Positions 1 through 26,449 of a stretch of 26,449 nucleotides of DNA are shown here, piece after piece (positions within the stretch are counted from its first letter, which is position 1; each line of letters starts with the position of its first letter). Source of the DNA: a virus. The notes beneath the pieces are model-generated. The model saw only the letters and a list, made by a program, of their open reading frames with translations. It searched no databases and was not told where the DNA came from. The position numbers and the translations under genes were made by a program. The stretch lies in UHGV virus genome UHGV-1509762, one strand, 5' to 3'.

Positions 1-40
1 TAAACCCTGTTTTCCTTGCCATAGACACCATCCCTGTCTT

Positions 41-67
41 CCCCCACATGATGTGGGGTTTTTTTTT
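41..67 (+). terminator. Rho-independent terminator-like hairpin (CCCCACAT/ATGTGGGG stem followed by a 9-T run)
   Basis: Seen directly: 8-bp GC-rich inverted repeat at 42-49/51-58 followed by TTTTTTTTT at 59-67. It lies beyond the 3' end of int, near the expected prophage/host junction. Confidence 0.5.
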
Positions 68-152
68 ATCAATCACTTACATCGGTTTCCGTAAGAAAAC
101 AGTAACTTAAGAAAACCTATAAGGGACTGGAAGGGCTACAAAGTTCTGAGAG

Positions 153-173
153 TGTGGACACTATGTGGACACT
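153..173. repeat. Tandem direct repeat TGTGGACACT x2 with 11-bp periodicity; candidate integrase arm-type binding sites
   Basis: Seen directly: TGTGGACACT at 153-162 and again at 164-173, immediately downstream of the int stop codon (186-188). Placement and helical-turn spacing are typical of arm-type Int sites in att regions; the functional call is inference. Confidence 0.45.
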
Positions 174-185
174 CAGAAGGGAAAT

Positions 186-1166
186 TTATAACGTCACTCC
201 GCCTTTTAGAGGATTCAGTGCGACGGCATTTTGCAGGTAGTCAGGCGCAAGGTGCGCATAGGCCATCGTCTGCTGAATGCTCGCATGTCCCAGAATCTGT
301 TGCAGTGCGATTATATTGCCCCCATTCATCATGAAATGGCTTGCGAATGTATGCCGCAGGATGTGGGTTGCCTGATTGGGTGGTATATCTGGCTTCACTC
401 TGCGTAAAATCCCGCAAAACTTCTCATAATCAACTTTGAATAATTTAGCGCTGGCCTCCTCTTTAACTTTTTTCTCCAGTTCCTCAGAAATCGGCACGGT
501 TCGCTTTTTACCGTTTTTGGTTTTCAGGAAGGTAACCCTGCAATTTGTAATCTGTGCTGGTTTTAGCGTGGCAACTTCCGTCCATCTTCCTCCAGTGCTC
601 AGACATAAAAGTGCGACAAGTAAGTCATCACCATCCAAAACATTTAACAGTTTTTCGATTTCTGCTTTTTCCAGGAACGTCATTTCAGGGTTGGCCTCCG
701 CCAGTGGCGGCAGTCCGTGAATTGGGTGTTGCCCGGAAAATTCATCCAATTGAATTAATTTTGTGAACATGCCGGATAATCGGTACATGTCACGGTTTAT
801 CGTTGCGGCACTGATACCATCACGTAGTCGCATGGAACGATAATCCATCAAAGCTCTTTTGCTCATCCGGCTCACTGGTATATCACCTATGCCGCTGATG
901 GTTTTGAGCAGATGATTAAACTCTTTTGTTCCATGCTCGTGGTTTTGCCCGTGATATTTCCACCAGATGTCCAGCAACTCACTCAAAGTTCTGCGATCTG
1001 CTCGCTGACCTGCCCATTCTTTCTGGCTGGCGTAGGCGATTGTGTATCGCTCAAATGCTACAGCCTCAGCTTTTCTTTCAAATTTCCTGCGGATGCGTTT
1101 TCCGTCGCGACCGCGAGGTCTAATGTCCACTTCATAGCGTCCATCATCGAGCTTCTTAATTGACAT
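186..1166 (-). CDS. int: Tyrosine site-specific integrase (P2 Int-like)
   Basis: 336-aa track ORF with tyrosine-recombinase C-terminal signature (HILRHTFASH ... LGHASIQQTMAYAHL: HxxR box and nucleophile Tyr). Start placed at the internal Met (MSIKKLDDGRYEVDIRP, as I recall the P2 Int N-terminus) because an AGAGGG ribosome-binding site sits 8 nt upstream of the ATG at 1166. Confidence 0.93.
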   Translation of the reverse strand: MSIKKLDDGRYEVDIRPRGRDGKRIRRKFERKAEAVAFERYTIAYASQKEWAGQRADRRTLSELLDIWWKYHGQNHEHGTKEFNHLLKTISGIGDIPVSRMSKRALMDYRSMRLRDGISAATINRDMYRLSGMFTKLIQLDEFSGQHPIHGLPPLAEANPEMTFLEKAEIEKLLNVLDGDDLLVALLCLSTGGRWTEVATLKPAQITNCRVTFLKTKNGKKRTVPISEELEKKVKEEASAKLFKVDYEKFCGILRRVKPDIPPNQATHILRHTFASHFMMNGGNIIALQQILGHASIQQTMAYAHLAPDYLQNAVALNPLKGGVTL

Positions 1167-1235
1167 AAGAAAGCCCTCTGACGCTGTATTCACCATCTTG
1201 GTAACAAATAGTGAAAATGTAATGTTTATAGAGTG

Positions 1236-1529
1236 TTAACCAGTCTGTTTTTCGGAGTGGTCTGATTCTGTTGGTTTTTGCCCAATGTGTGCGAGAGCCG
1301 GCGCGATCTGACCAGCTTGTGGTGACGTATCACCAGTCATTAACCAGAGCGTATATTTTTTAAATAAAGGCGTATTTGTGACTCGCATAACGATGCTGAG
1401 ACCAGGGTCTTTATGCCCACTTTCGTAATTTTTGACTGTTCCTAGAGCTATCCCGCTAATTTCGCTGAATTTCGCCTGTGTTAAGCCTTCTGCTTTCCTA
1501 ATCGCTTTCAGTTTTTCGAATGTCTGCAT
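1236..1529 (-). CDS. C: Immunity repressor (P2 C-like, helix-turn-helix)
   Basis: 97 aa with HTH segment LTQAKFSEISGIALGTVKNYESG and C-terminal SGQIAPALAH motif. Sits between int and the divergently transcribed cox, as in P2. Confidence 0.85.
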   Translation of the reverse strand: MQTFEKLKAIRKAEGLTQAKFSEISGIALGTVKNYESGHKDPGLSIVMRVTNTPLFKKYTLWLMTGDTSPQAGQIAPALAHIGQKPTESDHSEKQTG

Positions 1530-1558
1530 TTGACAGTAACCTATTGGTGACTTATATT
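1530..1558 (+). promoter_or_regulatory. Early rightward promoter (Pe-like): TTGACA, 17-bp spacer, TATATT
   Basis: Seen directly: TTGACA at 1530-1535, 17-bp spacer, TATATT at 1553-1558. It abuts the start codon of the divergent repressor gene and points toward cox (ATG at 1682). Confidence 0.6.
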
Positions 1559-1585
1559 CCCGTCAAAAGGTTGTGTATTGGTGAC
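1542..1585. promoter_or_regulatory. Direct repeats TATTGGTGAC x2 flanking the -10 element; candidate repressor operator half-sites
   Basis: Seen directly: TATTGGTGAC at 1542-1551 (inside the promoter spacer) and at 1576-1585 (just downstream of the -10). P2-type C repressors bind direct repeats flanking the -10 of Pe (established knowledge); assigning these repeats to that role is inference. Confidence 0.45.
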
Positions 1586-1601
1586 CTTTTGAGTGTGTTA
1601 G

Positions 1602-1642
1602 CCAGTCCCTAGAAAGGACAGGGGCGACCTAGAAGGGACTGG
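1602..1642. promoter_or_regulatory. Dyad CCAGTCCCT ... AGGGACTGG in the C/cox switch region; candidate Cox or regulator binding site
   Basis: Seen directly: CCAGTCCCT at 1602-1610 and its reverse complement AGGGACTGG at 1634-1642. The same 9-mer also occurs at 122-130 near the att end. Confidence 0.4.
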
Positions 1643-1681
1643 ATCTAATAAGGGTAACACGAAAGCAAAAAGGGCTAATCA

Positions 1682-1954
1682 ATGGAAGTCAATGACTATG
1701 TGATTCAGTACCCGATTGATGCGGTACATACGGTTAAGTTTGCAGAGTTACTTGGTAAGCCAGAAACGGCTGTAGTCAAGATGGTAAAAGAGAATAAATT
1801 GCCAGTTATTGAGCTTCGTGATCCAAGTAAGCCGAACGCCCGTGTCGGTGAGAAGTGGGTTTTCATTCCAGAGTTTAATCGCGCTGTACGAGAGGCGTTT
1901 TATAACCGACCAGTTGAACAGCGTGATGCATGGCTTTTGTGGATGGGGTTGTGA
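1682..1954 (+). CDS. cox: Cox-like excisionase / early-promoter repressor
   Basis: 90-aa ORF, first gene of the rightward early operon, divergent from C; size and position as in P2 (Cox is 91 aa). The segment KENKLPVIELRDPSK...GEKWVFIPEFN resembles the P2 Cox core as I recall it. Confidence 0.8.
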   Translation: MEVNDYVIQYPIDAVHTVKFAELLGKPETAVVKMVKENKLPVIELRDPSKPNARVGEKWVFIPEFNRAVREAFYNRPVEQRDAWLLWMGL

Positions 1955-1956
1955 TT

Positions 1957-2127
1957 ATGAGTGAACCGCGTTGTATTGCTCAGTTACTGCGTAACGAAAG
2001 CCCCAGGGCGATTGACTTCACCATCACCCACGGTAAGGGGCGTAAGGGAATCATTATCCGCACCAAAAAACAGAGTCCGTTAAAAAAGGCTCTGACCTTT
2101 CTGAAAAGCCGGAGGGTATGGAAATGA
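1957..2127 (+). CDS. Small basic hypothetical protein (positional equivalent of P2 orf78)
   Basis: In-frame ATG at 1957 just after the cox stop; its stop overlaps the B start as ATGA (2124-2127), suggesting translational coupling. No recognisable motif. Confidence 0.4.
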   Translation: MSEPRCIAQLLRNESPRAIDFTITHGKGRKGIIIRTKKQSPLKKALTFLKSRRVWK

Positions 2128-2624
2128 CAGTGATGACGCTCAATCTCGTTGAAAAACAGCCAGCAGCTATGCGCCGGATAATTGGTAAGCATCTGGCCGT
2201 CCCTCGCTGGCAGGAGACATGCGATTATTATAATCAGATGATGGAACGCGAACGGCTAACGGTTTGCTTCCATGCGCAGTTAAAACAGCGTCACGCAACG
2301 ATGCGTTTTGAAGAAATGAACGACGTCGAACGTGAACGGCTGGTTTGTGCAATTGATGAATTGCGTGGGGCATTCTCAAAACGCCGTCAGGTTGGCGCAA
2401 GTGAGTATGCATATATTAGTTTTTTAACAGTCAGTCAGCGTCGTACTTTATTTATGCATGCCGGATTGACTGAAAAAGAATTCAACCAGCCATACTGGCG
2501 AATTAATGAAGAATTATGTTACTGGCGTGATGCTTTATTCCGTGCATTACGTGAATTATTCAGCCTGTTTGAGTATGCACCGACAATTCTGACGTCGGTA
2601 AAACCAGAGCAATATCTGCATTAA
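2124..2624 (+). CDS. B: Replication protein B-like
   Basis: 166 aa from the ATG at 2124 (GGAGGG RBS at 2111-2116, 7-nt spacer); same length and position as P2 gpB. The track's upstream Met at 2118 is too close to the RBS. Confidence 0.7.
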   Translation: MTVMTLNLVEKQPAAMRRIIGKHLAVPRWQETCDYYNQMMERERLTVCFHAQLKQRHATMRFEEMNDVERERLVCAIDELRGAFSKRRQVGASEYAYISFLTVSQRRTLFMHAGLTEKEFNQPYWRINEELCYWRDALFRALRELFSLFEYAPTILTSVKPEQYLH

Positions 2625-2687
2625 GTAATTAACCAGAGTTTTTAACGCACTTAATCGTGCGGGGCTTCTTTTTGCCTGGAGAAAGTC

Positions 2688-2912
2688 ATGCATACAGTTT
2701 CTGAAAATCAGTGCGGTAAATACGCATTACTGCTGCAACAGGCCAGAACCGAAGCACAGGCCGACGCAGCGACGCGCTTTTCTTCTCATCTTGACGCCAT
2801 GATTCGCCACATCACAAAGGCGGAGTTATCCCGCGTGGAGATAGTCGAGCTGCTCAGTCAGGAGTCGGAAAAATTTCACAATATCGGATTGTCTCGCGGG
2901 GAGGTGCTTTGA
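2688..2912 (+). CDS. Hypothetical early protein (P2 orf80 position)
   Basis: 74-aa ORF with GGAG RBS upstream of the ATG, in the conserved cox-B-small ORFs-A early operon. Confidence 0.55.
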
Positions 2913-3214
2913 TGTCCTGTTCTCGTTCAGTTGTATTACTGAATAACGCCTTAAAAATCGCCGTTATGAAAAATGGCGATTTATCTCTTATTCAACTTGG
3001 TCTTGATAAAGAAAAACGCGAAATAACTGAGTCTGTTATCGCGATTTATCAGAACGAATTAAATCTCCTGTCTGATGTGGTCAATTTACTTGTTAAACGC
3101 GCTGTATTTCACAAGAAAATCTCCTCCGTGGATGAACTGACAAAATTAACAACAGAAATTGCCAGCTATTGCGCTGATGAATTTAAAAAACTTAACGACA
3201 AAAGGAGCTGGTAA
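2912..3214 (+). CDS. Hypothetical early protein (P2 orf81 position)
   Basis: 100 aa from the ATG at 2912 (overlapping the previous stop as TGATG; GGGAGGTG RBS at 2898-2905). The track's start at 2909 is a TTG one codon upstream. Confidence 0.55.
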   Translation: MSCSRSVVLLNNALKIAVMKNGDLSLIQLGLDKEKREITESVIAIYQNELNLLSDVVNLLVKRAVFHKKISSVDELTKLTTEIASYCADEFKKLNDKRSW

Positions 3215-3438
3215 TGCCGGACAACGTAGATTTTATTCAGGAACAACAGGCTGAATTACTGGAGCGTCAGATTAACGCGGCAAGGGTAAAACATTGCGGT
3301 GCTTCTGCGCTGGTTTGCGAAGAGTGTGACGCGCCAATACCTGCTGCCCGTCGTGCGGCTTATCCGTCAGCCACGCGTTGTGTTTCCTGTCAGTCAGTCT
3401 TTGAAGCAAAAAACAAACATTACCGGAGAACGGCATGA
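3214..3438 (+). CDS. TraR/DksA-family C4 zinc-finger protein (P2 orf82-like)
   Basis: 74 aa with CxxC...CxxC arrangement (CEECDAPIPAARRAAYPSATRCVSCQ) typical of the TraR/DksA zinc finger; AAGGAG RBS at 3202-3207. Confidence 0.7.
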   Translation: MPDNVDFIQEQQAELLERQINAARVKHCGASALVCEECDAPIPAARRAAYPSATRCVSCQSVFEAKNKHYRRTA

Positions 3439-3710
3439 GTATTCGTATTGAAATTGGCGAACGTTATGTCGTTACCAGTGACAGCTTTCAGTTTATTCTC
3501 CACGAGAAAAAGAGAGCGGAAAGCGGTAAAAACGCCGGTCAGGAATGGCTGGCGGTGGTTGGTTATTACCCGAAATTAAGCCAGCTCGTTTCCGGCCTGA
3601 TGCATCACGATATTCTGACCGGAAGCGCAAAATCTTTTGCTGATTTAAACGCGCAGGTTGAGCAACTCAGCAAGCGTTGTTCAGAGGCTTTTGGCTCACA
3701 TGGACGTTAA
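3435..3710 (+). CDS. Hypothetical early protein (P2 orf83 position)
   Basis: 91-aa ORF, ATG at 3435 overlapping the previous stop, GGAG RBS upstream. Confidence 0.55.
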   Translation: MSIRIEIGERYVVTSDSFQFILHEKKRAESGKNAGQEWLAVVGYYPKLSQLVSGLMHHDILTGSAKSFADLNAQVEQLSKRCSEAFGSHGR

Positions 3711-5973
3711 AGCCTCCGGGCGTTTTGTCCCTCCGTCAGCATTTGCCGCAGGCACCGGTAAGACGTTTACCGGTGCTTATGCATGGAACGCGCCACGCGA
3801 GGCCGTCGGGCGCGAAAGACCCCTTACACGTGACGAGATGCGTCAGGTGCAAGGTGTTTTATCCACGATTAACCGCCTGCCTTACTTTTTGCGTTCGCTG
3901 TTTACTTCACGCTATGACTACATCCGGCGCAATAAAAGCCCGGTGCACGGGTTTTATTTCCTCACATCCACTTTTCAGCGTCGTTTATGGCCGCGCATTG
4001 AGCGCGTGAATCAGCGCCATGAAATGAACACCGACGCGTCGTTGCTGTTTCTGGCAGAGCGTGACCACTATGCGCGCCTGCCTGGAATGAATGACAAGGA
4101 GCTGAAAAAGTTTGCCGCCCGTATCTCATCGCAGCTTTTCATGATGTATGAGGAACTCTGCGATGCATGGGTTGATGCGCATGGTGAAAAAGAATCGCTG
4201 TTTACGGATGAGGCGCAGGCTCACCTGTATGGTCATGTTGCTGGCGCTGCACGTGCTTTCAATATTTCCCCGCTCTACTGGAAAAAATACAGTAAAGGAC
4301 AGATGACCACGAGGCAGGCATATTCTGCCATTGCCCGTCTGTTTAACGATGAGTGGTGGATTAGTCAGCTTAAAGGCCAGCGTATGCGCTGGCATGAGGC
4401 GTTACTGATTGCTGTCGGGGAGGTCAATAAAGACCGTTCTCCTTATGCCAGTAAACATGCCATTCGTGATGTGCGTGCGCGCCGCCAGGCAAATCTGGAA
4501 TTTCTTAAATCGTGTGACCTTGAAAACAGGGAAACCGGCGAGCGCATCGACCTTATCAGTAAGGTGATGGGCAGTATTTCTAATCCAGAAATTCGCCGGA
4601 TGGAGCTGATGAACACCATTGCCGGTATTGAGCGTTACGCCGCCGCAGAGGGTGATTTGGGGATGTTTATCACGCTGACCGCGCCGTCAAAGTATCACCC
4701 GACACGTCAGGTCGGAAAAGGCGAAAGTAAAACCGTTCAGCTTAATCACGGCTGGAACGATGAGGCATTTAATCCAAAGGATGCGCAGCGTTATCTCTGC
4801 CGTATCTGGAGCCTGATGCGCACGGCATTCAAGGATAATGATTTACAGGTCTACGGTTTGCGTGTCGTCGAGCCACACCACGACGGAACGCCGCACTGGC
4901 ATATGATGCTTTTTTGTCATCCACGCCAGCGTAACCAGATTATCGAAATCATGCGTCGCTATGCGCTCAAAGAGGATGGCGACGAAAGAGGAGCCGCGCG
5001 AAACCGTTTTCAGGAAAAACACCTTAACCGGGGCGGTGCTGCGGGGTATATCGCGAAATACATCTCAAAAAATATCGACGGCTATGCACTGGATGGGCAG
5101 CTCGATAACGATACCGGCAGACCGCTGAAAGATACTGCCGCGGCTGTTACCGCATGGGCGTCAACGTGGCGCATTCCGCAATTTAAAACGGTTGGCCTGC
5201 CGACAATGGGGGCTTACCGTGAACTACGCAAATTGCCTCGCGGCGTCAGCATTGCTGATGAGTTTGACGAGCGCGTCGAGGCTGCACGCGCCGCCGCAGA
5301 CAGTGGTGATTTTGCGCTGTATATCAGCGCGCAGGGTGGGGCAAATGTCCCGCGCGATTGCCAGACTGTCAGGGTTGCCCGTAGCCCGTCGGATGACGTT
5401 AACGAGTACGAGGAAGAAGTCGAGAGAGTGGTCGGCATTTACGCGCCGCATCTCGGCGCGCGTCATATTCATATCACCAGAACGACGGACTGGCGCATTG
5501 TTCCGAAAGTGCCGGTCGTTGAGCCTTTGACTTTAAAAAGCGGCATCGCCGCGCCTCGGAGTCCTGTCAATAACTGTGGAAAACTCACCGGTGGTGATAC
5601 TTCGTTACCGGCTCCCACACCTTCTGAGCACGCCGCAGCAGTGCTTAATCTGGTTGATGACAGTGTTATCGAATGGAGTGACCCGGAGGTCGTGAGGGCG
5701 CTCAGAGGTGCATTAAAACACGGTCGGAGAACGCCAAATCGTCAGCAAAGAAACGGAAGCTCGTTAAAACCACATGAAATTGCACCATCGGCCAGACTGG
5801 CCCGGTCGGAACGAATGCAAATTACCCGTATCCGCGTTGACCTTGCTCAGAACGGTATCAGGCCGCAGCGATGGGAGCTTGAGGCGCTGGCGCGTGGCGC
5901 GACCGTAAATTATGATGGGAAAACGTTTTCATATCCGATTTCTGATGGTTGGGCGGGATTTGAAACAAACTAA
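3700..5973 (+). CDS. A: Rolling-circle replication initiator endonuclease (P2 gpA-like, HUH superfamily)
   Basis: About 760 aa; HUH motif (PHWHMMLF, DNA about 4897-4920) and two-tyrosine active-site motif (GYIAKYISK, DNA about 5044-5070). Start set at the ATG at 3700 (MDVKASGRF, like the P2 A N-terminus as I recall); the track's start at 3658 is a TTG. Confidence 0.92.
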   Translation: MDVKASGRFVPPSAFAAGTGKTFTGAYAWNAPREAVGRERPLTRDEMRQVQGVLSTINRLPYFLRSLFTSRYDYIRRNKSPVHGFYFLTSTFQRRLWPRIERVNQRHEMNTDASLLFLAERDHYARLPGMNDKELKKFAARISSQLFMMYEELCDAWVDAHGEKESLFTDEAQAHLYGHVAGAARAFNISPLYWKKYSKGQMTTRQAYSAIARLFNDEWWISQLKGQRMRWHEALLIAVGEVNKDRSPYASKHAIRDVRARRQANLEFLKSCDLENRETGERIDLISKVMGSISNPEIRRMELMNTIAGIERYAAAEGDLGMFITLTAPSKYHPTRQVGKGESKTVQLNHGWNDEAFNPKDAQRYLCRIWSLMRTAFKDNDLQVYGLRVVEPHHDGTPHWHMMLFCHPRQRNQIIEIMRRYALKEDGDERGAARNRFQEKHLNRGGAAGYIAKYISKNIDGYALDGQLDNDTGRPLKDTAAAVTAWASTWRIPQFKTVGLPTMGAYRELRKLPRGVSIADEFDERVEAARAAADSGDFALYISAQGGANVPRDCQTVRVARSPSDDVNEYEEEVERVVGIYAPHLGARHIHITRTTDWRIVPKVPVVEPLTLKSGIAAPRSPVNNCGKLTGGDTSLPAPTPSEHAAAVLNLVDDSVIEWSDPEVVRALRGALKHGRRTPNRQQRNGSSLKPHEIAPSARLARSERMQITRIRVDLAQNGIRPQRWELEALARGATVNYDGKTFSYPISDGWAGFETN

Positions 5974-5987
5974 CAATAATGATTGAC

Positions 5988-6018
5988 ATGCTTGATTTTG
6001 TATTCACAAATCAAGCAT
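5988..6018. repeat. Perfect 11-bp inverted repeat (ATGCTTGATTT / AAATCAAGCAT, 9-nt spacer) preceded by TTGACA; candidate operator or regulatory hairpin upstream of the methyltransferase
   Basis: Seen directly at 5988-5998 and 6008-6018, with TTGACA at 5983-5988. Lies in the gap between gene A and the methyltransferase start. Confidence 0.6.
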
Positions 6019-6084
6019 CAAGTAAACATCGATGATGAGAAAGAACAATGCTACAATCCCCACAGCATTAGAAGGAGGTTTATC

Positions 6085-7134
6085 TTGATTAAGGTTGTTG
6101 ATTTATTCTGTGGCGCGGGTGGCTTGACTCACGGTCTTCAGAAGTCGGGGCTTAATGTAGTTGCAGGTTATGATATAGATGCAGCCTGTCGATTTGCCTA
6201 TGAGACAAATAATAAATCACTCTTTGTCCAGAAAAGTGTTACAGACATTGAGGACGGCGAATTAGTTAAATATTTCGAAGGAGCGAAGGTTCGAGTTTTG
6301 GCTGGTTGTGCCCCATGCCAACCTTTTTCAAGCTATACCAATAGTGCTAAATTAGGGGTAGTACGTTCAAAAGATAAAAGATGGTCTTTGCTTTATAGCT
6401 TTGCTAAGCAAATTAAATTTGCAAAGCCAGATATTATTACAATGGAAAACGTTCCCCGAGTGGTGAATCATAAGGTTTTTAAGGACTTCATTAAGTCTCT
6501 TAAAAATGATGGCTATTTTGTTTGGTATGGGGTGGTGTTTTGTCCAGACTATGGAATGGCACAAAGTCGTTCAAGATTAGTGTTATTGGCATCAAAATAT
6601 GGAGAAATAGAAATAATTCCACCAACTCATGAGAAGAATGATTATAAAACGGTGCGAGATATAATCGGTAATCTTCCTGAAATTAGTGCCGGTGCTGTTC
6701 ACGCTGGAGATAAACTACATCGCTCTGCATCATTATCTGATATTAATATAAAAAGAATAATGGCATCAAAACCTGGTGGAACATGGCGTGATTGGCCAGA
6801 AGAGCTAAGAGCAAAATGTCATACAAAAGAAAGTGGTTCTACATATACTGCTGTATATGGGAGAATGTGTTGGGATAAACTTGGACCGACAATTACAACT
6901 CAATGTATTGGATATGGGAATGGACGCTTTGGGCACCCTGTCCAAAATAGAGCATTAAGTTTAAGAGAGGCTGCGCTATTACAGTCATTCCCAGAAAAGT
7001 ATGAGTTTTGGCCTGATGATGTAAAAATTGAAATGAGAACAGTTGCGCGTTTAATAGGTAATGCTGTTCCTGTTAGGCTTGGTGAGGTCGTAGGTGAAAC
7101 TATTTTAAAACATTTGTCAGAAATGAATATTTAA
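6085..7134 (+). CDS. DNA (cytosine-5)-methyltransferase
   Basis: C5-MTase motifs in canonical order: motif I LFCGAGG (FxGxGG), motif IV GCAPCQPFS (catalytic PCQ), motif VI ENV (ITMENVPRV), motif VIII QSRSR, motif X GNAVPV. Start set at the TTG at 6085 because a GAAGGAGG RBS lies 6 nt upstream and motif I follows within about 10 residues; the N-terminal extension of the track ORF (from 5983, also TTG) is low-complexity. Confidence 0.9.
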   Translation: MIKVVDLFCGAGGLTHGLQKSGLNVVAGYDIDAACRFAYETNNKSLFVQKSVTDIEDGELVKYFEGAKVRVLAGCAPCQPFSSYTNSAKLGVVRSKDKRWSLLYSFAKQIKFAKPDIITMENVPRVVNHKVFKDFIKSLKNDGYFVWYGVVFCPDYGMAQSRSRLVLLASKYGEIEIIPPTHEKNDYKTVRDIIGNLPEISAGAVHAGDKLHRSASLSDINIKRIMASKPGGTWRDWPEELRAKCHTKESGSTYTAVYGRMCWDKLGPTITTQCIGYGNGRFGHPVQNRALSLREAALLQSFPEKYEFWPDDVKIEMRTVARLIGNAVPVRLGEVVGETILKHLSEMNI

Positions 7135-7146
7135 AACTTATGTCAT

Positions 7147-7170
7147 CCCCCCTGTCAAAAAACAGGGGGG
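7147..7170. terminator. Hairpin between convergent genes (CCCCCCTGT / ACAGGGGGG stem, A-rich loop); likely bidirectional terminator
   Basis: Seen directly: 9-bp GC-rich inverted repeat in the 41-bp gap between the methyltransferase stop (7134) and the stop of the minus-strand ATPase gene (7176). Confidence 0.6.
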
Positions 7171-7175
7171 TATAA

Positions 7176-9134
7176 TTAGATTCCCTCAACTATTTTCATA
7201 ATTCTAGCTGCATCATTCTTTTTGTCTTGATATTCAGCATAGGCTTGTTTTGATTGCACGATTAGGTCATTATATGTCAATATTTTTCCATTGATAGAAA
7301 GTAATTGCATATTTATAAAGTGTTGGTTCTCTTGTAAATATCCAGAGCCAACCAGGAATATTACTTCTATATGCGGTATATTTCCACCTGGGCAATTTTT
7401 AGGGTTATTGGAGAACCATTGTGTCGTTGCCTGTACATATTTATTACCTTGTGCGACTAGGTTCATTATATCTGGGTGCACTTTAGGTCGTTTCATCTCA
7501 ATAATTACATGCTTGCCAGAAACGGTTTTGAAAGCGATATCAATACGAGCACCGCTAGCAGCATCAGGGTTTATCTGTTTTAGTTCCTTGGTCAATGTTT
7601 GCTCCATAACAGATGTGCCTGTGACTCTTTCCCATGAAGGATCCAATAACCATAAATGATCATATAAATACATTTGTACAGCTCTTTCAAGCTGATTTTC
7701 ATCAGTTATTTTTTGGAATTTTTCAATTACTTTAAGGCGTTGCGAAGTAATTTCATAAAACATGCTTGCTTCAATGTCATTGACAGATGCAAATACATCT
7801 TTAAAATTTTCTGATTGAAGGTTGCTTATTTTATCTAATGCATCAAGGTTGTCTTGAATTCTAAGTCTTTCAAAGGCTAATACCGTATTTTTTAATACGG
7901 TTTTTCTTGCTGCTTTTTGTTCTTCCTCATTACCAGAAAAACGGAATGTGTTTACTCGTCCAATTAACTTTTCGGCACTTTCTCTCTCATGTTTTTTGAG
8001 AGAATTCAGCCATTCACTTACTATTGGAGTATTGCTTTTAACTTCATTTACTCCTTTTTCGCGTCTCCATTTATCCCAATCTTTATCGATTAGTTGTAGC
8101 GTTCTTTCCAGAAAACCTTTAAGTACAGGGTATCTTGGATCATTCTGTTGTAGTTTTTGACGAGAAGATGTTGCCATATCAGGCTTTTCGTTATCATCTA
8201 GAAAATCGGCGACTATTTCACCGACCAGATAATTGGTGAATACTTTAGCACTTCCAAATTCTAATAATATGTCCTCCTCAAAAACACGTCCGTGAGAGAT
8301 TACAGTAATGCTGTTGTTAGATATTTCAGGGTCTTTCTTTAACTGTGATGGCTTAACTACACTGCCAATGTACCCACTAACTTTTACATCTTTTCCTTCA
8401 AAGGTAATAGTATTTGGTAATATGTTTTTTTGTGTGATGTTTGTGCAGGATTTTATCCTTTCAGGGTCGGATTCGCCAAATTCCCAAATGAACTCGAGAT
8501 CTGAAAGGAAATCTCTATCTGCCGGTGTAATATCGGTCCCATTAATTTTAACTGTAAAGTTATGGTTGGGGCCAATAATGCTAAATCGACGAGCTATTCG
8601 CTTTCTGAGGTAAGTTTGAGTCCTATCAATGGCTTTTTTTAGTTCAAATAATTTAATTGTAGTGCCGTAAGCAAGATTTTCGGGTATTTCAAGGGAGTCA
8701 GCAATATAGTTTTTTGATTCTTTGATACTTTGCTGTAAATCTTTGACATCTACCTCAAAGGCCTGAGGCTGTTCCCCCTTTTTGTACGAATAAACTTGGA
8801 TTTTATTGGCAAGTGAAAACATGGCAAGCTTACCAATACCTTTTCTGCCCATAACTTGACGTTTTAGATGATCGCTTTTGGCTCTTCCATGTTCCCTGCG
8901 AGCATAACCGACTTTTAGGAACTTATTAATAATGTCATCTTTAGACATGCCATGACCATCATCTTTAATGATGACCTCTCCTTTCTCAACATCAAGTGTA
9001 ATTTCTACATTTTGAGCATCTGCATCCCATGCATTTGATATAATCTCAGTTAGTACCGCGGGAGTATTGGAATAGAGACTCATCCCTAGGTGATTTAGCA
9101 CATTCAAATCAATTTTAATTTCGAAATCTGACAT
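7176..9134 (-). CDS. GHKL-family (MORC/MutL/Hsp90-like) ATPase with a C-terminal PD-(D/E)xK-like nuclease motif; putative ATP-dependent restriction or defence nuclease
   Basis: N-terminus carries the Bergerat-fold motifs: N box EIISNAWDADA (E30, N34, D37), G1 box IKDDGHGM (DxGxG), G2 box GRKGIGK. The C-terminal segment ARIDIAFKTVSGKHVIIEMKRPK has a D ... ExK arrangement (D532, E546, K548; DNA 7491-7541) consistent with a PD-(D/E)xK nuclease core. AAGGAA RBS precedes the ATG at 9134. The gene is AT-rich relative to the phage backbone. Confidence 0.85.
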   Translation of the reverse strand: MSDFEIKIDLNVLNHLGMSLYSNTPAVLTEIISNAWDADAQNVEITLDVEKGEVIIKDDGHGMSKDDIINKFLKVGYARREHGRAKSDHLKRQVMGRKGIGKLAMFSLANKIQVYSYKKGEQPQAFEVDVKDLQQSIKESKNYIADSLEIPENLAYGTTIKLFELKKAIDRTQTYLRKRIARRFSIIGPNHNFTVKINGTDITPADRDFLSDLEFIWEFGESDPERIKSCTNITQKNILPNTITFEGKDVKVSGYIGSVVKPSQLKKDPEISNNSITVISHGRVFEEDILLEFGSAKVFTNYLVGEIVADFLDDNEKPDMATSSRQKLQQNDPRYPVLKGFLERTLQLIDKDWDKWRREKGVNEVKSNTPIVSEWLNSLKKHERESAEKLIGRVNTFRFSGNEEEQKAARKTVLKNTVLAFERLRIQDNLDALDKISNLQSENFKDVFASVNDIEASMFYEITSQRLKVIEKFQKITDENQLERAVQMYLYDHLWLLDPSWERVTGTSVMEQTLTKELKQINPDAASGARIDIAFKTVSGKHVIIEMKRPKVHPDIMNLVAQGNKYVQATTQWFSNNPKNCPGGNIPHIEVIFLVGSGYLQENQHFINMQLLSINGKILTYNDLIVQSKQAYAEYQDKKNDAARIMKIVEGI

Positions 9135-9319
9135 ATAGTCGTTCCTTGCTGAGAGTTCATTTTAGTTTCATGCAATCAATAGGTTAGGCTGAAGATAAAA
9201 CCTTAAGATAACCAAAGCAAGTGTTCATTAGCGGCTTTGTTTCATGACATGATGTGTGTCGCTTTTTGCATGAAACTGCATTTGTTTCTTATATCTGCTC
9301 TTTTTACATACTGCTAGTG

Positions 9320-9341
9320 TTGACATGGCTTTGACATGGCT
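9320..9341. repeat. Perfect tandem duplication TTGACATGGCT x2 near cos
   Basis: Seen directly at 9320-9330 and 9331-9341, about 40 bp from the cos cohesive-end sequence. Function unknown: could be promoter -35-like elements or terminase-binding (cosB-like) repeats. Confidence 0.6.
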
Positions 9342-9377
9342 GTGCAACTGCATTAAAACCGCCCCATGAAGCGGGCG

Positions 9378-9396
9378 GGCGAGGCGGGGAAAGCAC
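9378..9396. other. cos site: P2-type 19-nt cohesive-end sequence GGCGAGGCGGGGAAAGCAC
   Basis: Sequence matches the P2 cohesive end as I recall it. It lies about 170 bp beyond the 3' end of the portal gene Q, the same spacing as in P2. Confidence 0.7.
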
Positions 9397-9538
9397 TGCG
9401 CGCTGGCGGTGGTGCTGATTTTATTTTTTCAGCGTCTCAGCGCGTCGTAATGGCGTTTAGATTGTGCGCCGGGGCGTTGGTGTGTCTGCGGGCTGTTTTG
9501 TGCGGTGGTGAGCGTGTGAGGGCGTGATGACGGGGTGT

Positions 9539-9560
9539 AAAAAAGCCGCCCGCAGGCGGC
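9539..9560 (-). terminator. Rho-independent terminator of the late P-Q operon
   Basis: On the minus strand a GCCGCC-TGCG-GGCGGC hairpin (9545-9560) is followed by a T run (A run 9539-9544 on the plus strand), immediately after the Q stop at 9566. Confidence 0.65.
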
Positions 9561-9565
9561 GATGT

Positions 9566-10600
9566 TCAGCCGTTGTCAGTGTCCAGTGAGTAGTTTTTAA
9601 AGCGGATGACCTCCTGGCCGAGCCAGCCGTTTATTTCCCGAATCCTGTCCTGTAACGGGATTAGCTCATTGCGGACAAAGACCTTTGCCACTTTCTCAAT
9701 ATCGCCCAGTGACCCGACGTTCTCCGGCTTGCCACCCATCAACTGAAAGGGGATGCGGTGTGCGTCCAGCAGGTCAGCGGCGCTGGCTTTTTTGATATTA
9801 AAAAAATCGTCCTTCGTCGCCACTTCACTGAGCGGGATAATTTTAATGCCGTCGGCTTTCCCCTGCGGGGCATAGAGAAACAGGTTTTTAAAGTTGTTGC
9901 GGCCTTTCGACTTCACCATGTTTTCGCGAAGCATTTCGATATCGTTGCGATCCTGCACGGCATCGGTAACGTACATGATGTATCCGGCATGTGCGCCGTT
10001 TTCGTAATACTTGCGGCGGAACAGCGTGGCCGACTCATTCAGCCAGGCAGAGTTAAGGGCGCTGAGATATTCCGGCAGGCCGTACAGCTCCTGATTAATA
10101 TCCGGCTCCAGCAGGTGAAACACGGAACCGGGCGTGAAAGGTGTCGGCTCGTTGAAGGACGGCACCCACCAGTAAACATCCTCTTCCACACCACGGCGGG
10201 TATATTTTGCCGGTGAGGTTTCCAGTCTGATGACCTTACCGGTGGTGCTGTAACGCTTTTCCAGAAACGCATTACCGAACACCAGAAAATCCAGCACAAA
10301 GCGGCTGAAATCCTGTTGCGAAAGCCACGGATGCGGGATAAATGTTGAGGCCAGAATATTGCGTTTGACGTAAATCGGTGAGCTGTGATGCACGGCAGCA
10401 CGCAGGCTTTTTGCCAGACCGGTAAAGCTGACCGGCGGCTCATACCATCTGCCGTTACTGATGCATTCGACGTAATCCAGAATGTCACGGCGGTCGAGTA
10501 CCGGCACCGGCTCGCCAAAGGTGAATGCTTCCATTTTCGGGGCGCTGGCGGTGATTGTTTTTGCCGCTGGCTGCGGTGTTTTCCCTTCTTTCTTGCTCAT
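9566..10600 (-). CDS. Q: Portal protein (P2 gpQ-like)
   Basis: 344 aa, same length as P2 Q; N-terminus MSKKEGKTPQPAAK...FTFGEPVPVLDRRDILDYVEC recognisable; ATGA overlap with the stop of P. Confidence 0.92.
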   Translation of the reverse strand: MSKKEGKTPQPAAKTITASAPKMEAFTFGEPVPVLDRRDILDYVECISNGRWYEPPVSFTGLAKSLRAAVHHSSPIYVKRNILASTFIPHPWLSQQDFSRFVLDFLVFGNAFLEKRYSTTGKVIRLETSPAKYTRRGVEEDVYWWVPSFNEPTPFTPGSVFHLLEPDINQELYGLPEYLSALNSAWLNESATLFRRKYYENGAHAGYIMYVTDAVQDRNDIEMLRENMVKSKGRNNFKNLFLYAPQGKADGIKIIPLSEVATKDDFFNIKKASAADLLDAHRIPFQLMGGKPENVGSLGDIEKVAKVFVRNELIPLQDRIREINGWLGQEVIRFKNYSLDTDNG

Positions 10601-12372
10601 CAGTAAAACTCCAGAATGGTGGATGTCAGCGGGGTGCTGATACCGGCGGTGAGTGGCTCATTTAACAGGGCGTGCATGGTCGCCCAGGCGAGGTCGGCGT
10701 GGCTGGCTTCCTCGCTGCGACTGGCCTCATAGGTGGCGCTGCGTCCGCTGCTGGTCATGGTCTTGCGGATAGCCATAAACGAGCTGGTGATGTCGGTGGC
10801 GCTGACGTCATATTCCAGACAGCCACGGCGGATAACGTCTTTGGCCTTGAGCACCATTGCGGTTTTCATTTCCGGCGTGTAGCGGATATCGCGCGCGGCA
10901 GGATAGAACGAGCGCACGAGCTGGAACACGCCGACACCAAGGCCGGTGGCATCAATGCCGATGTATTCGACGTTGTATTTTTCGGTGAGTTTGCGGATGG
11001 ATTCCGCCTGGGTGGCAAAGTCCATGCCTTTCCACTGGTGACGCTCAAGTATTCTGAATTTGCCACCGGCCACCACCGGCGGTGCCAGCACCACGCATCC
11101 GGCGCTGTCGCCACGGTGTGACGGGTCGTAACCAATCCATACCGGACGTGAGCCGAACGGATTGGCGGCAAACGGCGCATAGTCTTCCCATTCTTCCAGC
11201 GTGTCGACCATGCAGCGTTGCAGCTCCTCGAACGGGAACACCGACGCCTTGTCGTCAACAAATTCACACATGAACAGGTTTTTAAAATCGTCGGCGCTGT
11301 TTTCACGTTTGAGCTGCTCAATGTCGAACAGTGTGCAGCCGCCTTTCAGGGCGTCCTCAATGGTGACAATCTGCCGCCACTGGCCGTCCGCACAGAGAAG
11401 CCCGCTGGCAAGGGCGTTATGACTGACGTCGATTTCCACACGTTCGGCGGCGCTGGCGCGTCCCCGGTTGAACAGTTCACCCGACCAGAACGGGTAGGCG
11501 TCGTGCGCCAGCGTGGACGGGGTGGAGAAATAGGTCGAGCGCAGGTGACTCTGTGAGGCCATACCTGATGCCACCTTACGCAGTACCTGAAAATTCGGGA
11601 TCCAGAAAATCTCGTCGACGTACAGGTCGCCGTTATGGCTCTGTGCGGTGTTGGAGTTGGTGCCGAGAAAAATCAGTTTTGCGCCGTTATTGCCCAGGAC
11701 AATCGGGTCACCGGTCAGGTCAACGTCAACCAGACGGGCAAAGGCGATGATGTATTCGCGGAACACATACGCCTGCGTTTTACTGGCCGACAGAAAAATC
11801 TGGTTATGACCGGTTTTCAGGGCGCGCAGCAGCGCCTCGCGGGAAAAATAAAACGTCGCGCCAATCTGGCGGGATTTCAGGATATCGCGGATGCGGTGCT
11901 CAAGCCCGGCGCGATACCAGTGCAACTGATAGTCGAAAGACTGCTCAAAGAAAATCTGCTCCAGCTTTTCGATAGCCTCGTCACTGAAAAAATTCTTTTT
12001 CGGTTTGCGACGCCCGCCTTTGTTGCGGTTAGCGACGTTCGGATTAAGGTCTGCCTCGTTGCCGGTCTGGCTGTAGCGGTTTACCCGTGCCAGTCGTTCA
12101 ATCTGGCGTCCGAGCAGGTCAATTTCCTTGAAGTCACCGCCGGTTTTCTGCGGTTTGATGATGAGCTGGGTCAGCCGCGCTTCCAGGCTCATTTCGACAC
12201 GGCTGATGGGGGCAACGCTGTCCCAGCCGTCGCGCTGTTTCCAGCTCTGCACCGTCGGGCGTTTCATCTGCAACATGGCGGCAATCTGCGGCACGGAAAA
12301 CCCCTGCCAGTACAGCAGCGCCGCCTGACGACGCGGGTCGTGTAAAAGAGTGGTGTCTGTGGTGATGGTCAT
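10600..12372 (-). CDS. P: Terminase large (ATPase) subunit (P2 gpP-like)
   Basis: 590 aa from the ATG at 12372 (GAGGT RBS 5 nt upstream), matching the P2 P length; the track's start at 12402 is a TTG. Transcribed leftward upstream of Q as in P2. Confidence 0.9.
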   Translation of the reverse strand: MTITTDTTLLHDPRRQAALLYWQGFSVPQIAAMLQMKRPTVQSWKQRDGWDSVAPISRVEMSLEARLTQLIIKPQKTGGDFKEIDLLGRQIERLARVNRYSQTGNEADLNPNVANRNKGGRRKPKKNFFSDEAIEKLEQIFFEQSFDYQLHWYRAGLEHRIRDILKSRQIGATFYFSREALLRALKTGHNQIFLSASKTQAYVFREYIIAFARLVDVDLTGDPIVLGNNGAKLIFLGTNSNTAQSHNGDLYVDEIFWIPNFQVLRKVASGMASQSHLRSTYFSTPSTLAHDAYPFWSGELFNRGRASAAERVEIDVSHNALASGLLCADGQWRQIVTIEDALKGGCTLFDIEQLKRENSADDFKNLFMCEFVDDKASVFPFEELQRCMVDTLEEWEDYAPFAANPFGSRPVWIGYDPSHRGDSAGCVVLAPPVVAGGKFRILERHQWKGMDFATQAESIRKLTEKYNVEYIGIDATGLGVGVFQLVRSFYPAARDIRYTPEMKTAMVLKAKDVIRRGCLEYDVSATDITSSFMAIRKTMTSSGRSATYEASRSEEASHADLAWATMHALLNEPLTAGISTPLTSTILEFY

Positions 12373-12545
12373 GAATACCTCGCCGTGATGAATACACGGC
12401 AAGGCTACTGAGTCGCGCCCCGCGATTCGCTAAGGTGCTGTTGTGTCAGTGATAAGCCATCCGGGACTGATGGCGGAGGATGCGCATCGTCGGGAAACTG
12501 ATGCCGACATGTGACTCCTCTAATCACTATTCAGGACTCCTGACA

Positions 12546-13400
12546 ATGGCAAAAAAAGTCTCAAAATTCTTTCGTATCGGCGTTGAGGGTGACACCTGTG
12601 ACGGGCGTGTCATCAGTGCGCAGGATATTCAGGAAATGGCCGAAACCTTTGACCCGCGAGTCTATGGTTGCCGCATTAACCTGGAACATCTGCGCGGCAT
12701 CCTGCCTGACGGTATTTTTAAGCGTTATGGCGATGTGGTCGAACTGAAGGCCGAAAAGATTGACGATGATTCGGCGCTGAAAGGCAAATGGGCGCTGTTT
12801 GCGAAAATCACCCCGACCGATGACCTTATCGCGATGAACAAGGCCGCGCAGAAGGTCTATACCTCAATGGAAATTCAGCCGAACTTTGCCAATACCGGCA
12901 AATGTTATCTGGTGGGTCTGGCCGTCACCGATGACCCGGCAAGCCTCGGCACGGAATACCTGGAATTCTGCCGCACGGCAAAACACAACCCCCTGAACCG
13001 CTTCAAATTAAGCCCTGAAAACCTGATTTCAGTGGCAACGCCCGTTGAGCTGGAATTTGAAGACCTGCCTGAAACCGTGTTCACCGCCCTGACCGAAAAG
13101 GTGAAGTCCATTTTTGGCCGCAAACAGGCCAGCGATGATGCCCGTCTGAATGACGTGCATGAAGCGGTGACCGCTGTTGCTGAACATGTGCAGGAAAAAC
13201 TGAGCGCCACTGAGCAGCGCCTCGCTGAGATGGAAACCGCCTTTTCCGCTCTTAAGCAGGAGGTGACTGACAGGGCGGATGAAACCAGCCAGGCATTCAC
13301 CCGCCTGAAAAACAGTCTCGACCACACCGAAAGTCTGACCCAGCAGCGCCGCAGCAAGGCCACTGGCGGTGGCGGTGATGCCCTGCTGACGAACTGCTGA
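12546..13400 (+). CDS. O: Capsid scaffolding protein (P2 gpO-like)
   Basis: 284 aa from the ATG at 12546; N-terminus MAKKVSKFFRIGVEGDTCDGR as in P2 gpO. The track ORF begins 22 codons upstream at 12480. Confidence 0.92.
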   Translation: MAKKVSKFFRIGVEGDTCDGRVISAQDIQEMAETFDPRVYGCRINLEHLRGILPDGIFKRYGDVVELKAEKIDDDSALKGKWALFAKITPTDDLIAMNKAAQKVYTSMEIQPNFANTGKCYLVGLAVTDDPASLGTEYLEFCRTAKHNPLNRFKLSPENLISVATPVELEFEDLPETVFTALTEKVKSIFGRKQASDDARLNDVHEAVTAVAEHVQEKLSATEQRLAEMETAFSALKQEVTDRADETSQAFTRLKNSLDHTESLTQQRRSKATGGGGDALLTNC

Positions 13401-13458
13401 CCGGCGTCAGTCAGTCCGGGAAAACCTTCACGATTAACCCTTAATTTCAGGAAAAACT

Positions 13459-14532
13459 ATGCGCCAGGAAACCCGCTTTAAATTTAATGCCTACCTGTCC
13501 CGTGTTGCCGAACTGAACGGCATCGACGCCGGTGATGTGTCGAAAAAATTCACCGTTGAACCGTCGGTCACCCAGACCCTGATGAACACCATGCAGGAGT
13601 CCTCTGATTTTCTGACCCGCATCAACATTGTGCCGGTCAGCGAAATGAAAGGGGAAAAAATTGGTATCGGTGTCACCGGCTCCATCGCCAGCACCACCGA
13701 CACCGCCGGTGGCACCGAGCGTCAGCCGAAGGACTTCTCGAAGCTGGCGTCTAACAAGTACGAATGCGACCAGATTAACTTCGATTTTTATATCCGCTAC
13801 AAAACGCTGGACCTGTGGGCGCGTTATCAGGATTTCCAGCTCCGTGTCCGTAACGCCATTATCAAACGCCAGTCCCTTGATTTCATCATGGCCGGTTTTA
13901 ACGGCGTGAGGCGTGCCGAAACCTCTGACCGCAGCAGCAATCCGATGCTGCAGGATGTGGCGGTCGGCTGGCTGCAGAAATACCGCAATGAAGCCCCGGC
14001 GCGCGTGATGAGCAAGGTCACTGACGAGGAAGGTCACACCACCTCTGAGGTCATCCGCGTGGGTAAAGGCGGTGATTATGCCAGCCTCGATGCACTGGTG
14101 ATGGATGCGACCAACAACCTGATTGAGCCGTGGTATCAGGAAGACCCTGACCTTGTGGTGATTGTGGGGCGTCAGTTACTGGCGGACAAGTATTTCCCCA
14201 TCGTCAACAAGGAGCAGGACAACAGCGAAATGCTGGCCGCTGACGTCATCATCAGCCAGAAACGCATCGGTAACCTACCAGCGGTACGCGTCCCGTACTT
14301 CCCGGCGGATGCGATGCTCATCACGAAGCTGGAAAACCTGTCCATCTACTACATGGATGACAGCCATCGCCGCGTGATTGAGGAAAACCCGAAACTCGAC
14401 CGCGTGGAGAACTACGAGTCAATGAACATTGATTACGTGGTGGAAGACTACGCCGCCGGTTGTCTGGTGGAAAAAATTAAGGTCGGTGATTTCTCCACAC
14501 CGGCTAAGGCGACCGCAGAGCCGGGAGCGTAA
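13459..14532 (+). CDS. N: Major capsid protein (P2 gpN-like)
   Basis: 357 aa, same length as P2 N; N-terminus MRQETRFKFNAYLSRVAELNG recognisable. Confidence 0.93.
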   Translation: MRQETRFKFNAYLSRVAELNGIDAGDVSKKFTVEPSVTQTLMNTMQESSDFLTRINIVPVSEMKGEKIGIGVTGSIASTTDTAGGTERQPKDFSKLASNKYECDQINFDFYIRYKTLDLWARYQDFQLRVRNAIIKRQSLDFIMAGFNGVRRAETSDRSSNPMLQDVAVGWLQKYRNEAPARVMSKVTDEEGHTTSEVIRVGKGGDYASLDALVMDATNNLIEPWYQEDPDLVVIVGRQLLADKYFPIVNKEQDNSEMLAADVIISQKRIGNLPAVRVPYFPADAMLITKLENLSIYYMDDSHRRVIEENPKLDRVENYESMNIDYVVEDYAAGCLVEKIKVGDFSTPAKATAEPGA

Positions 14533-14535
14533 CCG

Positions 14536-15279
14536 ATGACGAGTCCCGCACAGCGCCACATGATGCGGGTCTCGGCAGCGATGACCGCGCAGCGGGAAGC
14601 CGCCCCGCTGCGACATGCAACTGTCTATGAGCAGATGCTGGTCAAGCTGGCCGCAGACCAGCGCACACTGAAAGCGATTTATTCAAAAGAGCTGAAGGCC
14701 GCGAAAAAACGCGAACTGCTGCCGTTCTGGTTGCCGTGGGTGAACGGCGTGCTGGAGCAGGGCAAAGGTGCACAGGATGACATTCTGATGACGGTCATGC
14801 TGTGGCGTCTGGATACCGGCGATATTGCCGGTGCGCTGGAGATTGCCCGTTATGCCCTGAAGTACGGTCTGACCATGCCGGGTAAACACCGCCGCACCCC
14901 GCCGTACATGTTCACCGAGGAGGTGGCGCTCGCGGCCATGCGTGCTCACGCTGCCGGTGAGTCTGTGGATACCCGCCTGCTGACGGACACCCTTGAACTG
15001 ACCGCCACGGCTGACATGCCTGATGAAGTGCGCGCAAAGCTGCACAAAATCACCGGTCTGTTTCTGCGTGACGGTGGTGATGCCGCAGGTGCGCTGGCGC
15101 ACCTGCAACGTGCGACACAGCTCGACTGTCAGGCAGGCGTCAAAAAAGAGATTGAACGACTGGAGCGGGAGCTGAAACCGAAGCCGGAGCCGCAACCCAA
15201 AGCGGCCACCCGTGCCACGCGTAAGACCCGGAGTGCGACACCGGCAAAACGTGGACGCCCGAAAAAGAAAGCCAGTTAA
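14536..15279 (+). CDS. M: Terminase small (endonuclease) subunit (P2 gpM-like)
   Basis: 247 aa, same length and position as P2 M; lysine/arginine-rich C-terminus. Confidence 0.88.
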   Translation: MTSPAQRHMMRVSAAMTAQREAAPLRHATVYEQMLVKLAADQRTLKAIYSKELKAAKKRELLPFWLPWVNGVLEQGKGAQDDILMTVMLWRLDTGDIAGALEIARYALKYGLTMPGKHRRTPPYMFTEEVALAAMRAHAAGESVDTRLLTDTLELTATADMPDEVRAKLHKITGLFLRDGGDAAGALAHLQRATQLDCQAGVKKEIERLERELKPKPEPQPKAATRATRKTRSATPAKRGRPKKKAS

Positions 15280-15378
15280 CAACCGAATGCGCCCCGCGCC
15301 AGGGCGGCACGCCGGTCTGTGAGGGTGAATCACCTGACACTGTACCGGCGTCCACCGCCCGACTTTTCAGAGGTAGTC

Positions 15379-15888
15379 ATGATGACGCTGATTATTCCGC
15401 GAAAGGAGGCTCCCGTGTCCGGTGAGGGTACGGTGGTCATCCCGCAACCGGCAGGCGACGAGCCGGTGATTAAAAACACGTTCTTTTTTCCCGATATCGA
15501 CCCGAAGCGCGTCCGGGAACGTATGCGCCTTGAGCAGACCGTCGCCCCCGCCCGTCTGCGTGAGGCCATCAAGTCAGGCATGGCTGAAACGAATGCGGAG
15601 CTGTACGAGTACCGCGAACAGAAAATTGCTGCCGGTTTTACGCGTCTGGCGGACGTCCCGGCGGACGACATCGACGGTGAAAGCATCAAAGTTTTTTACT
15701 ACGAGCGCGCCGTGTGTGCGATGGCGACCGCGTCGCTTTATGAGCGTTATCGCGGTGTGGATGCCAGTGCGAAAGGCGACAAGAAGGCTGACAGCATTGA
15801 CAGCACCATTGATGAACTGTGGCGGGATATGCGCTGGGCAGTGGCGCGCATCCAGGACAAGCCGCGCTGCATCGTGAGTCAAATCTGA
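15379..15888 (+). CDS. L: Head completion/stabilisation protein (P2 gpL-like)
   Basis: 169 aa from the ATG at 15379 (MMTLIIPRKEAPVSGEG), matching the P2 L length. Confidence 0.88.
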   Translation: MMTLIIPRKEAPVSGEGTVVIPQPAGDEPVIKNTFFFPDIDPKRVRERMRLEQTVAPARLREAIKSGMAETNAELYEYREQKIAAGFTRLADVPADDIDGESIKVFYYERAVCAMATASLYERYRGVDASAKGDKKADSIDSTIDELWRDMRWAVARIQDKPRCIVSQI

Positions 15889-16091
15889 TGAAGACCTTTG
15901 CGCTACAGGGCGACACGCTCGACGCCATTTGTGTCCGGTATTACGGGCGCACTGAGGGCGTGGTCGAAGCCGTGCTCGCCGCAAATCCGGGACTGGCTGA
16001 ACTGGGTGCGGTGCTGCCACACGGCACCGCCGTCGAACTGCCCGACGTTCAGACCGCGCCCGTGGCTGAAACTGTCAATCTGTGGGAGTAA
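15888..16091 (+). CDS. X: Tail protein X (P2 gpX-like)
   Basis: 67 aa from the ATG at 15888, overlapping the L stop (TGATG); MKTFALQGDTLDAICVRYYGRTEG. Confidence 0.85.
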   Translation: MKTFALQGDTLDAICVRYYGRTEGVVEAVLAANPGLAELGAVLPHGTAVELPDVQTAPVAETVNLWE

Positions 16092-16094
16092 CGC

Positions 16095-16376
16095 ATGACA
16101 GCAGAAGAAAAAAGCGTCCTGTCGCTTTTCATGATTGGGGTGCTGATTGTTGTCGGCAAGGTGCTTGCCGGTGGTGAACCCATCACCCCGCGTCTGTTTA
16201 TCGGACGCATGTTGCTCGGTGGTTTTGTCTCGATGGTTGCCGGTGTTGTTCTGGTGCAGTTTCCTGACCTGTCACTGCCTGCGGTGTGCGGCATCGGCTC
16301 CATGCTGGGTATCGCCGGTTATCAGGTGATTGAGATTGCCATTCAGCGTCGCTTTAAGGGCAGGGGGAAACAGTAA
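16095..16376 (+). CDS. Y: Holin (P2 gpY-like)
   Basis: 93 aa with hydrophobic transmembrane segments and a charged C-terminus (RRFKGRGKQ); first gene of the lysis cassette. Confidence 0.88.
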   Translation: MTAEEKSVLSLFMIGVLIVVGKVLAGGEPITPRLFIGRMLLGGFVSMVAGVVLVQFPDLSLPAVCGIGSMLGIAGYQVIEIAIQRRFKGRGKQ

Positions 16377-16873
16377 TGCCGGTAATTAACACGCATCAGA
16401 ATATCGCCGCCTTTCTCGACATGCTGGCGGTATCCGAAGGGACGGCGAATCATCCGCTGACGAAAAACCGTGGCTATGACGTGATAGTCACCGGACTGGA
16501 CGGGAAGCCGGAAATTTTCACCGACTACAGTGACCACCCGTTCGCACATGGCCGACCGGCGAAGGTGTTTAACCGTCGCGGTGAAAAATCCACGGCCTCC
16601 GGTCGCTATCAGCAGCTTTACCTGTTCTGGCCGCATTACCGCAAACAGCTTGCCCTGCCGGATTTCAGTCCGTTGTCACAGGACAGACTCGCCATTCAGT
16701 TGATCCGCGAACGCGGTGCACTGGATGACATCCGGGCGGGACGCATTGAGCGCGCCATTTCACGCTGTCGCAATATCTGGGCGTCCCTGCCGGGTGCCGG
16801 TTACGGTCAGCGTGAGCATTCACTGGAAAAACTGGTCACCGTCTGGCGTACCGCTGGCGGCGTACCGGCTTAA
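16376..16873 (+). CDS. K: Endolysin (lambda R / P2 gpK-like lysozyme-fold muramidase/transglycosylase)
   Basis: 165 aa; strong similarity to lambda R as I recall it (FLDMLAVSEGT ... GYDVIV ... FTDYSDHP ... SGRYQ ... IWASLPGAGYGQ). Confidence 0.9.
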   Translation: MPVINTHQNIAAFLDMLAVSEGTANHPLTKNRGYDVIVTGLDGKPEIFTDYSDHPFAHGRPAKVFNRRGEKSTASGRYQQLYLFWPHYRKQLALPDFSPLSQDRLAIQLIRERGALDDIRAGRIERAISRCRNIWASLPGAGYGQREHSLEKLVTVWRTAGGVPA

Positions 16874-16887
16874 ACGGAGTAAACATC

Positions 16888-17313
16888 ATGAAGAAATTAT
16901 CCCTTTCACTGATGCTGAACGTGTCGCTGGCGCTGATGCCGGCACTGTCCCTGATTTACCCGCAGAGCGTGGCCGTCAATTTTGTCGCTGCCTGGGCGAT
17001 TCTGGCGACGGTTATCTGTGTGGTTGCCGGTGGTGTCGGCGTGTATGCCACTGAGTATGTGCTGGAACGCTACGGGCGGGAGCTGCCGCCGGAATCGCTG
17101 GCCGTGAAGATTGTCACGTCGCTGTTTTTGCAGCCGGTGCCGTGGTGCAGACGGGCGGTGGGTCTGGTGGTGATGGTGGTGACGTTTATCTCGCTGGTCG
17201 CTGCCGGGTGGATTTTTACCGCGCTGATTTATCTTGTGGCGTCGCTGTTTTTCCGGCTGATACGTACGGCCTGCCGTCAGCGTTTTGAGGGGCGGGAACC
17301 ATGTCAAAGCTGA
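16888..17313 (+). CDS. lysA: Lysis accessory membrane protein (P2 LysA-like)
   Basis: 141 aa, multiple hydrophobic helices, same length and position as P2 lysA. Confidence 0.8.
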   Translation: MKKLSLSLMLNVSLALMPALSLIYPQSVAVNFVAAWAILATVICVVAGGVGVYATEYVLERYGRELPPESLAVKIVTSLFLQPVPWCRRAVGLVVMVVTFISLVAAGWIFTALIYLVASLFFRLIRTACRQRFEGREPCQS

Positions 17314-17726
17314 TGACTGTGCTGGTTGTGTTGTTATCACTGGCGGTGGCCGGTCTGTTTCTGACGAAGCATGAAAACGCCAGACTGCGCGCCTCGCTGG
17401 ACAGGGCGAACAACGTCGCCAGCGGGCAGCAGGCGACCATCACCATGCTGAAAAATCAGCTTCATGTTGCCATCACCAGGGCAGACAAAAACGAGCTGGC
17501 GCAGGTGGCACTGCGTCAGGAACTGGAAAACGCCGCGAAGCGTGAAGCACAGCGCGAGAAAACCATCACGAGATTACTCAATGAAAACGAAGATTTTCGC
17601 CGCTGGTACGGTGCTGACCTGCCTGATGCTGTGCGCCGGTTGCACCAGCGTCCGGCCTGCACCGACGCCAGTGATTGTCGCCAACGCCTGCCCGAAAGTG
17701 AGCCTTTGCCCGATGCCGGGCAGTGA
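17301..17726 (+). CDS. lysB: Inner-membrane spanin (Rz-like, P2 LysB-like)
   Basis: 141 aa with N-terminal transmembrane anchor followed by a coiled-coil-like charged region. Confidence 0.8.
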   Translation: MSKLMTVLVVLLSLAVAGLFLTKHENARLRASLDRANNVASGQQATITMLKNQLHVAITRADKNELAQVALRQELENAAKREAQREKTITRLLNENEDFRRWYGADLPDAVRRLHQRPACTDASDCRQRLPESEPLPDAGQ

Positions 17727-17871
17727 CCCGCAGACGAACGGCGATTTAAGTGCTGATATCCGGCAGCTTGAGAACGCGCTGGCACGCTGTGCCAGCCAGG
17801 TAAAAATGATTAAACACTGTCAGGACGAAAACGATGCTCAAACCCGACAGCCTGCGCAGGGCGCTGACTGA
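17581..17871 (+). CDS. lysC: Outer-membrane lipoprotein spanin (Rz1-like, P2 LysC-like), embedded in the +1 frame of lysB
   Basis: Internal ATG at 17581 of the 17464..17871 track ORF gives MKTKIFAAGTVLTCLMLCAGC, a lipoprotein signal peptide with lipobox cysteine; overlaps the 3' part of lysB in another frame. Confidence 0.75.
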   Translation: MKTKIFAAGTVLTCLMLCAGCTSVRPAPTPVIVANACPKVSLCPMPGSDPQTNGDLSADIRQLENALARCASQVKMIKHCQDENDAQTRQPAQGAD

Positions 17872-18301
17872 CGCCGTCACGGTGCTGAAAACCAGTCCCG
17901 AGATGCTGCGGATATTCGTGGATAACGGGAGTATTGCCTCCACACTGGCGGCGTCGTTGTCATTCGAAAAGCGTTACACGCTCAATGTGATTGTGACCGA
18001 CTTTACCGGTGATTTTGACCTGCTCATTGTGCCGGTGCTGGCGTGGCTGCGGGAAAATCAGCCCGACATCATGACCACCGACGAAGGCCAGAAAAAGGGC
18101 TTCACGTTTTATGCAGACATCAACAATGACAGCAGCTTTGATATCAGCATCAGCCTGATGCTGACCGAGCGCACGCTGGTCAGTGAGGTGGACGGCGCGC
18201 TGCATGTGAAGAATATCCCGGAACCTCCGCCGCCGGAGCCGGTTACCCGCCCGATGGAGCTGTATATCAATGGCGAACTGGTGAGCAAGTGGGATGAATG
18301 A
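17834..18301 (+). CDS. R: Tail completion protein (P2 gpR-like)
   Basis: 155 aa, same length and position as P2 R. Confidence 0.88.
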   Translation: MLKPDSLRRALTDAVTVLKTSPEMLRIFVDNGSIASTLAASLSFEKRYTLNVIVTDFTGDFDLLIVPVLAWLRENQPDIMTTDEGQKKGFTFYADINNDSSFDISISLMLTERTLVSEVDGALHVKNIPEPPPPEPVTRPMELYINGELVSKWDE

Positions 18302-18746
18302 GTTTAAGCGTTTTGAAGACCGGCTGACCGGACTGATTGAGTCGCTGTCACCGTCAGGGCGTCGACGACTGAGTGCCGAACTGGCGAAACGTCTGCGTCA
18401 GAGTCAGCAGCGTCGGGTGATGGCACAGAAAGCCCCGGACGGCACACCCTACGCGCCACGCCAGCAGCAGAGCGCCAGAAAAAAGACCGGTCGCGTTAAG
18501 CGAAAAATGTTTGCGAAACTTATCACCAGTCGTTTTTTGCATATCCGCGCCAGCCCGGAACAGGCATCAATGGAGTTTTACGGCGGGAAGTCACCGAAAA
18601 TCGCCAGCGTGCATCAGTTCGGTCTGTCGGAAGAAAACCGGAAAGACGGTAAGAAAATTGATTATCCGGCGCGTCCTCTGCTCGGCTTTACCGGTGAGGA
18701 TGTGCAGATGATTGAAGAGATTATCCTGGCTCACCTCGACCGTTAG
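18294..18746 (+). CDS. S: Tail completion protein (P2 gpS-like)
   Basis: 150 aa, same length and position as P2 S. Confidence 0.88.
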   Translation: MNEFKRFEDRLTGLIESLSPSGRRRLSAELAKRLRQSQQRRVMAQKAPDGTPYAPRQQQSARKKTGRVKRKMFAKLITSRFLHIRASPEQASMEFYGGKSPKIASVHQFGLSEENRKDGKKIDYPARPLLGFTGEDVQMIEEIILAHLDR

Positions 18747-18812
18747 TTGTGCCATTCCCGACACCTCATCGTCACATTGCCGCCGGTATGACCCGGCGGC
18801 ATCCTTCCCGTT

Positions 18813-19448
18813 ATGAACACTCTCGCAAATATTCAGGAACTCGCGCGCGCACTGCGCAACATGATTCGCACCGGCGTTATCGTCGAAACCGACCTTAACG
18901 CCGGTCGCTGCCGTGTGCAGACCGGCGGCATGTGTACCGACTGGCTGCAGTGGCTGACCCATCGCGCCGGACGTTCGCGCACATGGTGGGCACCTTCCGT
19001 GGGGGAACAGGTGCTGATTCTGGCCGTGGGCGGTGAACTCGACACGGCGTTCGTTCTGCCGGGGATTTATTCCGGCGATAACCCCGCGCCGTCTGCGTCG
19101 GCGGATGCCCTGCATATCCGTTTCCCTGACGGGGCGGTGATTGAGTATGAACCCGAAACCAGTGCACTCACGGTAAGCGGAATTAAAACGGCCAGCGTGA
19201 CGGCTTCTGATTCTGTTACTGCCACGGTGCCGGTGGTCATGGTGAAAGCATCAACCCGCGTCACCCTGGACACACCGGAGGTGGTCTGCACTAACAAACT
19301 GACTACCGGCACGCTGGAAGTGCAGAAGGGTGGGACGATGCGCGGCAACATTGAACACACCGGTGGTGAACTCTCATCAAACGGTAAGGTGCTGCATACC
19401 CATAAACACCCCGGCGACAGCGGCGGCACAACCGGGAGCCCTCTATGA
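18813..19448 (+). CDS. V: Baseplate spike/assembly protein (P2 gpV-like)
   Basis: 211 aa, same length and position as P2 V. Confidence 0.88.
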   Translation: MNTLANIQELARALRNMIRTGVIVETDLNAGRCRVQTGGMCTDWLQWLTHRAGRSRTWWAPSVGEQVLILAVGGELDTAFVLPGIYSGDNPAPSASADALHIRFPDGAVIEYEPETSALTVSGIKTASVTASDSVTATVPVVMVKASTRVTLDTPEVVCTNKLTTGTLEVQKGGTMRGNIEHTGGELSSNGKVLHTHKHPGDSGGTTGSPL

Positions 19449-19792
19449 CAGCGCGTTATCTCGGAATGAATTGCAGTGATGGCCTGACTGTCACTGACCT
19501 TGAGCATATCAGCCAGAGTATCGGCGATATCCTGCGCACACCGGTCGGCTCGCGGGTGATGCGTCGTGATTACGGCTCGTTGCTGGCGTCAATGATTGAC
19601 CAGCCGCAGACTCCGGCGCTTGAGTTGCAGATTAAGGTCGCCTGTTACATGGCGGTGCTGAAATGGGAACCCCGCGTCACCCTGTCATCCGTCACCACGG
19701 CGCGCAGCTTTGACGGTCGAATGACAGTTACGTTAACCGGCCAGCATAACGACACCGGCCAGCCACTTTCGTTAACCATCCCTGTGAGTTGA
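19445..19792 (+). CDS. W: Baseplate wedge protein (P2 gpW-like, gp25 family)
   Basis: 115 aa, ATG overlapping the V stop; same length and position as P2 W. Confidence 0.88.
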   Translation: MTARYLGMNCSDGLTVTDLEHISQSIGDILRTPVGSRVMRRDYGSLLASMIDQPQTPALELQIKVACYMAVLKWEPRVTLSSVTTARSFDGRMTVTLTGQHNDTGQPLSLTIPVS

Positions 19793-19796
19793 AACC

Positions 19797-20705
19797 ATGC
19801 CGATTATCGACCTGAACCAGCTACCCGCACCGGATGTGGTTGAGGAGCTGGACTTTGAAACCATTCTCGCCGAACGCAAGGCGACACTGATTTCCCTTTA
19901 CCCGGAAGACCAGCAGGAGGCGGTCGCCCGTACCCTGACGCTGGAATCTGAGCCTCTCGTCAAACTGCTGGAGGAAAATGCTTATCGTGAGCTTATCTGG
20001 CGTCAGCGTGTGAATGAGGCTGCACGGGCGGTAATGCTGGCCTGTGCCGCCGGTAATGACCTTGATGTGATTGGTGCCAATTACAACACCACGCGCCTGA
20101 CTATCACCCCGGCAGATGATTCGACCATTCCGCCGACACCGGCAGTGATGGAATCTGACACAGATTATCGTCTGCGTATTCAGCAGGCGTTTGAAGGTTT
20201 AAGCGTCGCCGGGTCGGTGGGTGCCTATCAGTATCATGGACGCAGTGCTGACGGGCGTGTTGCGGATATCTCTGTCACCAGTCCGTCTCCGGCCTGCGTC
20301 ACTATCTCCGTGCTGTCACGTGAAAATAACGGTGTCGCATCCGAAGACCTGCTGGCCGTGGTGCGTAACGCCCTGAATGGCGAGGACGTCAGACCGGTGG
20401 CCGACCGCGTGACCGTACAGTCTGCCGCCATCGTTGAATACCAGATAAACGCCACGCTTTACCTTTACCCTGGTCCCGAAAGCGAACCCATCCGCGCTGC
20501 CGCCGTGAAAAAACTGGAAGCGTACATCACGGCACAGCACCGGCTGGGGCGCGACATCCGTCTGTCTGCCATTTATGCCGCTTTGCATGTGGAAGGCGTG
20601 CAGCGTGTCGAACTGGCTGCACCGCTGGCCGACATTGTGCTCAACAGTACGCAGGCGTCTTTCTGTACCGAATACCGCGTCGTGACCGGAGGCTCGGATG
20701 AGTGA
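19797..20705 (+). CDS. J: Baseplate protein (P2 gpJ-like)
   Basis: 302 aa, same length and position as P2 J. Confidence 0.88.
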   Translation: MPIIDLNQLPAPDVVEELDFETILAERKATLISLYPEDQQEAVARTLTLESEPLVKLLEENAYRELIWRQRVNEAARAVMLACAAGNDLDVIGANYNTTRLTITPADDSTIPPTPAVMESDTDYRLRIQQAFEGLSVAGSVGAYQYHGRSADGRVADISVTSPSPACVTISVLSRENNGVASEDLLAVVRNALNGEDVRPVADRVTVQSAAIVEYQINATLYLYPGPESEPIRAAAVKKLEAYITAQHRLGRDIRLSAIYAALHVEGVQRVELAAPLADIVLNSTQASFCTEYRVVTGGSDE

Positions 20706-21225
20706 GCGCCTGCTGCCGACCGGCTCATCACCGCTTGAAATTGCTGCCGCAAAAGCCTGTGCGGAAATTGAAAAAACGCCGGTCAGTATTCGTGAACTGT
20801 GGAACCCGGACACCTGTCCGGCAAATCTGCTGCCGTGGCTGGCGTGGGCGTTTTCGGTCGACAGGTGGGATGAAAAGTGGCCGGAAGCGACAAAACGCGC
20901 CGTTATCCGCGATGCCTATTTCATCCACTGTCATAAAGGCACTGTCGGCGCAATCCGGCGTGTGGTGGAGCCGCTCGGCTATCTCATTAACGTAAAGGAA
21001 TGGTGGGAGACAAACGACCCGCCCGGAACCTTCCGCCTTGATATCGGCGTACTGGAAAGCGGCATCACGGAGGAGATGTATCTGGAAATGGAACGGCTTA
21101 TTGCCGATGCCAAACCCGCAAGTCGCCACCTTATCGGTCTGAACATTATCCAGGACATTCCCGGCTGTCTGTATACAGGCGGTGTGGTCTGTGATGGTGA
21201 TGTTATTACTGTTTATCCCGGATAA
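20698..21225 (+). CDS. I: Baseplate / tail-fibre attachment protein (P2 gpI-like)
   Basis: 175 aa, overlaps the J stop; position as P2 I. Confidence 0.85.
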   Translation: MSERLLPTGSSPLEIAAAKACAEIEKTPVSIRELWNPDTCPANLLPWLAWAFSVDRWDEKWPEATKRAVIRDAYFIHCHKGTVGAIRRVVEPLGYLINVKEWWETNDPPGTFRLDIGVLESGITEEMYLEMERLIADAKPASRHLIGLNIIQDIPGCLYTGGVVCDGDVITVYPG

Positions 21226-21235
21226 GTGAGAAACA

Positions 21236-23995
21236 ATGAGCACGAAATTTAAAACCGTTATCACTACTGCCGGAGCCGCGAAGCTGGCAGCCGCCACTGT
21301 TCCCGGCGGGAAAAAAGTAAACCTGTCTGCAATGGCTGTGGGTGACGGTAATGGCCAATTGCCGGTGCCGGATGCCGGTCAGACGAAACTGGTGCATGAA
21401 GTCTGGCGTCATGCCCTGAATAAAGTCAGTGTGGATAACAAGAATAAAAACTATATCGTGGCTGAACTGGTTGTTCCGCCAGAAGTGGGCGGCTTCTGGA
21501 TGCGTGAGCTTGGTCTGTATGACGATGCCGGAACACTGATTGCGGTATCCAACATGGCAGAAAGCTATAAGCCAGAACTGGCTGAAGGCTCCGGACGTGC
21601 GCAGACCTGCCGCATGGTTATTATTCTCAGCAACGTGGCGTCCGTTGAGCTGAGTATTGATGCCAGCACAGTGATGGCGACGCAGGATTACGTCGATGAC
21701 AAAATCGCAGAGCATGAGCAGTCCCGCCGCCATCCTGACGCCACGCTGACAGAAAAAGGTTTTACTCAGTTAAGCAGTGCAACAAACAGCACCAGTGAAA
21801 AGCAGGCTGCAACGCCAAAGGCAGTAAAAGCAGCCTATGACAATGCTGAGAAACGTCTGCAGAAAGACCAGAACGGTGGCGATATTCCAGATAAGGACGC
21901 TTTTCTGGACAATGTTGGCGTTACCAGCCTGACGTTTATGAAAAACAATGGCGAAATGCCGCTTGATGCTGATCTGAATACATTTGGTCCCGTTAAGGCT
22001 TATCTGGGAATCTGGTCTAAAGCTACCTCAACTAACGCAACACTGGAGAAAAATTTCCCGGAAGATAATGCTGTCGGTGTGCTTGAGGTTTTTGCTGCCG
22101 GCAATTTTGCAGGTACGCAACGCTTCACCACGAGAGACGGCAATGTATACATACGCAGACTCGCCAATAAGTGGAATGGCTCTGATGGTCCGTGGGGCAT
22201 ATGGCGTCACACTCAATCAGCTACCCGCCCTTTGAGTACGACTATAGACCTGAATACGCTTGGAGCCGCCGAACATCTTGGTTTATGGCGTAACAGTAGC
22301 TCGGCTATAGCTTCATATGAACGCAATTATCCAGAGGAAGGCGGCTTTGCTCAGGGGATGCTTGAGATCCTCGAAGGCGGAAATTATGGAAGAACGCAAC
22401 GTTATACCACTCGCCGTGGAAATATGTATGTCCGCTGCCTTGCGGCAAGCTGGGATGCATCAAATCCGCAGTGGGAACCGTGGTTAAGAGTCGGTCATCA
22501 GTCAGAGAGTCGTTATTACGAAGGTGATTTGAATGATGTAACCTCACCAGGTATTTACAGCGTTACAGGTAAAGCGACCAACGGTCCAGTACTGGACGGA
22601 AACGGCGTGACTGTACTCGGCATTCTGGAAGTGTTGAGGCGGTTTGATGGTGTTAATGTATGGCAGCGTTATACAACTGCCGGAACAGGTACAACCCTTA
22701 AAGGCCGCACCTTTGAGCGCGTCTTTACCGGCAGCTCATGGAGCGAATGGCGGGAAGTCTACACCTCGTATTCACTTCCCCTGAATCTGGGTATCGGCGG
22801 TGCTGTGGCAAAGCTCACCAGACTGGACTGGCAGACCTACGATTTTGTGCCGGGCAGTCTGATAACCGTTAGGCTGGATAATATGACCAATATTCCCGAC
22901 GGTATGGACTGGGGCGTCATTGATGGCAACCTGATAAACATCGCAGTTGGTCCGAGTGATGATTCCGGTACGGGGCGCTCAATGCATGTATGGCGCAGCA
23001 CTGTAAGTAAAGCGAACTACCGATTTTTTATGGTGCGTATTTCAGGAAATCCGGGAAGCCGCACGATCACAGCAAGACGAGTACCAATCATTGACGAAGC
23101 CCAGACATGGGGCGCGAAACAGACATTCAGTGCTGGCCTTTCTGGTGAACTGTCCGGCAATGCGGCGACAGCAACAAAGCTGAAAACAGCCCGTAAAATT
23201 AATAACGTTTCGTTTGATGGAACATCAGATATTAACCTGACGCCGAAAAATATTGGTGCATTTGCTTCAGGAAAAACAGGAGACACCGTTGCGAATGATA
23301 AAGCCGTTGGGTGGAACTGGAGTAGCGGAGCCTATAACGCAACTACTGGTGGGGTATCAACGTTAATTCTTCATTTTAATATCGGTGAAGGAAGTTGTCC
23401 CGCCGCCCAGTTCCGCGTTAATTATAAGAACGGCGGTATTTTTTATCGTTCTGCTCGTGACGGTTACGGATTCGAGGCTGACTGGTCTGAGTTTTATACC
23501 ACAACGCGAAAACCTACAGCGGGAGATGTCGGTGCACTGCCGTTATCTGGTGGTCAATTGAATGGTGCTCTGGGTATAGGAACATCCAGTGCTCTTGGCG
23601 GTAATTCGATTGTTTTGGGTGATAATGACACGGGCTTTAAACAAAATGGTGATGGTAATCTGGATGTTTATGCTAATAGCGTCCATGTTATGCGCTTTGT
23701 CTCGGGAAGTATTCAAAGTAATAAAACCATAAATATTACGGGGCGTGTTAATCCCTCGGATTACGGTAACTTTGATTCCCGCTATGTCCGGGATATCCGG
23801 CTTGGTGGTGCTGCCACATACAAACCTGCGAACAATGGCATGACATGGACACATCAGGCACCGTCCGGGTGTGTATATTCCGGCATTATTGTTCAGGATA
23901 CCGGCTCAAACTCTGCCGATAACATTGGTGGTGTATATTACAGACCGGTTCAGAAATACATTAACGGGACATGGTATAACGTGGCGCAGGTATAA
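21236..23995 (+). CDS. H: Tail fibre protein (P2 gpH-like N-terminus with an extended, repeat-containing distal part)
   Basis: 919 aa. The N-terminal 200 or so residues (TVITTAGAAKLAAAT ... ATNSTSEKQAATPKAVKAAYD) resemble P2 H; the rest is longer than P2 H (669 aa) and contains three tandem degenerate repeats of about 90 aa. Confidence 0.9.
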   Translation: MSTKFKTVITTAGAAKLAAATVPGGKKVNLSAMAVGDGNGQLPVPDAGQTKLVHEVWRHALNKVSVDNKNKNYIVAELVVPPEVGGFWMRELGLYDDAGTLIAVSNMAESYKPELAEGSGRAQTCRMVIILSNVASVELSIDASTVMATQDYVDDKIAEHEQSRRHPDATLTEKGFTQLSSATNSTSEKQAATPKAVKAAYDNAEKRLQKDQNGGDIPDKDAFLDNVGVTSLTFMKNNGEMPLDADLNTFGPVKAYLGIWSKATSTNATLEKNFPEDNAVGVLEVFAAGNFAGTQRFTTRDGNVYIRRLANKWNGSDGPWGIWRHTQSATRPLSTTIDLNTLGAAEHLGLWRNSSSAIASYERNYPEEGGFAQGMLEILEGGNYGRTQRYTTRRGNMYVRCLAASWDASNPQWEPWLRVGHQSESRYYEGDLNDVTSPGIYSVTGKATNGPVLDGNGVTVLGILEVLRRFDGVNVWQRYTTAGTGTTLKGRTFERVFTGSSWSEWREVYTSYSLPLNLGIGGAVAKLTRLDWQTYDFVPGSLITVRLDNMTNIPDGMDWGVIDGNLINIAVGPSDDSGTGRSMHVWRSTVSKANYRFFMVRISGNPGSRTITARRVPIIDEAQTWGAKQTFSAGLSGELSGNAATATKLKTARKINNVSFDGTSDINLTPKNIGAFASGKTGDTVANDKAVGWNWSSGAYNATTGGVSTLILHFNIGEGSCPAAQFRVNYKNGGIFYRSARDGYGFEADWSEFYTTTRKPTAGDVGALPLSGGQLNGALGIGTSSALGGNSIVLGDNDTGFKQNGDGNLDVYANSVHVMRFVSGSIQSNKTINITGRVNPSDYGNFDSRYVRDIRLGGAATYKPANNGMTWTHQAPSGCVYSGIIVQDTGSNSADNIGGVYYRPVQKYINGTWYNVAQV

Positions 23996-23998
23996 TTT

Positions 23999-24526
23999 AT
24001 GCAGCATTTAAAAAATATTACGGCGGGTAATCCAAAAACGGTTGAACAATATCAATTGACAAAAGACTTTGATGTTGTCTGGTTTTTTTCAGAAGATGGT
24101 AAGAACTGGTACGAAGAACAAAAGTATTTTGCTGATGACACGCTAAAAATAGCGTACGACAAAGATAATATCATCCGCTATGTGGAAAAGGATGTGACAG
24201 CTATCAGACCGGATGGATTAAGTGTTGTTGAAGTGGCGGATATTACTGCTAACCGACGGGCGGACATTTCAGGGAACTGGATGTTTAAGGACGGCAAAGT
24301 GATTAAACGCATTTATACGGCAGAGGAATTGCTGCAGCAGGCAGAAAACCGGAAAGCCAGACTTCTTGCAGATGCTGAATCCGTGATTTTGCCGCTGGAG
24401 CGCGCGGTCAGACTGAACATGGCAACAGATGAGGAGCGTAGCCGACTGGATGCATGGGAGCGTTACAGCGTTCTGGTCAGTCGTGTGGATCCTGCAAATC
24501 CTGAATGGCCGGAAATGCCGCAATAA
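23999..24526 (+). CDS. G: Tail fibre assembly chaperone (P2 gpG-like)
   Basis: 175 aa immediately downstream of H; same length and position as P2 G. Confidence 0.85.
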
Positions 24527-24747
24527 GTTGTATGATCTCTGGAGTGAGCAAACATATCTATGGCACAGAGTAAAGCCTAATCTGACAGGCCGCTCTGTGT
24601 CTGGAGTAGATTTTAGTAAAGCATTATTTTATTAGTGCAAATTCTAATCAATACATTTTATGTATATGATATCCTGCAGACTTTAATGACTTGGTTTAGG
24701 CTAACCAGATAACACTGAAGGAATATTTTTGATAATTAAGGTGCGGT

Positions 24748-25341
24748 ATGTTTACTAAGCGACGATTAAAAAATATTAACTGGGAGGCAAGTTCAGTGAT
24801 TCTTGCTATGGTTCTCTTTGTTGGAAATATATTTTATACAAATCATCGTGATGATATAACTATGGAGGCTGAGAGGGACAGTATCAGAACAATGTTTGCA
24901 TATGAAATCGCTAATAACCATCGCGCTCTCACTTTTCTTGATAAAACGAGATATATTGGCTTTGACGAAAATTCGGAGCATTTTGTTGGCGAGCCTTTTG
25001 CCATTAATGTCAAATCATTAGGGGGGCCTCGCTTACAGATTGCATTAAACCAGACTGATAAAGTGTTTAAATCCTACTTCAGCGAATTAAGTAAGCTTGA
25101 TAAAGAGGATGTTACTCTTCTTATGGACTATTACCATGAGCAAAGCATCCTGCTGGAGCGTGTAAAATCTACGTTACAGAAGATGAAAAGTGGTAATGAT
25201 ATTAAAGTTGATATTGATGGTTACTTATTAGAAGAACACTTCATGAATGAGCTTAATCTTTCTAATATTTTGCTTAAACGCTATAGCCATTTGTTGTCAC
25301 AACACGCCAAAGAACATAAAACAAAAGATTTACATAATTGA
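24748..25341 (+). CDS. Hypothetical membrane-anchored protein of unknown function (cargo gene at the G-downstream hotspot)
   Basis: 197-aa ORF in a visibly AT-rich island; TAAGGTG RBS just upstream of the ATG; N-terminal basic stretch then one hydrophobic helix (SSVILAMVLFVGNIFY), remainder charged. No family recognised. Confidence 0.6.
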   Translation: MFTKRRLKNINWEASSVILAMVLFVGNIFYTNHRDDITMEAERDSIRTMFAYEIANNHRALTFLDKTRYIGFDENSEHFVGEPFAINVKSLGGPRLQIALNQTDKVFKSYFSELSKLDKEDVTLLMDYYHEQSILLERVKSTLQKMKSGNDIKVDIDGYLLEEHFMNELNLSNILLKRYSHLLSQHAKEHKTKDLHN

Positions 25342-25546
25342 TAATCTGCTAATGGTTATTCATGGGGTAACTATGTTTTATATGTAATCCAACTCAGATG
25401 AATTATTGATTCTGGATAATAACCGCAGAGCGGTATATACCCTGACAGGCAAATGTCCGCTTCTTGTTCAAAGCAGACCGTCAGATTTGATAACTTTTGG
25501 GCTATGTAAATTGTCAGTCGGAAAATGAGTGAGTTCAAATCAGGAC

Positions 25547-25574
25547 AGGCGGGCGAATTGCCCGCCTTTTCTTT
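25547..25574 (+). terminator. Rho-independent terminator (AGGCGGGC / GCCCGCCT stem, T-rich tail)
   Basis: Seen directly: 8-bp GC stem with 5-nt loop (25547-25567) followed by TTTTCTTT; downstream of the 197-aa ORF and just before the IS2 end. Confidence 0.6.
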
Positions 25575-25593
25575 ATCTGTTGTTTCATCCACT

Positions 25594-26449
25594 GGATTTG
25601 CCCCTATATTTCCAGACATCTGTTATCACTTAACCCATTACAAGCCCGCTGCCGCAGATATTCCCGTGGCGAGCGATAACCCAGCGCACTATGCGGATGC
25701 CATTCGTTATAATGCTCGAACGCCTCTGCAAGGTTCTTTGCTGCCGTTAACCCGTCTGGTTTGGGCATGATACTGATGTAGTCACGCTTTATCGTTTTCA
25801 CGAAGCTCTCTGCTATTCCGTTACTCTCCGGACTCCGCACCGCCGTGTTCTTCGGTTCAAGTCCCAACATCCGGGCGAACTGGCGTGTTTCATTAGCCCG
25901 GTAGCATGAACCATTATCCGTCAGCCACTCCAGTGGAGACGACGGAAGATCGTTGCCGAAGCGGCGTTCCACCGCTCCCAGCATGACGTCCTGTACTGTT
26001 TCACTGTTGAAGCCGCCGGTAGTGACCGCCCAGTGCAGTGCCTCACGATCACAGCAGTCCAGCGCGAACGTGACACGCAGTCTCTCTCCGTTATCACAGC
26101 AGAACTCGAACCCGTCAGAGCACCATCGCTGATTGCTTTCTTTCACGGCCACTCTGCCTGTATGTGCCCGTTTCGATGGCGGTACAGCAGGTTTTCGCTC
26201 AAGCAACAGCGCATTCTGGCGCATGATCCGGTAAACACGTTTGGCATTGATCGCAGGCATACCATCAAGTTCTGTTTGTCTGCGAAGCAGCGCCCATACC
26301 CGACGATAACCATACGTGGGCAGCTCTCCGATAACATGGTGTATACGGAGAAGCACATCCGTATCATCAGTGTGACGACTGCGGCGGCCATCCATCCAGT
26401 CATCGGTTCGTCTGAGAATGACGTGCAACTGCGCACGCGACACCCGGAG
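25594..26449 (-). mobile_element. IS2 insertion sequence (IS3 family), partial, inverted orientation, truncated by the window end
   Basis: The terminal sequence TGGATTTGCCCCTATATTTCCAGACATCTGTTATCACTTAA at 25594-25634 is the reverse complement of the IS2 right inverted repeat as I recall it; followed by the IS2 orfB (InsD) coding sequence on the minus strand. Confidence 0.9.
25604..26449 (-). CDS. insD: IS2 transposase OrfB (InsD), 5' end outside the window
   Basis: 279-aa track ORF is recognisable as E. coli IS2 InsD over its whole length ([29 protein letters not shown] ... [33 protein letters not shown]); the true N-terminus and orfA lie beyond 26449. Confidence 0.92.

Follow-up and report, generated by a model that had tools for sequence, protein, structure and literature searches.

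Left attachment junction of a very probable WΦ-like prophage at the cpxP terminator of Escherichia coli

The DNA analysed here (UHGV virus genome UHGV-1509762, 26,449 bp, called the window throughout) very probably begins, at positions 1-185, with the left prophage junction attL (B-O-P') of a WΦ-like phage of the P2 family inserted between cpxP and fieF. The WΦ-type left junction after E. coli cpxP is an already characterised, ordinary attachment site, and in this respect the finding is known biology; a prophage "Wphi1 (P2)" is entered at cpxP-fieF in the genome paper of E. coli W (PMC3032704). At window positions 24-1300 the identity with coliphage WΦ and phages closely related to it (Peduovirus, P2 family) is 99.5-99.9%, the value for WΦ itself being 99.5%. 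The gene order of lysogens among the complete E. coli genomes is cpxP, then int-C-cox followed by P2-like early and late genes, D and ogr, and finally fieF, and both in lysogens and in K-12 the cpxP coding sequence ends just before base 1 of the window. All 5426 of the 5426 complete E. coli genomes match part of positions 1-185; attL is present in 792 of them, attR in 786 and an uninterrupted attB in 4591.

A preliminary description of this DNA had taken the 185 bp beyond the int stop as one arm of an attP-derived prophage junction. The int open reading frame does occupy 186-1196 on the minus strand (annotated coding sequence 186-1166), and the proposed junction is borne out and can be named as attL, with arm sites that match those of P2 and a core at the cpxP terminator. 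Our observations concern sequence features, the limits of the core, both junctions, the identity of the P' arm with that of P2, conservation, and the segregation of alleles at positions 51 and 59; from these we infer the binding of Int, IHF and Cox in this phage and the exact overlap region. The features are collected in Table 1.

Table 1. Features of the left prophage junction and adjoining phage genes (window coordinates)
Feature	Position	Strand	Basis or remark
cpxP 3' UTR, CpxQ-yielding region	1-67	+	cpxP stop codon directly precedes base 1
Inverted repeat AGACA (23-27) / TGTCT (35-39) with 7-bp spacer CCATCCC (28-34)	23-39		candidate core-type Int sites and putative overlap
Common core	24-70		same in attP, attB, attL and attR except for natural SNPs at 51 and 59
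cpxP/CpxQ intrinsic terminator	42-67	+	stem 42-49/51-58, then T-run 59-67
Candidate IHF site	67-79	+	perfect match to consensus WATCAANNNNTTR; core/P' boundary
Direct repeat TAAGAAAAC, two copies (92-100, 108-116)	92-116	+	in the segment corresponding to the P2 Cox-footprinted interval; putative function
Candidate Cox (excisionase) site CTATAAGGGACTGG	117-130	+	third copy of the C-cox intergenic repeat
P' arm-type Int sites, TGTGGACACT at 153-162 and 164-173	153-173	+	identity with P2 'Int, P' arm', consensus, conservation
int, heterobivalent P2/WΦ-type tyrosine integrase	186-1166	-	Pfam Int_N and Phage_integrase; annotated Int in WΦ
C immunity repressor gene	1236-1529	-	Pfam HTH_3; annotated C in WΦ
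Pe-Pc switch repeats CTAGAAAGGACAGG (1609-1622) and CTAGAAGGGACTGG (1629-1642)	1609-1642	+	Cox operator region
cox, bifunctional repressor/excisionase gene	1682-1954	+	Pfam Phage_Cox, E = 9e-24; annotated Cox

The common core and the hairpin at the end of cpxP

The core was defined by lining up the attL of the window, the attR of one lysogen with an almost identical prophage, the attP of three free phages and two empty attB sites. Alignment with prophage-free strains, one of the checks proposed at the outset, gave an empty attB in E. coli that matches window 1-70, and free phage genomes match from position 24 onward, so that the common core is the 47 bp from 24 to 70, with the sequence GACACCATCCCTGTCTTCCCCCACATGATGTGGGG(G/T)TTTTTTTTATC. 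Searching for the repeated core also located the other end of the prophage: a second copy lies about 32.36 kb away, beside fieF and outside the window. It was placed in strain CFSAN061771, whose prophage shows a single mismatch to the window as far as base 25,594 and whose second core copy starts at window-equivalent 32,385, which puts attR about 6 kb past the window end. The counterpart P arm, ATGTGGACgctATGTGGACA, precedes the core in the attP of WΦ and in the attR of five lysogens, again outside the window, and is invariant; an exact-pattern scan of species-representative genomes for the junction of P arm and core gave no match.

At 25,595 the window leaves the near-identical prophages of CFSAN061771 and EECO1006 and enters an insertion sequence with an open reading frame (25604-26443, minus strand) carrying HTH_21 and rve transposase domains. 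Its end sequence resembles that of IS2; the window ends inside the element, some 6 kb before attR. A decayed prophage of about 16 kb occupies the same cpxP-fieF site in E. coli UID2404240040 (locus L012), where both attL and attR cores and int are intact and the portal, replication, sheath and baseplate genes are truncated.

The hairpin noted at 41-67 in the preliminary description was recovered both by a terminator scan and by RNA folding. The scan of positions 1-1700 reported a single site, on the plus strand, with a stem at 42-58 (seven pairs, five of them G-C, loop of three) followed by TTTTTTTTTA, and nothing terminator-like on the minus strand; the fold gave the same 42-58 stem at -11.4 kcal/mol. 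Since the T-run follows the stem on the plus strand only, the hairpin would end transcription arriving from the left, from cpxP, and not that of int. A G+C-rich stem-loop with a U-run, as in rho-independent terminators, is found for cpxP (plus strand) and is missing for int (minus strand), and when the int 3' region including the arm repeats was folded as a possible 3' hairpin of the int mRNA the result was not significant (z = -0.86). Prophage-free genomes carry the hairpin with the same flanks as the 3' end of cpxP. The element described as lying downstream of int is in this sense a real terminator, but one that faces away from int. The suggestion that the core lies at or near the terminator of a host gene holds as well, the gene being cpxP and the hairpin lying wholly within the 47-bp core.

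The 3' UTR of cpxP yields CpxQ, a 58-nt Hfq-dependent sRNA which is an RNase E product and covers almost the whole UTR (PMC6755755, PMC9438474, PMC4817254). The region from the cpxP stop to the terminator is found here in the corresponding position, and its segment 12-40 is invariant at 28 of 29 positions over 11 attL sequences from nine genera. The assignment to CpxQ rests on position and on the literature (PMC6755755, PMC9438474), and we infer a 5' end at about window position 9-10. The hairpin differs among the same 11 sequences, being invariant at 6 of its 18 stem positions, and the stem changes are compensatory (CCCCACAT/ATGTGGGG, CCCCTCAT/ATGAGGGG, CCCGCC/GGCGGG), as is expected where it is the RNA structure that is conserved.

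An Rfam search gave no plus-strand family for the region, and Rfam seems to be without a plus-strand CpxQ family. The only match was to Hrs1 (RF02628, 'Hfq-regulated sRNA 1') on the minus strand of window 1-66, at 48.1 bits compared with a gathering score of 56.4; a minus-strand match to the same model also occurs at locus L005, 1495-1567. The Hrs1 model opens with an A-run and then a hairpin, and the family seems to represent CpxQ in reverse complement.

At position 59 the window has T, which gives a terminator of the G4T9 type, and WΦ, two other free phages and attR have G (G5T8). The G-to-T change loses one G-C pair and weakens the predicted fold by about 3 kcal/mol, from -17.4 to -14.4 kcal/mol. 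T59 is shared by the four listed lysogens that match window 1-1300 exactly, two of which were read directly.

The position of strand exchange

Natural polymorphism narrows the crossover to positions 24-50 without experiment. Alleles at 51 and 59 were counted by queries with 99-nt haplotypes. All phage attP examined have A at position 51, where K-12 and many other hosts have C; in strain 98-3133 attL carries A51 and attR carries C51. The attL haplotype with C51 finds no exact match over its full length, its best 60 matches each carrying one mismatch; for the attR haplotype with C51 at least 60 matches are exact, and the same genomes occur among these. Position 51 accordingly comes from the phage in attL and from the host in attR, and the exchange lies to its left; as the attR-C51 lysogens may stem from few integration events, these counts make the exclusion of 51 from the overlap probable rather than proven. 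Position 59 segregates in the same manner. T59 stands in the attL of CFSAN061771 and EECO1006, which differ in host flanks and FieF alleles, and their attR has G59; empty sites with the CFSAN-type flank have G59 in about 241 genomes and T59 in one. This distribution marks T59 as the phage allele. The segregation of 51 and 59 led us to reject a crossover to the right of 59. Taken from sequence comparison, strand exchange probably occurs to the left of 51, within 24-50; no polymorphism was found within 24-50 among the sequences compared. The preliminary description had held that the crossover could not be placed without the other junction; the core is now set at 24-70, and exchange probably takes place to the left of 51.

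The overlap region is most likely the spacer 28-34, on the basis of conservation and geometry. It lies in the segment 12-40 that keeps its sequence while the hairpins differ, and it is flanked by the AGACA/TGTCT repeat, which is at the same time stem-loop 1 of the CpxQ fold. An overlap at 28-34 would also account for the asymmetry of the identity block, which reaches 4 bp leftward of the spacer and 36 bp rightward, the latter just sufficing for CpxQ and its terminator to be restored by the phage. If exchange takes place in 28-34, attL from there to 70 would be phage DNA.

The competing placement puts exchange at the centre of the terminator palindrome (about 47-53), with the halves of the hairpin stem as core-type Int sites. 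It has in its favour that CCCCCACAT-G-ATGTGGGGG is a perfect inverted repeat and that its centre is 103 bp from the first P' repeat, compared with 102 bp in P2. However, position 51 would then sit inside the overlap and C51 would be expected about equally often in attL and attR, whereas no best-ranked attL carried it and at least 60 attR did; moreover, the hairpin sequence is poorly kept among related integrases of the same locus (6/18 invariant positions against 28/29 for 12-40). We therefore regard this placement as unlikely. The arm-to-core distances do not discriminate, for they fit both models equally: a crossover at about 31 gives a P arm distance of 63 bp (62 bp in P2), and one at about 50 gives the P' arm distance just mentioned.

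The P' arm, the segment towards the core and the phage genes

The tandem repeat at 153-173, described as having one-helical-turn spacing, consists of two exact TGTGGACACT copies 11 bp apart from start to start. Over both strands of the 26,449-bp window its 8-mer TGTGGACA is confined to 153-160 and 164-171, 0.72 occurrences being expected by chance. The P' arm of the P2 reference genome, TGTGGACACTgTGTGGACACT, and the window sequence, TGTGGACACTaTGTGGACACT, are identical at 20 of 21 positions with the same 11-bp phasing, and the repeat fits the published P2-type arm consensus tgTGGaCa (PMC3448106; Nilsson et al.). By this likeness to P2, the pair is taken as the binding site of the arm-binding domain of the integrase, which agrees with the earlier proposal of arm-type sites. 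Conservation follows the same limits: among four prophages at the cpxP site window 150-178 is invariant at 28 of 29 positions and the adjoining 85-149 at 36 of 65. Two TGTGGACA-like 8-mers exactly 11 bp apart also lie beside related int genes at 20 of 32 loci, taken from species-representative genomes of other genera. The cpxP site of Pseudocitrobacter vendiensis (locus L028) has a rearranged P' arm, with the arm 8-mers inverted (GTCCACActGTCCACA) and farther from int and one palindromic copy, GTCCACATGTGGAC, close to int.

The junction has the parts of a P2-type attachment site: at least two direct tgTGGaCa repeats on the int-proximal side, a second arm-repeat pair across the core (the P arm ATGTGGACgctATGTGGACA), a core of 47 bp common to attP, attB, attL and attR, and an adjacent tyrosine integrase with a P2-type N-terminal arm-binding domain. 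The Int of the window is 52% identical to P2 Int overall and 83% (35/42) in the N-terminal arm-binding segment, a pattern consistent with arm sites being recognised alike and cores differently. Within GRYEVDIR, the spacing of Y, D and R is that of the P2-type discriminators (PMC3448106).

A regulatory reading of the same DNA, with the hairpin as int terminator and the repeat as an operator for the C repressor or Cox, is highly improbable. Hairpin and repeat do both lie just past the int stop, P2 Cox does bind attP, and there is a Cox-like motif nearby at 117-130; but the T-run lies on the strand opposite to int, the hairpin is the cpxP 3' end in prophage-free genomes, and the WΦ Cox repeat differs in sequence from the tandem repeat. 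Furthermore P2 and WΦ are heteroimmune and differ in what their C and Cox recognise, yet the repeat is common to them at 20/21 positions, and what P2 and the WΦ-type phage also have in common is the Int N-terminal domain. That the 10-bp tandem repeat is a functionless chance or slippage duplication is hardly credible, for two TGTGGACA per window are not extreme by themselves (at least two in 14 of 100 shuffles), but this pair is spaced at 11 bp, identical to the footprint-annotated P2 site, kept while its flanks diverge, mirrored by the P-arm pair and recurrent in other genera.

The segment between the core and the arm-type sites carries candidate sites for IHF and Cox (67-150), named from sequence matches. 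The IHF consensus has two matches in the whole window, about one being expected by chance, and TCAANNNNTTA is kept at the position of 67-79 in most genera. The Cox candidate at 117-130 has one mismatch to CTAGAAGGGACTGG, compared with two for the copy at 1609-1622 and none for that at 1629-1642, and heteroimmune prophages at the same site have the motif altered in both the arm and the switch region. P2 Cox has its footprint between core and P' arm (P2 RefSeq features), and for WΦ Cox the recognition sequence is reported, by secondary citation, as a direct repeat of 12 nt within Pe-Pc (PMC5009727).

Two further observations concern the phage genes. A direct repeat TATTGGTGAC, at about 1542-1551 and at 1577-1586, overlaps a promoter-like site (1530-1558) by the C gene and is probably the operator pair of the C repressor, of the WΦ immunity type. 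In the variable locus that comes after the replication gene a C-5 cytosine methyltransferase (5983-7134, plus strand) is followed on the minus strand, at 7176-9134, by a 652-aa HATPase_c_3 protein for which the RefSeq annotation is a BbrUII/HgiDII family restriction enzyme; the cargo at 5983-9134 looks like a prophage-borne restriction-modification pair.

Mechanism, related systems and CpxQ as an integration target

The nearest relative is the attP/attL of WΦ at cpxP-fieF, which has the same 47-bp core, P' arm, int, C and cox genes and chromosomal site. The window differs from WΦ by the G-to-T change at 59 and a few further SNPs, and in its cargo, with the methyltransferase/restriction pair and the insertion sequence at its right end. 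P2 has the same order of ogr terminator, P arm, (IHF), core, Cox region, P' arm and int; the protein_bind features of its attP (NC_001895) are the P arm (Int) at 24293-24320, IHF at 24324-24357, the core (Int) at 24356-24383, Cox at 24399-24472 and the P' arm (Int) at 24470-24496. In contrast to the window, the P2 core is 27 bp long and lies at locI, and host site and Cox recognition sequence also differ; the P' arm is 13 bp past the int stop here and overlaps the int 3' end in P2, and the two arms are about 20 bp farther apart here. The sites of lambda-type heterobivalent integrases likewise combine arm-type and core-type sites with accessory bending proteins, but the arm consensus found here is unrelated to that of lambda.

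The contacts between proteins and DNA in the scheme that follows are modelled on P2, for which Int binding to the arm repeats and the need for these in recombination are known from the protein_bind features and the literature; the sequence features and allele segregation that underlie the scheme were observed here. The N-terminal domain of Int would bind the two TGTGGACACT sites, one helical turn apart, and its core-binding and catalytic domains would act on the 47-bp core that attP and the bacterial site have in common. For excision, bending of 67-150 by Cox and possibly IHF would bring arm-bound Int to the core, by analogy with P2, and strand exchange between Int-bound attL and attR would take place near 28-34. 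The integrative intasome would be assembled on these sites in attP and, in addition, on the P arm with its IHF site. Because the phage core carries a copy of the terminator, integration rebuilds an intact 3' end of cpxP/CpxQ in attL, at least the 3' half of the terminator being supplied by the phage in the lysogen.

Integration at the 3' ends of tRNA, tmRNA and sRNA genes offers a parallel, since there too the block of identity begins at the crossover and reaches as far as the RNA gene does at its 3' side, and the gene is rebuilt. The candidate crossover in a 7-nt loop with a 5-bp inverted repeat resembles an anticodon stem-loop; unlike the tRNA-type targets, the target here is CpxQ, an sRNA derived from an mRNA 3' UTR. 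We put forward, tentatively and as somewhat short of an even chance, that integrases of the WΦ lineage recombine inside the CpxQ gene at stem-loop 1 (AGACA-CCATCCC-TGTCT), in a manner akin to the use of tRNA anticodon loops, that the 3' part of CpxQ and the cpxP terminator of lysogens are phage DNA, and that phage-borne variants could alter termination or CpxQ. The open-access papers searched contained no link between CpxQ and prophage integration. The overlap of the attachment site with the CpxQ gene, by which lysogens would carry and express a chimeric, partly phage-encoded CpxQ and terminator, is only a mildly new angle.

The chief value of the analysis lies in annotation: the left prophage boundary is fixed, with the core at 24-70 and phage-only DNA from 71, and the hairpin passes from int to the host gene. 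Should the proposal on CpxQ be true, every lysogen would have phage DNA as the 3' part of CpxQ and as cpxP terminator; lysogens make up about 15% of the complete genomes of E. coli, and relatives occur in at least eight other genera. Phage-borne variants, among them the G4T9 terminator, could then affect how cpxP transcription ends or how CpxQ and Hfq behave in lysogens.

Follow-up and report, generated by a model that had tools for sequence, protein, structure and literature searches.

A repeated 9-mer in the switch and attachment arm of a WΦ prophage is probably the core of a Cox recognition box

The 9-mer AGGGACTGG, which recurs near the attachment end and in the genetic switch of the 26,449-nt stretch of DNA analysed here (the window), is probably the core of AAGGGACTGG, the strongest recognition box of the phage WΦ Cox protein, a box that would serve both the switch and excision. 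In the model that we propose, Cox, a small winged-helix protein, would be both the repressor of the lytic switch and the directionality factor of excision. Binding in the two regions would have different consequences: i) in the switch, Cox protomers would line up head to tail on three phased boxes (b1 to b3, 1613-1642), bend the DNA and spread over the lysogenic promoter Pc, and this spreading would shut off the genes C and int; and ii) in the att arm, Cox bound to two boxes (a1 and a2, 121-140) would bend the arm, so that Int would assemble the excisive and not the integrative complex. A reverse-facing box (box 0, 1602-1611) would let the Cox complex grow from the switch array towards the early promoter Pe, leading to autoregulation. 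The evidence presented here comprises the identity of the phage, the positions and apparent phasing of the boxes, a 17-nt match between the two regions and the similarity of att arm and switch across relatives; from it we infer the contacted bases and the role of the inverted box, and the spreading is proposed by analogy with P2 Cox.

Judged by sequence comparison, the window is a prophage and essentially phage WΦ. Bases 24-2400 share 99.5% identity with coliphage WΦ (AY135739, AJ245959), and many WΦ-type prophages of Escherichia, Salmonella and Yersinia match the same segment likewise. The host flank comprises bases 1-23, identity to the free phage DNA begins at base 24, and bases 1-70 are found in all complete E. 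coli genomes searched (5426 of 5426). The att core side of the prophage junction therefore occupies positions 24-70 of the plus strand, the right-hand limit being approximate, and a hairpin followed by a T-run (42-58) lies inside it. The gene order is att junction, int (minus strand), C (minus strand), cox (plus strand), orf78 and B. The open reading frame of int (186-1196, with its stop at 186) encodes a tyrosine integrase with the Pfam domains Int_N and Phage_integrase, and that of C (1236-1529), the gene so named in AJ245959, encodes the immunity repressor, with an HTH_3 domain. The protein proposed to bind the boxes is the product of cox (1682-1954), which matches the Pfam family PF10743 (Phage_Cox) with 83.5 bits against a cut-off of 27.5 and is homologous to P2 Cox (PDB 4LHF, E = 2.5e-20). 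A gene of the Cox family thus adjoins the switch, as expected of dual-function sites of the Cox/Apl type.

The two promoters of the switch face each other. Pe (1528-1564, plus strand) consists of TTGACA, 17 nt and TATATT (1530-1558), with a transcript start near 1564; Pc (1646-1682, minus strand) starts near 1645-1646 and is transcribed leftwards through the boxes. Both are promoter features of AJ245959, and this annotation agrees with a promoter scan of the window. The convergent transcripts are reported to overlap by 82 nt, with the Pc start 60 nt from O2 (PMC1904263), and the promoter positions in the window fit that overlap. A repeat search on the plus strand also recovered the C operator half-sites O1 (1542-1551) and O2 (1576-1585), two copies of TATTGGTGAC placed 34 bp apart (1542-1585 in all), the sequence and 34-nt spacing being those given in PMC1904263.

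An earlier note on this DNA had placed the 9-mer at 122-130 (plus strand), 1602-1610 (minus strand) and 1634-1642 (plus strand), and the whole-window count reproduced these positions exactly. It also had the surroundings right: the first copy lies between the hairpin with its T-run and the int stop, and the second and third form a dyad between Pe and the start of cox at 1682, which is a perfect 9-bp inverted repeat with 23 nt between the arms. These three copies all fall within two short non-coding stretches. The claim that the motif occurs at exactly two places did not survive, because the count revealed a fourth exact copy at 13869-13877 (minus strand), inside the major capsid gene N. A role of this copy as a distal Cox site was considered and ruled out: phage P2, with different Cox boxes, carries the identical 9-mer at the corresponding site of its own gene N, so the copy is coding sequence, not a site, and is not part of the system described here.

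Could the recurrence of the 9-mer be a matter of chance? For this particular word, the argument against chance holds: the count across the prophage that had been suggested as a check finds enrichment, with four matches in the window against 0.09 expected from shuffles of it. The argument weakens when every word is allowed to compete, since about 8% of the dinucleotide shuffles of bases 1-1700 (238 of 3000) held some 9-mer at least three times, counted on both strands and without overlap, and the gene N copy is clearly coincidental. The stronger signal is the match between att and switch that goes beyond the 9-mer alone. The att copy extends to ACCTATAAGGGACTGGA (115-131), which agrees with ACCTAGAAGGGACTGGA (1627-1643) at 16 of 17 positions, and a pair like this arose in only 4 of 1000 shuffles (0.4%). 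The confinement of the three copies to two short regulatory spacers also speaks against chance, as do the position of one copy within the switch and the fate of the equivalent elements in relatives, to which we return below; we consider a chance origin of the recurrence extremely improbable. An apparent enrichment of the pentamer AAGGG, with 6 of its 18 plus-strand copies in the window lying within 337 non-coding bases, was given no weight, because it was noticed post hoc and two of the copies fall on the -10 of Pc and on the ribosome-binding site of cox. A full-text literature search with the motif sequences returned unrelated primers only.

What is already published on WΦ Cox bears directly on the switch copies. 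PMC5009727 states that the protein represses Pc and promotes excision in vitro, that its target in the Pe-Pc region is a direct repeat of 12 nt and that it does not use the cox-boxes of P2. The Pe-Pc spacer of the window holds only two families of direct repeats, namely the C operators TATTGGTGAC at a distance of 34 bp and CCTAGAAAGGACAGG / CCTAGAAGGGACTGG at a distance of 20 bp. Because the only other family in the spacer is that of the C operators, CCTAGAAAGGACAGG / CCTAGAAGGGACTGG must be the Cox repeat, and the published 12-nt repeat, as far as the letters of the spacer tell, can only be CCTAGAA(A/G)GGAC at 1608 and 1628, the sole candidate. The third copy of the 9-mer overlaps the right copy of this repeat by 6 nt, an overlap that a chance recurrence would leave as a further coincidence. 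The P2-type cox-box TTAAASNCM was found neither in the att arm nor in the switch, and none of its 7 matches in the window lies below base 4370; this absence agrees with what PMC5009727 says about WΦ Cox.

Read in steps of 10 bp, the plus strand of the switch resolves into an array AAAGGACAGG, GGCGACCTAG, AAGGGACTGG, preceded by one inverted box and followed, 3-4 nt beyond, by the Pc start. Box b1 (AAAGGACAGG, 1613-1622) falls within the left copy of the 12-nt repeat (CCTAGAAAGGAC, 1608-1619). Box b2 (GGCGACCTAG, 1623-1632) is a degenerate in-phase unit, placed by the phasing and by the three tandem units of relatives. Box b3 (AAGGGACTGG, 1633-1642), with the third copy of the 9-mer, is the right arm of the dyad and shares bases with the right copy of the 12-nt repeat (CCTAGAAGGGAC, 1628-1639). 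The left arm is box 0 (1602-1611), which reads TAGGGACTGG on the minus strand and holds the second copy of the 9-mer; in relatives it keeps its place and stays complementary to the right arm, with covariation between the two. The units thus start at 121 and 131 in the att arm and at 1613 and 1633 in the switch, with the degenerate one at 1623, so that 4-5 units, one of them poor, are recognisable in WΦ. Because the middle box is degenerate, the good switch boxes stand 20 bp apart and not 10, which counts against a phased array.

The working unit is nevertheless best read as a helically phased, mostly direct array of boxes and not as a dyad operator, so the dyad, which the earlier note had taken as the recognition unit, has to give way: most of the boxes are direct and can be read in 10-bp phase, and the inverted left copy (1602-1610) is, as far as discernible, not part of the published direct repeat. 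A precedent for an inverted box exists, since a single P2 target holds boxes of both orientations (PMC3936717). The more general proposal, a bifunctional regulator of the Cox type acting at both regions, stands as regards the protein and the two regions, given the Phage_Cox product, the published action on Pc and att and the similarity of arm and switch; the part that falls is the dyad.

The att arm contains several further elements around the first copy of the 9-mer, all on the plus strand. The consensus for integration host factor (IHF) is WATCAANNNNTTR, and TATCAATCACTTA (67-79), read from the sequence, matches it and is a candidate IHF site, conserved in the arms of all relatives; it belongs to the context of the motif and not to the motif itself. 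The same applies to an exact 9-bp direct repeat found by the repeat search, TAAGAAAAC (92-100 and 108-116, spanning 92-116), which is unlikely to set the specificity of Cox because relatives keep a similar A-rich module whatever their type of box. Box a1 (AAGGGACTGG, 121-130) holds the first copy of the 9-mer and is part of the 17-nt match at 115-131, and box a2 (AAGGGCTACA, 131-140) follows 10 bp after it. Another 13 nt downstream, the repeat search detected TGTGGACACT twice, 11 bp apart (153-173), which we assign to Int arm-type sites of the P' arm; the consensus of P2-type Int arm sites is tgTGGaCa (PMC3448106). Boxes a1 and a2 are therefore flanked by the att core on one side and by the Int arm sites on the other, a position equivalent to that of the Cox-binding region annotated in the P2 record, which separates the attP core from the P' arm. 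In the P arm of free WΦ, no such Cox box was found. PMC11963761 reports that WΦ Cox forms complexes on att DNA. Related sites thus stand both in the att arm and in the spacer that the two facing promoters enclose, the places where a dual-function protein would need them. The primary paper on WΦ Cox is reported to describe a 9-bp attP repeat that has only 5 bp in common with the switch repeat. This repeat fits TAAGAAAAC (92-116) better than AAGGGACTGG, which counts against our assignment of the boxes; the functional Cox site of the WΦ att arm may be AAGGGACTGG followed by AAGGGCTACA, and not the A-rich 9-bp repeat.

How general is this arrangement? A search with Cox retrieved about 200 loci, with 59-100% protein identity. 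Those that carry a P2-type C repressor keep the layout of the switch, an inverted arm and then 2-3 tandem 10-bp units, which end on TGG followed by ATC just before the Pc -10; three clear tandem units occur in relatives, for example AACGTTTTCA, AACGGTTTAG and AAAGGGCTGG. In 19 non-redundant loci the att arm is also present, with two-box modules homologous to a1 and a2 (for example, AACCGTCTGG followed by AACCGTTTCA), and the similarity between arm and switch runs collinearly over 22-24 nt (for example, GGAACCAGCCTGGGCCGTTTCAAA versus GGAAGCATCCTGAGCCGTTTTAAA). Equivalent elements have thus been kept at both places, which is not what a chance recurrence would predict. When the best local score between arm and switch was averaged over 11 diverged lineages, it was 10.2 when both came from the same phage, 8.0 when they came from different phages and 6.4 in the reverse-complement control. 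A permutation test of own against other pairs gave p = 0.004 for these 11 lineages, which are not independent, and the similarity is that of two boxes, collinear and in the same orientation. The WΦ pair is the most lineage-specific, with a score of 15 versus 5-9. These comparisons suggest that the sites in both regions change together with the lineage of the protein, a result that is supportive rather than conclusive because of the non-independence of the lineages. The WΦ clade alone has a lysine at Cox residue 33 and it alone has the box core GGGAC/GGAC. This lysine aligns with R30 of P2 Cox, a residue located in the DNA-facing helix (PMC3936717), and residue 33 may therefore track the change of the box, though a single clade makes this suggestive only.

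The inverted copy in the switch could also act as RNA. In this alternative, the dyad would fold, roughly 4 nt after the start of the Pc (C-int) transcript and also in the Pe leader, into a stem-loop that would stabilise the mRNA or limit the pairing of the convergent overlapping transcripts; the att copy would be a Cox box in its own right, and the dyad's right arm would have a double use. The minus-strand RNA starting at 1646 is indeed predicted to leave 4 nt unpaired before a 9-bp stem, with a folding energy of -20.5 kcal/mol and a hairpin z-score of -3.4 (-2.8 for the whole 127-nt Pc leader). With the start taken from the literature, the stem therefore lies within a few nt of the Pc 5' end and is stabler than expected by chance. 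The inverted repeat is retained at its position in 28-60 non-redundant relatives, in versions such as CCAGTCC/GGACTGG, CCAGCCC/GGGCTGG, CCAACC/GGTTGG and CCAGCG/CGCTGG, with double changes at three positions of the stem (GC to AU, CG to UA and CG to GC). On constructs aligned in a fixed register, the covariation score exceeded that of all 500 shuffles and 73% of the cells paired, against 25-46% with slid partners; the set of 60 sequences gives a like picture. The spacing between the arms varies by 20-32 nt, which would be awkward for a rigid dimer, and the Pe transcript starts with a second conserved and covarying inverted repeat, around O2 (1563-1571/1584-1592).

Several observations weigh against the RNA. 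The conserved core of the stem is only 6 bp, positions 7-9 being mostly unpaired outside the WΦ clade, and the G-U wobbles within this core favour no strand, 7 of them fitting the plus and 3 the minus strand. RNAalifold found no structure in a plain MAFFT alignment of the switch, a null result that reflects misregistered arms and for which the fixed-register constructs were substituted; these in turn favour pairing, because their register is anchored on the invariant CCA/TGG. No Rfam family matched in the switch. Covariation between the arms is equally expected from two copies of the box of one protein. When read by eye and not by script, the left arm resembles the right box to about the same degree as the att box does, so that one protein explains all three copies. 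A previous impression that the arms of the dyad track each other better than they track the att box was withdrawn, as identity is similar, about 7.5-8 of 10, in this reading by eye. With a core of 6 bp only, wobbles that favour no strand and a left arm no closer to the right box than the att box is, a reverse-facing Cox box would therefore account for everything with one protein. That the dyad acts as an RNA element appears to us unlikely, and the same doubt applies to a conserved 5'-terminal stem-loop on the C-int mRNA, matched by one that the repeat around O2 would form on the Pe mRNA.

A further possibility is that the dyad serves a different dimer as operator, for instance a host factor or the C repressor at a secondary site, with no link to Cox. 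A perfect 9-bp inverted repeat whose arms lie about three helical turns apart, centre to centre, would suit such a dimer, and phage flanking DNA was associated with an extra C-DNA complex and with about 100-fold lower expression of a Pe reporter (PMC1904263). However, the same study judged secondary C sites 'very unlikely' (PMC1904263), and an operator of this kind leaves the copy of the att arm, with its 16 of 17 matching positions, unexplained. Moreover, the sequences of the arms change with the Cox lineage and no other candidate protein is encoded nearby. We therefore regard such an operator as highly unlikely, and retain the array of Cox boxes as the preferred reading.

This array resembles several known systems. 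The closest is the WΦ Cox operator itself (Ahlgren-Berg et al. 2009, Virology 385:303, as presented in PMC5009727), described for the same phage and the same spacer; the unit given there is the 12-nt direct repeat, against which the 10-bp boxes proposed here are shifted by 5 nt. The cox-boxes of P2, TTAAA(G/C)NC(A/C), are found at Pc, attP and the P4 promoter P_LL (PMC3936717), and WΦ Cox is homologous to the protein that binds them. In both phages, one target is the switch and the other separates the att core from the P' arm. As proposed for the WΦ array, the P2 boxes stand 10-11 bp apart and in both orientations, and P2 Cox binds cooperatively, bends DNA and forms a DNA-wrapping filament nucleated by the boxes (PMC3936717), a behaviour to which we liken that of WΦ Cox. 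In contrast, the sequence of the box is entirely different, evident boxes number two in the att arm and 3-4 in the switch of WΦ versus six or more in P2, and the WΦ boxes come after the Pc start, whereas those of P2 cover the -10 and -35. In phage 186, Apl has sites at pR-pL and att (PMC7498355) and, like WΦ Cox, is a single protein that serves as excisionase and switch regulator. Its sites are tandem direct repeats one helical turn apart, located between face-to-face promoters and at att, and its highly cooperative binding with low sequence discrimination is another likeness; the differences are that Apl is a sequence outlier, that there are seven operators and that the switch is of the CI/CII type. 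Finally, the X1-X1.5-X2 sites of lambda Xis are bound head to tail by winged-helix protomers, are phased and include a weak middle site comparable to b2. Lambda Xis bends the att arm to favour excision, as proposed here for WΦ Cox, but it is not known to take part in the lambda switch or to have promoter sites.

What does this add to the biology of P2-like phages? WΦ is a model member of the group, and the action of its Cox on both switch and att, the way in which P2-like phages couple derepression to excision, was already known. The finding mostly rediscovers a known regulatory design already published for WΦ. To that design it adds a specific 10-bp box and a phased layout proposed for both targets, the observation that diverged relatives keep lineage-specific versions at both places and the suggestion that a residue of Cox tracks the change of the box. 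What is left as new is the definition of the att-arm box, together with the possible RNA structures at the 5' termini of the two transcripts. If these structures were real, both convergent transcripts of the P2-type switch would start with selected RNA structures, acting in stability or in sense-antisense pairing, and a layer of RNA would be added to a switch that has so far been described by proteins and promoter interference alone.

Around O2 (1576-1585), the second half-site of the C repressor operator, lies a perfect 9-bp inverted repeat, TCAAAAGGT / ACCTTTTGA (window 1563-1592), which begins at the transcript start of the early promoter Pe. The repeat is conserved in relatives, where it carries compensatory changes and is 82% paired; its covariation score was reached by none of 500 shuffles. 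Once transcribed, TCAAAAGGT and ACCTTTTGA would fold into a hairpin at the very 5′ end of the early mRNA, with O2 placed in the loop. A reporter driven by Pe has been found to be expressed about 100-fold less with the natural WΦ Pe-Pc flanks than with vector flanks, a drop for which the authors give no explanation (PMC1904263). These natural flanks contain the dyad, the 3′ arm of the O2 hairpin and the lysogenic promoter Pc.

A different palindrome, TCAGGA-N4-TCCTGA, is located between the dyad arms in non-WΦ relatives (loci L002, L006, L007, L067 and L070 and their relatives) and is absent from the WΦ switch. It sits some 25 nt ahead of the TGG|ATC anchor that ends the switch units; its centre is variable and one outer pair is compensatory (T-A versus C-G). 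The TGG|ATC sequence itself is retained in nearly all relatives, and in the window a GATC (Dam) site occupies 1643-1646, at the Pc transcript start and immediately after the right dyad arm. Beyond it, in window 1650-1679, the plus strand carries two more AAGGG cores, AAGGGTAACA at 1650, overlapping the Pc -10, and AAGGGCTAAT at 1670, overlapping the cox ribosome-binding site and the Pc -35. These cores may represent additional, weak Cox boxes or no more than promoter and Shine-Dalgarno sequence.

At the other end of the int gene, the att arm contains a candidate IHF site, TATCAATCACTTA (window 67-79; consensus WATCAANNNNTTR), which is kept in the att arms of every relative examined. This candidate is located between the core and int; in P2, by contrast, the annotated IHF site is on the opposite side of the core. 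The arm also has an exact 9-bp direct repeat, TAAGAAAAC (92-100 and 108-116), and a similar A-rich module is retained in relatives whatever their type of Cox box. The abstract of a 2009 paper on WΦ Cox reportedly mentions a ‘9-bp repeat in attP’, which may be this same repeat (92-116). The distance of the arm from cox is not constant: in several relatives (L003, L038, L048-L052, L057, L059 and L076) the start of cox is preceded by the arm at about 2.1 kb rather than about 1.5 kb, which means that roughly 0.55 kb of additional DNA must separate the Int arm sites from the int stop.

The att core and its hairpin are spanned by a minus-strand match (window 1-66) to Hfq-regulated sRNA 1, Hrs1 (Rfam RF02628; E = 1.2e-7), whose 48.1 bits, for a match truncated by the start of the window, fall below the gathering score of 56.4. 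Each of the 5426 complete E. coli genomes contains the first 70 bases of the window, which carry no annotation there. Taken together, these sequence matches suggest that the WΦ-type attachment site may overlap a small-RNA locus, a situation resembling that of P2, whose core is similar to the 3′ end of cyaR.

Follow-up and report, generated by a model that had tools for sequence, protein, structure and literature searches.

The locus considered here raises the question of whether the spacer between the genes C and cox of a P2-like prophage carries an immunity switch and, if so, of which immunity type. The window, i.e. the whole 26,449-nt stretch of DNA that was analysed, is a P2-like prophage with its genes in the integrated order (att, int, C, cox, B, A, cargo, Q/P, late genes), and its best full-length match is Escherichia phage PhiR44_1 (97.8% over the whole length). 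The layout around C is that of a P2-type switch: C on the minus strand and cox on the plus strand are divergent, the promoters Pe and Pc converge in the spacer, and the first early gene belongs to the Cox family. According to the analyses described below, 1530-1585 is almost certainly Pe together with the bipartite C operator (O1 and O2) of a WΦ-type P2-like prophage (Peduovirus, immunity class III). The sequence features and the identity to WΦ were observed in the window; binding, bending, repression and start sites are taken from the literature on the identical sequence. The features are collected in Table 1.

Table 1. Coordinates of the features discussed in the text (positions in the window)
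Feature	Position	Strand	Basis and remarks
Tyrosine integrase gene int	186-1196	-	ORF; Pfam Int_N and Phage_integrase
Immunity repressor gene C	1236-1529	-	ORF, 97 aa; HTH_3 (Pfam); ATG at 1529-1527
Pe -35 hexamer TTGACA	1530-1535	+	Adjoins the C start codon (CAT, 1527-1529); within the AJ245959 promoter feature
Operator half-site O1, TATTGGTGAC	1542-1551	+	Inside the -35/-10 spacer; exact match
Pe -10 hexamer TATATT	1553-1558	+	Consensus scan
Pe transcription start	~1564/1565	+	AJ245959 promoter feature ends at window position 1564
Operator half-site O2, TATTGGTGAC	1576-1585	+	About +12 to +22 of the Pe transcript; exact match
12-mer direct repeat, candidate Cox operator between Pe and Pc	CCTAGAAAGGAC 1608-1619; CCTAGAAGGGAC 1628-1639	+	
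Pc, promoter of the lysogenic C-int operon	1646-1682 (approximate)	-	AJ245959 annotation transferred via 100% identity; abuts the cox start
cox, first gene of the early operon	1682-1954	+	ORF; Pfam Phage_Cox, E = 9e-24; 100% identical to WΦ Cox
C5-cytosine DNA methyltransferase	5983-7134	+	Pfam DNA_methylase, E = 1e-55; after replication gene A
GHKL-ATPase protein, 652 aa	7176-9134	-	PADLOC 'Type II restriction enzyme' models; ParaMORC3 in PhiR44_1
197-aa ORF	24748-25341	+	Between tail-fibre assembly gene G and tail sheath gene FI

Early promoter and direct repeat in the C-cox spacer

The two hexamers of Pe are separated by 17 bp and match the sigma-70 consensus at 11 of 12 positions, and in the consensus scan Pe was the sole promoter-like site in 1100-2100. 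Two copies of TATTGGTGAC in direct orientation flank the -10 hexamer, with 34 bp from the start of one to that of the next. A preliminary description of this DNA had read both elements correctly: for the promoter TTGACA-17 bp-TATATT adjoining the repressor start codon, all coordinates agree by direct reading and by the promoter scan, and the positions and spacing it gave for the 10-bp repeat flanking the -10 hexamer are exact. Its title, by which the repeat brackets the whole promoter, went too far, because O1 lies in the -35/-10 spacer and O2 downstream of the transcription start.

The chance level of such elements was estimated from dinucleotide shuffles of the whole 26.4-kb window. Exact 10-mer direct repeats with a spacing of 10-50 bp number six pairs (five loci) in the window, against a mean of 1.23 in the shuffles, and promoters matching at 11 or more of the 12 positions number two, against a mean of 0.29. 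Window-wide, the repeat alone or the promoter alone is thus only mildly unusual, and neither is decisive. The occurrence of both together within 56 bp of the single 152-bp C-cox spacer is not chance. The 8-base core ATTnGTGAC is found three times in 26.4 kb, two of these being O1 and O2. The question of chance is settled by the exact identity of the repeat to an experimentally defined operator.

Identity with the WΦ switch and comparison with related switches

A megablast search of the phage collection showed that 1150-2000 is 99.6% identical to coliphage WΦ (AY135739/NC_005056 and AJ245959), and the other phage records covering all of this segment, from Escherichia, Yersinia and Salmonella P2-like phages, are 97.9-99.9% identical. 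Within it, 1500-1700, which comprises the end of C, the whole spacer and the cox start, is 100% identical to both AJ245959 and AY135739, and so are C and Cox to their WΦ counterparts at the protein level. AJ245959 is the original WΦ switch record and carries the promoter features of its depositors; its plus-strand promoter (1757-1793) corresponds to window 1528-1564 (Pe) and its minus-strand promoter (1875-1911) to window 1646-1682 (Pc). The half-sites TATTGGTGAC, their 34-bp spacing, the Pe hexamers and the position of Pc are all the same as in WΦ, with no difference within the switch. The feature is therefore already known and ordinary; it is neither new nor particular to this phage.

The WΦ switch was worked out experimentally between 1999 and 2007, and gel shifts, SPR kinetics, CAT reporters, operator mutants and spacing deletions have been published. 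The WΦ operator and start sites were reportedly first defined by Liu and Haggård-Ljungquist in 1999; the operator and start-site facts used here come from the GenBank annotation and from subsequent publications of that laboratory. The wild-type WΦ Pe promoter/operator oligonucleotide used for plasmid pEE938 has been printed (Ahlgren-Berg et al. 2007, PMC1904263). An exact search placed this oligonucleotide without its cloning ends, TTGACAGTAACCTATTGGTGACTTATATTCCCGTCAAAAGGTTGTGTATTGGTGAC, on window 1530-1585 with 0 mismatches; it starts with the TTGACA at 1530, and O2 forms the final 10 bases of its phage portion. In the same paper TATTGGTGAC is named as WΦ O1; with CGCCAACAGT in its place, repression in vivo is lost, although the half-site that is left is still bound by C in vitro. 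Purified WΦ C binds fragments with O1 or O2. The protein forms dimers in solution and also in vivo, and it bends its target DNA. Shortening the distance from the transcription start to O2 by 6 or 10 nt does not relieve repression but alters the gel-shift pattern. The Pe and Pc transcripts of WΦ overlap by 82 nt, O2 lies 60 nt from the Pc start, and the regulation of Pc by WΦ C is given as not known (PMC1904263). In the window, the 82-nt overlap and the 60-nt distance are consistent with a Pe +1 at about 1564/1565 and a Pc +1 at about 1645/1646.

A companion study described the WΦ half-sites as 10 bp long, 34 bp apart centre to centre and flanking the Pe -10 (Henriksson-Peltola et al. 2007, PMC1904268). 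There, point mutation of one half-site was tolerated and mutation of both fully derepressed Pe, with EMSA and SPR kinetics given for the wild-type and mutant operators. The preliminary description had called the TTGACA/TATATT element an early promoter, and this is WΦ Pe, annotated in AJ245959 at window 1528-1564 and present as the wild-type oligonucleotide in the CAT assays of PMC1904263. Likewise, the direct repeats that it took for operators of a P2-family C repressor are the WΦ half-sites O1 and O2 (PMC1904268, PMC1904263). The gel shifts, reporter assays and P2/WΦ operator comparison that it proposed had all been published for WΦ.

The repressor itself leads to the same assignment. At 97 aa, C has the features of P2-type repressors in general (about 100 aa, an N-terminal HTH, homology to P2 C); it is 46% identical to P2 C (E = 3e-33), and its sole PDB match is the P2 C protein (2XCJ/2L49, E = 4.5e-25), a structurally solved binder of direct repeats. 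P2-type C repressors that are at least 95% identical are placed in the same immunity group, and WΦ belongs to immunity class III (Nilsson et al. 2011, PMC3448106). The C protein of the window, with 100% identity to WΦ C over 97 aa, falls in the WΦ group.

P2 (NC_001895) shares the gene order int-C / cox-B, a small HTH repressor C, convergent Pe and Pc, a TTGACA -35 at the C start codon and two direct-repeat half-sites around the Pe -10. In contrast to the 10-bp half-sites of the WΦ type at 34 bp, those of P2 are GTTTAGAT, 8 bp long and 22 bp apart. In P2, the -35 and the C ATG share 2 nt, whereas here the two abut. A lone half-site is bound by WΦ C but not by P2 C, and the Cox targets are 9-bp cox-boxes in P2 and a 12-nt repeat in WΦ. 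The P2 half-site GTTTAGAT was not found in the switch, and its one occurrence in the window, at 9455, is at chance level. Its absence from the switch indicates that the prophage is not of P2 immunity and that P2 and this phage are heteroimmune, which bears out the earlier expectation of an immunity specificity other than that of P2. The promoter and the repressor gene had also been described as lying face-to-face as in P2. This holds for the convergent layout, but Pc is much closer in P2. Here about 117 bp separate Pc from the C start codon downstream of it, and the stretch common to both transcripts is 82 nt in WΦ and about 35 nt in P2.

Among the other P2-like phages, P2 Hy dis likewise has a C-type repressor acting on two direct repeats at Pe, and its C is 44% identical to WΦ C. 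The CI/Apl switch of phage 186 resembles the present one in its convergent lytic and lysogenic promoters and in a second repressor of the Apl/Cox type that doubles as excisionase. However, 186 CI is a two-domain protein of 196 aa; its operators are inverted repeats, and it acts at a distance with the help of CII. The 97-aa repressor with a single HTH domain and the direct-repeat operators seen here do not fit a 186-type switch, and no cII-like ORF was found between cox and B. Thus, in the comparison with the operators of P2, WΦ and 186 that the preliminary description had proposed, WΦ matches exactly, P2 differs in half-site and spacing, and 186 has inverted repeats.

The most diverged relative that still aligned was Enterobacter phage ENT4, with 73% nucleotide identity and a C protein 73% identical. 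In ENT4, TTGACA/TATATT is retained and each of the two half-site positions still has an ATTnGTGAC core, at a distance of 35 bp, in an otherwise diverged spacer. This pattern lends modest independent support to the suggestion that the half-sites are constrained elements. The ENT4 half-sites read AATTAGTGAC and AATTTGTGAC (596-639 of the ENT4 sequence, 35 bp apart, around the same Pe hexamers). In addition, an inverted copy, ATTCGTGAC, on the minus strand at 624-632 abuts the ENT4 O2, making this O2 partly palindromic.

Proposed operation of the switch and alternative readings

Taken together with the published work on WΦ, the arrangement suggests the following operation. In the lysogen, C would be transcribed leftward from the weak convergent Pc, and a C dimer, possibly of higher order on DNA, would bind O1 and O2, which at 34 bp are about three helical turns apart, and bend the DNA. 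Bound C would occlude the Pe -10 and the start region, keeping cox and the replication genes off, and this shut-off of Pe would confer immunity to superinfecting phages with the same operator. Both half-sites would be required for repression in vivo, though a single half-site is bound by WΦ C in vitro. When the level of C drops, Pe would fire and Cox would be made first; Cox would then bind its own repeats between Pe and Pc, repressing Pc and promoting excision. The overlap of about 82 nt between the convergent transcripts may add mutual interference.

The Cox product is both the Pc repressor and an excisionase. Pc is a weak match to the consensus and was not called by the consensus scan, its best reading being TTGATT-N17-TGTTAC; its placement here is that of the 37-bp feature of the annotation. 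Between Pe and Pc, two copies of CCTAGAA(A/G)GGAC lie 20 bp apart, and this is the only 12-nt direct repeat in the Pe-Pc region. A third copy of the 12-mer, CCTATAAGGGAC, is located at 116-127, beside att and the 3' end of int; the att-proximal Cox site of P2 occupies the corresponding position. According to PMC5009727, the target of WΦ Cox between Pe and Pc is a 12-nt direct repeat. The 12-mers at 1608-1639 and 116-127 are therefore probably the WΦ Cox sites, serving as switch operator and excision site; in this assignment the repeat sequence itself is read from the window, and its length and region are those given in PMC5009727.

Three readings compete with that of 1530-1585 as Pe and the WΦ-type C operator. 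One is that the 10-bp repeat is a chance duplication without function and only the promoter is real, to which we give next to no credence. The shuffles yield about 1.2 exact 10-mer direct repeats at 10-50 bp, so that one in 26 kb would be unsurprising; however, this one sits in the one 152-bp C-cox spacer, around the -10, and it is identical to the published operator, in which mutations relieve the repression of Pe in vivo and change the binding of C in vitro. The core is also kept at both ENT4 positions despite about 27% divergence. Published CAT assays of operator mutants, EMSA and SPR on the identical sequence have already refuted a chance duplication. We likewise see hardly any chance that the repeats are bound by Cox, Int or IHF instead of C. 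Cox-family proteins also bind direct repeats, and P2 Cox autoregulates Pe at high concentration (PMC3936717), but the 12-nt repeat reported for WΦ Cox agrees with CCTAGAA(A/G)GGAC (1608-1639) rather than with the 10-mer, matches to tgTGGaCa, the arm-site consensus of P2-type Int, lie at 153-173 instead of at the operator, and it is purified WΦ C that binds fragments with O1 or O2.

The remaining reading accepts the match to WΦ and takes the prophage, or its switch, for a decayed remnant that is non-functional in its host, which we judge highly improbable. Identity of the window to the nearest full-length relative is only 97.8%, and its cargo differs from that of WΦ; on the other hand, the viable phage WΦ shares C, Cox, both promoters and both operators at 100% identity, and the reading frames of int and of the early and late genes are intact and collinear with those of PhiR44_1, which is also a viable phage. 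From this we infer that the present copy of the WΦ-type switch is functional.

Two further elements lie close to the operator. A third operator-like site, TATTTGTGAC, occurs at 1373-1382 inside the C gene, with one mismatch and in the same orientation as O1, from which it is 169 bp, or about 16 helical turns, away; it is the third of the three ATTnGTGAC matches in the window. Such a site might in principle serve as an auxiliary C site for looping or for autoregulation of the lysogenic operon, which we consider very unlikely. A counterpart is absent from the ENT4 C gene, so conservation gives no support. Sites with 1-2 mismatches have been judged unlikely to matter, only on the ground of being unpaired (PMC1904268). 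The other element is a perfect 9-bp inverted repeat, TCAAAAGGT / ACCTTTTGA (1563-1571/1584-1592), that encloses O2 and starts at the Pe transcription start. A 5' hairpin on the Pe transcript was considered and rejected: its folding energy of -9.1 kcal/mol (z = -1.19) is equalled or bettered by 25 of 200 shuffles and is indistinguishable from chance.

Distribution of the switch module and the rest of the prophage

Of 5,426 complete E. coli genomes, 260 contain the C-Pe-Pc segment (1236-1700), 249 of them at 99% identity or more, always as a single copy and always in the chromosome, and at least 23 phage records have the same module. In IMG/VR, all 33 contigs with the half-site pair at a 34-bp period have the Pe context; the full 56-bp module is identical in 32 of the 33, and the other differs by one substitution, which lies just upstream of the transcription start. 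The claim that the repeat sequence is specific to this phage is thus contradicted by WΦ, the 260 E. coli genomes, the phage records and the IMG/VR contigs. Since the copies are almost invariant, they offer little variation for an independent test of constraint or covariation, and only the comparison with ENT4 gave a signal. A search of one-genome-per-species contigs for the half-site pair with a gap of 14-34 nt returned 113 stretches, nearly all from unrelated taxa and with arbitrary spacings; by our own arithmetic about 23 are expected by chance in 596 Gb, and tandem repeats add more. No WΦ-type copy was found in this one-genome-per-species set, in which the sole match with a 24-nt gap lacks the Pe context.

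As another copy of a module common in P2-like phages of E. coli, Yersinia and Salmonella, the locus has small discovery value. Its value is in annotation: the prophage would have WΦ immunity (class III), and its lysogen would be expected to be immune to superinfection by phages of the WΦ type but sensitive to P2. In addition, Pe, O1, O2, Pc and the probable Cox sites are now placed for engineering or inducing the prophage. The operator architecture had been recognised correctly from the sequence alone, and the locus can serve as a positive control for such reading.

Upstream of the switch, int appears in the WΦ record (CDS of AJ245959 and AY135739) in a shorter form of 981 nt, corresponding to window 186-1166. 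Just downstream of the int stop codon, TGTGGACACT occurs in tandem at 153-162 and 164-173, 11 bp apart. This repeat matches the arm-site consensus tgTGGaCa (PMC3448106), and 153-173 is probably the P' arm of attP/attL.

Outside the switch, the window is a mosaic relative and carries a C5-methyltransferase and paraMORC-like cargo after gene A. PhiR44_1 has the same methyltransferase and paraMORC-type cargo in this place, and 5983-9134 is a probable methylation-linked defence module. The only other site in the window that matches the sigma-70 consensus at 11 or more positions, TTGACA-16-TAAAAT at 7780-7807 (+), lies antisense inside the paraMORC-like ORF. The interval between G and FI is a second variable locus in P2-like phages; the ORF that it holds here matched nothing in Pfam or PADLOC, and its annotation in PhiR44_1 is hypothetical. 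Between the cargo and the portal gene Q, TTGACATGGCT is repeated in tandem with an 11-bp period in non-coding DNA (9320-9341). The non-coding stretch from the cargo to Q is the region of cos in P2-like phages.

Follow-up and report, generated by a model that had tools for sequence, protein, structure and literature searches.

A probable HgiDII/BbrUII-family restriction-modification pair at the gpA-gpQ hotspot of a P2-like prophage

The viral genome UHGV-1509762, analysed here as a stretch of 26,449 nucleotides (the window), carries an AT-rich cargo island between gene A and cos. This island is very probably a Type II restriction-modification system that consists of two genes and belongs to the HgiDII/BbrUII family; a P2-like prophage bears it as an accessory element at its gpA-gpQ hotspot. 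The island contains two genes only, a C5 cytosine DNA methyltransferase (M) and a 652-aa restriction endonuclease (R). The pair is a catalogued HgiDII/BbrUII-type system that already has a name, and is not new. An earlier note, made from the sequence by itself, had left undecided whether this exact pair was a named system; it is found under the protein family model NF050001 (BbrUII/HgiDII) and as paraMORC3 (Iyer et al., 2008), the exact pair WP_000598783 and WP_001279022 is listed among P2 hotspot loci (Rousset 2022, Table S5A, PMC9122126), and phage PhiR44_1 carries the island in DNA that is 99.9% identical, annotated there as "ParaMORC3 + Dcm".

The island (5974..9342, no strand assigned) runs from the stop codon of gpA, which ends at 5973 (PF05840 match, E = 1.8e-122), to the conserved cos block. 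GC content is 0.34-0.39 over 6001-9000 versus 0.52-0.59 in both flanks. The 19-nt cohesive end of P2, GGCGAGGCGGGGAAAGCAC, occurs a single time in the window, at 9378-9396, and the portal gene gpQ lies beyond cos at 9566-10600 on the minus strand. Sequence identity with P2 and with further P2-like phages restarts at 9343, as does homology to P4 cos DNA, and the P4 sequence given in Table S2A of PMC9122126 contains the same block. This conserved P2/P4 cos block (9343..9396, no strand assigned), which includes the cohesive end, is a boundary and stands outside the two-gene system. The earlier description of about 3.4 kb of AT-rich DNA reaching from gene A to cos thus holds for the base composition, for the end of gpA and for the start of the cohesive end at 9378; the cargo itself stops short of that point, at 9342.

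The gpA-gpQ hotspot of P2-like prophages is marked by variable DNA that adjoins cos and is flanked by replication gene A and portal gene Q, and the island is placed in this way. The hotspot is defined in PMC9122126 and documented there as a reservoir of anti-phage systems, and the literature bears out the view of the A-cos locus as an established site for such cargo. The old and tin genes of P2 and other gpA-gpQ cargo have the same prophage position by cos and the same logic of prophage-borne accessory defence (PMC9122126). However, old and tin encode unrelated proteins with an unrelated mechanism, Old being an ABC-type ATPase with a TOPRIM nuclease. The whole island is present at an identity of at least 99.9% in 30 of 5,426 complete E. 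coli genomes. In all 30 the M/R pair is intact, and R is found alone in none of them.

The M gene (6085..7134, plus strand) encodes a 349-aa protein and begins with a TTG codon. Matches to PF00145 (E = 1.3e-55) and TIGR00675 (129.7 bits, cut-off 100.65) identify it as a C5 methyltransferase, and each of the six C5 motifs that were checked is found: I (FCGAGG), IV (PCQPFS), VI (ENV), VIII (QSRSR), IX (RALSLRE) and X (GNAVP). The enzyme is complete, as had been read from the sequence. The mechanical open reading frame begins at 5983 and would yield 383 aa, but the start is likely the TTG at 6085, 6 nt past an AGGAGG, which gives 349 aa and is the start used in public gene calls. M matches RefSeq WP_000598783 (349 aa) with 99.7% identity by BLASTP, and one submitter has given the name M.HgiDII to a member of its 90%-identity cluster. 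A putative extended -10 element, TGCTACAAT (6049-6057), and the Shine-Dalgarno sequence AGGAGG (6073-6078) may serve M (6049..6078, plus strand); both were read off the sequence itself, and a consensus promoter scan called no promoter in this interval.

R (7176..9134, minus strand) matches the NCBIfam equivalog NF050001.1, "BbrUII/HgiDII family restriction enzyme", with 751.4 bits (cut-off 550), and residues 4-651 align with model positions 1-658 of 659. It is identical to RefSeq WP_001279022, which carries the label BbrUII/HgiDII family restriction enzyme in E. coli genomes. When both proteins were run against PADLOC, as the earlier note had suggested, R matched REase_II models (PDLC03419, E = 2.3e-91, and another at E = 3e-68); M matched two models named for multigene defence systems, DrmMII and DruM, and a generic Type II methyltransferase model.

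The N-terminal part of R, about aa 1-170 (8625..9134, minus strand), is a GHKL (Bergerat-fold) ATPase domain of the Hsp90/MutL-like kind, with a HATPase_c_3 match at aa 26-149 (E = 2.3e-25). The ATPase motifs E30/N34/D37, D58xGxG62, G96RKGIGK102 and T158 show no variation across all 87 family members. Secondary structure and pLDDT of the predicted model delimit a middle domain of the transducer, S5-like type, about aa 171-330, and a helical linker, about aa 331-475 (together 7710..8624, minus strand), the linker being a low-confidence region of the model. In Foldseek searches the full-length model resembles the N-terminal and middle domains of Hsp90, TRAP1 and GRP94 (E about 1e-13), and the alignments of this region with Hsp90-family proteins span about 400-450 columns.

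The C-terminal part, about aa 476-652 (7179..7709, minus strand), is assigned by predicted structure (pLDDT 87.4) and fold search to the PD-(D/E)xK nucleases, probably of the Shedu (DUF4263)/NucS type. Its nuclease residues E483, D532, E546-x-K548 and Q562 are likewise invariant in 87 of 87 members. Thus the two domains read earlier into the 652-aa protein, a GHKL ATPase and a PD-(D/E)xK nuclease, are both recovered, and the fold search gave no sign of the non-nuclease fold that would have spoken against them. The domain order is also that of paraMORC3, a family of GHKL ATPases described by Iyer, Abhiman and Aravind in 2008 (PMC2292703): R has a GHKL ATPase with intact motifs, then an S5/transducer-like middle domain, and ends in a domain of the restriction-endonuclease fold that bears an E-D-ExK motif, as in the published family. 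Many standalone genes are stressed in that paper, whereas members of the subfamily sampled here as a rule have a methyltransferase partner.

The structurally nearest protein to the nuclease domain is E. coli SduA (PDB 8PS5, E = 8.6e-7, TM 0.56; 8PS4, E = 9.9e-6), and NucS/EndoMS and FokI rank after it among the PDB matches. Shedu homologs with a GHKL domain and an Hsp90-like middle domain have been described by Gu et al. (bioRxiv 10.1101/2023.08.10.552793). The Shedu type I-D protein VcSduA has a GHKL ATPase and a DUF4263 nuclease in the same order as R, with equivalent catalytic positions; E27 and K557 of VcSduA correspond to E30 and K548 of R. VcSduA defends alone, and both the ATPase mutant E27A and the nuclease mutant K557A abolish defence (PMC12137116). 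R scores 16.8 bits against Pfam SduA_C, under the gathering cut-off of 27 (a 68%-identical Proteus ortholog reaches 28.1 bits), and it has no match to PADLOC Shedu models. Shedu is a single-gene system and VcSduA is one gene without a methyltransferase, whereas R is tightly linked to a cognate-looking methyltransferase at this locus, as are almost all of its relatives.

M and R stay paired in inheritance among relatives. Among close relatives with readable flanks, at 77, 68, 60, 59, 50 and 45% identity to R (from Serratia, Proteus, Aeromonas, Shewanella, Gallibacterium and Alcanivorax), a convergent R/M pair is present in six of six, and the genomic context of these pairs varies. In several genera the pair is carried by P2-like prophages, in which it occupies three different positions. 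A distant set of 80 loci, with R identities of 34-43%, covers many bacterial phyla and archaea; at 69 of these a C5 methyltransferase lies within 6 kb of the R homologue. These methyltransferases are mostly 43-56% identical to M over most of its length, a few being more divergent. Where the M gene is adjacent, the arrangement is co-directional in the order M to R at 57 loci (median gap 1 nt) and convergent at 10. About eight of the 80 loci have no methyltransferase within 6 kb. Among loci that lack one, some lie at the end of a contig or contain an M gene that is split; the others have intact motifs and are scattered through the tree, forming no separate clade. The earlier note had seen in the pair a modification enzyme beside an ATPase-nuclease, and hence a candidate restriction-like system that would be undermined if the two genes never occurred together elsewhere. 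They do occur together, and the NF050001 match, the nuclease fold and the co-occurrence of M and R across phyla all support the restriction-like reading.

The two genes converge, as noted earlier, on a shared hairpin, with 41 bp between the stop codons at 7132-7134 (M, plus strand) and 7176-7178 (R, minus strand). The G+C hairpin (7147..7170, no strand assigned) has perfect 9-bp arms, CCCCCCTGT-N6-ACAGGGGGG, and a folding energy of -18.4 kcal/mol on the plus strand (z -3.3) and -21.6 kcal/mol on the minus strand (z -3.9). It is not a textbook intrinsic terminator, since neither strand has a U-tract beside it. Just past the gpA stop is an 11-nt perfect inverted repeat (5988..6018, plus strand; arms ATGCTTGATTT and AAATCAAGCAT) that folds at -13 kcal/mol (z = -2.95) and could be an end-of-operon hairpin or an operator. 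The region upstream of R (9135..9342, minus strand) is a candidate control region. It has three copies of the motif CATGAAAC / TTCATGCA (9164-9175, 9239-9246 and 9266-9277) and a tandem pair of TTGACATGGCT (9320-9341), and a similar TTCATGCA repeat is found upstream of the Serratia ortholog of R. No controller gene, or other obvious device to delay R expression on entry into a new cell, was found in the island.

HgiDII of Herpetosiphon and BbrUII of Bifidobacterium breve UCC2003 are the namesakes of the family, and R matches their equivalog model from one end to the other. The m5C methyltransferase M.HgiDII has been characterised by experiment and has the site GTCGAC, and M.BbrUII is its homolog; these two enzymes are in the range of 347 to 415 aa, and a C5 methyltransferase partner of roughly 350 aa is shared with the island (PMC5867850). 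R.HgiDII is described as having an N-terminal GHKL domain and a C-terminal domain (PMC2441816). The restriction enzyme associated with M.BbrUII is blocked by M.BbrUII methylation, and BbrUII is one of three restriction-modification systems of B. breve UCC2003 described as interfering with transformation (bioRxiv 10.1101/2023.09.16.557782). The present system differs in its E. coli host, in having a P2 prophage hotspot as carrier, and in its convergent genes, in contrast to the co-directional M to R operon of most of the family. No report was found that tests this E. coli system for methylation, cleavage or protection against phages, PMC9122126 has no record that could be found of the pair among its cloned and tested systems, and a literature search turned up no biochemical work on ATP dependence of any HgiDII-family enzyme.

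In the proposed mechanism, M would methylate a cytosine within its recognition site on host and prophage DNA, and R would cut DNA with unmethylated sites, for instance that of a phage or plasmid entering the cell. The recognition site is probably GTCGAC, as for HgiDII. The island pair appears to be tied to the characterised enzymes through the name of the NCBIfam model and through names given by similarity, and GTCGAC is a site that we infer. GTCGAC occurs four times in the window versus 7.8 expected, a count that is uninformative on the recognition site. From its N-terminus, R comprises a GHKL ATPase, then a transducer domain and a helical linker, and finally a PD-(D/E)xK nuclease of Shedu/NucS type. 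By analogy with MutL, Hsp90 and MORC, it may act as a dimer in which the ATPase domains make up an ATP-operated clamp for gating or positioning the nuclease on the DNA. The lysogen would gain a barrier against unmodified foreign DNA, phage DNA included, and the prophage an addiction-type stabiliser. Methylation-based discrimination is not the sole option for proteins of this kind, because VcSduA, with the same architecture, defends without a linked methyltransferase (PMC12137116).

This raises the question of whether M and R are independent neighbours, R being a Shedu type I-D (GHKL-SduA, VcSduA-like) nuclease that senses infection or DNA features regardless of methylation, and M an anti-restriction or orphan Dcm-like enzyme that shields P2 DNA from host restriction. 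The closeness of the nuclease domain to E. coli SduA, the Proteus ortholog that passes Pfam SduA_C, the solitary defence by VcSduA and its loss in both mutants (PMC12137116), the standalone paraMORC3 genes noted by Iyer 2008 (PMC2292703) and the distant loci lacking a methyltransferase are all in keeping with such a separation. However, M-R linkage is near-universal across phyla, also outside phages, and the genes mostly abut or overlap in the order M to R; lasting linkage of this sort is not expected of unrelated functions. The methyltransferase is orthologous across the family, with 45-56% identity where that of R is 35-43%, members without it are scattered in the tree and are not a clade of their own, R is recognised by PADLOC as REase_II and not as Shedu, and the family is named for two enzymes listed as restriction enzymes. 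Independent neighbours are accordingly held to be quite improbable. The thought that the island is a fragment of a DISARM or Druantia-type system to which M belongs stems from the best PADLOC matches of M, DrmMII (E = 1.4e-90) and DruM (E = 3.5e-74). The generic Type II methyltransferase model scores essentially alike (E = 3e-88), however, and C5 methyltransferase models cross-hit freely. Gene content refutes this origin, whose probability is close to nil: the two-gene island has no DrmA/B/C, no Druantia helicase and no DUF1998 gene.

A further alternative keeps the same restriction-modification system but sees its main selective role in prophage addiction, where loss of the prophage would lead to loss of methylation and then to cutting by residual enzyme (post-segregational killing). 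Type II restriction-modification systems are known to act as addiction modules (Kobayashi and colleagues). The constancy of the pair in the 30 E. coli genomes, with R never alone, and its spread in P2-like prophages, in several genera and at three positions, would suit such a role. Yet addiction is compatible with defence, and the locus is a documented anti-phage reservoir (PMC9122126); addiction as the main role appears rather unlikely.

With the island read as a restriction-modification system, a broader and tentative proposal concerns the family as a whole. It is possible, though somewhat doubtful, that the HgiDII-family "Type II" enzymes, R included, are ATP-gated GHKL clamps that drive a Shedu-type nuclease, and not orthodox Mg-only endonucleases. 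The invariance of the ATPase residues in all 87 members and the inactivity of the VcSduA ATPase mutant (PMC12137116) are compatible with this. If true, one family would span methylation-based restriction, in its methyltransferase-linked members, and methylation-independent Shedu immunity, in solitary members such as VcSduA. Restriction by the P2 system would then need the ATPase cycle, and self-protection would have two layers, of which the methyltransferase is one.

The window represents a P2-like prophage, with its genes in prophage order: int, C, cox, B and A (taken from the matching phage record), then cos, Q, P, O, N, M and L. The replication gene product gpA ends at position 5973 (PF05840, E = 1.8e-122), the P2 19-nt cohesive end GGCGAGGCGGGGAAAGCAC has a single occurrence in the window, at 9378-9396, and the portal gene comes after cos at 9566-10600. 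From gpA to cos the GC content is 0.34-0.39, compared with 0.52-0.59 on both flanks. Since similarity to P2 and other P2-like phages restarts at 9343, the cargo is placed at 5974-9342. The gap between gpA and cos is occupied by two long convergent open reading frames. The plus-strand frame, that of the methyltransferase, extends from 5983 to 7134; its start is likely the TTG at 6085, 6 nt past an AGGAGG sequence, which gives 349 amino acids and is also the start in public gene calls. The minus-strand frame at 7176-9134 encodes a protein of 652 amino acids, termed R. The stop codons of the two genes are separated by 41 bp, and a perfect hairpin, CCCCCCTGT-N6-ACAGGGGGG, lies between them at 7147-7170, with folding energies of -18.4 and -21.6 kcal/mol for the two strands (z = -3.3 and -3.9). 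Convergent genes around a strong common hairpin are typical of the gamma-proteobacterial clade. The AT-rich island of two convergent genes described in the earlier note is confirmed, with small corrections to the methyltransferase start and the cargo end, and to the hairpin, which has no U-tract on either strand.

Directly past the gpA stop, a perfect 11-nt inverted repeat, ATGCTTGATTT-N9-AAATCAAGCAT, is present at 5988-6018 and overlaps a TTGACA hexamer (folding -13 kcal/mol, z = -2.95). This repeat may mark where the early operon ends, or act as an operator for the methyltransferase gene. Beyond the tail-fibre genes, H at 21236-23995 and G at 23999-24526, there is a second AT-rich patch (24501-26443, GC 0.35-0.37). 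An orphan open reading frame of 197 aa on its plus strand (24748-25341) is matched by no Pfam or PADLOC family, and an IS transposase open reading frame with rve and HTH_21 domains comes next on the minus strand (25604-26443). By position, we take this patch to be P2's other variable locus, the site of fun(Z), and it may carry an uncharacterised accessory gene.

The plus-strand gene encodes a complete C5 cytosine methyltransferase (PF00145, E = 1.3e-55; TIGR00675 score above the cut-off) with all motifs present: I (FCGAGG), IV (PCQPFS, with the catalytic cysteine C78), VI (ENV), VIII (QSRSR), IX and X (GNAVP). R matches HATPase_c_3 at its N-terminus and passes the NCBIfam equivalog NF050001, "BbrUII/HgiDII family restriction enzyme", scoring 751 bits where 550 is the cut-off, with the entire model aligned. 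Two PADLOC Type II restriction-enzyme models also match R (E = 2e-91 and 3e-68). MzaB, HtpG and MutL were rejected as assignments for R, as their matches are confined to the Bergerat fold and score far under the cut-offs. WonAB, from the WASA-1 prophage of V. cholerae, was rejected for the pair because WonA belongs to the ABC ATPases and its small nuclease, WonB, is a separate protein.

The AlphaFold model of full-length R has a pLDDT of 78, and its fold matches are the N-terminal and middle domains of Hsp90, TRAP1 and GRP94. This is the layout of a GHKL ATPase followed by a transducer domain. Hsp90-family chaperones dominate this full-length search, which is uninformative for the C-terminus. 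Modelled separately, the last 191 residues give a pLDDT of 87.4 and have E. coli Shedu SduA as the best solved match (8PS5, E = 8.6e-7; 8PS4, E = 9.9e-6), followed by NucS/EndoMS, the FokI cleavage domain and other PD-(D/E)xK enzymes. When the nuclease domain was compared with the PDB by sequence profile, a Shedu match below significance (E = 0.48) was all that emerged, and it took the fold search to place the domain. With Pfam SduA_C, R scores 16.8 bits, under the gathering score of 27, and a Proteus ortholog 68% identical to R scores 28.1 bits. The ATPase residues E30, N34, D37, D58xGxG62, G96RKGIGK102 and T158 are invariant in 87 of 87 aligned family members, and so are the nuclease residues E483, D532, E546, K548 and Q562.

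Proteins of this architecture have been described under several names. R.HgiDII was reported to have an N-terminal GHKL domain and an unassigned C-terminal domain (Orlowski and Bujnicki, 2008; PMC2441816). ParaMORC3 proteins combine GHKL, S5 and a restriction-endonuclease-fold domain with an E-D-ExK signature; they have been placed alongside cytosine methylases in restriction-modification settings, and some members are solitary (Iyer, Abhiman and Aravind, 2008; PMC2292703). Shedu homologs with GHKL and Hsp90-like middle domains have been reported (Gu et al.; bioRxiv 10.1101/2023.08.10.552793). VcSduA, a solitary GHKL-DUF4263 protein, protects against phages, for which the ATPase glutamate and the nuclease lysine are both required; its architecture has been equated with paraMORC3 and with Shedu type I-D (Adams et al., 2025; PMC12137116). 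Whereas VcSduA is solitary, the family of R is mostly methyltransferase-linked.

All six close relatives of R with readable flanks keep the convergent pair with a C5 methyltransferase of ∼350 amino acids. The Serratia (77% identity) and Proteus (68%) pairs occupy the same position between replication gene A and portal gene Q (gpA-gpQ), the Aeromonas (60%) and Shewanella (59%) pairs lie between repressor and integrase of a P2-like prophage, the Gallibacterium pair (50%) between a lysogeny module and tail genes, and the Alcanivorax pair (45%) in ordinary chromosomal DNA. A more distant sample comprised 80 GTDB loci with R identities of 34-43%, from Proteobacteria, Actinobacteria, Chloroflexota, Bacteroidota, Acidobacteria, Planctomycetota, candidate phyla and archaea. 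A C5 methyltransferase is located within 6 kb of the R homolog in 69 of these, a count that includes four loci with a split, divergent or edge-truncated gene (L029, L040, L067 and L073). It is mostly an ortholog of the methyltransferase in the window (43-56% identical), and a Pfam scan found PF00145 in 35 of 75 upstream neighbours of the distant homologs. Where the genes are adjacent, 10 pairs are convergent and 57 co-directional, the latter with the methyltransferase first and a median spacing of 1 nt. Eleven loci have no methyltransferase within 6 kb; three are at contig ends (L027, L056 and L074), which leaves about eight true absences, scattered among linked relatives and with all catalytic residues retained. 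In E. coli, 30 of 5,426 complete genomes contain the island; every copy is intact, lies on the chromosome and is at least 99.9% identical. The two genes form a conserved mobile module, and the pairing claimed in the earlier note, which co-occurrence nowhere else would have put in doubt, holds among both close and distant relatives.

Additional arrangements were seen among the relatives. In Serratia P2-like prophages (L090-L093, ∼3928-4523) a HicAB toxin-antitoxin pair adjoins the methyltransferase and R genes in the same hotspot, which illustrates module stacking. Three bacterial loci (L017, L019 and L059) have two tandem endonuclease paralogs downstream of one methyltransferase. Five loci (L033, L038, L044, L060 and L068) are all on OY282369.1, a MAG of 'uncultured Cenarchaeum sp.', an archaeal sponge symbiont. 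This chromosome has at least five, probably seven, endonuclease paralogs, some in tandem and 73-95% identical to each other, mostly without a methyltransferase within 6 kb and with all catalytic residues intact. Such an expansion is unusual for a restriction enzyme.

The pair is best accounted for as a Type II restriction-modification system, in which the methyltransferase would methylate a cytosine of the recognition site on resident DNA and R would cleave incoming DNA that does not carry this mark. The earlier reading of a restriction-like methyltransferase and ATPase-nuclease is supported by the NF050001 assignment, the nuclease fold and the conserved linkage. R might instead be a Shedu nuclease that functions independently of an anti-restriction methyltransferase, a view that fits the nuclease fold and the VcSduA precedent but leaves unexplained the linkage across phyla, the non-phage contexts and the overlapping methyltransferase-to-R operons; we regard it as quite improbable. 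The same machinery could also serve chiefly for addiction, a reading that is somewhat less improbable but still unlikely. Methyltransferase matches could also be read as part of a DISARM or Druantia fragment, but gene content excludes this reading, which has a negligible chance of being right.

For the restriction-modification system, the recognition site is, on balance, probably GTCGAC: across a family named for GTCGAC enzymes the methyltransferase is recognisably orthologous, also in the variable region that separates motif VIII from motif IX. Palindrome counts in the window did not single out GTCGAC. M.HgiDII has been characterised by experiment as an m5C methyltransferase with the site GTCGAC, and M.BbrUII is its homolog (PMC5867850). 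Descriptions of M.BbrUII are contradictory: it is given as an N6-adenine methyltransferase (PMC5829577) and as an m5C enzyme homologous to M.HgiDII (PMC5867850); the predicted C5 partners throughout the family fit the latter. Methylation by M.BbrUII blocks its partner restriction enzyme, and the BbrUII system is among three B. breve UCC2003 restriction-modification systems described as interfering with transformation (bioRxiv 10.1101/2023.09.16.557782). The B. breve or Herpetosiphon R protein was absent among the best 120 matches to an actinobacterial query.

R is not an orthodox small homodimer. The invariance of the ATPase motifs, together with the loss of function in the VcSduA ATPase mutant, suggests, by analogy with MutL, Hsp90 and MORC, a dimeric clamp operated by ATP, which would gate or position the nuclease.

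The system is already named, annotated in RefSeq and catalogued at the gpA-gpQ locus. A protein identical to R is called "BbrUII/HgiDII family restriction enzyme" in RefSeq, and the E. coli methyltransferase has been entered by one submitter under the name M.HgiDII. The island also occurs, 99.9% identical, in phage PhiR44_1 (PV340563), whose listed host is E. coli C and where its genes are annotated as "ParaMORC3" and "Dcm protein"; no paper on this phage was found. The gpA-gpQ locus is a defence hotspot (Rousset et al., 2022; PMC9122126), and the pair is listed in Table S5A of that work; in two P2-hotspot papers this table is its only appearance, and the main texts do not mention it.

No controller protein is present in the island. 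Upstream of R, the CATGAAAC / TTCATGCA motif occurs three times (9164-9175, 9239-9246 and 9266-9277), one pair forming a 12-nt inverted repeat 90 nt apart, and two tandem copies of TTGACATGGCT are found at 9320-9341. Similar TTCATGCA repeats lie upstream of the R gene in the Serratia ortholog locus L090. A 41-aa basic open reading frame (9228-9353, minus strand), hypothetical in the PhiR44_1 annotation, overlaps the motifs. Perhaps the region at 9135-9342 is a control region or operator, but this is speculative.

As a finding, another restriction-modification system in a known P2 defence hotspot adds little. It retains some value as a model, being a two-gene, 3.4-kb system native to E. coli. 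The family to which it belongs is very large, with thousands of homologs in bacteria and archaea, and stands at the exact border between restriction enzymes and Shedu nucleases. ATP dependence and methylation sensitivity in this member would bear on how methyltransferase-linked, as against solitary, GHKL-Shedu proteins discriminate self from non-self.

What the first reader, a model, noticed from the sequence alone, without database searches (positions are those of the whole stretch)
6085..7134. Complete C5-cytosine methyltransferase with probable TTG start; could be the cognate modification enzyme or a phage-borne anti-restriction methylase
Motifs I, IV (PCQ), VI (ENV), VIII (QxRxR) and X (GNAVPV) are all present, so the enzyme is probably active. 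A strong GAAGGAGG Shine-Dalgarno sits 6 nt before a TTG at 6085 and motif I follows almost immediately, so the annotated N-terminal extension from 5983 is probably not translated. The gene lies directly downstream of the early operon in the same orientation and could be co-expressed early, which is when a phage would want its DNA modified. No Vsr-like mismatch endonuclease gene accompanies it.
Basis: partly seen in the sequence, partly recalled or inferred. Interest (0 to 1): 0.55.

Follow-up and report, generated by a model that had tools for sequence, protein, structure and literature searches.

The report
Prophage restriction-modification methylase with self-targeted promoter
The gene is an intact DNA cytosine methylase that protects the cell from the restriction nuclease encoded next to it, an ordinary two-gene defence cassette carried by a P2-like prophage; its one unusual feature is that its probable target sequence sits in its own promoter.

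Summary
Window 6085-7134 (+) encodes a complete 349-aa C5-cytosine methyltransferase. Translation starts at TTG 6085. RefSeq and GenBank use that start, and in two orthologues an in-frame stop lies 1-4 codons upstream of the conserved TTG.

It is not an orphan anti-restriction methylase. It converges on a 652-aa GHKL-ATPase/PD-(D/E)xK nuclease (7176-9134, -) of the BbrUII/HgiDII restriction-enzyme family. Every relative at 64% identity or more that I examined keeps this partner. Together they form a 3.4-kb low-GC restriction-modification cassette in the known gpA-gpQ defence hotspot of P2-like phages. The cassette is present in 30 of 5426 complete E. coli genomes and in phage PhiR44_1.

The target is a TCGA-core hexamer, but which one is unresolved. 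The nuclease family name implies GTCGAC. The closest characterised methylase I could tie in by sequence (KcmA of Klebsiella) makes MT(5mC)GAK, as is reported for Serratia DISARM DrmMII.

New here: an MTCGAK hexamer lies exactly 18 nt upstream of the -10 hexamer in 16 of 89 relatives' promoters, including this one (ATCGAT, 6028-6033). Control motifs give 0-1. This predicts feedback through methylation of its own promoter.

It is a new member of a known kind, of modest interest.

The parts
5974..9340 (.). Low-GC cargo cassette (restriction-modification module) inserted in the gpA-gpQ hotspot of a P2-like prophage.
   Evidence: GC is 0.34-0.39 here against 0.52-0.60 in the flanks. The 5974-6084 spacer is found only in the 30 E. 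coli genomes that hold the cassette. Other P2-like phages align again only from about 9325-9343. The hotspot itself is described in PMC9122126.
5988..6018 (.). Perfect 11-bp inverted repeat (ATGCTTGATTT N9 AAATCAAGCAT) just after the gpA stop. Role unknown.
   Evidence: Found. The RNA fold is -13 kcal/mol with z = -1.55, which is not exceptional, and there is no U-tract. It is not conserved in relatives.
6028..6033 (+). ATCGAT, an MTCGAK-class hexamer occupying the -35 position of the methylase promoter. Predicted self-methylation or binding site.
   Evidence: It lies exactly 18 nt upstream of the -10 hexamer. The same arrangement occurs in 16 of 89 loci of this methylase subfamily against 0-1 for 12 control motif classes. 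Only the hexamer is conserved; the flanks and spacer vary.
6049..6057 (+). Extended -10 element TGCTACAAT of the methylase's own promoter.
   Evidence: TGyTACAAT is conserved in Escherichia, Pantoea, Serratia and Vibrio cholerae loci. This is a promoter inference; no transcript data are available.
6071..6078 (+). Shine-Dalgarno sequence GAAGGAGG, 6 nt before the start codon.
   Evidence: Sequence. The GGAGG core is conserved in the three closest of the five orthologous loci and weakened to GAGGAGGG / GGGAGGG in Pantoea and Serratia.
6085..7134 (+). C5-cytosine DNA methyltransferase, 349 aa, TTG start. The target-recognition domain spans about aa 170-285.
   Evidence: The target-recognition domain is more conserved than the catalytic core across the subfamily (61% against 53%).
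7147..7170 (.). GC-rich hairpin (CCCCCCTGT N6 ACAGGGGGG) in the 41-nt gap between the convergent genes. Candidate bidirectional terminator.
   Evidence: -19 kcal/mol, z = -2.5. There is no canonical U-tract on either strand.
7176..9134 (-). 652-aa restriction endonuclease: N-terminal GHKL ATPase, a middle domain, and a C-terminal PD-(D/E)xK nuclease of the Shedu (SduA_C) type. It belongs to the BbrUII/HgiDII family, also called paraMORC3.
   Evidence: NF050001 scores 751 bits against a cut-off of 550. PADLOC REase_II matches at 2e-91. HATPase_c_3 matches at 2e-25. E30, N34, D37, D58, G60, G62, G96-K102, D532, E546 and K548 are invariant in 20 homologues. SduA_C is detected in 6 of 20 homologues. 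The fold matches are Hsp90/TRAP1 for the N-terminal and middle domains, and EcoT38I and the B. cereus Shedu nuclease, weakly, for the C-terminal domain.
9192..9220 (-). Putative promoter of the nuclease gene (TTGCTT N17 TATCTT).
   Evidence: Read. It is conserved in the three closest relatives only. Low confidence; inference.
3658..5973 (+). Left flank: P2 replication gene A (gpA). This is the mechanical ORF; the equivalent annotated CDS in PhiR44_1 starts later.
   Evidence: Pfam Phage_GPA, 2e-122; annotation.
9566..10600 (-). Right flank: portal protein gpQ.
   Evidence: Pfam Phage_portal; annotation.

Best explanation
The gene encodes the modification enzyme of a two-gene restriction-modification cassette carried as cargo in the gpA-gpQ defence hotspot of a P2-like prophage of E. 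coli.

Shown by the analysis:
- The enzyme is a complete C5-cytosine methyltransferase translated from TTG 6085.
- It is convergent with, and evolutionarily locked to, a GHKL-ATPase/PD-(D/E)xK nuclease of the BbrUII/HgiDII family.
- Both genes sit in a low-GC module with its own conserved regulatory DNA.

Inferred:
- The methylase is transcribed from its own sigma-70 promoter (extended -10 at 6049-6057).
- It puts 5-methylcytosine on the inner C of a TCGA-core hexamer in host and prophage DNA.
- This blocks cutting by the partner nuclease, which attacks unmethylated incoming phage or plasmid DNA.
- The nuclease's conserved ATPase motifs suggest that ATP drives or gates it.

For the target I favour MTCGAK (about 0.55) over GTCGAC (about 0.3).

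A further inference, at about 0.4: because an MTCGAK site sits in the -35 position of the methylase promoter, the enzyme methylates or binds its own promoter. This would give feedback that sets methylase level and timing relative to the nuclease in a system that has no controller protein. The weak TTG start would work in the same direction.
For: Identity and activity:
-.

Start codon:
-.

Partner identity:
- NF050001 equivalog at 751 bits against a cut-off of 550.
- PADLOC REase_II.
- Intact ATPase and nuclease residues.

Linkage:
- All seven loci whose methylase is at least 64% identical carry a 652-666-aa HATPase_c_3 neighbour. These come from Escherichia-like contigs, Pantoea, Serratia and V. 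cholerae, in convergent or co-directional order.

Cassette and hotspot:
-.

Target:
- M.HgiDII is reported as a GTCGAC 5mC methylase (PMC5867850) and M.BbrUII as recognising GTCGAC (PMC5005818).
- The published KcmA cloning primers match the Raoultella locus L023 at 20/20 and 19/20 bases.
- The L023 protein's 90% cluster is dominated by K. pneumoniae proteins.
- KcmA and Serratia DISARM DrmMII make MT(5mC)GAK.
- The methylase here is 55% identical to the L023 protein, and 59% in the target-recognition domain.
- That domain is more conserved than the core across 89 sequences.

Promoter site:
- MTCGAK-N18-TANNNT occurs in 16 of 89 loci, against 0-1 for the controls and 0 for GTCGAC.
- 16 of the 18 MTCGAK occurrences in the upstream regions are in this register.
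Against: - There are no methylome, transcript or cleavage data for this system.
- I could not obtain the M.HgiDII or M.BbrUII sequences, so membership of the GTCGAC group is untested at sequence level.
- Both characterised MTCGAK enzymes belong to DISARM loci, not to GHKL-nuclease pairs, whereas both characterised GHKL-nuclease pairs are GTCGAC.
- At 53-60% identity only 12 of 80 relatives have a GHKL neighbour, so linkage is a property of the closer clade only.
- KcmA and DrmMII methylate only 34-67% of their sites. That would be dangerous next to a true type II nuclease of the same specificity.
- The promoter and the feedback are inferred from sequence alone. The consensus promoter scan did not list this promoter. 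The 16 loci share ancestry, so they are not 16 independent events.
- Site-avoidance statistics do not discriminate between the targets.
Confidence: 0.85

Rival explanations
1. It is an orphan, phage-borne anti-restriction or epigenetic methylase. It would be expressed with the early operon to protect phage DNA from host restriction systems, and would be functionally unrelated to the neighbouring gene.
For: It has the same orientation as the early operon and lies only 111 nt after gpA. No terminator was detected in between. P2/186-like phages do carry such enzymes: the Pantoea prophage L085 has a Dam-like methylase and a second C5 methylase inside its early operon.
Against: It is always paired with the GHKL nuclease in its clade (7 of 7). 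It has its own conserved promoter and belongs to the low-GC cargo rather than the phage backbone. In the Pantoea prophage the genuine early-operon methylases coexist with a separate hotspot methylase-nuclease pair.
Confidence: 0.05
2. The neighbour works as a stand-alone Shedu-type (paraMORC3) defence nuclease that does not read methylation, as described for V. cholerae VcSduA. On this view the methylase is an independent passenger and the pair is not a true restriction-modification system.
For: The nuclease has the same GHKL plus SduA_C layout as VcSduA, which defends without a methylase (PMC12137116). SduA_C is detected in 6 of 20 homologues. The B. cereus Shedu nuclease is among the top fold matches. 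A 2008 survey noted that a subset of paraMORC3 genes occur alone (PMC2292703).
Against: It scores well above the cut-off of the BbrUII/HgiDII equivalog model. Methylase and nuclease co-occur strictly and diverge in parallel in this clade. The named family members are reported as classical GTCGAC systems whose methylases block cleavage.
Confidence: 0.07
3. The methylase is the modification module of a larger system such as DISARM (DrmMII) or Druantia (DruM).
For: The best PADLOC match is a DrmMII model (1e-90), followed by DruM. Relatives at about 55% identity sit next to DrmD/DrmA-type SNF2 helicases.
Against: No helicase, DrmA/B/C or Druantia gene lies in the window. The cassette holds only two genes between gpA and gpQ.
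Confidence: 0.01

Closest known systems
HgiDII (Herpetosiphon) and BbrUII (Bifidobacterium breve UCC2003) type II restriction-modification systems, reported as GTCGAC with a 5mC methylase
   Same: A two-gene system: a C5 methylase plus a roughly 650-aa nuclease with an N-terminal GHKL ATPase. The nuclease here passes the NCBIfam equivalog model named after them. The GHKL domain of R.HgiDII was noted in PMC2441816.
   Different: The cassette is carried by a P2-like prophage of E. coli. The target is not verified and may be MTCGAK rather than GTCGAC. I could not compare sequences with the two named methylases directly.
KcmA (M.KpnK2044IV) of K. pneumoniae and DrmMII of Serratia sp. SCBI class 1 DISARM, both MT(5mC)GAK
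   Same: KcmA, through its near-identical L023 orthologue, is in the same methylase subfamily: 55% identity, 59% in the target-recognition domain. DrmMII was not compared by sequence; the link is that the best PADLOC match is a DrmMII model. The motif they methylate is the one found in this gene's promoter.
   Different: They serve DISARM loci (SNF2 helicase DrmD/DrmA and an N6-adenine methylase), not a GHKL nuclease. They methylate their sites only partially.
paraMORC3 / Shedu type I-D (for example V. cholerae VcSduA)
   Same: The partner nuclease has the same architecture, a GHKL ATPase plus a SduA_C-type PD-(D/E)xK nuclease. GenBank record PV340563 labels it 'ParaMORC3'.
   Different: VcSduA acts alone. 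Here the nuclease is tied to a methylase, which implies self/non-self discrimination by methylation.
Restriction-modification systems regulated by methylation of their own promoter (CfrBI is the example I recall from my own knowledge; not checked in the library)
   Same: The enzyme's probable target lies inside the -35 region of the methylase promoter, and there is no controller protein.
   Different: Here this is only predicted. The arrangement is shared by methylase genes serving three different effector modules.
Defence cargo of the P2 gpA-gpQ hotspot (old/tin of P2, retrons, and others)
   Same: Same insertion site, small size, low GC and own promoters (PMC9122126).
   Different: The cargo here is a type II-like restriction-modification pair. 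It occurs in 30 of 5426 complete E. coli genomes.

Membership tests
C5-cytosine DNA methyltransferases (Pfam PF00145 / TIGR00675) | Ordered motifs I (FxGxG), IV (PCQ, catalytic Cys), VI (ENV), VIII (QxRxR) and X (GNAVP), with a variable target-recognition domain between motifs VIII and IX. | tested here: met
   End-to-end Pfam match at 9e-56. TIGR00675 is above its cut-off. All motifs are invariant in 21 homologues.
Type II restriction-modification system of the BbrUII/HgiDII family | The adjacent nuclease belongs to the family (GHKL ATPase plus C-terminal nuclease). | tested here: met
   NF050001 equivalog at 751 bits against a cut-off of 550, covering residues 4-651 over model positions 1-658 of 659. 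Catalytic residues are invariant.
Type II restriction-modification system of the BbrUII/HgiDII family | Methylase and nuclease are inherited together. | tested here: met
   7 of 7 loci with a methylase at least 64% identical have the partner. At 53-60% identity only 12 of 80 do.
Type II restriction-modification system of the BbrUII/HgiDII family | The methylase is an orthologue of M.HgiDII / M.BbrUII, and both enzymes act on GTCGAC. | not testable with these tools
   The sequences CAA38941 and ABE95799 could not be retrieved. The only link is one relative labelled 'HgiDII' by an automatic annotation (P0087). The promoter-site evidence points to MTCGAK instead. Settling this needs a methylome or digestion assay.
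Orphan / anti-restriction phage methylase | No cognate nuclease, and embedded in a phage operon without its own regulation. | tested here: not met
   A nuclease is adjacent and co-inherited. The gene has its own conserved promoter and belongs to the cargo module.
DISARM (DrmMII) / Druantia (DruM) | Presence of DrmA/B/C with or without DrmD, or of DruA-E helicase genes, next to the methylase. | tested here: not met
   Only two genes lie between gpA and gpQ. The high PADLOC DrmMII score reflects the shared methylase subfamily.
Shedu (the partner nuclease) | An SduA_C (DUF4263) nuclease domain. | tested here: inconclusive
   The window protein itself has no Pfam hit in its C-terminal domain even at E = 10. 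However, 6 of 20 close homologues match SduA_C, best 2.6e-6, and the B. cereus Shedu nuclease is the second fold match at probability 0.85, E = 0.02.
Dcm-Vsr pair | A very-short-patch repair endonuclease gene next to the methylase. | tested here: not met
   No Vsr-like sequence in the window. Vsr is present in 22 of the 88 relatives' loci, 19 of them with DISARM-type or GHKL partners.

The most novel reading that the evidence does not exclude
The methylase promoter carries the enzyme's own target (MTCGAK) precisely over its -35 element, and this arrangement is conserved wherever this methylase subfamily travels with its own promoter. It is seen in GHKL-nuclease restriction-modification pairs, in DISARM loci and in GmrSD_N+HEPN systems.

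This would be a portable, controller-free epigenetic feedback switch. Unmethylated incoming DNA would express the methylase at one level, and the methylated promoter would reset it. The switch would time modification against restriction when the prophage or island enters a new host.

If correct, it would also mean that the nuclease family now named after GTCGAC enzymes includes MTCGAK-specific, ATP-gated Shedu-type nucleases that read methylation.
Probability: 0.35. Interest if true: 0.55.

Novelty: new member of a known kind. Interest (0 to 1): 0.33.

Why it matters
As a gene call this is routine. Identical proteins are already named in RefSeq, and restriction-modification cargo in the P2 hotspot is expected.

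Three points give it some value:
- The two standard routes to a predicted target disagree. The nuclease family name gives GTCGAC, and the closest characterised methylases give MTCGAK. Automatic target assignments for this widespread family may therefore be wrong, and one digestion experiment would settle it.
- The methylase subfamily is a shared modification module for three unrelated effector sets. This bears on how defence systems swap parts.
- The conserved target site in the -35 position is a testable model for how a two-gene system without a controller protein establishes itself safely after transfer by a temperate phage.

Tried and rejected
- **Site avoidance as a read-out of the target.** GTCGAC occurs 4 times against 5.8 expected. 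MTCGAK occurs 7 times against 21.8 expected. The MTCGAK deficit is the same in four other P2-like genomes whatever their cargo, and is partly a general TCGA deficit. The test does not discriminate.
- **Full-length fold search of the nuclease.** It returned only Hsp90/TRAP1-type GHKL proteins.
- **The C-terminal domain modelled alone.** It gave only weak matches, none at E of 0.001 or better.
- **Pfam on the window's own C-terminal and middle domains.** Nothing was found.
- **PDB sequence search.** It matched only the GHKL part of the nuclease. For the methylase it returned only generic C5 methylases such as DNMT1 and HaeIII.
- **Retrieving M.HgiDII / M.BbrUII sequences, or an E. coli methylome for this motif.** None was held.
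- **A paper on phage PhiR44_1.** None was found.
- **The consensus promoter scan.** It did not list the methylase promoter, because its -35 is non-canonical.
- **The 11-bp inverted repeat at 5988-6018 as a terminator.** The fold is not exceptional and there is no U-tract.
- **Linkage of the methylase to the GHKL nuclease across the whole subfamily.** Rejected: only 12 of 80 distant relatives have it.

Full report
**Context**

The window is a P2-like prophage of E. coli. From left to right it holds:
- an integrase (186-1196, -);
- the immunity repressor;
- the early operon ending in replication gene A (to 5973);
- portal, terminase, capsid, lysis, baseplate and tail-fibre genes.

Window 65-25594 aligns at 97.8% identity to positions 1-25532 of Escherichia phage PhiR44_1 (PV340563).

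Between gpA and the portal gene gpQ lies a low-GC block, 0.34-0.39 against 0.52-0.60 in the flanks. This position is the published defence hotspot of P2-like phages (PMC9122126).

**The observation**

Window 6085-7134 (+) encodes a 349-aa protein that matches the C5-cytosine methylase model end to end (PF00145, 9e-56; TIGR00675 above its cut-off). Motifs I, IV (PCQ), VI (ENV), VIII (QxRxR) and X (GNAVPV) are present and invariant in 21 homologues. GAAGGAGG lies 6 nt before TTG 6085.

The TTG start is settled as far as sequence can settle it:
- RefSeq and GenBank both use it.
- Most homologues start 1-2 residues before the same IKVVDLFCGAGG block.
- TTG and the Shine-Dalgarno sequence are conserved in five orthologous loci.
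- In the Pantoea and Serratia loci an in-frame stop lies 4 and 1 codons upstream of TTG.
- The V. cholerae orthologue uses GTG, so a weak, non-ATG start is typical of this clade.

The longer ORF from 5983 is a mechanical artefact. That stretch contains promoter elements.

**The neighbour**

Convergent with the methylase, after a 41-nt gap that holds a GC-rich hairpin, is a 652-aa ORF (7176-9134, -). The evidence on what it is:
- It has an N-terminal GHKL ATPase domain (HATPase_c_3, 2e-25).
- It scores 751 bits, against a cut-off of 550, on the NCBIfam equivalog model 'BbrUII/HgiDII family restriction enzyme', and matches PADLOC REase_II.
- In 20 homologues at 44-100% identity, the ATP-binding residues (E30, N34, D37, D58xGxG, G96-K102) and a C-terminal D532...E546-x-K548 nuclease triad are invariant.
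- Six of the 20 match Pfam SduA_C, the Shedu nuclease domain.
- A model of the C-terminal domain weakly resembles EcoT38I and the B. cereus Shedu nuclease.
- The N-terminal two-thirds of the full-length model resembles Hsp90-type GHKL proteins.

This is the paraMORC3 architecture predicted in 2008 to act in restriction-modification systems (PMC2292703). R.HgiDII was noted to have it (PMC2441816). It was recently shown to work alone as a Shedu variant in V. cholerae (PMC12137116). The PhiR44_1 record labels the two genes 'Dcm protein' and 'ParaMORC3'.

**Are the two genes a unit?**

Yes, within this clade.
- All seven loci whose methylase is at least 64% identical carry a 652-666-aa HATPase_c_3 neighbour. 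They come from metagenomic enterobacterial contigs, Pantoea, Serratia and V. cholerae. Four are visibly inside P2/186-like prophages and two lie next to a V. cholerae integrase.
- More than 20 methylase hits and nuclease hits share contig lengths, and their identities fall together.
- The whole cassette, including the 111-nt spacer after gpA, is present in 30 of 5426 complete E. coli genomes.

This excludes the orphan anti-restriction reading. The Pantoea prophage makes the contrast plain. It has a Dam-like methylase and a second C5 methylase inside its early operon, and separately the methylase-nuclease pair in the hotspot.

**The wider methylase subfamily**

At 53-60% identity the methylase subfamily is shared between different effector modules. 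Partner gene(s) detected in each of 80 genomes (some loci carry more than one type):
- 12 have a GHKL nuclease.
- About 34 have a GmrSD_N (DUF262) protein plus a HEPN_MAE_28990 protein.
- About 23 have a DrmD/DrmA-type SNF2 helicase, often with Vsr, which is the class 1 DISARM arrangement.

Another P2-like phage, P24B2, carries a disrupted copy of the methylase next to the GmrSD_N+HEPN pair in the same hotspot.

The target-recognition domain is more conserved than the catalytic core, 61% against 53%, with 27 invariant positions out of 116. This argues that the subfamily recognises the same or very similar sequences.

**Which sequence?**

Two lines of evidence disagree.
- **GTCGAC.** The nuclease family is named after HgiDII and BbrUII. 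M.HgiDII is reported as a GTCGAC 5mC methylase and M.BbrUII as recognising GTCGAC.
- **MTCGAK.** The only characterised methylase I could tie in by sequence is KcmA of K. pneumoniae.
  - Its published cloning primers match the Raoultella locus L023 at 20/20 and 19/20 bases.
  - The L023 protein's 90% cluster is dominated by K. pneumoniae proteins.
  - KcmA makes MT(5mC)GAK, and so does DrmMII of a Serratia class 1 DISARM system.
  - The window protein is 55% identical to the L023 protein, and 59% in the target-recognition domain.

Both candidate targets share a TCGA core. I could not fetch M.HgiDII or M.BbrUII to compare them. Site-avoidance statistics do not help, because MTCGAK is about equally depleted in all P2-like genomes whatever their cargo.

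Upstream of the methylase, TGCTACAAT (an extended -10 element, 6049-6057) and ATCGAT (6028-6033) are conserved from E. coli to V. cholerae, while the spacer between them diverges.

Across all 89 loci, an MTCGAK hexamer (ATCGAT, CTCGAT or CTCGAG) lies exactly 18 nt upstream of a TANNNT hexamer in 16 loci. These include loci with DISARM and GmrSD_N+HEPN partners. Twelve control motif classes give 0-1 loci, and GTCGAC gives 0. Of the 18 MTCGAK occurrences in all upstream regions, 16 are in this register.

Only the hexamer is conserved, not its flanks. As a -35 element it is poor (TCGATG), so something other than sigma-70 contact seems to constrain it.

The simplest reading is that the enzyme recognises its own promoter. 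That favours MTCGAK as the target here. It also predicts feedback by self-methylation or binding, which would be useful in a two-gene system with no controller protein. This is inference; the loci share ancestry and there are no expression data.

**Mechanism proposed**

The prophage expresses the methylase from its own promoter, translated weakly from TTG. Read-through from the early operon is possible, since no terminator was detected after gpA. The nuclease is probably expressed from a separate promoter (9192-9220, low confidence).

The methylase marks host and prophage DNA. The ATP-binding nuclease cuts unmarked incoming DNA. The pair therefore acts as lysogen-borne defence, and probably also as an addiction module.

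**Verdict**

The finding is real and correctly read in its main points. It is an already-annotated, ordinary kind of system: a new member of the HgiDII-type restriction-modification family in a known phage hotspot. The unresolved target and the conserved self-target in the promoter are the only parts worth an experiment.

Noticed in passing
window 25595-26449: Similarity to phage PhiR44_1 stops at 25594. An IS-type transposase ORF (rve / rve_3 / HTH_21, 25604-26443, minus strand) sits where the phage has the region just upstream of the tail-sheath gene FI. This prophage copy is therefore interrupted and may be defective.
   Followed up: partly
window 24500-25500: A second low-GC block (0.35-0.37) lies after the tail-fibre assembly gene. 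It holds a 197-aa ORF (24748-25341) and an 82-aa ORF with no Pfam match. This is probably cargo in a second variable locus of P2-like phages.
   Followed up: no
loci L003-L082, L088-L089, L091: One C5-methylase subfamily, with a highly conserved target-recognition domain, serves three unrelated effector sets. These are GHKL nucleases, GmrSD_N + HEPN_MAE_28990 pairs, and DISARM-type SNF2 helicases with or without Vsr. On the methylase tree the partner types are intermixed, which suggests frequent module swapping.
   Followed up: partly
L091 / L095 (Peduovirus P24B2, record 29078-31979): Another P2-like phage carries a 56%-identical methylase, split into two pieces, in the same hotspot. It lies next to a GmrSD_N protein and a HEPN_MAE_28990 protein.
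   Followed up: partly
window and four P2-like genomes (L092-L095): GATC is extremely depleted: 17-22 sites against about 93-118 expected from dinucleotide-preserving shuffles (z about -8 to -10). MTCGAK is depleted about fourfold by the same measure, and about twofold against a third-order Markov expectation, whatever cargo the phage carries.
   Followed up: partly
L085 (Pantoea sp. B623 prophage) 1098-2983: The early operon of this 186/P2-like prophage contains a Dam-like (MethyltransfD12) methylase and a second C5 methylase directly upstream of gpA. These are in addition to the hotspot methylase-nuclease pair.
   Followed up: no
L086 / L087 (V. cholerae) 5001-9075: Here the methylase and the GHKL nuclease are co-directional and overlap. 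They are followed by a convergent HNH protein with a weak ScoMcrA_N match, all next to a prophage integrase. A possible methylation-dependent nuclease beside a 5mC restriction-modification pair is odd.
   Followed up: no
window 5988-6018: A perfect 11-bp inverted repeat lies between the gpA stop and the methylase promoter. It belongs to the cassette but is not conserved in relatives. It does not look like a terminator, and its role is unknown.
   Followed up: partly
window 9228-9353 (-) and 9366-9527 (+): Two small ORFs (41 and 53 aa) are annotated as hypothetical proteins in PhiR44_1. They lie between the nuclease gene and the portal gene, where similarity to other P2-like phages resumes. The sequences look non-coding or low in complexity.
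   Followed up: no
window 8085-8090 and 8493-8498: Two further MTCGAK sites (ATCGAT and CTCGAG) lie inside the nuclease gene. Three of the window's seven sites therefore fall in the 3.4-kb cassette.
   Followed up: no

Follow-up and report, generated by a model that had tools for sequence, protein, structure and literature searches.

The window examined here, that is, the whole 26,449-nucleotide stretch of the viral genome UHGV-1509762, is a P2-like Escherichia coli prophage. Its genes follow the order integrase, C, cox, B, gpA, a low-GC island, the gpQ portal and the gpP terminase. The island, with a GC content of 35–39% against ca 55%, lies between the gene of the P2 gpA replication endonuclease on the left (3658..5973, plus strand), which is labelled as such in identical records, and that of the P2 gpQ portal protein on the right (9566..10600, minus strand), named 'portal vertex protein GpQ' in Escherichia phage PhiR44_1. 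It carries two genes, one for a C5 DNA cytosine methyltransferase and one for a restriction endonuclease, and this restriction-modification (R-M) pair is cargo in the variable gpA-cos-gpQ hotspot.

The P2 cohesive-end sequence, GGCGAGGCGGGGAAAGCAC, is found at 9378..9396 on the plus strand. The 19-nt query, which we take to be the P2 cos, matches there at 19 of 19 positions, with 0 matches expected in shuffled sequences. The exact cos at this position shows the nuclease gene to lie in the gpA-gpQ slot next to cos. A promoter scan of the segment from cos to the ATG of the nuclease gene gave no convincing candidate, the promoter-like sites there not rising above those in shuffled sequences.

The methyltransferase gene occupies 6085..7134 on the plus strand and encodes 349 amino acids when read from the start used in PhiR44_1, where the gene is called 'Dcm'. 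The longest open reading frame for the methylase begins at a TTG at position 5983. The product matches Pfam DNA_methylase (PF00145) at 1.3e-55 and the PADLOC model MTase_II at 3e-88. The methylase and nuclease genes are convergent, with 41 nt between their stop codons. In this gap a GC-rich hairpin with a 9-bp stem, CCCCCCTGT / ACAGGGGGG, can be read from the sequence at 7147..7170. It may serve as a bidirectional terminator, and since it has no U-tract it is not a canonical intrinsic one.

The restriction endonuclease gene is an uninterrupted frame of 652 codons plus a stop codon, with an ATG start, at 7176..9134, as read from the window sequence. The initial annotation had proposed a 652-residue protein between these positions, in which a GHKL ATPase is fused to a C-terminal nuclease-like motif; the frame is borne out, and it lies on the minus strand. 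That annotation passed over the named family to which the protein belongs (BbrUII/HgiDII), the cognate methylase next door and the fact that the middle domain can be named.

The family assignment comes from several sources. Against NCBIfam NF050001, 'BbrUII/HgiDII family restriction enzyme', an equivalog model with a curated cutoff of 550 bits, the protein scores 751.4 bits, and the alignment covers the full length, with residues 4–651 on positions 1–658 of the 659 in the profile. The PADLOC type II REase model PDLC03419 (REase_II) matches at 2e-91. RefSeq gives the label 'BbrUII/HgiDII family restriction enzyme' to copies with 100% identity in complete E. coli genomes, and their neighbours are labelled 'DNA cytosine methyltransferase' and 'replication endonuclease'. 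In PhiR44_1 (PV340563.1), where the region is 99.9% identical, the gene is called 'ParaMORC3', and PHROGs still files it under 'unknown function'. The 652-residue protein is a restriction enzyme of a known, already annotated kind, and as a family it is nothing new.

The same family has in fact been described three times, as HgiDII/BbrUII in REBASE and NCBIfam, as paraMORC3 by Aravind and colleagues, and as Shedu type I-D. Iyer, Abhiman and Aravind (2008) defined paraMORC3 as GHKL and S5 domains followed by a C-terminal restriction-endonuclease-fold nuclease with an E-D-ExK motif, mostly in R-M contexts, and noted that stand-alone paraMORC3 genes exist and that paraMORCs are without the MORC-specific motif. 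The window protein agrees with paraMORC3 in architecture, R-M context and sporadic lateral spread; we found no difference, and it appears to be the same family. By this description it is a paraMORC and not a true MORC. For R.HgiDII, the N-terminal GHKL domain was noted in 2008, the C-terminus being unassigned at that time. The GHKL-DUF4263 proteins were later filed as Shedu type I-D (Gu et al., bioRxiv).

The two enzymes for which the family is named, R.HgiDII from Herpetosiphon and R.BbrUII from Bifidobacterium breve UCC2003, could be compared with the window protein by means of the NF050001 profile. They share with it the full-length match to the family model, the domain order with GHKL at the N-terminus, and a C5 methyltransferase as partner. 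The difference lies in the setting, since here the host is E. coli and the carrier is the hotspot of a P2-like prophage.

Residues ca 1–150 of the protein (8685..9134, minus strand) constitute a GHKL (Bergerat-fold) ATPase domain. Pfam HATPase_c_3 covers residues 26–149 with an E-value of 2.3e-25, which is far beyond chance. The GHKL signatures are present at exactly the residues given in the initial annotation, namely EIISNAWDA with E30, N34 and D37 (motif I), DDGHGM at 58–63 with D58, G60 and G62 (motif II), and GRKGIGK at 96–102, that is, G96–K102 (motif III). Motif IV, G157-T158, is located just past the domain boundary. The ATPase call is upheld by the HATPase_c_3 match together with the invariance of the active-site residues discussed below and Foldseek matches to Hsp90 and TRAP1.

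The latter were obtained with a full-length AlphaFold2 model, built from 40 relatives and having a mean pLDDT of 79.9. Residues 1 to ca 330 of the model align with the N and M domains of Hsp90, TRAP1 and GRP94, over ca 390–450 columns and with E-values of about 1e-12, among them 4e-13 for Hsp90/TRAP1. The middle of the protein, some 400 residues, had been described as having no motif that could be named, a statement that has to be revised. The match to the Hsp90-family N and M domains identifies part of this region as the usual GHKL transducer (Hsp90-middle/S5-like), and the AlphaFold2 model shows a helical linker after it. The transducer is a beta-rich domain of residues ca 151–330 (8145..8684, minus strand), as seen from the predicted secondary structure and Foldseek. 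GHKL and transducer modules dimerise upon ATP binding in MutL, Hsp90, topoisomerase II and MORC. Residue 283 is basic throughout the set of 85 sequences described below, being lysine in 64 and arginine in 21 of them, and is a possible gamma-phosphate sensor. Gu et al. (bioRxiv) refer to an 'N24' middle domain in GHKL-Shedu proteins.

The linker, residues ca 331–478 (7701..8144, minus strand), consists of long helices at 334–475 that are predicted with lower confidence, the pLDDT being 44–68 around residues 440–510. It may function in dimerisation or as a DNA-clamp arm.

The remaining part, residues ca 479–652 (7179..7700, minus strand), is a PD-(D/E)xK nuclease domain of the Shedu (SduA_C) type. 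Sequence-profile searches of this C-terminal domain against PDB sequences, run with the whole domain, with an 85-residue core and with a trimmed 99-column profile, gave nothing significant. The best Shedu match in these searches was 8ps4 at a non-significant E-value of 0.31, among PPR and EVH1 false positives, and a comparison at the level of the fold was therefore needed. Since the full-length model matched only Hsp90-family structures when folds were compared, residues 470–652 (183 amino acids) were modelled separately, with a pLDDT of 84. The two best PDB matches to this model are both E. coli SduA (8ps5_A, E-value 4e-6, and 8ps4_A, 7e-5), and the next ones are SfsA, EndoMS/NucS, Card1, the FokI cleavage domain and EcoO109I.

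The nuclease motifs can be assigned as E483 and/or E511 for motif I, D532 for motif II, E546-x-K548 for motif III and Q562, with Y566, for motif IV. The residues proposed in the initial annotation are correct, IDIAF being located at 531–535 and IIEMK at 544–548, which gives D532, E546 and K548. E. coli SduA (8ps4/8ps5) and Bacillus cereus Shedu (8ti8/8ti9) are the best structural match to the C-terminal domain and have the same arrangement of motifs I–IV. These proteins differ, however, in their unrelated N-terminal sensors and in being DNA-end-sensing tetramers without an ATPase or a methylase partner.

At the level of Pfam the picture is more divided. The window protein itself has no match to SduA_C (DUF4263, PF14082) at E≤1, whereas 7 of the 40 relatives do match, and for the Proteus ortholog, which is 68% identical, the profile aligns as a whole to residues 484–627 with 28.1 bits against a gathering threshold of 27. 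Taken with the fold match and the invariance of the residues, the Proteus match upholds the assignment of D532, E546 and K548 as motifs II and III of a PD-(D/E)xK domain. A C-terminus in a non-nuclease fold had been named beforehand as the outcome that would speak against a nuclease; the fold that was found is a nuclease fold, and the interpretation stands.

Both active sites are strictly conserved. D532, E546 and K548 are invariant in the 40 relatives, which have 44–82% identity. In a more distant set of 85 sequences with 34–43% identity, drawn from many bacterial phyla and archaea, the invariant residues on the ATPase side are N34, D37, D58, G60, G62, G157 and T158, and those on the nuclease side are E483, E511, R530, D532, E546, K548, Q562 and Y566. 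The invariance of E30 and of residues 95–102 in this set is biased, because the loci had been retrieved with peptide patterns that include both. The invariant nuclease residues correspond to the motif I–IV scheme proposed for Shedu (Gu et al., bioRxiv). It should be pointed out that a short D...ExK motif can occur by chance, but the combination of invariance and a modelled fold like that of a solved nuclease means that the motif is real here.

The link between the nuclease and a methylase was examined in a sample of 80 distantly related loci from many bacterial phyla and archaea, found by means of peptide patterns. A C5 methylase is present in the flanks of 68 of them, and in 59 of the 80 it is an ortholog of the window methylase (at least 43% identical over more than 300 residues, with a range of ca 43–58%). 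The orthologous methylases are better conserved than the nucleases at the same loci, for which the identity is 34–43%. Most of the 59 lie less than 100 bp from the nuclease gene, usually immediately upstream and on the same strand. The order methylase-then-nuclease in tandem, seen in most distant loci, contrasts with the convergent arrangement in the window. The flanks of the other 12 loci gave no methylase match, the upstream flank being incomplete in at least 4 of these 12.

Among the 59 orthologs, the target-recognition region of the methylase (residues ca 215–325) is as conserved as the catalytic motifs, which argues for one shared recognition sequence. M.HgiDII and M.BbrUII both methylate GTCGAC to give m5C, and this sequence is favoured for the present system because it is the site of the named family members HgiDII and BbrUII. 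From the family name and the methylase orthology across taxa, we infer that the recognition site is most likely GTCGAC. The window contains 4 GTCGAC sites, too few to judge whether the site is avoided.

The cassette is also found outside E. coli. In P2-like prophages of Proteus mirabilis it occupies the same portal-R-M-gpA slot, and in a P2-like prophage of Pasteurellaceae it is located in a different slot, again in the convergent arrangement. The methylase and the nuclease move as a unit between slots of P2-like prophages. Among 5426 complete E. coli genomes, 30 (ca 0.5%) have the full cassette. The gpA-gpQ slot, which holds old and tin in P2, was shown by Rousset et al. (2022) to be an anti-phage hotspot; the present cassette appears there only in a supplementary table of arrangements, without mention in the main text.

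Considering these results together, we find it very probable that the nuclease serves as the R subunit in a type II R-M cassette of two genes, which resides in the hotspot of a P2-like prophage. The C5 methyltransferase would mark the DNA of the host and of the prophage, presumably at GTCGAC. The 652-residue enzyme probably acts as a homodimer, in which D532, E546 and K548 of the Shedu-type PD-(D/E)xK domains would carry out the cleavage of incoming DNA that is not methylated. The GHKL and transducer domains would form an ATP-operated clamp or gate that either loads the DNA or licenses the nuclease. Here, the Bergerat fold and transducer, common to MutL, Hsp90, MORC and topoisomerase II, suggest an ATP-driven dimerisation of the N-terminal part. 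The earlier view of the gene as encoding an effector that cleaves DNA, rather than a protein of phage structure or replication, is judged to be right as a predicted function. As to the strength of the restriction, pre-methylation by M.BbrUII gave no individual boost in one transformation screen, unlike pre-methylation by M.BbrUI and M.BbrUIII, and restriction by the named relative BbrUII may therefore be weak in vivo.

A further comparison is that with VcSduA, a GHKL-Shedu protein of Vibrio cholerae. It defends against T1-like phages, and the defence is abolished by either of the substitutions E27A in the ATPase and K557A in the nuclease. The two proteins have in common the GHKL ATPase, a middle domain resembling a clamp and a PD-(D/E)xK nuclease of the DUF4263 type. 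On the other hand, VcSduA acts as a single gene, no methylase being reported for it, and the spacing from the glutamate of the ATPase to the lysine of the nuclease is 530 residues, compared to 518 in the window protein. A homolog from V. cholerae with 61% identity (P0047) was considered as a candidate for the published VcSduA and was rejected, as its spacing is 518 and not 530. The contig with this homolog stops at the gene.

The example of VcSduA raises the question of whether the window nuclease, too, could be a stand-alone Shedu type I-D enzyme, with a GHKL domain that responds to some sign of infection and not to methylation, the Dcm-like neighbour being unrelated or orphan cargo. The nuclease domain is indeed of the Shedu type, a protein of the same architecture defends as a single gene, lone paraMORC3 genes are on record (Iyer et al. 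2008), and no methylase match was obtained for 12 of the 80 loci. However, the partner is an orthologous methylase in 59 of the 80 scattered loci, mostly directly adjoining and better conserved than the nuclease itself, the pair shifts together between slots of P2-like prophages, and NF050001 is named for two enzymes of R-M systems. The locus is thus not that of a single-gene, modification-independent Shedu system, the methylase linkage being conserved. This linkage indicates, as far as can be judged from sequence, that the protein works like an R-M nuclease, and we regard the stand-alone alternative as quite improbable. A role in repair or DNA compaction like that of MutL or MORC, or a chaperone-like GHKL protein in which the D...ExK is fortuitous or degenerate, might be suggested by the weak sequence matches to HtpG and MutL and by the Hsp90-family structures that dominate the full-length fold search. 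Yet these matches span the N-terminal GHKL and middle domains only, the C-terminus has a nuclease fold in which all four PD-(D/E)xK motifs are invariant, and the family model that matches over the full length is one of restriction enzymes. It can be added that MutL, Hsp90, MORC and topoisomerase II share the Bergerat fold and transducer with the window protein and are without a fused PD-(D/E)xK nuclease of this type. We consider this last explanation extremely improbable.

A further option is that the cassette is mainly a selfish addiction module, which would stabilise the prophage by post-segregational killing and for which defence would be secondary. Type II R-M pairs are in general capable of such killing, and the low-GC, mobile nature of the cargo, present in several prophage slots, would fit with it. 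Addiction is, however, compatible with defence and not separable from it here, and the locus is on record as a hotspot of anti-phage systems. That addiction is the main role is, in our judgement, unlikely.

Within the preferred R-M interpretation, the role of the ATPase deserves a separate comment. The invariance of the ATPase residues across phyla and the E27A result, which shows VcSduA to depend on its ATPase, speak for the importance of this domain. One can speculate that the large methylase-linked clade of GHKL-Shedu/paraMORC3 proteins, with the window protein among them, consists of ATP-gated, sequence-specific restriction enzymes. In these, binding or hydrolysis of ATP by the conserved GHKL clamp would be required for loading on DNA and for licensing the Shedu-type nuclease at unmethylated GTCGAC. 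We put this forward tentatively, as a reasonable possibility that falls somewhat short of being probable.

The chief value of the present findings is one of annotation, in that one further R-M cassette can be added to the P2 gpA-gpQ defence hotspot. In the E. coli genomes that carry it, the cassette may restrict incoming phages and plasmids. What stands out is a strictly conserved GHKL ATPase in a family that is filed as orthodox type IIP restriction endonucleases. If the ATP-gated reading is true, the 'type IIP' HgiDII family would form a class of its own, NTP-dependent and with a different mechanism. In that case DNA would also be what the GHKL domain reads in type I-D Shedu, rather than the misfolded proteins that have been suggested (Gu et al., bioRxiv).

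The nuclease gene at 7176–9134 (−) matches phrog_6203 over its full length with an E-value of 1e-283, and while this PHROGs family carries the label "unknown function", the NCBIfam label is that of a restriction enzyme. The difference in naming between phrog_6203 and NCBIfam is thus an annotation gap between the two databases.

The stop codons of the convergent methylase and nuclease genes are separated by a gap of 41 nt, in which a perfect GC-rich hairpin of 9 bp, CCCCCCTGT-caaaaa-ACAGGGGGG, is located at 7147–7170. The sequence at the hairpin shows no flanking U-tract, and the hairpin may stop the convergent transcription. Next to the nuclease gene, the annotation of the Escherichia phage PhiR44_1 contains two small ORFs called "hypothetical protein", one at 9228–9353 (−) and one at 9366–9527 (+). 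The latter overlaps both the exact cos site (9378–9396) and a terminator-like hairpin, and it is therefore doubtful as a gene and probably not a real one.

We now turn to the partners of the methylase. Plasmid-borne orthologs with 48–52% identity to it (H48, NC_008762.1; H54, NZ_CP021355.1; H41/H71, NZ_CP047217.1) were found to adjoin different nucleases. In Polaromonas and Rhodococcus the plasmid gene beside the methylase encodes a "MAE_28990/MAE_18760 family HEPN-like nuclease", and in Campylobacter coli it encodes a GHKL protein with just 26% identity to the window enzyme. It seems that several restriction partners occur with one and the same methylase type.

The number of nuclease genes also varies, and in some of the distantly related loci a single methylase is followed by two to three tandem or nearby paralogous GHKL-nuclease genes. 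The copies are located at 3784–5730 and 6001–7986 in L009, at 3534–5480 and 6001–7962 in L011, and at 1131–3041, 6001–7923 and 9115–11025 in L025, and L030 is also listed among the loci with paralogous copies. One MAG chromosome, that of an "uncultured Cenarchaeum sp." (OY282369.1), holds at least five separate GHKL-nuclease loci (L025, L030, L036, L052 and L060), at most of which an adjacent methylase match is absent.

The tail-fibre assembly gene (Caudo_TAP, 23999–24526) is followed by a low-GC ORF of 197 aa (24748–25341 (+), ca 36% GC). The full length of this ORF is covered by a match to phrog_3829 ("unknown function"), and it gave no Pfam or PADLOC match. After it, at the window edge, comes an IS-type transposase (rve, rve_3 and HTH_21; 25604–26443 (−)). 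It looks as if the P2-like prophage has a second variable locus here, with the ORF and the transposase as its cargo.

Finally, the relatives of the nuclease with 50–68% identity (L082–L086) all lie within P2-like prophages, and their slots differ. The slot adjoins the CI repressor in V. cholerae (L082, GCA_026766275.1), it is the portal/gpA interval in Proteus mirabilis (L083/L084), and in Pasteurellaceae-like metagenome contigs (L085/L086) it is flanked by the immunity region on one side and tail gene D on the other. It seems that the cassette hops, visiting variable loci of the P2-like phage family.

Follow-up and report, generated by a model that had tools for sequence, protein, structure and literature searches.

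The cos sites of phage P2 and its satellite P4 are conserved, and the common site has been described as 55 bp long (PMC9594776, PMC9122126). The terminase of P2 also packages P4 (PMC9122126). In P2-like phages, the region adjacent to cos, between the genes coding for gpA and gpQ, is a defense hotspot (Rousset et al. 2022, PMC9122126), and its existence was confirmed by a 2026 survey (PMC13586616). Swapping of the cargo mediated by cos was raised by Rousset et al. 2022 as speculation only (PMC9122126). The closest systems with which a new site of this kind can be compared are the cos sites of P2 (NC_001895), of P4 (NC_001609), and of the Eganvirus phages 186 and PSP3, as well as the gpA-gpQ hotspot itself.

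The DNA analyzed here (the window) is the 26,449-nucleotide virus genome UHGV-1509762. Its genes follow the order int-C-cox-B-A-cargo-cos-Q-P-O-N-M-L and continue to the tail fibre genes, which is the order of a P2 prophage. The plus strand at positions 9378-9396 reads GGCGAGGCGGGGAAAGCAC. This is a known feature, the canonical cos site of an E. coli prophage of the P2 type. The elements of the window that are relevant to the site are the following.

24-58, plus strand: attL core of 35 bp, the longest string common to the cpxP-proximal and fieF-proximal prophage ends in E. coli CFSAN061771
3700-5973, plus strand: replication endonuclease gpA, the left border of the hotspot (Pfam Phage_GPA; RefSeq annotation)
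5961-9348: cargo slot, 3,388 bp without a P2 match, in place of P2 30295-33545
about 6085-7134, plus strand: Dcm-type m5C methyltransferase (Pfam DNA_methylase, 1e-55; PADLOC MTase_II/DrmMII, 1e-90)
7176-9134, minus strand: GHKL-ATPase restriction enzyme of 652 amino acids (NCBIfam, PADLOC), its gene convergent to that of the methyltransferase
9135-9341: upstream region of the restriction gene, inside the cargo slot
9342-9403: conserved cos core of about 62 bp, common to P2-like phages, 186 and P4-like satellites
9378-9396, plus strand: 19-nt cohesive end (identity with P2 cosL/cosR and with the P4 left end)
9404-9565: cos-portal spacer, including the equivalent of the P2 terminator tQ (alignment with P2-like phages)
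9566-10600, minus strand: portal protein gpQ (Pfam Phage_portal; 338 of 343 residues identical to P2 gpQ)
10600-12372, minus strand: large terminase gpP (Pfam Terminase_6N, Terminase_6C and Terminase_5; 589 of 590 residues identical to P2)
14536-15279, plus strand: small terminase gpM (Pfam Phage_term_smal; 243 of 247 residues identical to P2)

An earlier note on this DNA had recognized the 19-mer as the P2 cohesive end and proposed its comparison with the P2 and 186 cos sites. The identification was correct at every position. The 19 nucleotides are identical to bases 1-19 of the P2 record, which are labeled 'cosL; left cohesive end', and to the P2 cosR at 33575-33593. The first 19 bases of P4 are also identical to those at 9378-9396 (19/19). 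While there were 0 differences with respect to P2, there were two with respect to phage 186, which starts with GGCGTGGCGGGGAAAGCAT (A5T and C19T as compared to GGCGAGGCGGGGAAAGCAC). The PSP3 record describes its own cos as 'identical to 186 cos'. The sequence GGCGAGGCGGGGAAAGCAC is present in a single copy in the window when both strands are searched and up to 3 mismatches are allowed.

The extent of the conserved region was determined by aligning the window with the circularized junctions of P2, P4 and 186. Within the left 36 nt of the core, 33 positions are identical in P4, 31 in 186 and 30 in P2. To the right of the 19-mer, the 8 nt that complete the core are all identical in P2, and 6 of the 8 are identical in P4. 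For P4 and 186, conservation begins at 9342 (GTGCAACTGCATTAAAACC...); for P2 it begins at 9349, and the left flank of P2 is identical over the 29 bp that precede the cut. On the other side, the P4 similarity ends after 9403, where the right flanks diverge, and no portal or terminase genes lie beside cos in P4. In contrast, the 60 nt directly right of cos in the window and in P2 share 54 positions. The region 9342-9403 is, as judged from this conservation, the presumed terminase recognition and cleavage region. Since the P2 terminase also packages P4, which has only the core in common, we infer that the determinants essential for recognition and cleavage lie in the core. The cos site had also been taken to mark the boundary of the cargo. 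The island does adjoin the cos core directly, but the left arm of the core is conserved and therefore the boundary is not at the cut; it is located 29-36 bp to its left, at 9342-9349.

The distribution of the site in the host species was assessed by searching 5,426 complete E. coli genomes with window positions 9150-9600, and 2,153 of them had a match (the cos/Q flank). The listed matches fall into two classes. P2-like prophages align from about 9340-9349 through Q, and a second, un-annotated class aligns at about 9342-9403 only, as would be expected of satellites of the P4 kind.

The left edge of the core deserves a separate comment. Positions 9342-9348 are GTGCAAC, as in P4 and 186, while P2 has a different sequence, of the form AAGG. 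On the cargo side, a perfect 11-nt tandem direct repeat, TTGACATGGCT, is present in two copies at 9320-9341 and abuts the cos core. Judging from the alignment, this P4/186-like GTGCAAC edge could record recombination at cos. That the edge, together with the repeat of the cargo beside it, amounts to sequence-level support for cos-mediated cargo swapping seems doubtful to us. Each copy of TTGACATGGCT also contains a TTGACA hexamer that resembles a -35 element, and no full promoter was called there.

To the right of the core, the spacer can be aligned with the corresponding regions of P2, Wphi, fiAA91-ss, 186 and PSP3 with a mean column identity of 82%. The equivalent of tQ, annotated at 160-181 in P2, is a hairpin at 9545-9560 on the minus strand followed by a run of T residues. 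The portal open reading frame, 344 amino acids long, ends at 9566. The distance from cos to its stop codon, which had been estimated at about 170 bp, is 169 nt in the window and 167 nt in P2. At the protein level, the terminase subunits and the portal share 98-99.8% identity with those of P2, and the cognate gpM and gpP are encoded by the same element that carries cos. The sequence GCGGTGGTG occurs twice in the spacer, at 9406-9414 and 9502-9510, 96 bp apart, and GGTGGYG is kept at both positions in P2, Wphi, fiAA91-ss, 186 and PSP3. This motif is absent from the right arm of P4 and is therefore probably not essential for packaging. As for the Eganvirus sites, they share with the one described here the 19-nt length, the position upstream of the portal gene, an alignable spacer and, for 186, the degree of identity of the left core given above. 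They differ in the two substitutions in the 19-mer and in the content of the right-end slot, which is occupied by tum and orf97 and not by a defense cargo.

The position of the cut was approached through the ends of related records. A megablast search with window positions 9140-9620 against 50,697 phage records produced matches in 75 of them. Among the matches listed, base 1 of at least 14 linear P2-like records aligns to query position 239, that is, window position 9378. These records include fiAA91-ss, in which cosL is annotated, L-413C, R18C, HQ103 and P24A7b. A more sensitive search pointed to the same start base and added P2, Wphi, PSP3, SEN1 and EtG. From the identity with P2, we infer that cutting in this phage occurs at 9378-9396. 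Notes attached to the records of 186 and PSP3 give the geometry as 'top strand cut at 5' end and bottom strand cut at 3' end', which implies 5'-protruding ends of 19 nt. By analogy, the top strand is expected to be cut 5' of 9378 and the bottom strand after 9396, a stagger that would generate 5' overhangs.

Two other candidate features around the 19-mer were considered and rejected. Hairpins flank it at 9359-9378 on the minus strand and at 9400-9415 on the plus strand, and they look like terminators in a consensus scan. Folding of the cos core as single-stranded DNA was no better than that of shuffled sequences (z from -0.1 to -1.5), and inspection of the alignment showed that the 186 substitutions in the left stem disrupt pairs with no compensation. 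Therefore, no structural claim is made for these hairpins, and they were dropped as a structural signal. An open reading frame of 53 amino acids runs across cos (9366-9527); the record of Escherichia phage PhiR44_1 lists its product as a hypothetical protein. It is probably a spurious call and not a gene, because its P2 counterpart has another C-terminal sequence and an earlier stop and the frame is not conserved.

The arrangement at the right end of the genome was analyzed by BLASTN of the window against circularized P2, which returned two matching blocks. Window positions 4168-5960 correspond to P2 28502-30294, in gene A (95.6% identity), and positions 9349-15379 correspond to P2 33546 through cos to 6000 (97.7% identity). 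The methyltransferase/ATPase island had been placed in the right-end accessory slot of the phage genome, and the BLASTN comparison bears this out: the island replaces orf91-tin-old of P2 (30295-33545). The neighbors of cos thus differ from those in P2, with a Dcm and BbrUII/HgiDII-family restriction-modification pair in their place. The GHKL-ATPase matches the NCBIfam equivalog restrict_BbrUII (BbrUII/HgiDII family) with 751 bits, the cut-off being 550, and PADLOC REase_II at 2e-91; in the PhiR44_1 record the protein is labeled 'paraMORC3'. By homology, the cargo is recognizable as a putative defense system of the type II restriction-modification class. The slot is the known gpA-gpQ hotspot, with a cargo lying between A and Q next to cos and variable content between conserved flanks. 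There is no difference in kind from the described hotspot, and what is found here is one particular cargo, present as a whole in 30 of the 5,426 complete E. coli genomes.

Additional observations were made on the cargo. The recognition site of HgiDII/BbrUII, which we take to be GTCGAC, occurs 4 times in the window, where 6.6 occurrences are expected, and not once in cos; this count is unremarkable, and avoidance of the site was rejected as a candidate signal. A consensus scan of 9050-9650 for a promoter of the restriction gene found no sigma-70-like site. Upstream of the restriction gene there is a 12-nt perfect inverted repeat, AGTTTCATGCAA / TTGCATGAAACT, at 9164-9175 and 9266-9277, with arms 90 nt apart and related TTTCATG direct repeats. 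This inverted repeat may be a candidate regulatory site of the restriction-modification cassette. Many complete E. coli assemblies have the match at about 2-6 kb of the RefSeq record (for example, 2275-5701 in NZ_CP178715.1). Such records seem to start at the gpA gene, probably an artifact of software that rotates assemblies so that they begin with a gene for replication.

The tail sheath gene is cut off by the end of the window, so that the completeness of the prophage has to be judged from related genomes. PhiR44_1 (PV340563, 32,366 bp, host E. coli C) shares 98.2% identity with the window over 19.6 kb. The PhiR44_1 record is in prophage order and is therefore uninformative on the termini, and a literature search found no paper describing this phage. 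E. coli CFSAN061771 carries a related prophage between cpxP and fieF that is complete through the tail genes to D and ogr. An ungapped comparison of this prophage with the window showed 650 differences over 26.4 kb, so CFSAN061771 is not the strain from which the window comes. The segment comprising the cargo and cos (5974-9400) is 100% identical in both. The att cores in CFSAN061771 are 32,361 bp apart, and the attR copy is located next to ogr/fieF. The unit lengths of 32,361 bp (CFSAN061771) and 32,366 bp (PhiR44_1) are about 96% of the 33,593 bp of P2, and such a length, taken from the related records since the window ends at 26449, fits the P2 capsid (about 30-34 kb). The att core, GACACCATCCCTGTCTTCCCCCACATGATGTGGGG, is found just after cpxP, is followed by a run of T residues, and resembles the cpxP terminator hairpin. 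A further observation concerns the second P2 accessory slot (Z/fun), between the tail-fibre assembly and sheath genes, which is occupied by an open reading frame of 197 amino acids (24748-25341). This product is 'hypothetical' in RefSeq and had no match in PADLOC or NCBIfam. A second open reading frame in the same slot is found at 25371-25619 on the minus strand.

Cos, its flanks and the packaging proteins are those of P2 at the levels of identity given above, the gene order is that of P2, and the slot has been replaced between conserved borders. We consider, with a probability of about 0.93, that an apparently intact P2-like (Peduovirus) prophage is located between cpxP and fieF and that 9378-9396 is its functional cos. 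Alternatively, the prophage could be defective (grounded), and its cos, although intact, would then be a relic at which no cutting or packaging ever takes place in this strain. This possibility draws on the fact that the window stops in the sheath gene, so that tube, tape measure, U, D and ogr lie outside, and on the state of many E. coli P2-like prophages, which are multi-copy or remnants; single genomes have as many as 5 cos matches. However, the P2 genes in the window are all full length and closely resemble their P2 counterparts, the related host CFSAN061771 has a complete prophage and both att cores, and the closely related PhiR44_1 was deposited as a phage with E. coli C as its host. We regard a grounded prophage as improbable.

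Another explanation would be that the site is not the cos of a P2-type helper but derives from a P4-like satellite or reflects a chance match of G+C-rich sequence; its likelihood is negligible in our view. It is true that P4 has the identical 19-mer, that its left flank is slightly closer to the window than that of P2 (33/36 versus 30/36), and that E. coli genomes commonly contain cos matches limited to about 62 bp, as is typical of P4-like elements. Nonetheless, P2 homology runs unbroken rightwards from 9349 through Q, P, O, N and M (97.7% over 6 kb), while the similarity to P4 stops at 9403. The Pfam scan identified the P2 gpA, portal, terminase and capsid proteins and no P4 genes. As for chance, GGCGAGGCGGGGAAAGCAC had 0 matches, with up to 3 mismatches allowed, in 100 dinucleotide-preserving shuffles of the window. 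The unbroken homology to the right of cos and the shuffle control exclude a P4-type or chance origin.

For a functional cos in an intact P2-like prophage, a packaging pathway can be proposed in which cleavage, overhang polarity and encapsidation would be as in P2 and 186. Excision at the 35-bp att cores would release a genome of about 32.4 kb that would circularize and replicate. Circular monomers are reportedly the substrate of P2 packaging, as is said to follow from work by Pruss and Calendar in 1978 and by Bowden and Modrich in 1985. The P2-type terminase, composed of the small subunit gpM and the large subunit gpP, would then recognize and bind the core of about 62 bp at 9342-9403 and introduce nicks staggered by 19 nt at the two expected positions, 5' of 9378 on the top strand and after 9396 on the bottom strand. 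The DNA would enter the procapsid through the gpQ portal. The virion DNA would thus be a linear molecule of about 32.4 kb with 19-nt 5' overhangs, with Q at its left end and the restriction-modification cargo as the last 3.4 kb or so at its right end.

This prophage and P4-like satellites have no sequence in common other than the cos core, and the prophage should therefore serve as a helper that packages them. The value of the finding is mainly for annotation: with the cos site located, both ends of the virion genome are fixed and the map of the prophage can be oriented. The Dcm and BbrUII/HgiDII-type restriction-modification pair is also assigned to a well-described hotspot, and no new biology is added.

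Follow-up and report, generated by a model that had tools for sequence, protein, structure and literature searches.

Knob domains were first defined in the fibres of the R1 and R2 pyocins (PDB 6CL5 and 6CL6; Buth et al. 2018, PMC6116203). These fibres are trimeric and carry two knobs in tandem in their middle part, followed by an iron-containing shaft and a lectin foot, and their receptor-binding tip is separate from the knobs and needs a chaperone. According to a fibre atlas, the pyocin knob is a mobile pseudo-domain found across six fibre classes (PMC12143355). Among the P2-like phages, the fibre of the Yersinia phage L-413C has been described as a mosaic (Garcia et al. 2008, as cited in PMC7460101). 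In T6 and other Tequatroviruses of the T2/T6 type, the distal subunit of the long tail fibre is gp37, which has a gp36-binding N-terminus at the knee end and carries the gp38 adhesin at the end of the fibre. At its N-terminus the pyocin fibre has a P2-like attachment domain.

The locus studied here lies in a stretch of 26,449 nucleotides, called here the window, of a viral genome (UHGV-1509762). The window corresponds to a P2-like prophage, with integrase, gpA, portal, terminase, capsid, lysis and tail genes. The tail-fibre gene H, of the L-413C type (21236..23995, plus strand), is an open reading frame of 919 aa located after the baseplate genes J and I and before the fibre-assembly gene G (23999..24526, plus strand). 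The latter was identified by a match to the Pfam model PF02413 Caudo_TAP (E 2e-34), and its place is that of G in P2 and L-413C. The DNA of H is 99.9% identical to that of Peduovirus P22H1 and to that of the record OU784746, named 'Peduovirus P2'. Twenty-eight phage records span at least 80% of the gene, and its repeat region is found at a coverage of at least 80% in 276 of the 5426 complete E. coli genomes. A scan of genome contigs returned one locus, in Escherichia ruysiae, a figure that says nothing on taxonomic spread as the patterns used were narrow.

Several other genes of the window were also recorded. Between gpA and the portal gene, at the position of the old/tin moron locus of P2, a gene encoding a C5 cytosine DNA methylase (5983..7134, plus strand; PF00145; PADLOC MTase_II/DrmMII, E 1e-90) is convergent with one encoding a 652-aa GHKL-ATPase protein (7176..9134, minus strand; PADLOC 'REase_II', E 3e-91), and this pair has the appearance of a restriction-modification or defence cassette carried by the prophage. 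Just downstream of G, at the position of the P2 Z/fun locus, a 197-aa open reading frame (24748..25341, plus strand) matches phrog_3829, a family of unknown function, over its full length (E 3e-137). It gave no match in Pfam, NCBIfam or PADLOC, and is possibly a moron or defence gene. Finally, a transposase reading frame with HTH_21, rve and rve_3 domains (25604..26443, minus strand) reaches the end of the window. An insertion sequence appears to separate the fibre genes from FI, the expected gene for the tail sheath, and the prophage may be interrupted at this point.

The sequence-only reading had proposed that H contains three tandem repeats of about 90 residues, and this was confirmed by blastp, Smith-Waterman and hhalign comparisons. 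Units 1 and 2 are 45% identical over 80 aa (blastp E 2e-25), with a Smith-Waterman z of 33 (2000 shuffles). The three units start in frame at 21971, 22247 and 22526 (aa 246, 338 and 431) with the residues DLNT, DLNT and DLND, as had been reported, and have in common the motif order DLN, G-x-(Y/W), LEV, QRYTT, R and W-x-x-W. Two details of position had to be corrected: the end of unit 3, put at 22773, lies at about 22795 (aa 520), and the repeats, described as part of a distal region, occupy the middle of the protein (aa 246-520 of 919). A unit HMM marked exactly three domains in H (246-337, 338-429 and 431-520); as the units of the window are themselves part of the model, it sets the boundaries and is not an independent test. 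The units are designated here K1 (aa 246-337; 21971..22246), K2 (aa 338-430; 22247..22525) and K3 (aa 431-520; 22526..22795), all on the plus strand. At the DNA level the units have diverged, again as stated before, since TRF detected no tandem repeat and blastn aligned just 52 nt, at 71%, between units 1 and 2; a recent duplication was rejected on this ground.

K3 is the most divergent and the most polymorphic of the three units. Its pairwise scores with units 1 and 2 are weak (z 2.6-2.9) and were reached by 33-50 of the 2000 shuffles, a marginal result that would suit a duplicated pair followed by an unrelated domain resembling it by chance. We regard such a chance resemblance as very improbable, however, because the profile of unit 3 aligned in register and over its full length with a profile of units 1 and 2 made from 13 homologues (hhalign P 3.2e-5), and because K3 has the motif order and the predicted strand order of K1 and K2. 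In addition, a mixed-unit profile with K3 as reference row matched pyocin Knob2, although this profile was made from all three units and is thus no test of K3 by itself. The kinship of K3 with K1 and K2 is therefore a matter of profile and fold evidence, not of pairwise similarity.

The units had not been recognised as a known domain in the sequence-only reading. No Pfam or NCBIfam model covers aa 246-520 of H, and the knob identity was thus drawn from custom profile and fold searches. The pyocin fibres were missed by a PDB sequence search with the whole of H as query and were found by the unit profile only, which matched the R1 and R2 pyocin fibres 6cl5 (E 1e-7), 6cl6 (E 1.2e-6) and 6ct8 (E 4e-5), aligning with Knob2 over its full length and with Knob1 in part. 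The same profile also matched the tail fibre gp47 of Pa193. An AF2 model of aa 236-525 (pLDDT 75) gave one predicted secondary-structure pattern across the three units, each of which is made of a short helix at DLN and about five beta strands, and when this model was used in a Foldseek search, the top two ranks went to 6cl5 and 6cl6 (E 7e-6 and 3e-5). The AF2 models represent single chains at moderate confidence, and the packing of one unit against another in them is not meaningful.

With their profile similarity to Knob1 and Knob2 of the R1/R2 pyocin fibres and their predicted antiparallel beta-sheet of 5 or 6 strands with variable surface loops, the three repeats are knob domains in tandem, of the kind originally described from these fibres. 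In agreement with this assignment, close homologues bear the NCBI name 'pyocin knob domain-containing protein'. As in the pyocin fibres, the knobs of H stand in tandem mid-fibre and apart from the tip. By contrast, H has three knobs, nearly back to back, where the pyocin fibres have two; the knobs of the two fibres are just ~20% identical in sequence; and in H they are followed by a domain called here domain X, a Mu S'-like domain and a tip of the P2/Mu S type in the place of the iron-containing shaft and the lectin foot.

The other domains of H, all on the plus strand, were delimited as follows. The N-terminal baseplate-attachment (tail-collar fibre) domain (aa 1-151; 21236..21688) corresponds to PF12571 (E 1.9e-57), and a phage tail fibre repeat upstream of the knob block (aa 170-210; 21743..21865) corresponds to PF03406 (E 6e-21) and matches residues 110-176 of Mu S. 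Downstream of the knobs, domain X is a small beta domain (aa 521-625; 22796..23110) delimited by alignment with T6 gp37 and modelled by AF2 with a pLDDT of 70. It is followed by a conserved linker motif, ...GNAATATKLKTARKINNVSFDGTSDINLTPKNI (aa 630-673; 23123..23254), 66% identical to aa 63-106 of T6 gp37, then by a gp37_C or Mu S'-like domain (aa 672-768; 23249..23539) which matches PF12604 (E 1.9e-5) and residues 321-417 of PDB 8ju3 (E 1.3e-47), and lastly by a C-terminal tip of the P2 H / Mu S type (aa 770-919; 23543..23992). This tip also matches residues 425-503 of Mu S (5yvq, E 1e-12) and the short tail fibre 9cuy (E 2.8e-18). For folding, tips of the P2 H / Mu S type rely on a chaperone of the Caudo_TAP kind. 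Domain X always stands right after the three knobs and belongs to the part shared with T6 gp37. Its best Foldseek matches, the phi812 RBP, AS12 gp42 and the R1 pyocin fibre, are fibres with knobs but were not significant (E 0.07-0.2), and comparison with the knob profiles by hhalign gave no similarity (P 0.18-0.35); the predicted fold weakly hints that domain X might be a fourth knob.

H is collinear from end to end with gpH of L-413C (NC_004745, 913 aa), with 76% aa identity, and the gene order I-H-G is the same in this phage. The collinearity runs from the P2-type N-terminus to the tip and is continued by G (Caudo_TAP), and L-413C gpH has three knobs at the coordinates of those of H, with the same domain X, linker and Mu S'-like domain. 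The differences are found in K1 and K3, which are divergent alleles (51% and 47% identity, respectively), and in the last ~65 residues of the tip. By contrast, the likeness to P2 gpH (NC_001895, 669 aa) is limited to the ends of the protein; the gene order of P2 is that of the window. The first 204 aa are 84% identical, and the last ~150 aa are 39% identical, with the tip motif ...YINGTWYNVAQV in common. BLASTP aligned these ends only, without homology across the central shaft of P2 H (aa 205-470). The middle of H (aa 205-770) is unrelated to P2 gpH, in which the knob HMM detected no knob. The proposed difference from P2 H was thus substantiated, as was the excess length of 250 aa (919 versus 669 aa).

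When the sequence-only reading was followed up by comparison with other P2-like H proteins and with T-even gp37, a block common to L-413C gpH and T6 gp37 came to light. Residues 105-520 of T6 gp37 are 55% identical over 465 aa to residues 226-640 of H, a segment made of K1, K2, K3 and domain X, whereas gp37 of T4 is devoid of it. A tblastn search with the three-knob segment returned 229 phage records, mostly gp37 of Tequatroviruses such as T6, RB32 and RB14, with ~62% identity over the full segment. H shares just this internal block and the linker motif with T6 gp37; it has neither the gp36-binding N-terminus nor the gp38-carrying C-terminus of the T2/T6-type protein, its N-terminus being P2-type and its tip P2/Mu S-type. 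The place of the block also differs, as it is mid-fibre in H and near the N-terminus, at the knee end, in T6 gp37. The linker motif adjoins the block in both proteins: the sequence GNAATATKLKTARKI..(V/I)SFDG..DI.LTP closely follows the block in H and closely precedes it in T6 gp37, and GNAATATKLKTARKINNVSFDGTSDINLTPKNI is also present upstream of the knob block in the homologue P0003. This location on opposite sides of the block in H and T6 gp37 fits a recombination joint, and the linker motif (aa 630-673) is likely to serve as such a joint in the shuffling of fibre modules. K1, K2, K3 and X form a fixed block of ~415 aa (aa 226-640), bordered by conserved linker motifs, which has moved whole between L-413C-type gpH of P2-like phages and gp37 of T2/T6-type phages. 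These results support the earlier suggestion that the repeat region was acquired, here by horizontal exchange of the block.

The sequence-only reading had offered expansion by duplication as another origin of the repeats. Exactly three knobs were counted in each of the 81 related loci from viral and genome collections, the proteins of which are 840-1264 aa long, have several N-termini and fall into at least 9 tip clusters. Moreover, when H of the window, L-413C H and T6 gp37 were compared, units in the same position were 51-68% (K1-K1), 60-67% (K2-K2) and 35-50% (K3-K3) identical, against 18-44% for units in different positions, and K2 of the window was 67% identical to K2 of both T6 gp37 and L-413C H. 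The constant number of knobs and the positional orthology of the units show that the triplication predates all these fibres and do not support an expansion in this lineage: the triplication is ancient, and the block was acquired whole. It should be noted that K1 of the window is nearer to K1 of T6 gp37 (68%) than to that of L-413C (51%), though L-413C H is far closer overall, suggesting that beyond one transfer of the block, alleles of single knobs have been exchanged repeatedly between T-even and P2-like fibres.

Variation was analysed over the first 660 aa of H in 46 alleles. The knobs are the most polymorphic part of this region, with mean allele identities of 0.86 (K1), 0.84 (K2) and 0.77 (K3) compared with 0.98 for the N-terminus and 0.94 for domain X, and the identity between alleles of K3 falls as low as 44%. 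Variation is greater outside the predicted strands (Mann-Whitney p 0.027). This variability would be in keeping with a knob block acting as a genuine additional site of receptor binding and setting host range, in which the alleles of K1 and K3 would read sugars of the LPS core or O-antigen independently of the tip. The pyocins offer a precedent, as Knob2 shows more diversity than any other region of R-pyocin fibres and has been proposed to determine the killing spectrum (PMC6116203), and in Pseudomonas phages the similarity of Knob2 correlates with host spectrum (PMC12625404). Nevertheless, a search for positive selection at the level of whole domains gave no support, dN/dS being 0.10-0.14 in every knob. 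Synonymous divergence is deep (dS 0.55-1.06), and the overall pattern fits old, recombining alleles under purifying selection; the polymorphism of the knobs could simply reflect old recombined lineages.

Three further lines of evidence argue against the knobs as the determinant of host range. First, L-413C and P2 vir1 depend on the same parts of the Y. pestis LPS core, namely the terminal GlcNAc and the heptose region (PMC3182234), although the former has three knobs and the latter none. Second, the block of T6-type gp37 is close to the knee, a long way from the gp38 adhesin. Third, the tip (aa ~770-919) reassorts independently on a constant knob block: a single knob-block cluster (at least 93% identity) occurs in combination with four to six tip classes, and the alleles of Yersinia phages agree with the window as far as nt 2552, with differences confined to the extreme end. 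These three observations point to the tip, and not the knobs, as the primary determinant. It is thus unlikely that the knobs form a host-range-setting second site, and the earlier description of the repeats as a host-range determinant in the receptor-binding part of the fibre is doubtful, the more so as they stand mid-fibre. For P2-type fibres, the determinant of host range has been located at the far C-terminal end (PMC5285337); the fibre in that study (P88/pro147) has no knobs, so that it is relevant to the role of the tip only. The C-terminal tip is probably the primary receptor-binding end of H.

If the knobs do not set host range, they could be purely structural, that is, spacer beads that give the fibre length and stiffness and act as folding nuclei for the trimer, with no ligand bound. 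The copy number fixed at three, the purifying selection and the mid-shaft or knee-proximal position are all compatible with such a role, and Buth et al. have argued that knob domains assist trimeric fibres in folding (PMC6116203). This explanation, however, does not account for the polymorphism of the knobs, which greatly exceeds that of the N-terminus and domain X on either side, and saccharide binding has been proposed for the related pyocin Knob2 and shown for the beta-prism of K1F (PMC6116203). A strictly structural role is therefore conceivable, but we lean against it. By analogy with the proposal made for pyocin Knob2, an auxiliary sugar binding by the knobs would be allowed, and the knobs are most likely mid-fibre beads, perhaps with such an auxiliary activity, that are not the main determinant of host range.

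Taken together, these data lead us to propose, with good confidence, that H carries a mobile K1-K2-K3-X block whose knobs form beads in the mid-shaft, primary receptor specificity being left to the tip. In this model each knob would fold as a 5- to 6-stranded antiparallel beta-sheet with surface loops and, the fibre being a homotrimer, three copies of a knob would assemble round the axis into one globular bead. In the virion the block would then form a beaded, stiff mid-shaft segment, making the fibre longer than that of P2, and might help to keep the trimer in register and to fold it. The variable loops, chiefly those of K3 and K1, may bind LPS sugars at low affinity and thereby orient the fibre, as has been proposed for pyocin Knob2, while primary receptor specificity would reside in a C-terminal tip that is distinct from the block and folds with the assistance of gpG. 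A bolder version, which we consider unlikely, is that K1-K2-K3(-X) constitutes an independent, exchangeable second sugar-binding module whose alleles, chiefly those of K3 and K1, tune host range or adsorption kinetics, with X as a cryptic, highly diverged fourth knob. If this were true, fibres of the L-413C and T6 types would be bipartite receptor readers directed at different LPS cores or O-antigens.

As H is nearly identical to genes of sequenced phages and close homologues of its repeat region are already named for the knob, the feature is an ordinary one, in which a mobile tail-fibre domain that is already known is repeated in tandem. Earlier publications cover the type of domain, its occurrence in tandem within fibres and its movement from one phage family to another (PMC6116203, PMC12143355). 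The practical value of the present analysis is in annotation and engineering, for which the boundaries of the block and the flanking linker motifs provide natural joints for the construction of chimeric fibres, and, since block and tip vary independently, the tip would be the part to concentrate on when a fibre is retargeted.

Follow-up and report, generated by a model that had tools for sequence, protein, structure and literature searches.

Phage P2 has two classic cargo hotspots, one of which is the Z/fun slot. The cassettes described from this region, i.e., fun(Z) of P2 itself and the 'putative lysogenic conversion' ORFs of the GenBank records AJ512677 and AJ512680 from P2-like coliphages, are AT-rich, non-essential and exchangeable, lie in either orientation, and have flanking repeats and a terminator belonging to the phage backbone in common. 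The cloned P2 gene fun(Z) blocks T5, and three experimentally selected defence systems map to the same slot (PMC9519451). The slot has been published as a hotspot of accessory and defence genes (Vassallo, 2022, PMC9519451; Egorov, 2024, preprint; Moura de Sousa, 2026, PMC13586616), in agreement with the sequence-only reading of the locus described here.

Membrane-anchored exclusion proteins form a second group of comparable systems, with Sie2009 (lactococcal), Sp and Imm of T4, gp15 of HK97 and Ltp of S. thermophilus as members. They are small, encoded by a single gene of a phage or prophage, anchored at the N-terminus, and the bulk of each is predicted to lie outside the cytoplasm.

In the window, i.e., the whole analyzed stretch of 26,449 nucleotides, a P2-like prophage has its Z/fun accessory slot filled by a one-gene AT-rich cassette between conserved inverted repeats. 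Its slot, composition, flanking repeats and backbone terminator are those of the Z/fun-region cassettes named above. The following features define it:

23999..24526, plus strand: tail-fibre assembly gene G, left anchor of the slot (Pfam Caudo_TAP, E 2.2e-34)
24600..25455 (856 bp), no strand: exchangeable AT-rich cargo proper (homology to P2 ends at 24599 and restarts at 25456)
24738..24743, plus strand: ribosome-binding site AAGGTG, 4 nt upstream of the ATG
24748..25341, plus strand: gene of the 197-aa orphan protein (PHROG 3829; RefSeq WP_047335206.1), identified by ORF list, profile match and dN/dS
25594..26449, minus strand: 3' part of an IS2, running off the window, with a 279-aa ORF carrying rve, rve_3 and HTH_21 domains

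In relatives with the identical gene, the annotation of G reads 'tail fiber assembly protein'. The cargo occupies the interval between G and FI, the position of fun(Z) in P2 to which the locus had been assigned from sequence alone; in intact relatives, which are 99.9-100% identical across the island, FI lies 76-78 bp past position 25593. The switch to AT-rich DNA after G was reproduced, with a GC content of 0.363 in 24527..25593 compared with 0.510 in the preceding 24.5 kb, 0.350 in the ORF and a minimum of 0.29 in 200-nt windows. The 205 nt between the stop codon and the terminator hairpin hold no credible ORF, which agrees with the roughly 200 bp of non-coding DNA noticed before. The limits originally given to the island (24527-25593) had to be narrowed, as 24527-24599 (~70 nt) and 25456-25584 (~135 nt) are conserved P2 backbone with 89% identity to P2. 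The terminator, which had been counted as part of the island, belongs to this backbone, and position 25593 is no natural border, the coordinate being the insertion point of the IS2.

Nine occupants of the slot were examined, the 197-aa gene and eight others, and all of them are AT-rich with a GC content of 0.31-0.39. The same flanks enclose six further, different cargos (seven further genes) in P2, Wphi, pro147, P22H4, 569R9 and EC31/EC46. The cargo is therefore dispensable, since it is replaced in related viable phages. Three occupants, fun, pro147 ORF9 and P22H4 gp22, are found in the opposite orientation. A search of phage records for an empty slot, with the two flanks joined, yielded none. 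A tie between the cargo and a single tail-fibre type was ruled out, as SIDE7 and AC1, both of which carry the gene, differ in the length of H (919 aa and 681 aa, respectively), and as the same G allele occurs beside other cargos.

The cargo is bounded by two sites:

24579..24614, no strand: left border site, a degenerate inverted repeat or palindrome of ~33 bp (consensus CTGACAGTCCGCTCTGTGCCAAGAGCGGACATT)
25452..25487, no strand: right border site (AATGTCCGCTTCTTGTTCAAAGCAGACCGTCAGATT), inverted relative to the left site

Both were found by repeat search and border comparison, which covered seven slots for the left site. They are contained in the left and right inverted repeats of the Z-region records AJ512677 and AJ512680, those of AJ512677 mapping to ~24499-24611 (left) and 25455-25545 (right) of the window. 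Within the right site, the inner half changes with the cargo and the outer half is constant among P2-like phages. Furthermore, unrelated replicons carry the gene together with these sites. Capture of P2 fragments was ruled out as the origin of the copies outside P2, since no remnants of G, H or FI adjoin them. Integron attC cassettes and the pdif modules of Acinetobacter likewise consist of single-gene cargo between imperfect palindromes of ~26-33 bp, and the variation of the cargo-side half of each site with the cargo adds to this likeness. However, the cassette lacks an integrase or Xer-type site consensus as well as an associated recombinase. The border palindromes could also be REP-like hairpins which merely favour homologous exchange. 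Searched genome-wide, a stem-only palindrome pattern was too generic and matched REP-like repeats in Alphaproteobacteria. A cassette bounded by palindromes would help to account for the fast swapping of cargo at P2 hotspots.

The single gene of the cassette is well formed and has a ribosome-binding site, as had been noted from the sequence. Its ORF is intact, and the region of the ribosome-binding site (TTTTGATAATTAAGGAG) is kept in the copies of Pantoea and Enterobacter. Family alignments favour the start of the 197-aa protein over the 181-aa start of some phage records. Comparison of the copies of E. coli, Pantoea and Salmonella with one another gave a dN/dS of 0.10-0.14, with synonymous sites near saturation, which indicates purifying selection and hence a real coding sequence. 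Across 32 sequences with 53-94% identity to the window protein 29 residues are invariant, and R47, N57 and L117 are still invariant at ~16% identity. The charges are evenly spread over the protein (26 K+R, 28 D+E, pI 6.5), so that the highly charged C-terminal region of the sequence-only reading was an overstatement. The lack of a known domain and an annotation which goes no further than 'hypothetical protein' would suit a chance ORF in AT-rich junk DNA. This explanation is effectively refuted by the dN/dS values, and the motifs conserved to ~16% identity, the confident structure model, the conserved ribosome-binding site and the presence of the exact protein on 400 contigs leave it with a vanishingly small probability. 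The locus is very probably a functional accessory membrane-protein cassette.

Three signals which may govern transcription of the gene were located:

24562..24601, plus strand: conserved backbone hairpin just past G (GGCACAGAG ... CTCTGTGTC), -22.6 kcal/mol, z -3.2
24642..24675, plus strand: candidate promoter in a conserved AT-rich block, with a -35-like TTCTAA (24642-24647), 17 nt and a -10 TATGAT (24665-24670)
25547..25577, plus strand: predicted intrinsic terminator (hairpin 25547-25567 and T-run) in the P2 backbone, immediately upstream of the promoter pF

The hairpin past G is also present in P2, Wphi, P22H4 and pro147 and may dampen transcription running on from the late V-G operon. The candidate promoter agrees with the consensus at 8 of 12 positions, which is under the scan threshold, and can alternatively be read with TGaTATCCT as an extended -10. 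The block ...CTAATyAATAyATTTTAyrTATATGATAT is also found upstream of the Pantoea homologue, in a context other than P2. The terminator had been called strong, and its predicted structure supports this: the hairpin has nine pairs, seven of them G-C, and is followed by TTTTCTTT, and its folding energy of -20.1 kcal/mol (z -4.4) was reached by none of 200 shuffles. P2, Wphi, pro147, P22H4 and 569R9 all have it in this position, independent of the cargo. An Rfam search of 24300-25700 gave chance-level matches only. The conserved AT-rich leader probably holds a promoter dedicated to the gene, in which case a lysogen can express it. Extra expression would be possible through read-through from the late V-G operon, and transcription would end at the backbone terminator ahead of pF.

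Read-through of this kind is central to an explanation in which the gene is a phage accessory of the lytic cycle, expressed late together with V-W-J-I-H-G and acting at the envelope, e.g., by keeping P2-like particles, either progeny or super-infecting ones, from injecting into debris or cells already infected, or by adjusting lysis. The gene does share the strand of the late operon and follows it directly, ahead of the only canonical terminator, and three phage contexts show homologues inside tail or tail-fibre clusters or at their end. This role is nevertheless quite improbable, as a stable hairpin stands between G and the cassette, the three occupants named above sit oppositely oriented in the slot, the H alleles of SIDE7 and AC1 differ, and homologues occur in an integrative and conjugative element (ICE), on a plasmid and in islands which have no phage late operon.

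The statement that the protein matches no family held in part. Over its full length, the protein belongs to PHROG 3829 (E 2.8e-137; protein residues 1-197 against profile positions 1-197), and it bears the NCBI name 'lysogenic conversion protein', but PHROG 3829 has no assigned function, and the name appears to be positional in origin. The family is very small, with 29 representatives among 1.84 billion proteins. Sequence searches of Pfam, NCBIfam, PADLOC and the PDB with the protein, 21 relatives and the family profile gave no credible match, and neither the protein nor the 21 relatives matched the Pfam 4HB_MCP families. With the defence models of PADLOC-DB 2.0.0 no match was obtained for the protein and only scattered single-member matches with E > 0.004 for the 21 relatives, a result of little weight given that Fun(Z) itself escapes PADLOC too. 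Kinship with Fun(Z) was ruled out, as the best BLASTP hit had an E of 2.1 over 19 residues and as length (528 aa in Fun(Z)) and strand differ. Three other slot occupants were found to be unrelated to the protein by hhalign profile comparison. The protein is not among the entries of the DefensePredictor supplements, and no paper mentioning WP_047335206, phrog_3829 or FIG00644420 was found.

The cassette is among the commonest occupants of the Z/fun slot in E. coli. The full island was found in 201 of 5426 complete E. coli genomes (~3.7%), about a quarter of the 886 which match any part of it, and the gene is carried by eight distinct isolated P2-like phages. Homologues mainly outside prophages in a housekeeping role would have spoken against the sequence-only reading. 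All homologues examined are instead located in mobile elements, always as a lone gene, and the neighbours differ in every context:

Enterobacter IncFII plasmid: close homologue, adjoined by haemolysin-type (HlyC/ShlB) and Ail/Lom-type outer-membrane genes
Salmonella lambdoid prophage end: beside a methylase, with a Lom-type gene in the same prophage end
Pectobacterium siphovirus-type prophage: between tail genes, on the opposite strand
Dickeya island: beside a faint SIR2-like match (SIR2_2) and a DUF87 protein
Pantoea island: further homologue
Salmonella ICE: distant homologue (24% identity), with genes matching DUF1525, TraU and TraG_N on one side and one matching TraC on the other

The distant homologue within the ICE transfer region and the close homologue on the IncFII plasmid would fit a protein for entry exclusion against conjugative elements or other incoming DNA, not against phages. 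The ICE copy, however, lies on the strand opposite to the tra genes and near an IS110, most copies are held by prophages, and there is no similarity to the TraS, Eex and TraT families, which makes such a role highly improbable.

The anchor of the protein was assigned from hydropathy, family conservation and the helix of the AlphaFold model:

24787..24840, plus strand: codons of the predicted transmembrane anchor (residues ~14-31, ASSVILAMVLFVGNIFYT)

The single N-terminal transmembrane helix proposed earlier is retained as a prediction. There is one hydrophobic segment, which is found family-wide and modelled as a helix, with a borderline Kyte-Doolittle 19-residue maximum of 1.54. The N-terminal tail is net basic, with 144 K+R against 40 D+E in 39 sequences, and the 15 residues past the membrane helix are net acidic. 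A CxxxxC pair is found at the C-terminal end of distant family members, which fits a periplasmic location. The AlphaFold model (pLDDT 84.9, pTM 0.73) comprises a continuous helix 12-66 and three further helices which together form a bundle, with ~15 residues remaining after the last bundle helix. The prediction is thus a type-II protein of the inner membrane, N-in and single-pass. A short N-tail, basic and cytoplasmic, and one transmembrane helix would be followed by an up-down four-helix bundle of ~165 residues in the periplasm, directly continuing the membrane helix.

Single-pass and small membrane proteins are common as defence effectors (PMC9122126), and the gene lies in a defence hotspot. 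An abortive-infection or membrane-damaging effector would sense infection, depolarise or permeabilise the inner membrane and kill the cell. The model speaks against this, as it predicts one membrane helix only and a mostly soluble-looking periplasmic bundle. In addition, a partner sensor gene was found in none of the contexts examined, and the gene is stably carried in 201 complete genomes and in phages which were isolated and propagated. An effector of this type is decidedly unlikely.

The fold resembles four-helix-bundle sensor domains, with the same continuity from the membrane helix to the first bundle helix, and the best match among viral models is a domain of 4HB_MCP type too. Compared with the sensor domains of Tar, Tsr, PcaY and MCP2201, the second membrane helix and the cytoplasmic signalling module are missing. 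The likeness is consistent with a lysogenic conversion function unrelated to phages, in which the periplasmic bundle would bind a host envelope or sensory protein, e.g., the sensor domain of a chemoreceptor or histidine kinase, in analogy to the small connectors SafA and MgrB acting on PhoQ, with an effect on host signalling, envelope or niche fitness. Prophage cargo of this kind exists, as seen from the Lom-type gene in the same Salmonella prophage end, and the plasmid homologue lies beside haemolysin-type and Ail/Lom-type genes. However, the fold match is generic, with designed bundles outscoring the sensor domains, there is neither sequence similarity to sensor domains nor a Pfam match even in distant members, and the homologues are surrounded mainly by tail regions of phages and by genes for defence or restriction rather than by virulence loci. 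We regard this function as unlikely.

Phage challenges of two lysogens carrying the gene have been published. Rousset et al. (2022) made lysogens of E. coli C carrying SIDE7, in which the gene is 100% identical, or AC1, in which the protein is 94.9% identical, and challenged the strains with the eight phages lambda, T4, P1, 186cIts, CLB_P2, LF82_P8, AL505_P2 and T7. AC1 alone protected, only against lambda and LF82_P8, and this protection was reproduced by the TIR system of hotspot 1. The 197-aa gene is not discussed there, and the outcome for SIDE7 is implied and not stated outright. For these two lysogens and eight phages no protection attributable to the gene is reported, which counts in favour of a conversion function and against both an effector and an exclusion role. 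No experiment on the protein was found in the literature, and the gene has no phenotype on record, in contrast to the unrelated Fun(Z) with its block of T5.

Superinfection exclusion and abortive infection had both been suggested from the sequence alone. The best guess for the role of the protein is a stand-alone exclusion factor acting at the level of the envelope, to which we assign a probability of roughly 40%. The points counted for it are the position in the slot, the selected gene, the stand-alone mobility, the topology and the fold. Size, single-gene organization, carriage by phages, N-terminal anchor and predicted location agree with the membrane-anchored exclusion proteins described above, from which the protein differs in having no detectable homology to anything of known function. 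As an exclusion factor, the bundle would bind the genome-delivery component of an incoming phage at the periplasmic face of the inner membrane, or alternatively a host membrane protein used by the genome-delivery machinery. The entry of DNA would be blocked for a narrow set of phages outside the eight already challenged.

A more far-reaching proposal is a new class of single-gene envelope immunity, in which a tethered periplasmic four-helix bundle intercepts the genome delivery of a phage group yet to be tried, e.g., T5-like phages, which are blocked by the unrelated Fun(Z) from the same slot, or else acts as a decoy of a host periplasmic sensor. It also has the cassette pass among P2-like phages, plasmids and islands, with a presumed recombinase acting site-specifically at the palindromic border sites of ~26-33 bp. 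In this full form the proposal is speculative and unlikely to hold.

The slot, the flanking repeats and the kind of cassette were already known, and a candidate for blocking incoming phages is reasonable, though unproven. The product of this common cassette has no known domain and no solved relative. As it is encoded by a single small gene which also occurs in lambdoid and siphovirus-type prophages, an ICE, a plasmid and islands, a phenotype would be easy to test and widely applicable. Such a phenotype, if found, would reveal a new exclusion factor that faces the periplasm, or else prophage cargo of a new, host-modulating kind. At present the gene stands as an ordinary-looking, uncharacterised hotspot gene.

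Finally, the IS2 is inserted in the activator-binding site of the tail-sheath promoter pF, the junction having been placed by comparison with L002 and P2. This junction was found in none of the complete E. coli genomes searched. The prophage may be crippled by the insertion. The IS2 part in the window is ~98% identical to copies annotated as 'IS3-like element IS2 family transposase'.

The AT-rich DNA behind the tail-fibre assembly gene G occupies the Z/fun hotspot and forms an accessory cassette with one gene, which is intact and under selection. The window itself is a P2-like prophage, in which capsid, lysis and tail genes through H and G are found between the replication gene A and the island:

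186..1196, integrase
3658..5973, replication gene A
21236..23995, H
23999..24526, G
24748..25341, + strand, intact 197-aa ORF, the single ORF of the island

GC content drops from 0.51 to 0.36 immediately 3′ of G, and 200-nt windows go down to 0.29, which confirms the AT-rich switch described in the sequence-only reading. Its assignment to the P2 Z/fun slot also held: in E. coli CFSAN061771 and phage P22H1, which are 99.9-100% identical over the island, the tail-sheath gene FI starts 76-78 bp beyond 25593. Position, composition, flanking repeats and dispensability were examined, and by all four the cassette belongs to the class of P2 Z-region cassettes. Published work describes the hotspot as the second defence locus in P2-like phages (PMC9519451; PMC13586616; Egorov 2024 preprint), and three experimentally selected systems map to it (PMC9519451). 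P2 Fun(Z) blocks T5. The hotspot, its inverted repeats and its AT-richness are already known, and the protein family is catalogued yet uncharacterised.

BLASTN against phage P2, whose cargo is completely different, revealed about 89% identity in 24401-24599 and 25456-25584. As both flanks match P2 despite the different cargo, the exchangeable DNA is 24600..25455 (856 bp). A stable hairpin at 24562-24601, just 3′ of G, lies in the conserved flank (-22.6 kcal/mol, z -3.2).

The 197-aa gene is preceded by AAGGTG 4 bases before its ATG and followed by 205 nt without a credible ORF, so that the well-formed gene with a ribosome-binding site and the roughly 200 bp of non-coding DNA were both read correctly. 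Among the E. coli, Pantoea and Salmonella copies dN/dS is 0.10-0.14 with synonymous sites near saturation; by this measure the ORF evolves as a protein-coding gene, which contradicts a non-functional ORF and leaves that explanation hardly any credit. The records of SIDE7, AC1 and P22H1 annotate 181 aa from an internal ATG at 24796 (1549-2094 in L141 and L142), which would drop the basic N-tail. The 197-aa start is supported by family-wide conservation of residues 1-16, within which the NWE motif lies, and by the conserved ribosome-binding site.

The strong intrinsic terminator seen after the gene is present (hairpin at 25547-25567 with 9 pairs, 7 of them G-C, then TTTTCTTT; -20.1 kcal/mol, z -4.4, none of 200 shuffles as stable), but it is not island DNA. 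It stands at a constant location before the pF promoter in P2, Wphi, pro147, P22H4 and 569R9 regardless of slot content, and by this comparison is P2 backbone, not cargo.

The end coordinate of the island as first delimited, 25593, is the point where an insertion sequence starts:

25594-26449 (junction 25593/25596), IS2, 279-aa ORF on the - strand with rve, rve_3 and HTH_21 domains

Annotated copies of IS2 share about 98% identity with this DNA, and the junction occurs in none of the complete E. coli RefSeq genomes. Since the P2 pF activator-binding site is annotated at -97 to -69 relative to the FI start and the junction lies 76-78 bp upstream of the FI start seen in intact relatives, IS2 splits the corresponding sequence. 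The insertion probably abolishes activator-dependent transcription of the tail sheath and tube genes, and the prophage may be unable to activate FI-FII-E-T-U-D, the operon and the remainder of the IS lying outside the window.

Each edge of the cargo carries an imperfect palindrome of about 33 bp within the conserved flanks, with the consensus CTGACAGTCCGCTCTGTGCCAAGAGCGGACATT on the left and AATGTCCGCTTCTCGCTCAAAGCAGACTGTCAG on the right. Each is the inverted counterpart of the other, with identity at 27 of 33 consensus positions. They are not new, as GenBank AJ512677 and AJ512680 (P2-EC31 and P2-EC46 'proviral Z-region') already carry the features 'left inverted repeat' and 'right inverted repeat', which map to window ~24499-24611 and 25455-25545. 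The palindromes also bracket the homologues in a Pantoea island (L007) and an Enterobacter IncFII plasmid (L008):

Window 24579-24614, left palindrome, degenerate copy
Window 25452-25487, right palindrome
L007 5783-5811 and 6706-6740, palindromes at the Pantoea copy
L008 ~5781-5809 and ~6603-6629, palindromes at the Enterobacter copy
Window 25342-25455, L007 6595-6705 and L008 6487-6600, trailer of the gene
L015-L018, near position 4000, isolated palindrome copies on plasmids

Beyond the ORF, these two copies match the window over a leader of about 20 nt (the ribosome-binding-site block) and a trailer of about 140 nt, and the Pantoea copy additionally has the TATATGATAT block further upstream, as in the window. 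No remnants of G, H or FI were found near either. As leader, trailer and border palindromes are shared without P2 remnants, the palindrome-bounded unit looks like the mobile entity. About 60 other Enterobacterales plasmids have isolated palindrome copies between their genes. In P2-like phages the cargo-side half-site varies with the cargo and the backbone-side half is constant, a pattern which would fit recombination within the site and fits equally well REP-like hairpins favouring homologous exchange; a generic palindrome pattern scan was uninformative between the two.

In the Pantoea and Enterobacter copies, the roughly 110 nt from the stop codon to the right border site show about the same conservation as the coding sequence and hold a small hairpin (TAGCCT-nnn-AGGCTA); the trailer has no Rfam match and no ORF.

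Of 5426 complete E. coli genomes, 201 contain the full island, in each case on the chromosome, and 886 match at least some part of it. Among 50,697 phage records, only 13 carry the gene. These represent 8 distinct E. coli P2-like phages. Outside P2-like phages every homologue is a solitary gene, and its neighbours differ from one context to the next:

Dickeya zeae, island with a faint SIR2-like match (SIR2_2), a DUF87 protein, ArdC, CcdAB and IS110
Salmonella, transfer region of an ICE
Pectobacterium, tail-gene cluster of a siphovirus-type prophage, opposite strand
Pantoea, small island with an AlpA-type gene, near an Rhs toxin
Enterobacter cloacae, IncFII plasmid, beside IS91 and VapC
Salmonella, end of a lambdoid prophage, after tail-fibre genes, beside a methylase-DUF4928 pair

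Every copy is AT-rich relative to its surroundings. Some of these neighbourhoods belong to conjugative or plasmid DNA, and entry exclusion against conjugation was considered as a role; it is very unlikely.

The protein had been said to match no family. This applies to Pfam, NCBIfam and PADLOC and to a PDB sequence search with the family profile, and 21 relatives gave no consistent match in Pfam and PADLOC; however, its entire length aligns with PHROG 3829 (function unknown; E 2.8e-137), and it bears the NCBI name 'lysogenic conversion protein'. The probable origin of this name is the wording of AJ512677 and AJ512680, which apply the label 'putative lysogenic conversion protein' to all ORFs in the region; no experiment behind it was found. 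It is a very small family: a set of 5.8 billion proteins holds 38 of its clusters at 90% identity, the named members of which are all from Enterobacterales, and a set of 1.84 billion holds 29 representatives at 50% identity.

The overall plan holds in relatives as remote as about 16% identity: a basic N-tail is followed by one hydrophobic helix (NWEAxSVIxAMxLF), the IRTMxAYEIxxN motif and a second block, YF..L..LD..E...M.YY, and R47, N57 and L117 are invariant. The single N-terminal transmembrane helix is borderline by hydropathy (Kyte-Doolittle 1.54) but conserved throughout the family and modelled as a helix. A highly charged C-terminal region was not found, the charge being evenly spread (26 K+R, 28 D+E, pI 6.5). 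Across 39 sequences the N-tails hold 144 K+R against 40 D+E, and the 15 residues past the helix 102 against 129, so by the positive-inside rule the N-terminus is predicted to be cytoplasmic and the C-terminal domain periplasmic. The CxxxxC pair ending several distant members fits the latter location. Structure prediction, also proposed earlier, gave a confident AlphaFold model from a diverse alignment (pLDDT 84.9, pTM 0.73), in which residues 12-66 form one continuous helix running from the membrane into an up-down four-helix bundle completed by helices 92-116, 119-148 and 151-178. The predicted product is a type-II membrane protein with a periplasmic four-helix bundle. Such a domain could serve host-directed lysogenic conversion by binding a periplasmic sensor or envelope protein, which is rather unlikely.

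Exclusion of incoming phages at the envelope is the best single mechanism, with a probability of about 40%. In lysogens, a promoter within the conserved AT-rich leader (candidate TTCTAA, 17 nt, TATGAT at 24642-24670, below the scan threshold) would drive the gene, and its transcript would end at the backbone terminator. The bundle would bind a DNA-delivery component of the incoming phage, or the inner-membrane partner of that component, and thereby stop genome entry. The product may act in the manner of small membrane-anchored exclusion proteins from other phages, which it resembles in architecture only. Late read-through from the V-G operon is possible as well; a late-expressed accessory of the lytic cycle is a long shot. 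The sequence-only reading had named abortive infection beside exclusion; a membrane effector of this kind is improbable, if slightly less so than the late lytic role.

The main evidence against exclusion, and the sole relevant published data, comes from E. coli C lysogenised with four new P2-like phages and challenged with lambda, T4, P1, 186cIts, CLB_P2, LF82_P8, AL505_P2 and T7, T5 being absent (Rousset et al., 2022). Two of the four carry the 197-aa gene, SIDE7 with 100% nucleotide identity and AC1 with 94.9% protein identity. AC1 alone protected, against lambda and LF82_P8 only, and its cloned hotspot-1 TIR system reproduced this protection; the 197-aa gene is not discussed and the SIDE7 outcome is only implied (Rousset et al., 2022). 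As the AC1 effect was traced to the TIR system, the gene has no reported protection in its native context against these eight phages. The cassette is common, small, self-contained and easily tested, and nothing about it has been surprising so far.

P2 Fun(Z), with 528 aa and encoded on the other strand, is unrelated to the 197-aa protein. The latter was found to belong neither to the Fun(Z) family nor to any PADLOC system nor to the 4HB_MCP domain families, and hhalign gave no kinship with three other slot occupants. For five other occupants, Fun(Z) among them, neither Pfam nor PADLOC gave a match. As PADLOC misses Fun(Z) and four other occupants, the missing match of the 197-aa protein means little. 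Phage P22H4 carries an unrelated occupant:

L013 3820-4575, - strand, P22H4 gp22

A strong hydrophobic helix near its N-terminus (Kyte-Doolittle 2.41 at residue 19) makes gp22 a further case of membrane-anchored cargo at the slot.

Finally, hotspot 1 of the window prophage (5983-9134, between replication gene A and portal gene Q) holds a type II restriction-modification pair, consisting of a C5 cytosine methyltransferase (383 aa, Pfam DNA_methylase) and, on the opposite strand, a 651-aa restriction enzyme that contains a GHKL ATPase domain and matches PADLOC REase_II (E 3e-91). A cytosine-methylase-based module is also present in the homologue-bearing Salmonella lambdoid prophage (L009/L010 7040-9188). 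This co-carriage may be a coincidence; in the Salmonella prophage the module lies directly downstream of the homologue.

Follow-up and report, generated by a model that had tools for sequence, protein, structure and literature searches.

An IS2 insertion splits the activator site of the late promoter pF in an otherwise intact P2-like prophage and probably prevents tail production

When an insertion sequence is found in a prophage exactly where the tail operon should begin, and the available sequence stops inside the element, the question arises whether the phage has lost the expression of its tail genes, whether the genes themselves have been lost or displaced, or whether the element arrived together with a neighboring gene. 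Such a situation occurs in the stretch of DNA analyzed here (26,449 nucleotides, in the following referred to as the window). The window is the complete contig Ga0495776_155276 of the JGI metagenome 3300045988; by comparison with Escherichia coli CFSAN061771 it begins one base after cpxP, and it finishes inside IS2, as had already been recognized in an initial annotation made from the sequence alone. We consider it likely that a simple and recent transposition placed IS2 into the dyad through which the activator Ogr acts on the late promoter pF, by which activation would be lost and the prophage would make no tails. The effect on transcription is a prediction from the sequence.

The right-hand end of the window (positions 25593-26449, 857 bp) is the right-hand part of IS2 in reverse complement, running on the minus strand from IS2 position 1331 down to position 475 at the contig end. 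As a reference, the annotated IS2A copy of E. coli K-12 (NC_000913.3, 381260-382590) was used, and 853 of the 857 bases are identical to IS2A positions 475-1331 (99.5%), with none of the four mismatches in the terminal repeat. The initial annotation had placed the element at 25594-26449; its identity is confirmed by this match, and only the start had to be corrected to 25593. There, the plus strand begins with TGGATTTGCCCC, and the longer read from the same position, TGGATTTGCCCCTATATTTCCAGACA, is the reverse complement of the IS2 right end. As the first two bases of IS2, TG, are also the next two bases of the uninterrupted target, the BLAST match to IS-free sequences extends to 25594. The right inverted repeat (IRR) of IS2 is 41 bp long and, at 25593-25633 (minus strand), free of mismatches to the right end of IS2A; its outward direction is towards the cargo gene and away from the tail sheath gene FI. 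The adjoining open reading frame (25604-26449, minus strand) encodes the C-terminal 281 codons of OrfB (InsD, the DDE transposase), is open to the contig end and matches the Pfam families rve (1e-18), rve_3 and HTH_21. The 281 residues contain no stop codon and differ from K-12 InsD at two positions. In this orientation the left end of IS2 points towards FI, and the transposase reads away from it.

The left 474 bp of IS2 lie outside the contig, which stops at IS2 position 475. IS2 sequences matching at 99% or more occur in thousands of E. coli records, and the truncation at the end of the window is an assembly break in a multicopy repeat and not a biological deletion. Two open reading frames span the junction between prophage and IS2. 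The first, of 82 codons (25371-25619, minus strand), starts inside the IRR, has no Pfam match and is probably no real gene; it serves as a unique marker of the junction, and in the gene-position index it is recorded on a single contig, which is the window itself. For the second (25525-25770, plus strand), the protein look-up returned no record.

By gene order and protein content, the remainder of the window was assigned to a P2-like (Peduovirus) prophage. According to the ORF map and the RefSeq annotation of the CFSAN061771 prophage, P2-family proteins are encoded in the order known from P2, that is, int (186-1196, minus strand), C, cox, B and A, then Q, P, O, N, M, L, X, the lysis genes, R, S, V, W, J, I, H (21236-23995) and G (23999-24526). 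The repressor is of the P2 C type, with 46% identity to P2 C and the same length. As P2 has been described as non-inducible by mitomycin C, with a repressor lacking the peptidase motif (PMC2669165), mitomycin C is poorly suited for induction of the phage in the window. The P2 old/tin hotspot (5983-9134) is occupied by a type II restriction-modification (R-M) pair, consisting of an m5C methyltransferase (5983-7134, plus strand; PADLOC matches to MTase_II and DrmMII) and a 652-aa restriction enzyme of the BbrUII/HgiDII family (7176-9134, minus strand; PADLOC match to REase_II). The intergenic region between S and V (18747-18812) is without orf30, which P2 has at this place, and contains a G+C-rich hairpin, GCCGCCGG...CCGGCGGC; the strict pattern TGT-N12-ACA has no match within it.

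Close relatives of this prophage exist without IS2. Window positions 1-25592 and the IS-free P2-like prophage of E. coli CFSAN061771, which is located between cpxP and fieF, differ by a single mismatch at position 19900. At this position, the window has A and CFSAN061771 has G, resulting in Tyr and Cys, respectively, at codon 35 of the baseplate gene J, and A prevails at the related loci that were compared. An IS-free contig, L014, has no mismatch to window positions 11236-25592. In addition, 100% of window positions 600-25592 is matched at 97.8% identity by Escherichia phage PhiR44_1 (host E. coli C), so that a deposited phage genome has this backbone without IS2. A feature inside the matched region was named 'ParaMORC3' by those who deposited PhiR44_1. 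As IS2 is essentially the sole difference from the IS-free relatives, its insertion is very recent.

To what extent the tail genes are affected depends on the exact insertion point. In the IS-free, otherwise identical prophages, the start codon of FI is located 78 bp beyond this point, as anticipated by the initial annotation, which had expected FI and FII just downstream. The prophage sequence running up to the IS2 junction reads ...TTGTTTCATCCA(C), the uninterrupted allele spanning the site reads ...TCCACTGACCAGCC..., and across the insertion point itself the IS-free relatives read ...TTTCATCCAC|TGACCAGCCAGGTCAAATAGCG.... In the P2 record NC_001895, positions 17555-17583 are annotated as 'activator binding site; activation of pF promoter', and the start site of the F operon is given at 17626-17628. 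The activator dyad of P2 pF is TGT-GCTGTCGATTAG-CCA, that of pO/pP is TGT-GTCAGTGATAAG-CCA, and the aligned dyad in the IS-free relative is TGT-TTCATCCACTGA-CCA. When seven IS-free pF regions, taken from diverse P2-like prophages of E. coli, were aligned, TGT and CCA proved invariant, in contrast to the variable 12 bp between them. Many E. coli genomes carry other cargo in this place, and in these the similarity to the query starts at query position 79, one base before TGT, so that the dyad forms the left boundary of the conserved FI module.

IS2 entered the spacer of this dyad after nine of its 12 bases, at about -54 relative to the start site deduced from the alignment, with the dyad centered at about -56. 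The window retains the distal part of the site at 25581-25592 (plus strand), comprising TGT (25581-25583) and nine spacer bases (25584-25592), which aligns with NC_001895 17555-17583; the last five of these bases, TCCAC (25588-25592), are the duplicated target. The distal TGT half-site has thus remained on the cargo side and now lies about 1.34 kb away from the rest of pF, and the core promoter and the proximal CCA half-site have stayed with FI. An unbroken dyad of the form TGT-N12-(A/C)CA near -55 is present in the IS-free relatives and in P2 and is absent from the window. The suggestion that the insertion separates the tail genes from their late promoter therefore holds insofar as pF is disrupted, but the promoter as a whole has not been removed. 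Use of the stricter consensus TGT-N12-ACA as a probe turned out to be wrong, since P2 pF and pO read TGT-N12-CCA; it gave four matches in the window (6.5 expected by chance), none of them at a late promoter of the window.

Upstream of the dyad, a terminator scan identified an intrinsic terminator at 25547-25577 (plus strand), formed by a hairpin (25547-25567, nine pairs, seven of them G-C) and a T-tract extending to about 25577. This terminator belongs to the conserved backbone upstream of pF and has a counterpart in P2, where fun(Z) is on the other strand. IS2 had been described as abutting the terminator. The two are indeed close to each other, but about 15 bases lie between the T-tract and IS2, and these bases contain the distal half of the pF activator site.

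If the insertion were simple, the other end of IS2 should be followed by a second copy of the target and the remainder of pF. A reciprocal junction was accordingly predicted from the window, consisting of the IS2 left end (...GGGGGCCAGTCTA), TCCAC and then TGACCAGCCAGG, and this 29-mer was found exactly once in the metagenome collection, in contig OODN01001769.1 (6935 bp; in the following L021). The first 55 bases of L021 are identical to the left end of IS2A and are followed by TCCAC (56-60) and by TGACCAGCC of the pF core. Downstream, the tail operon is intact and open, with FI (396 aa), FII (172 aa), E (91 aa), T (815 aa), U (159 aa), D (387 aa) and ogr (72 aa). From TCCAC onward, L021 differs from CFSAN061771 at two of 6880 bases, both beyond ogr. 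At the place expected for attR, downstream of ogr (6853-6879), L021 contains the 27-mer GACACCATCCCTGTCTTCCCCCACATG, which is identical to the attL core at window positions 24-50 (plus strand), and the two form an attL/attR pair. Within the IS2 left end, L021 27-35 reads GTTGTCTGG, which is also a 9-mer in the annotated activator site of the P2 promoter pV (P2 positions 10241-10249).

Joined to one another, the window, the rest of IS2 and L021 give a reconstructed prophage of about 33.7 kb, in which IS2 is a simple insertion flanked by a clean duplication of 5 bp, the two TCCAC copies being seen in two different assemblies and the right arm of the window's own genome being deduced. Target duplications of the same length surround IS2 elsewhere, e.g., ATTAC in K-12 and CTAAT in E. 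coli VL7S7. Taken together, these sequences indicate a simple recent insertion with no sign of deletion. All that the initial annotation had proposed to look for beyond the window, i.e., the other end of IS2, a 5-bp duplication and the genes of the right arm, was found in L021, although in another assembly, and its idea that IS2 marks a deletion does not agree with a far junction at which, in an independent contig, TCCAC precedes FI, FII, E, T, U, D and ogr, all of them intact.

A possible further trace of the insertion comes from a sequenced isolate. The draft contig DAKULG010000029.1 (GCA_026777245.1) is identical to window positions 11236-25591 and ends, at its position 14356, at the base corresponding to 25591. 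The contig thus stops one base before the IS2 junction, as a draft assembly would at the start of a repeat, and the isolate may carry the same insertion. Apart from that, no copy of the near junction turned up in 5,426 complete E. coli genomes, the GTDB species genomes, the metagenome contigs or the viral contigs, and the GTDB genomes did not contain the far junction either. When the exact cargo and tail-fiber proteins were looked up, the places returned were all IS-free, except for one contig that stops at the junction. The IS2-interrupted pF allele is rare. Among the 5,426 complete genomes, only that of strain VL7S7 covers most of the query, and it has a different IS2 insertion.

Between G and FI, at the position of fun(Z) in P2, the window carries a cargo ORF of 197 aa (24748-25341, plus strand), to which no function was assigned. 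It lies in an AT-rich region (24527-25502, 35.7% GC compared to 51.1% for the prophage) and matches phrog_3829, a family of unknown function, over the full length; searches against Pfam and PADLOC gave no match. In some RefSeq records the protein is named 'lysogenic conversion protein', and by eye its N-terminal stretch appears to be hydrophobic. The IS2 copy of VL7S7 (NZ_CM177009.1, 12417-13747 of the extracted locus) is inserted in this same ORF. It resembles that of the window in the IS itself, in its orientation and in the type of prophage, and is flanked by the 5-bp duplication CTAAT. However, it represents an independent event about 1.2 kb upstream of the window site, which interrupts a non-essential cargo ORF and leaves pF intact. 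Two IS2 insertions, that of the window and that of VL7S7, have thus been observed in one short AT-rich stretch.

With respect to the structure of the locus, three other explanations were weighed against a simple insertion. As the AT-rich cargo gene adjoins IS2, and an independent copy of IS2 sits inside the same gene in VL7S7, the element might have brought the gene or helped to mobilize it, e.g., as part of a composite transposon, as the initial annotation had proposed for the cargo island. Yet at least five complete E. coli genomes without IS2 at this place match the cargo gene and its two flanks at 100% identity, the exact protein is indexed in 410 collection blocks and all ten places shown are IS-free, and isolated phages share the cargo and the pF region with the window. 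In addition, there is no second IS to the left of the cargo gene, as window positions 1-25592 equal an IS-free prophage except for one base, nor was the cargo found solely together with an IS. A role of IS2 as mobilizer is thus refuted as far as sequence data can show, and we assign practically no probability to it. It is also conceivable that IS2 marks a larger IS2-mediated deletion or inversion in the window's own genome, by which the tail operon was lost or displaced. The contig ends inside IS2, with the sequence beyond it unseen, and E. coli genomes matching the query have a median of three matching places, nearly all of them IS2 copies able to recombine. Against this stands the exact far junction of a simple insertion, at which TCCAC is duplicated and beyond which the operon is intact and attR matches. 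Moreover, the left arm is identical to that of IS-free prophages, which points to a very young event; such a rearrangement is therefore quite unlikely. An assembly chimera, in which prophage DNA was joined to IS2 from elsewhere, would agree with the source, a short-contig metagenome assembly ending in a repeat, and with a near junction found in no other collection. It was rejected, since the join falls exactly at the last base of IS2, the predicted reciprocal junction with its 5-bp duplication was then found in an independent assembly, and the draft contig of the isolate breaks at the same position; we regard it as extremely improbable.

For a simple insertion into the dyad, the expected consequences can be outlined. 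Ogr is a zinc-finger activator. It binds inverted repeats centered near -55 and acts via RNA polymerase's alpha subunit (PMC3152322), and the four late promoters of P2 depend on it (PMC3931495). We propose that one copy of IS2 transposed recently into a P2-like prophage between cpxP and fieF, splitting the Ogr dyad TGT-N12-CCA and displacing its TGT half-site. Ogr would then no longer activate pF, the FI-FII-E-E'-T-U-D operon would be silent, and the result would be heads without tails and a non-infectious prophage. This prophage would still be able to integrate, to replicate, to make heads, baseplates and fibers, and to lyse the cell; the genes for integration, replication, head, baseplate, fiber and lysis are intact, as are the R-M system and the cargo gene. 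That the prophage is likely defective, as had been suggested initially, is therefore supported as the most likely consequence of the split dyad. Simple scans for a sigma-70-like promoter found none, whether in native pF, in the junction of IS2 with pF or in a whole IS2 copy in this orientation, but the scans also missed the promoter of IS2 itself. A native pF and a junction without a sigma-70-like -35/-10 pair fit an activator-dependent promoter. Residual or basal transcription from pF is possible, since the CCA half-site and the core promoter remain.

It may be argued that the insertion is real but has little effect, with pF being fired via the CCA half-site, via a TTGT motif in the IS2 left end or by weak outward transcription from IS2, and with infectious particles being produced. 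In L021, neither the core promoter nor the proximal half-site nor any tail gene is damaged, GTTGTCTGG in the IS2 left end recurs unchanged within the activator site of P2 pV, and at about 33.7 kb the reconstructed prophage is close to the 33.6 kb of P2, so that packaging size should not be limiting. However, the TGT half-site, invariant in all seven IS-free pF regions, is replaced by CAG at the correct spacing from CCA. The TGT of GTTGTCTGG at the far junction lies 32 bp from the CCA of pF instead of 12 bp, 20 bp too distant, and is therefore unlikely to be a functional substitute half-site; the match to the pV site is probably coincidence. Moreover, the outward-directed -35 hexamer used by IS3-family elements to form fusion promoters sits in the IRR, at the right end (PMC9330008). 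As the left end of IS2 faces FI, this element points away from the tail genes, and the junction itself offers no sigma-70-like promoter. We therefore regard a largely unaffected tail operon as unlikely, albeit with a realistic chance. A more far-reaching idea is that of a selected and potentially reversible 'tails-off' lesion, by which the host would keep a young prophage for its R-M system and conversion gene with the formation of virions blocked; in a variant of this idea, the TTGT of the IS2 left end would, from a position two helical turns farther away, rewire rather than abolish the response of the tail operon to Ogr. To this we give a very low probability.

The preferred reading, loss of Ogr activation by a simple insertion, can be compared with systems already described. 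Laboratory mutants of P2 pF, obtained in the deletion analysis by Grambow et al. in 1990 and in the mutational study by Christie and colleagues in 2003, are reported to have the distal half of the dyad near -55 removed or altered and the core kept, and activation is said to be lost, the upstream half-site being needed. In contrast to these mutants, the lesion in the window arose naturally, by insertion of 1.3 kb into a wild prophage, and its effect is predicted. The element itself is that of E. coli K-12 IS2A (IS3 family): over 857 bp the identity is 99.5%, the right ends are the same, OrfB is open and contains the rve domain, and the target duplication measures 5 bp. The insertion site is the only difference, with the left 474 bp lying beyond the window contig. 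Insertions of IS elements are among the defects of the resident prophages of E. coli O157 Sakai, e.g., in Sp4, where nu1 is disrupted by an IS (PMC2669165). These are mostly found in coding sequences of old, multiply damaged lambdoid prophages, whereas the insertion described here affects a regulatory site in an otherwise pristine P2-like prophage. At ampC, according to a passage of PMC9330008 that cites Jaurin and Normark 1983, IS2 in the promoter region replaces the upstream part of the promoter. Going by that passage, IS2 cases of this type activate the gene via the -35 hexamer in the right end, whereas in the window the left end of IS2 faces the gene and a loss of expression would be expected.

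Thus, the element is IS2 itself, the prophage is an ordinary P2-like one, and neither a new element nor a new mechanism is involved; the insertion is an ordinary kind of prophage decay. What sets it apart is its precision, as it hit the middle of the dyad of a short regulatory site in an otherwise pristine prophage. Metagenome contigs that end in an IS can, as in this case, often be completed by predicting the reciprocal junction. The locus represents a natural promoter-bashing allele of P2 pF. Gene-based prophage callers ignore non-coding activator sites and would, from its gene content, class the prophage as intact, although the lesion in such a site probably makes it tail-defective.
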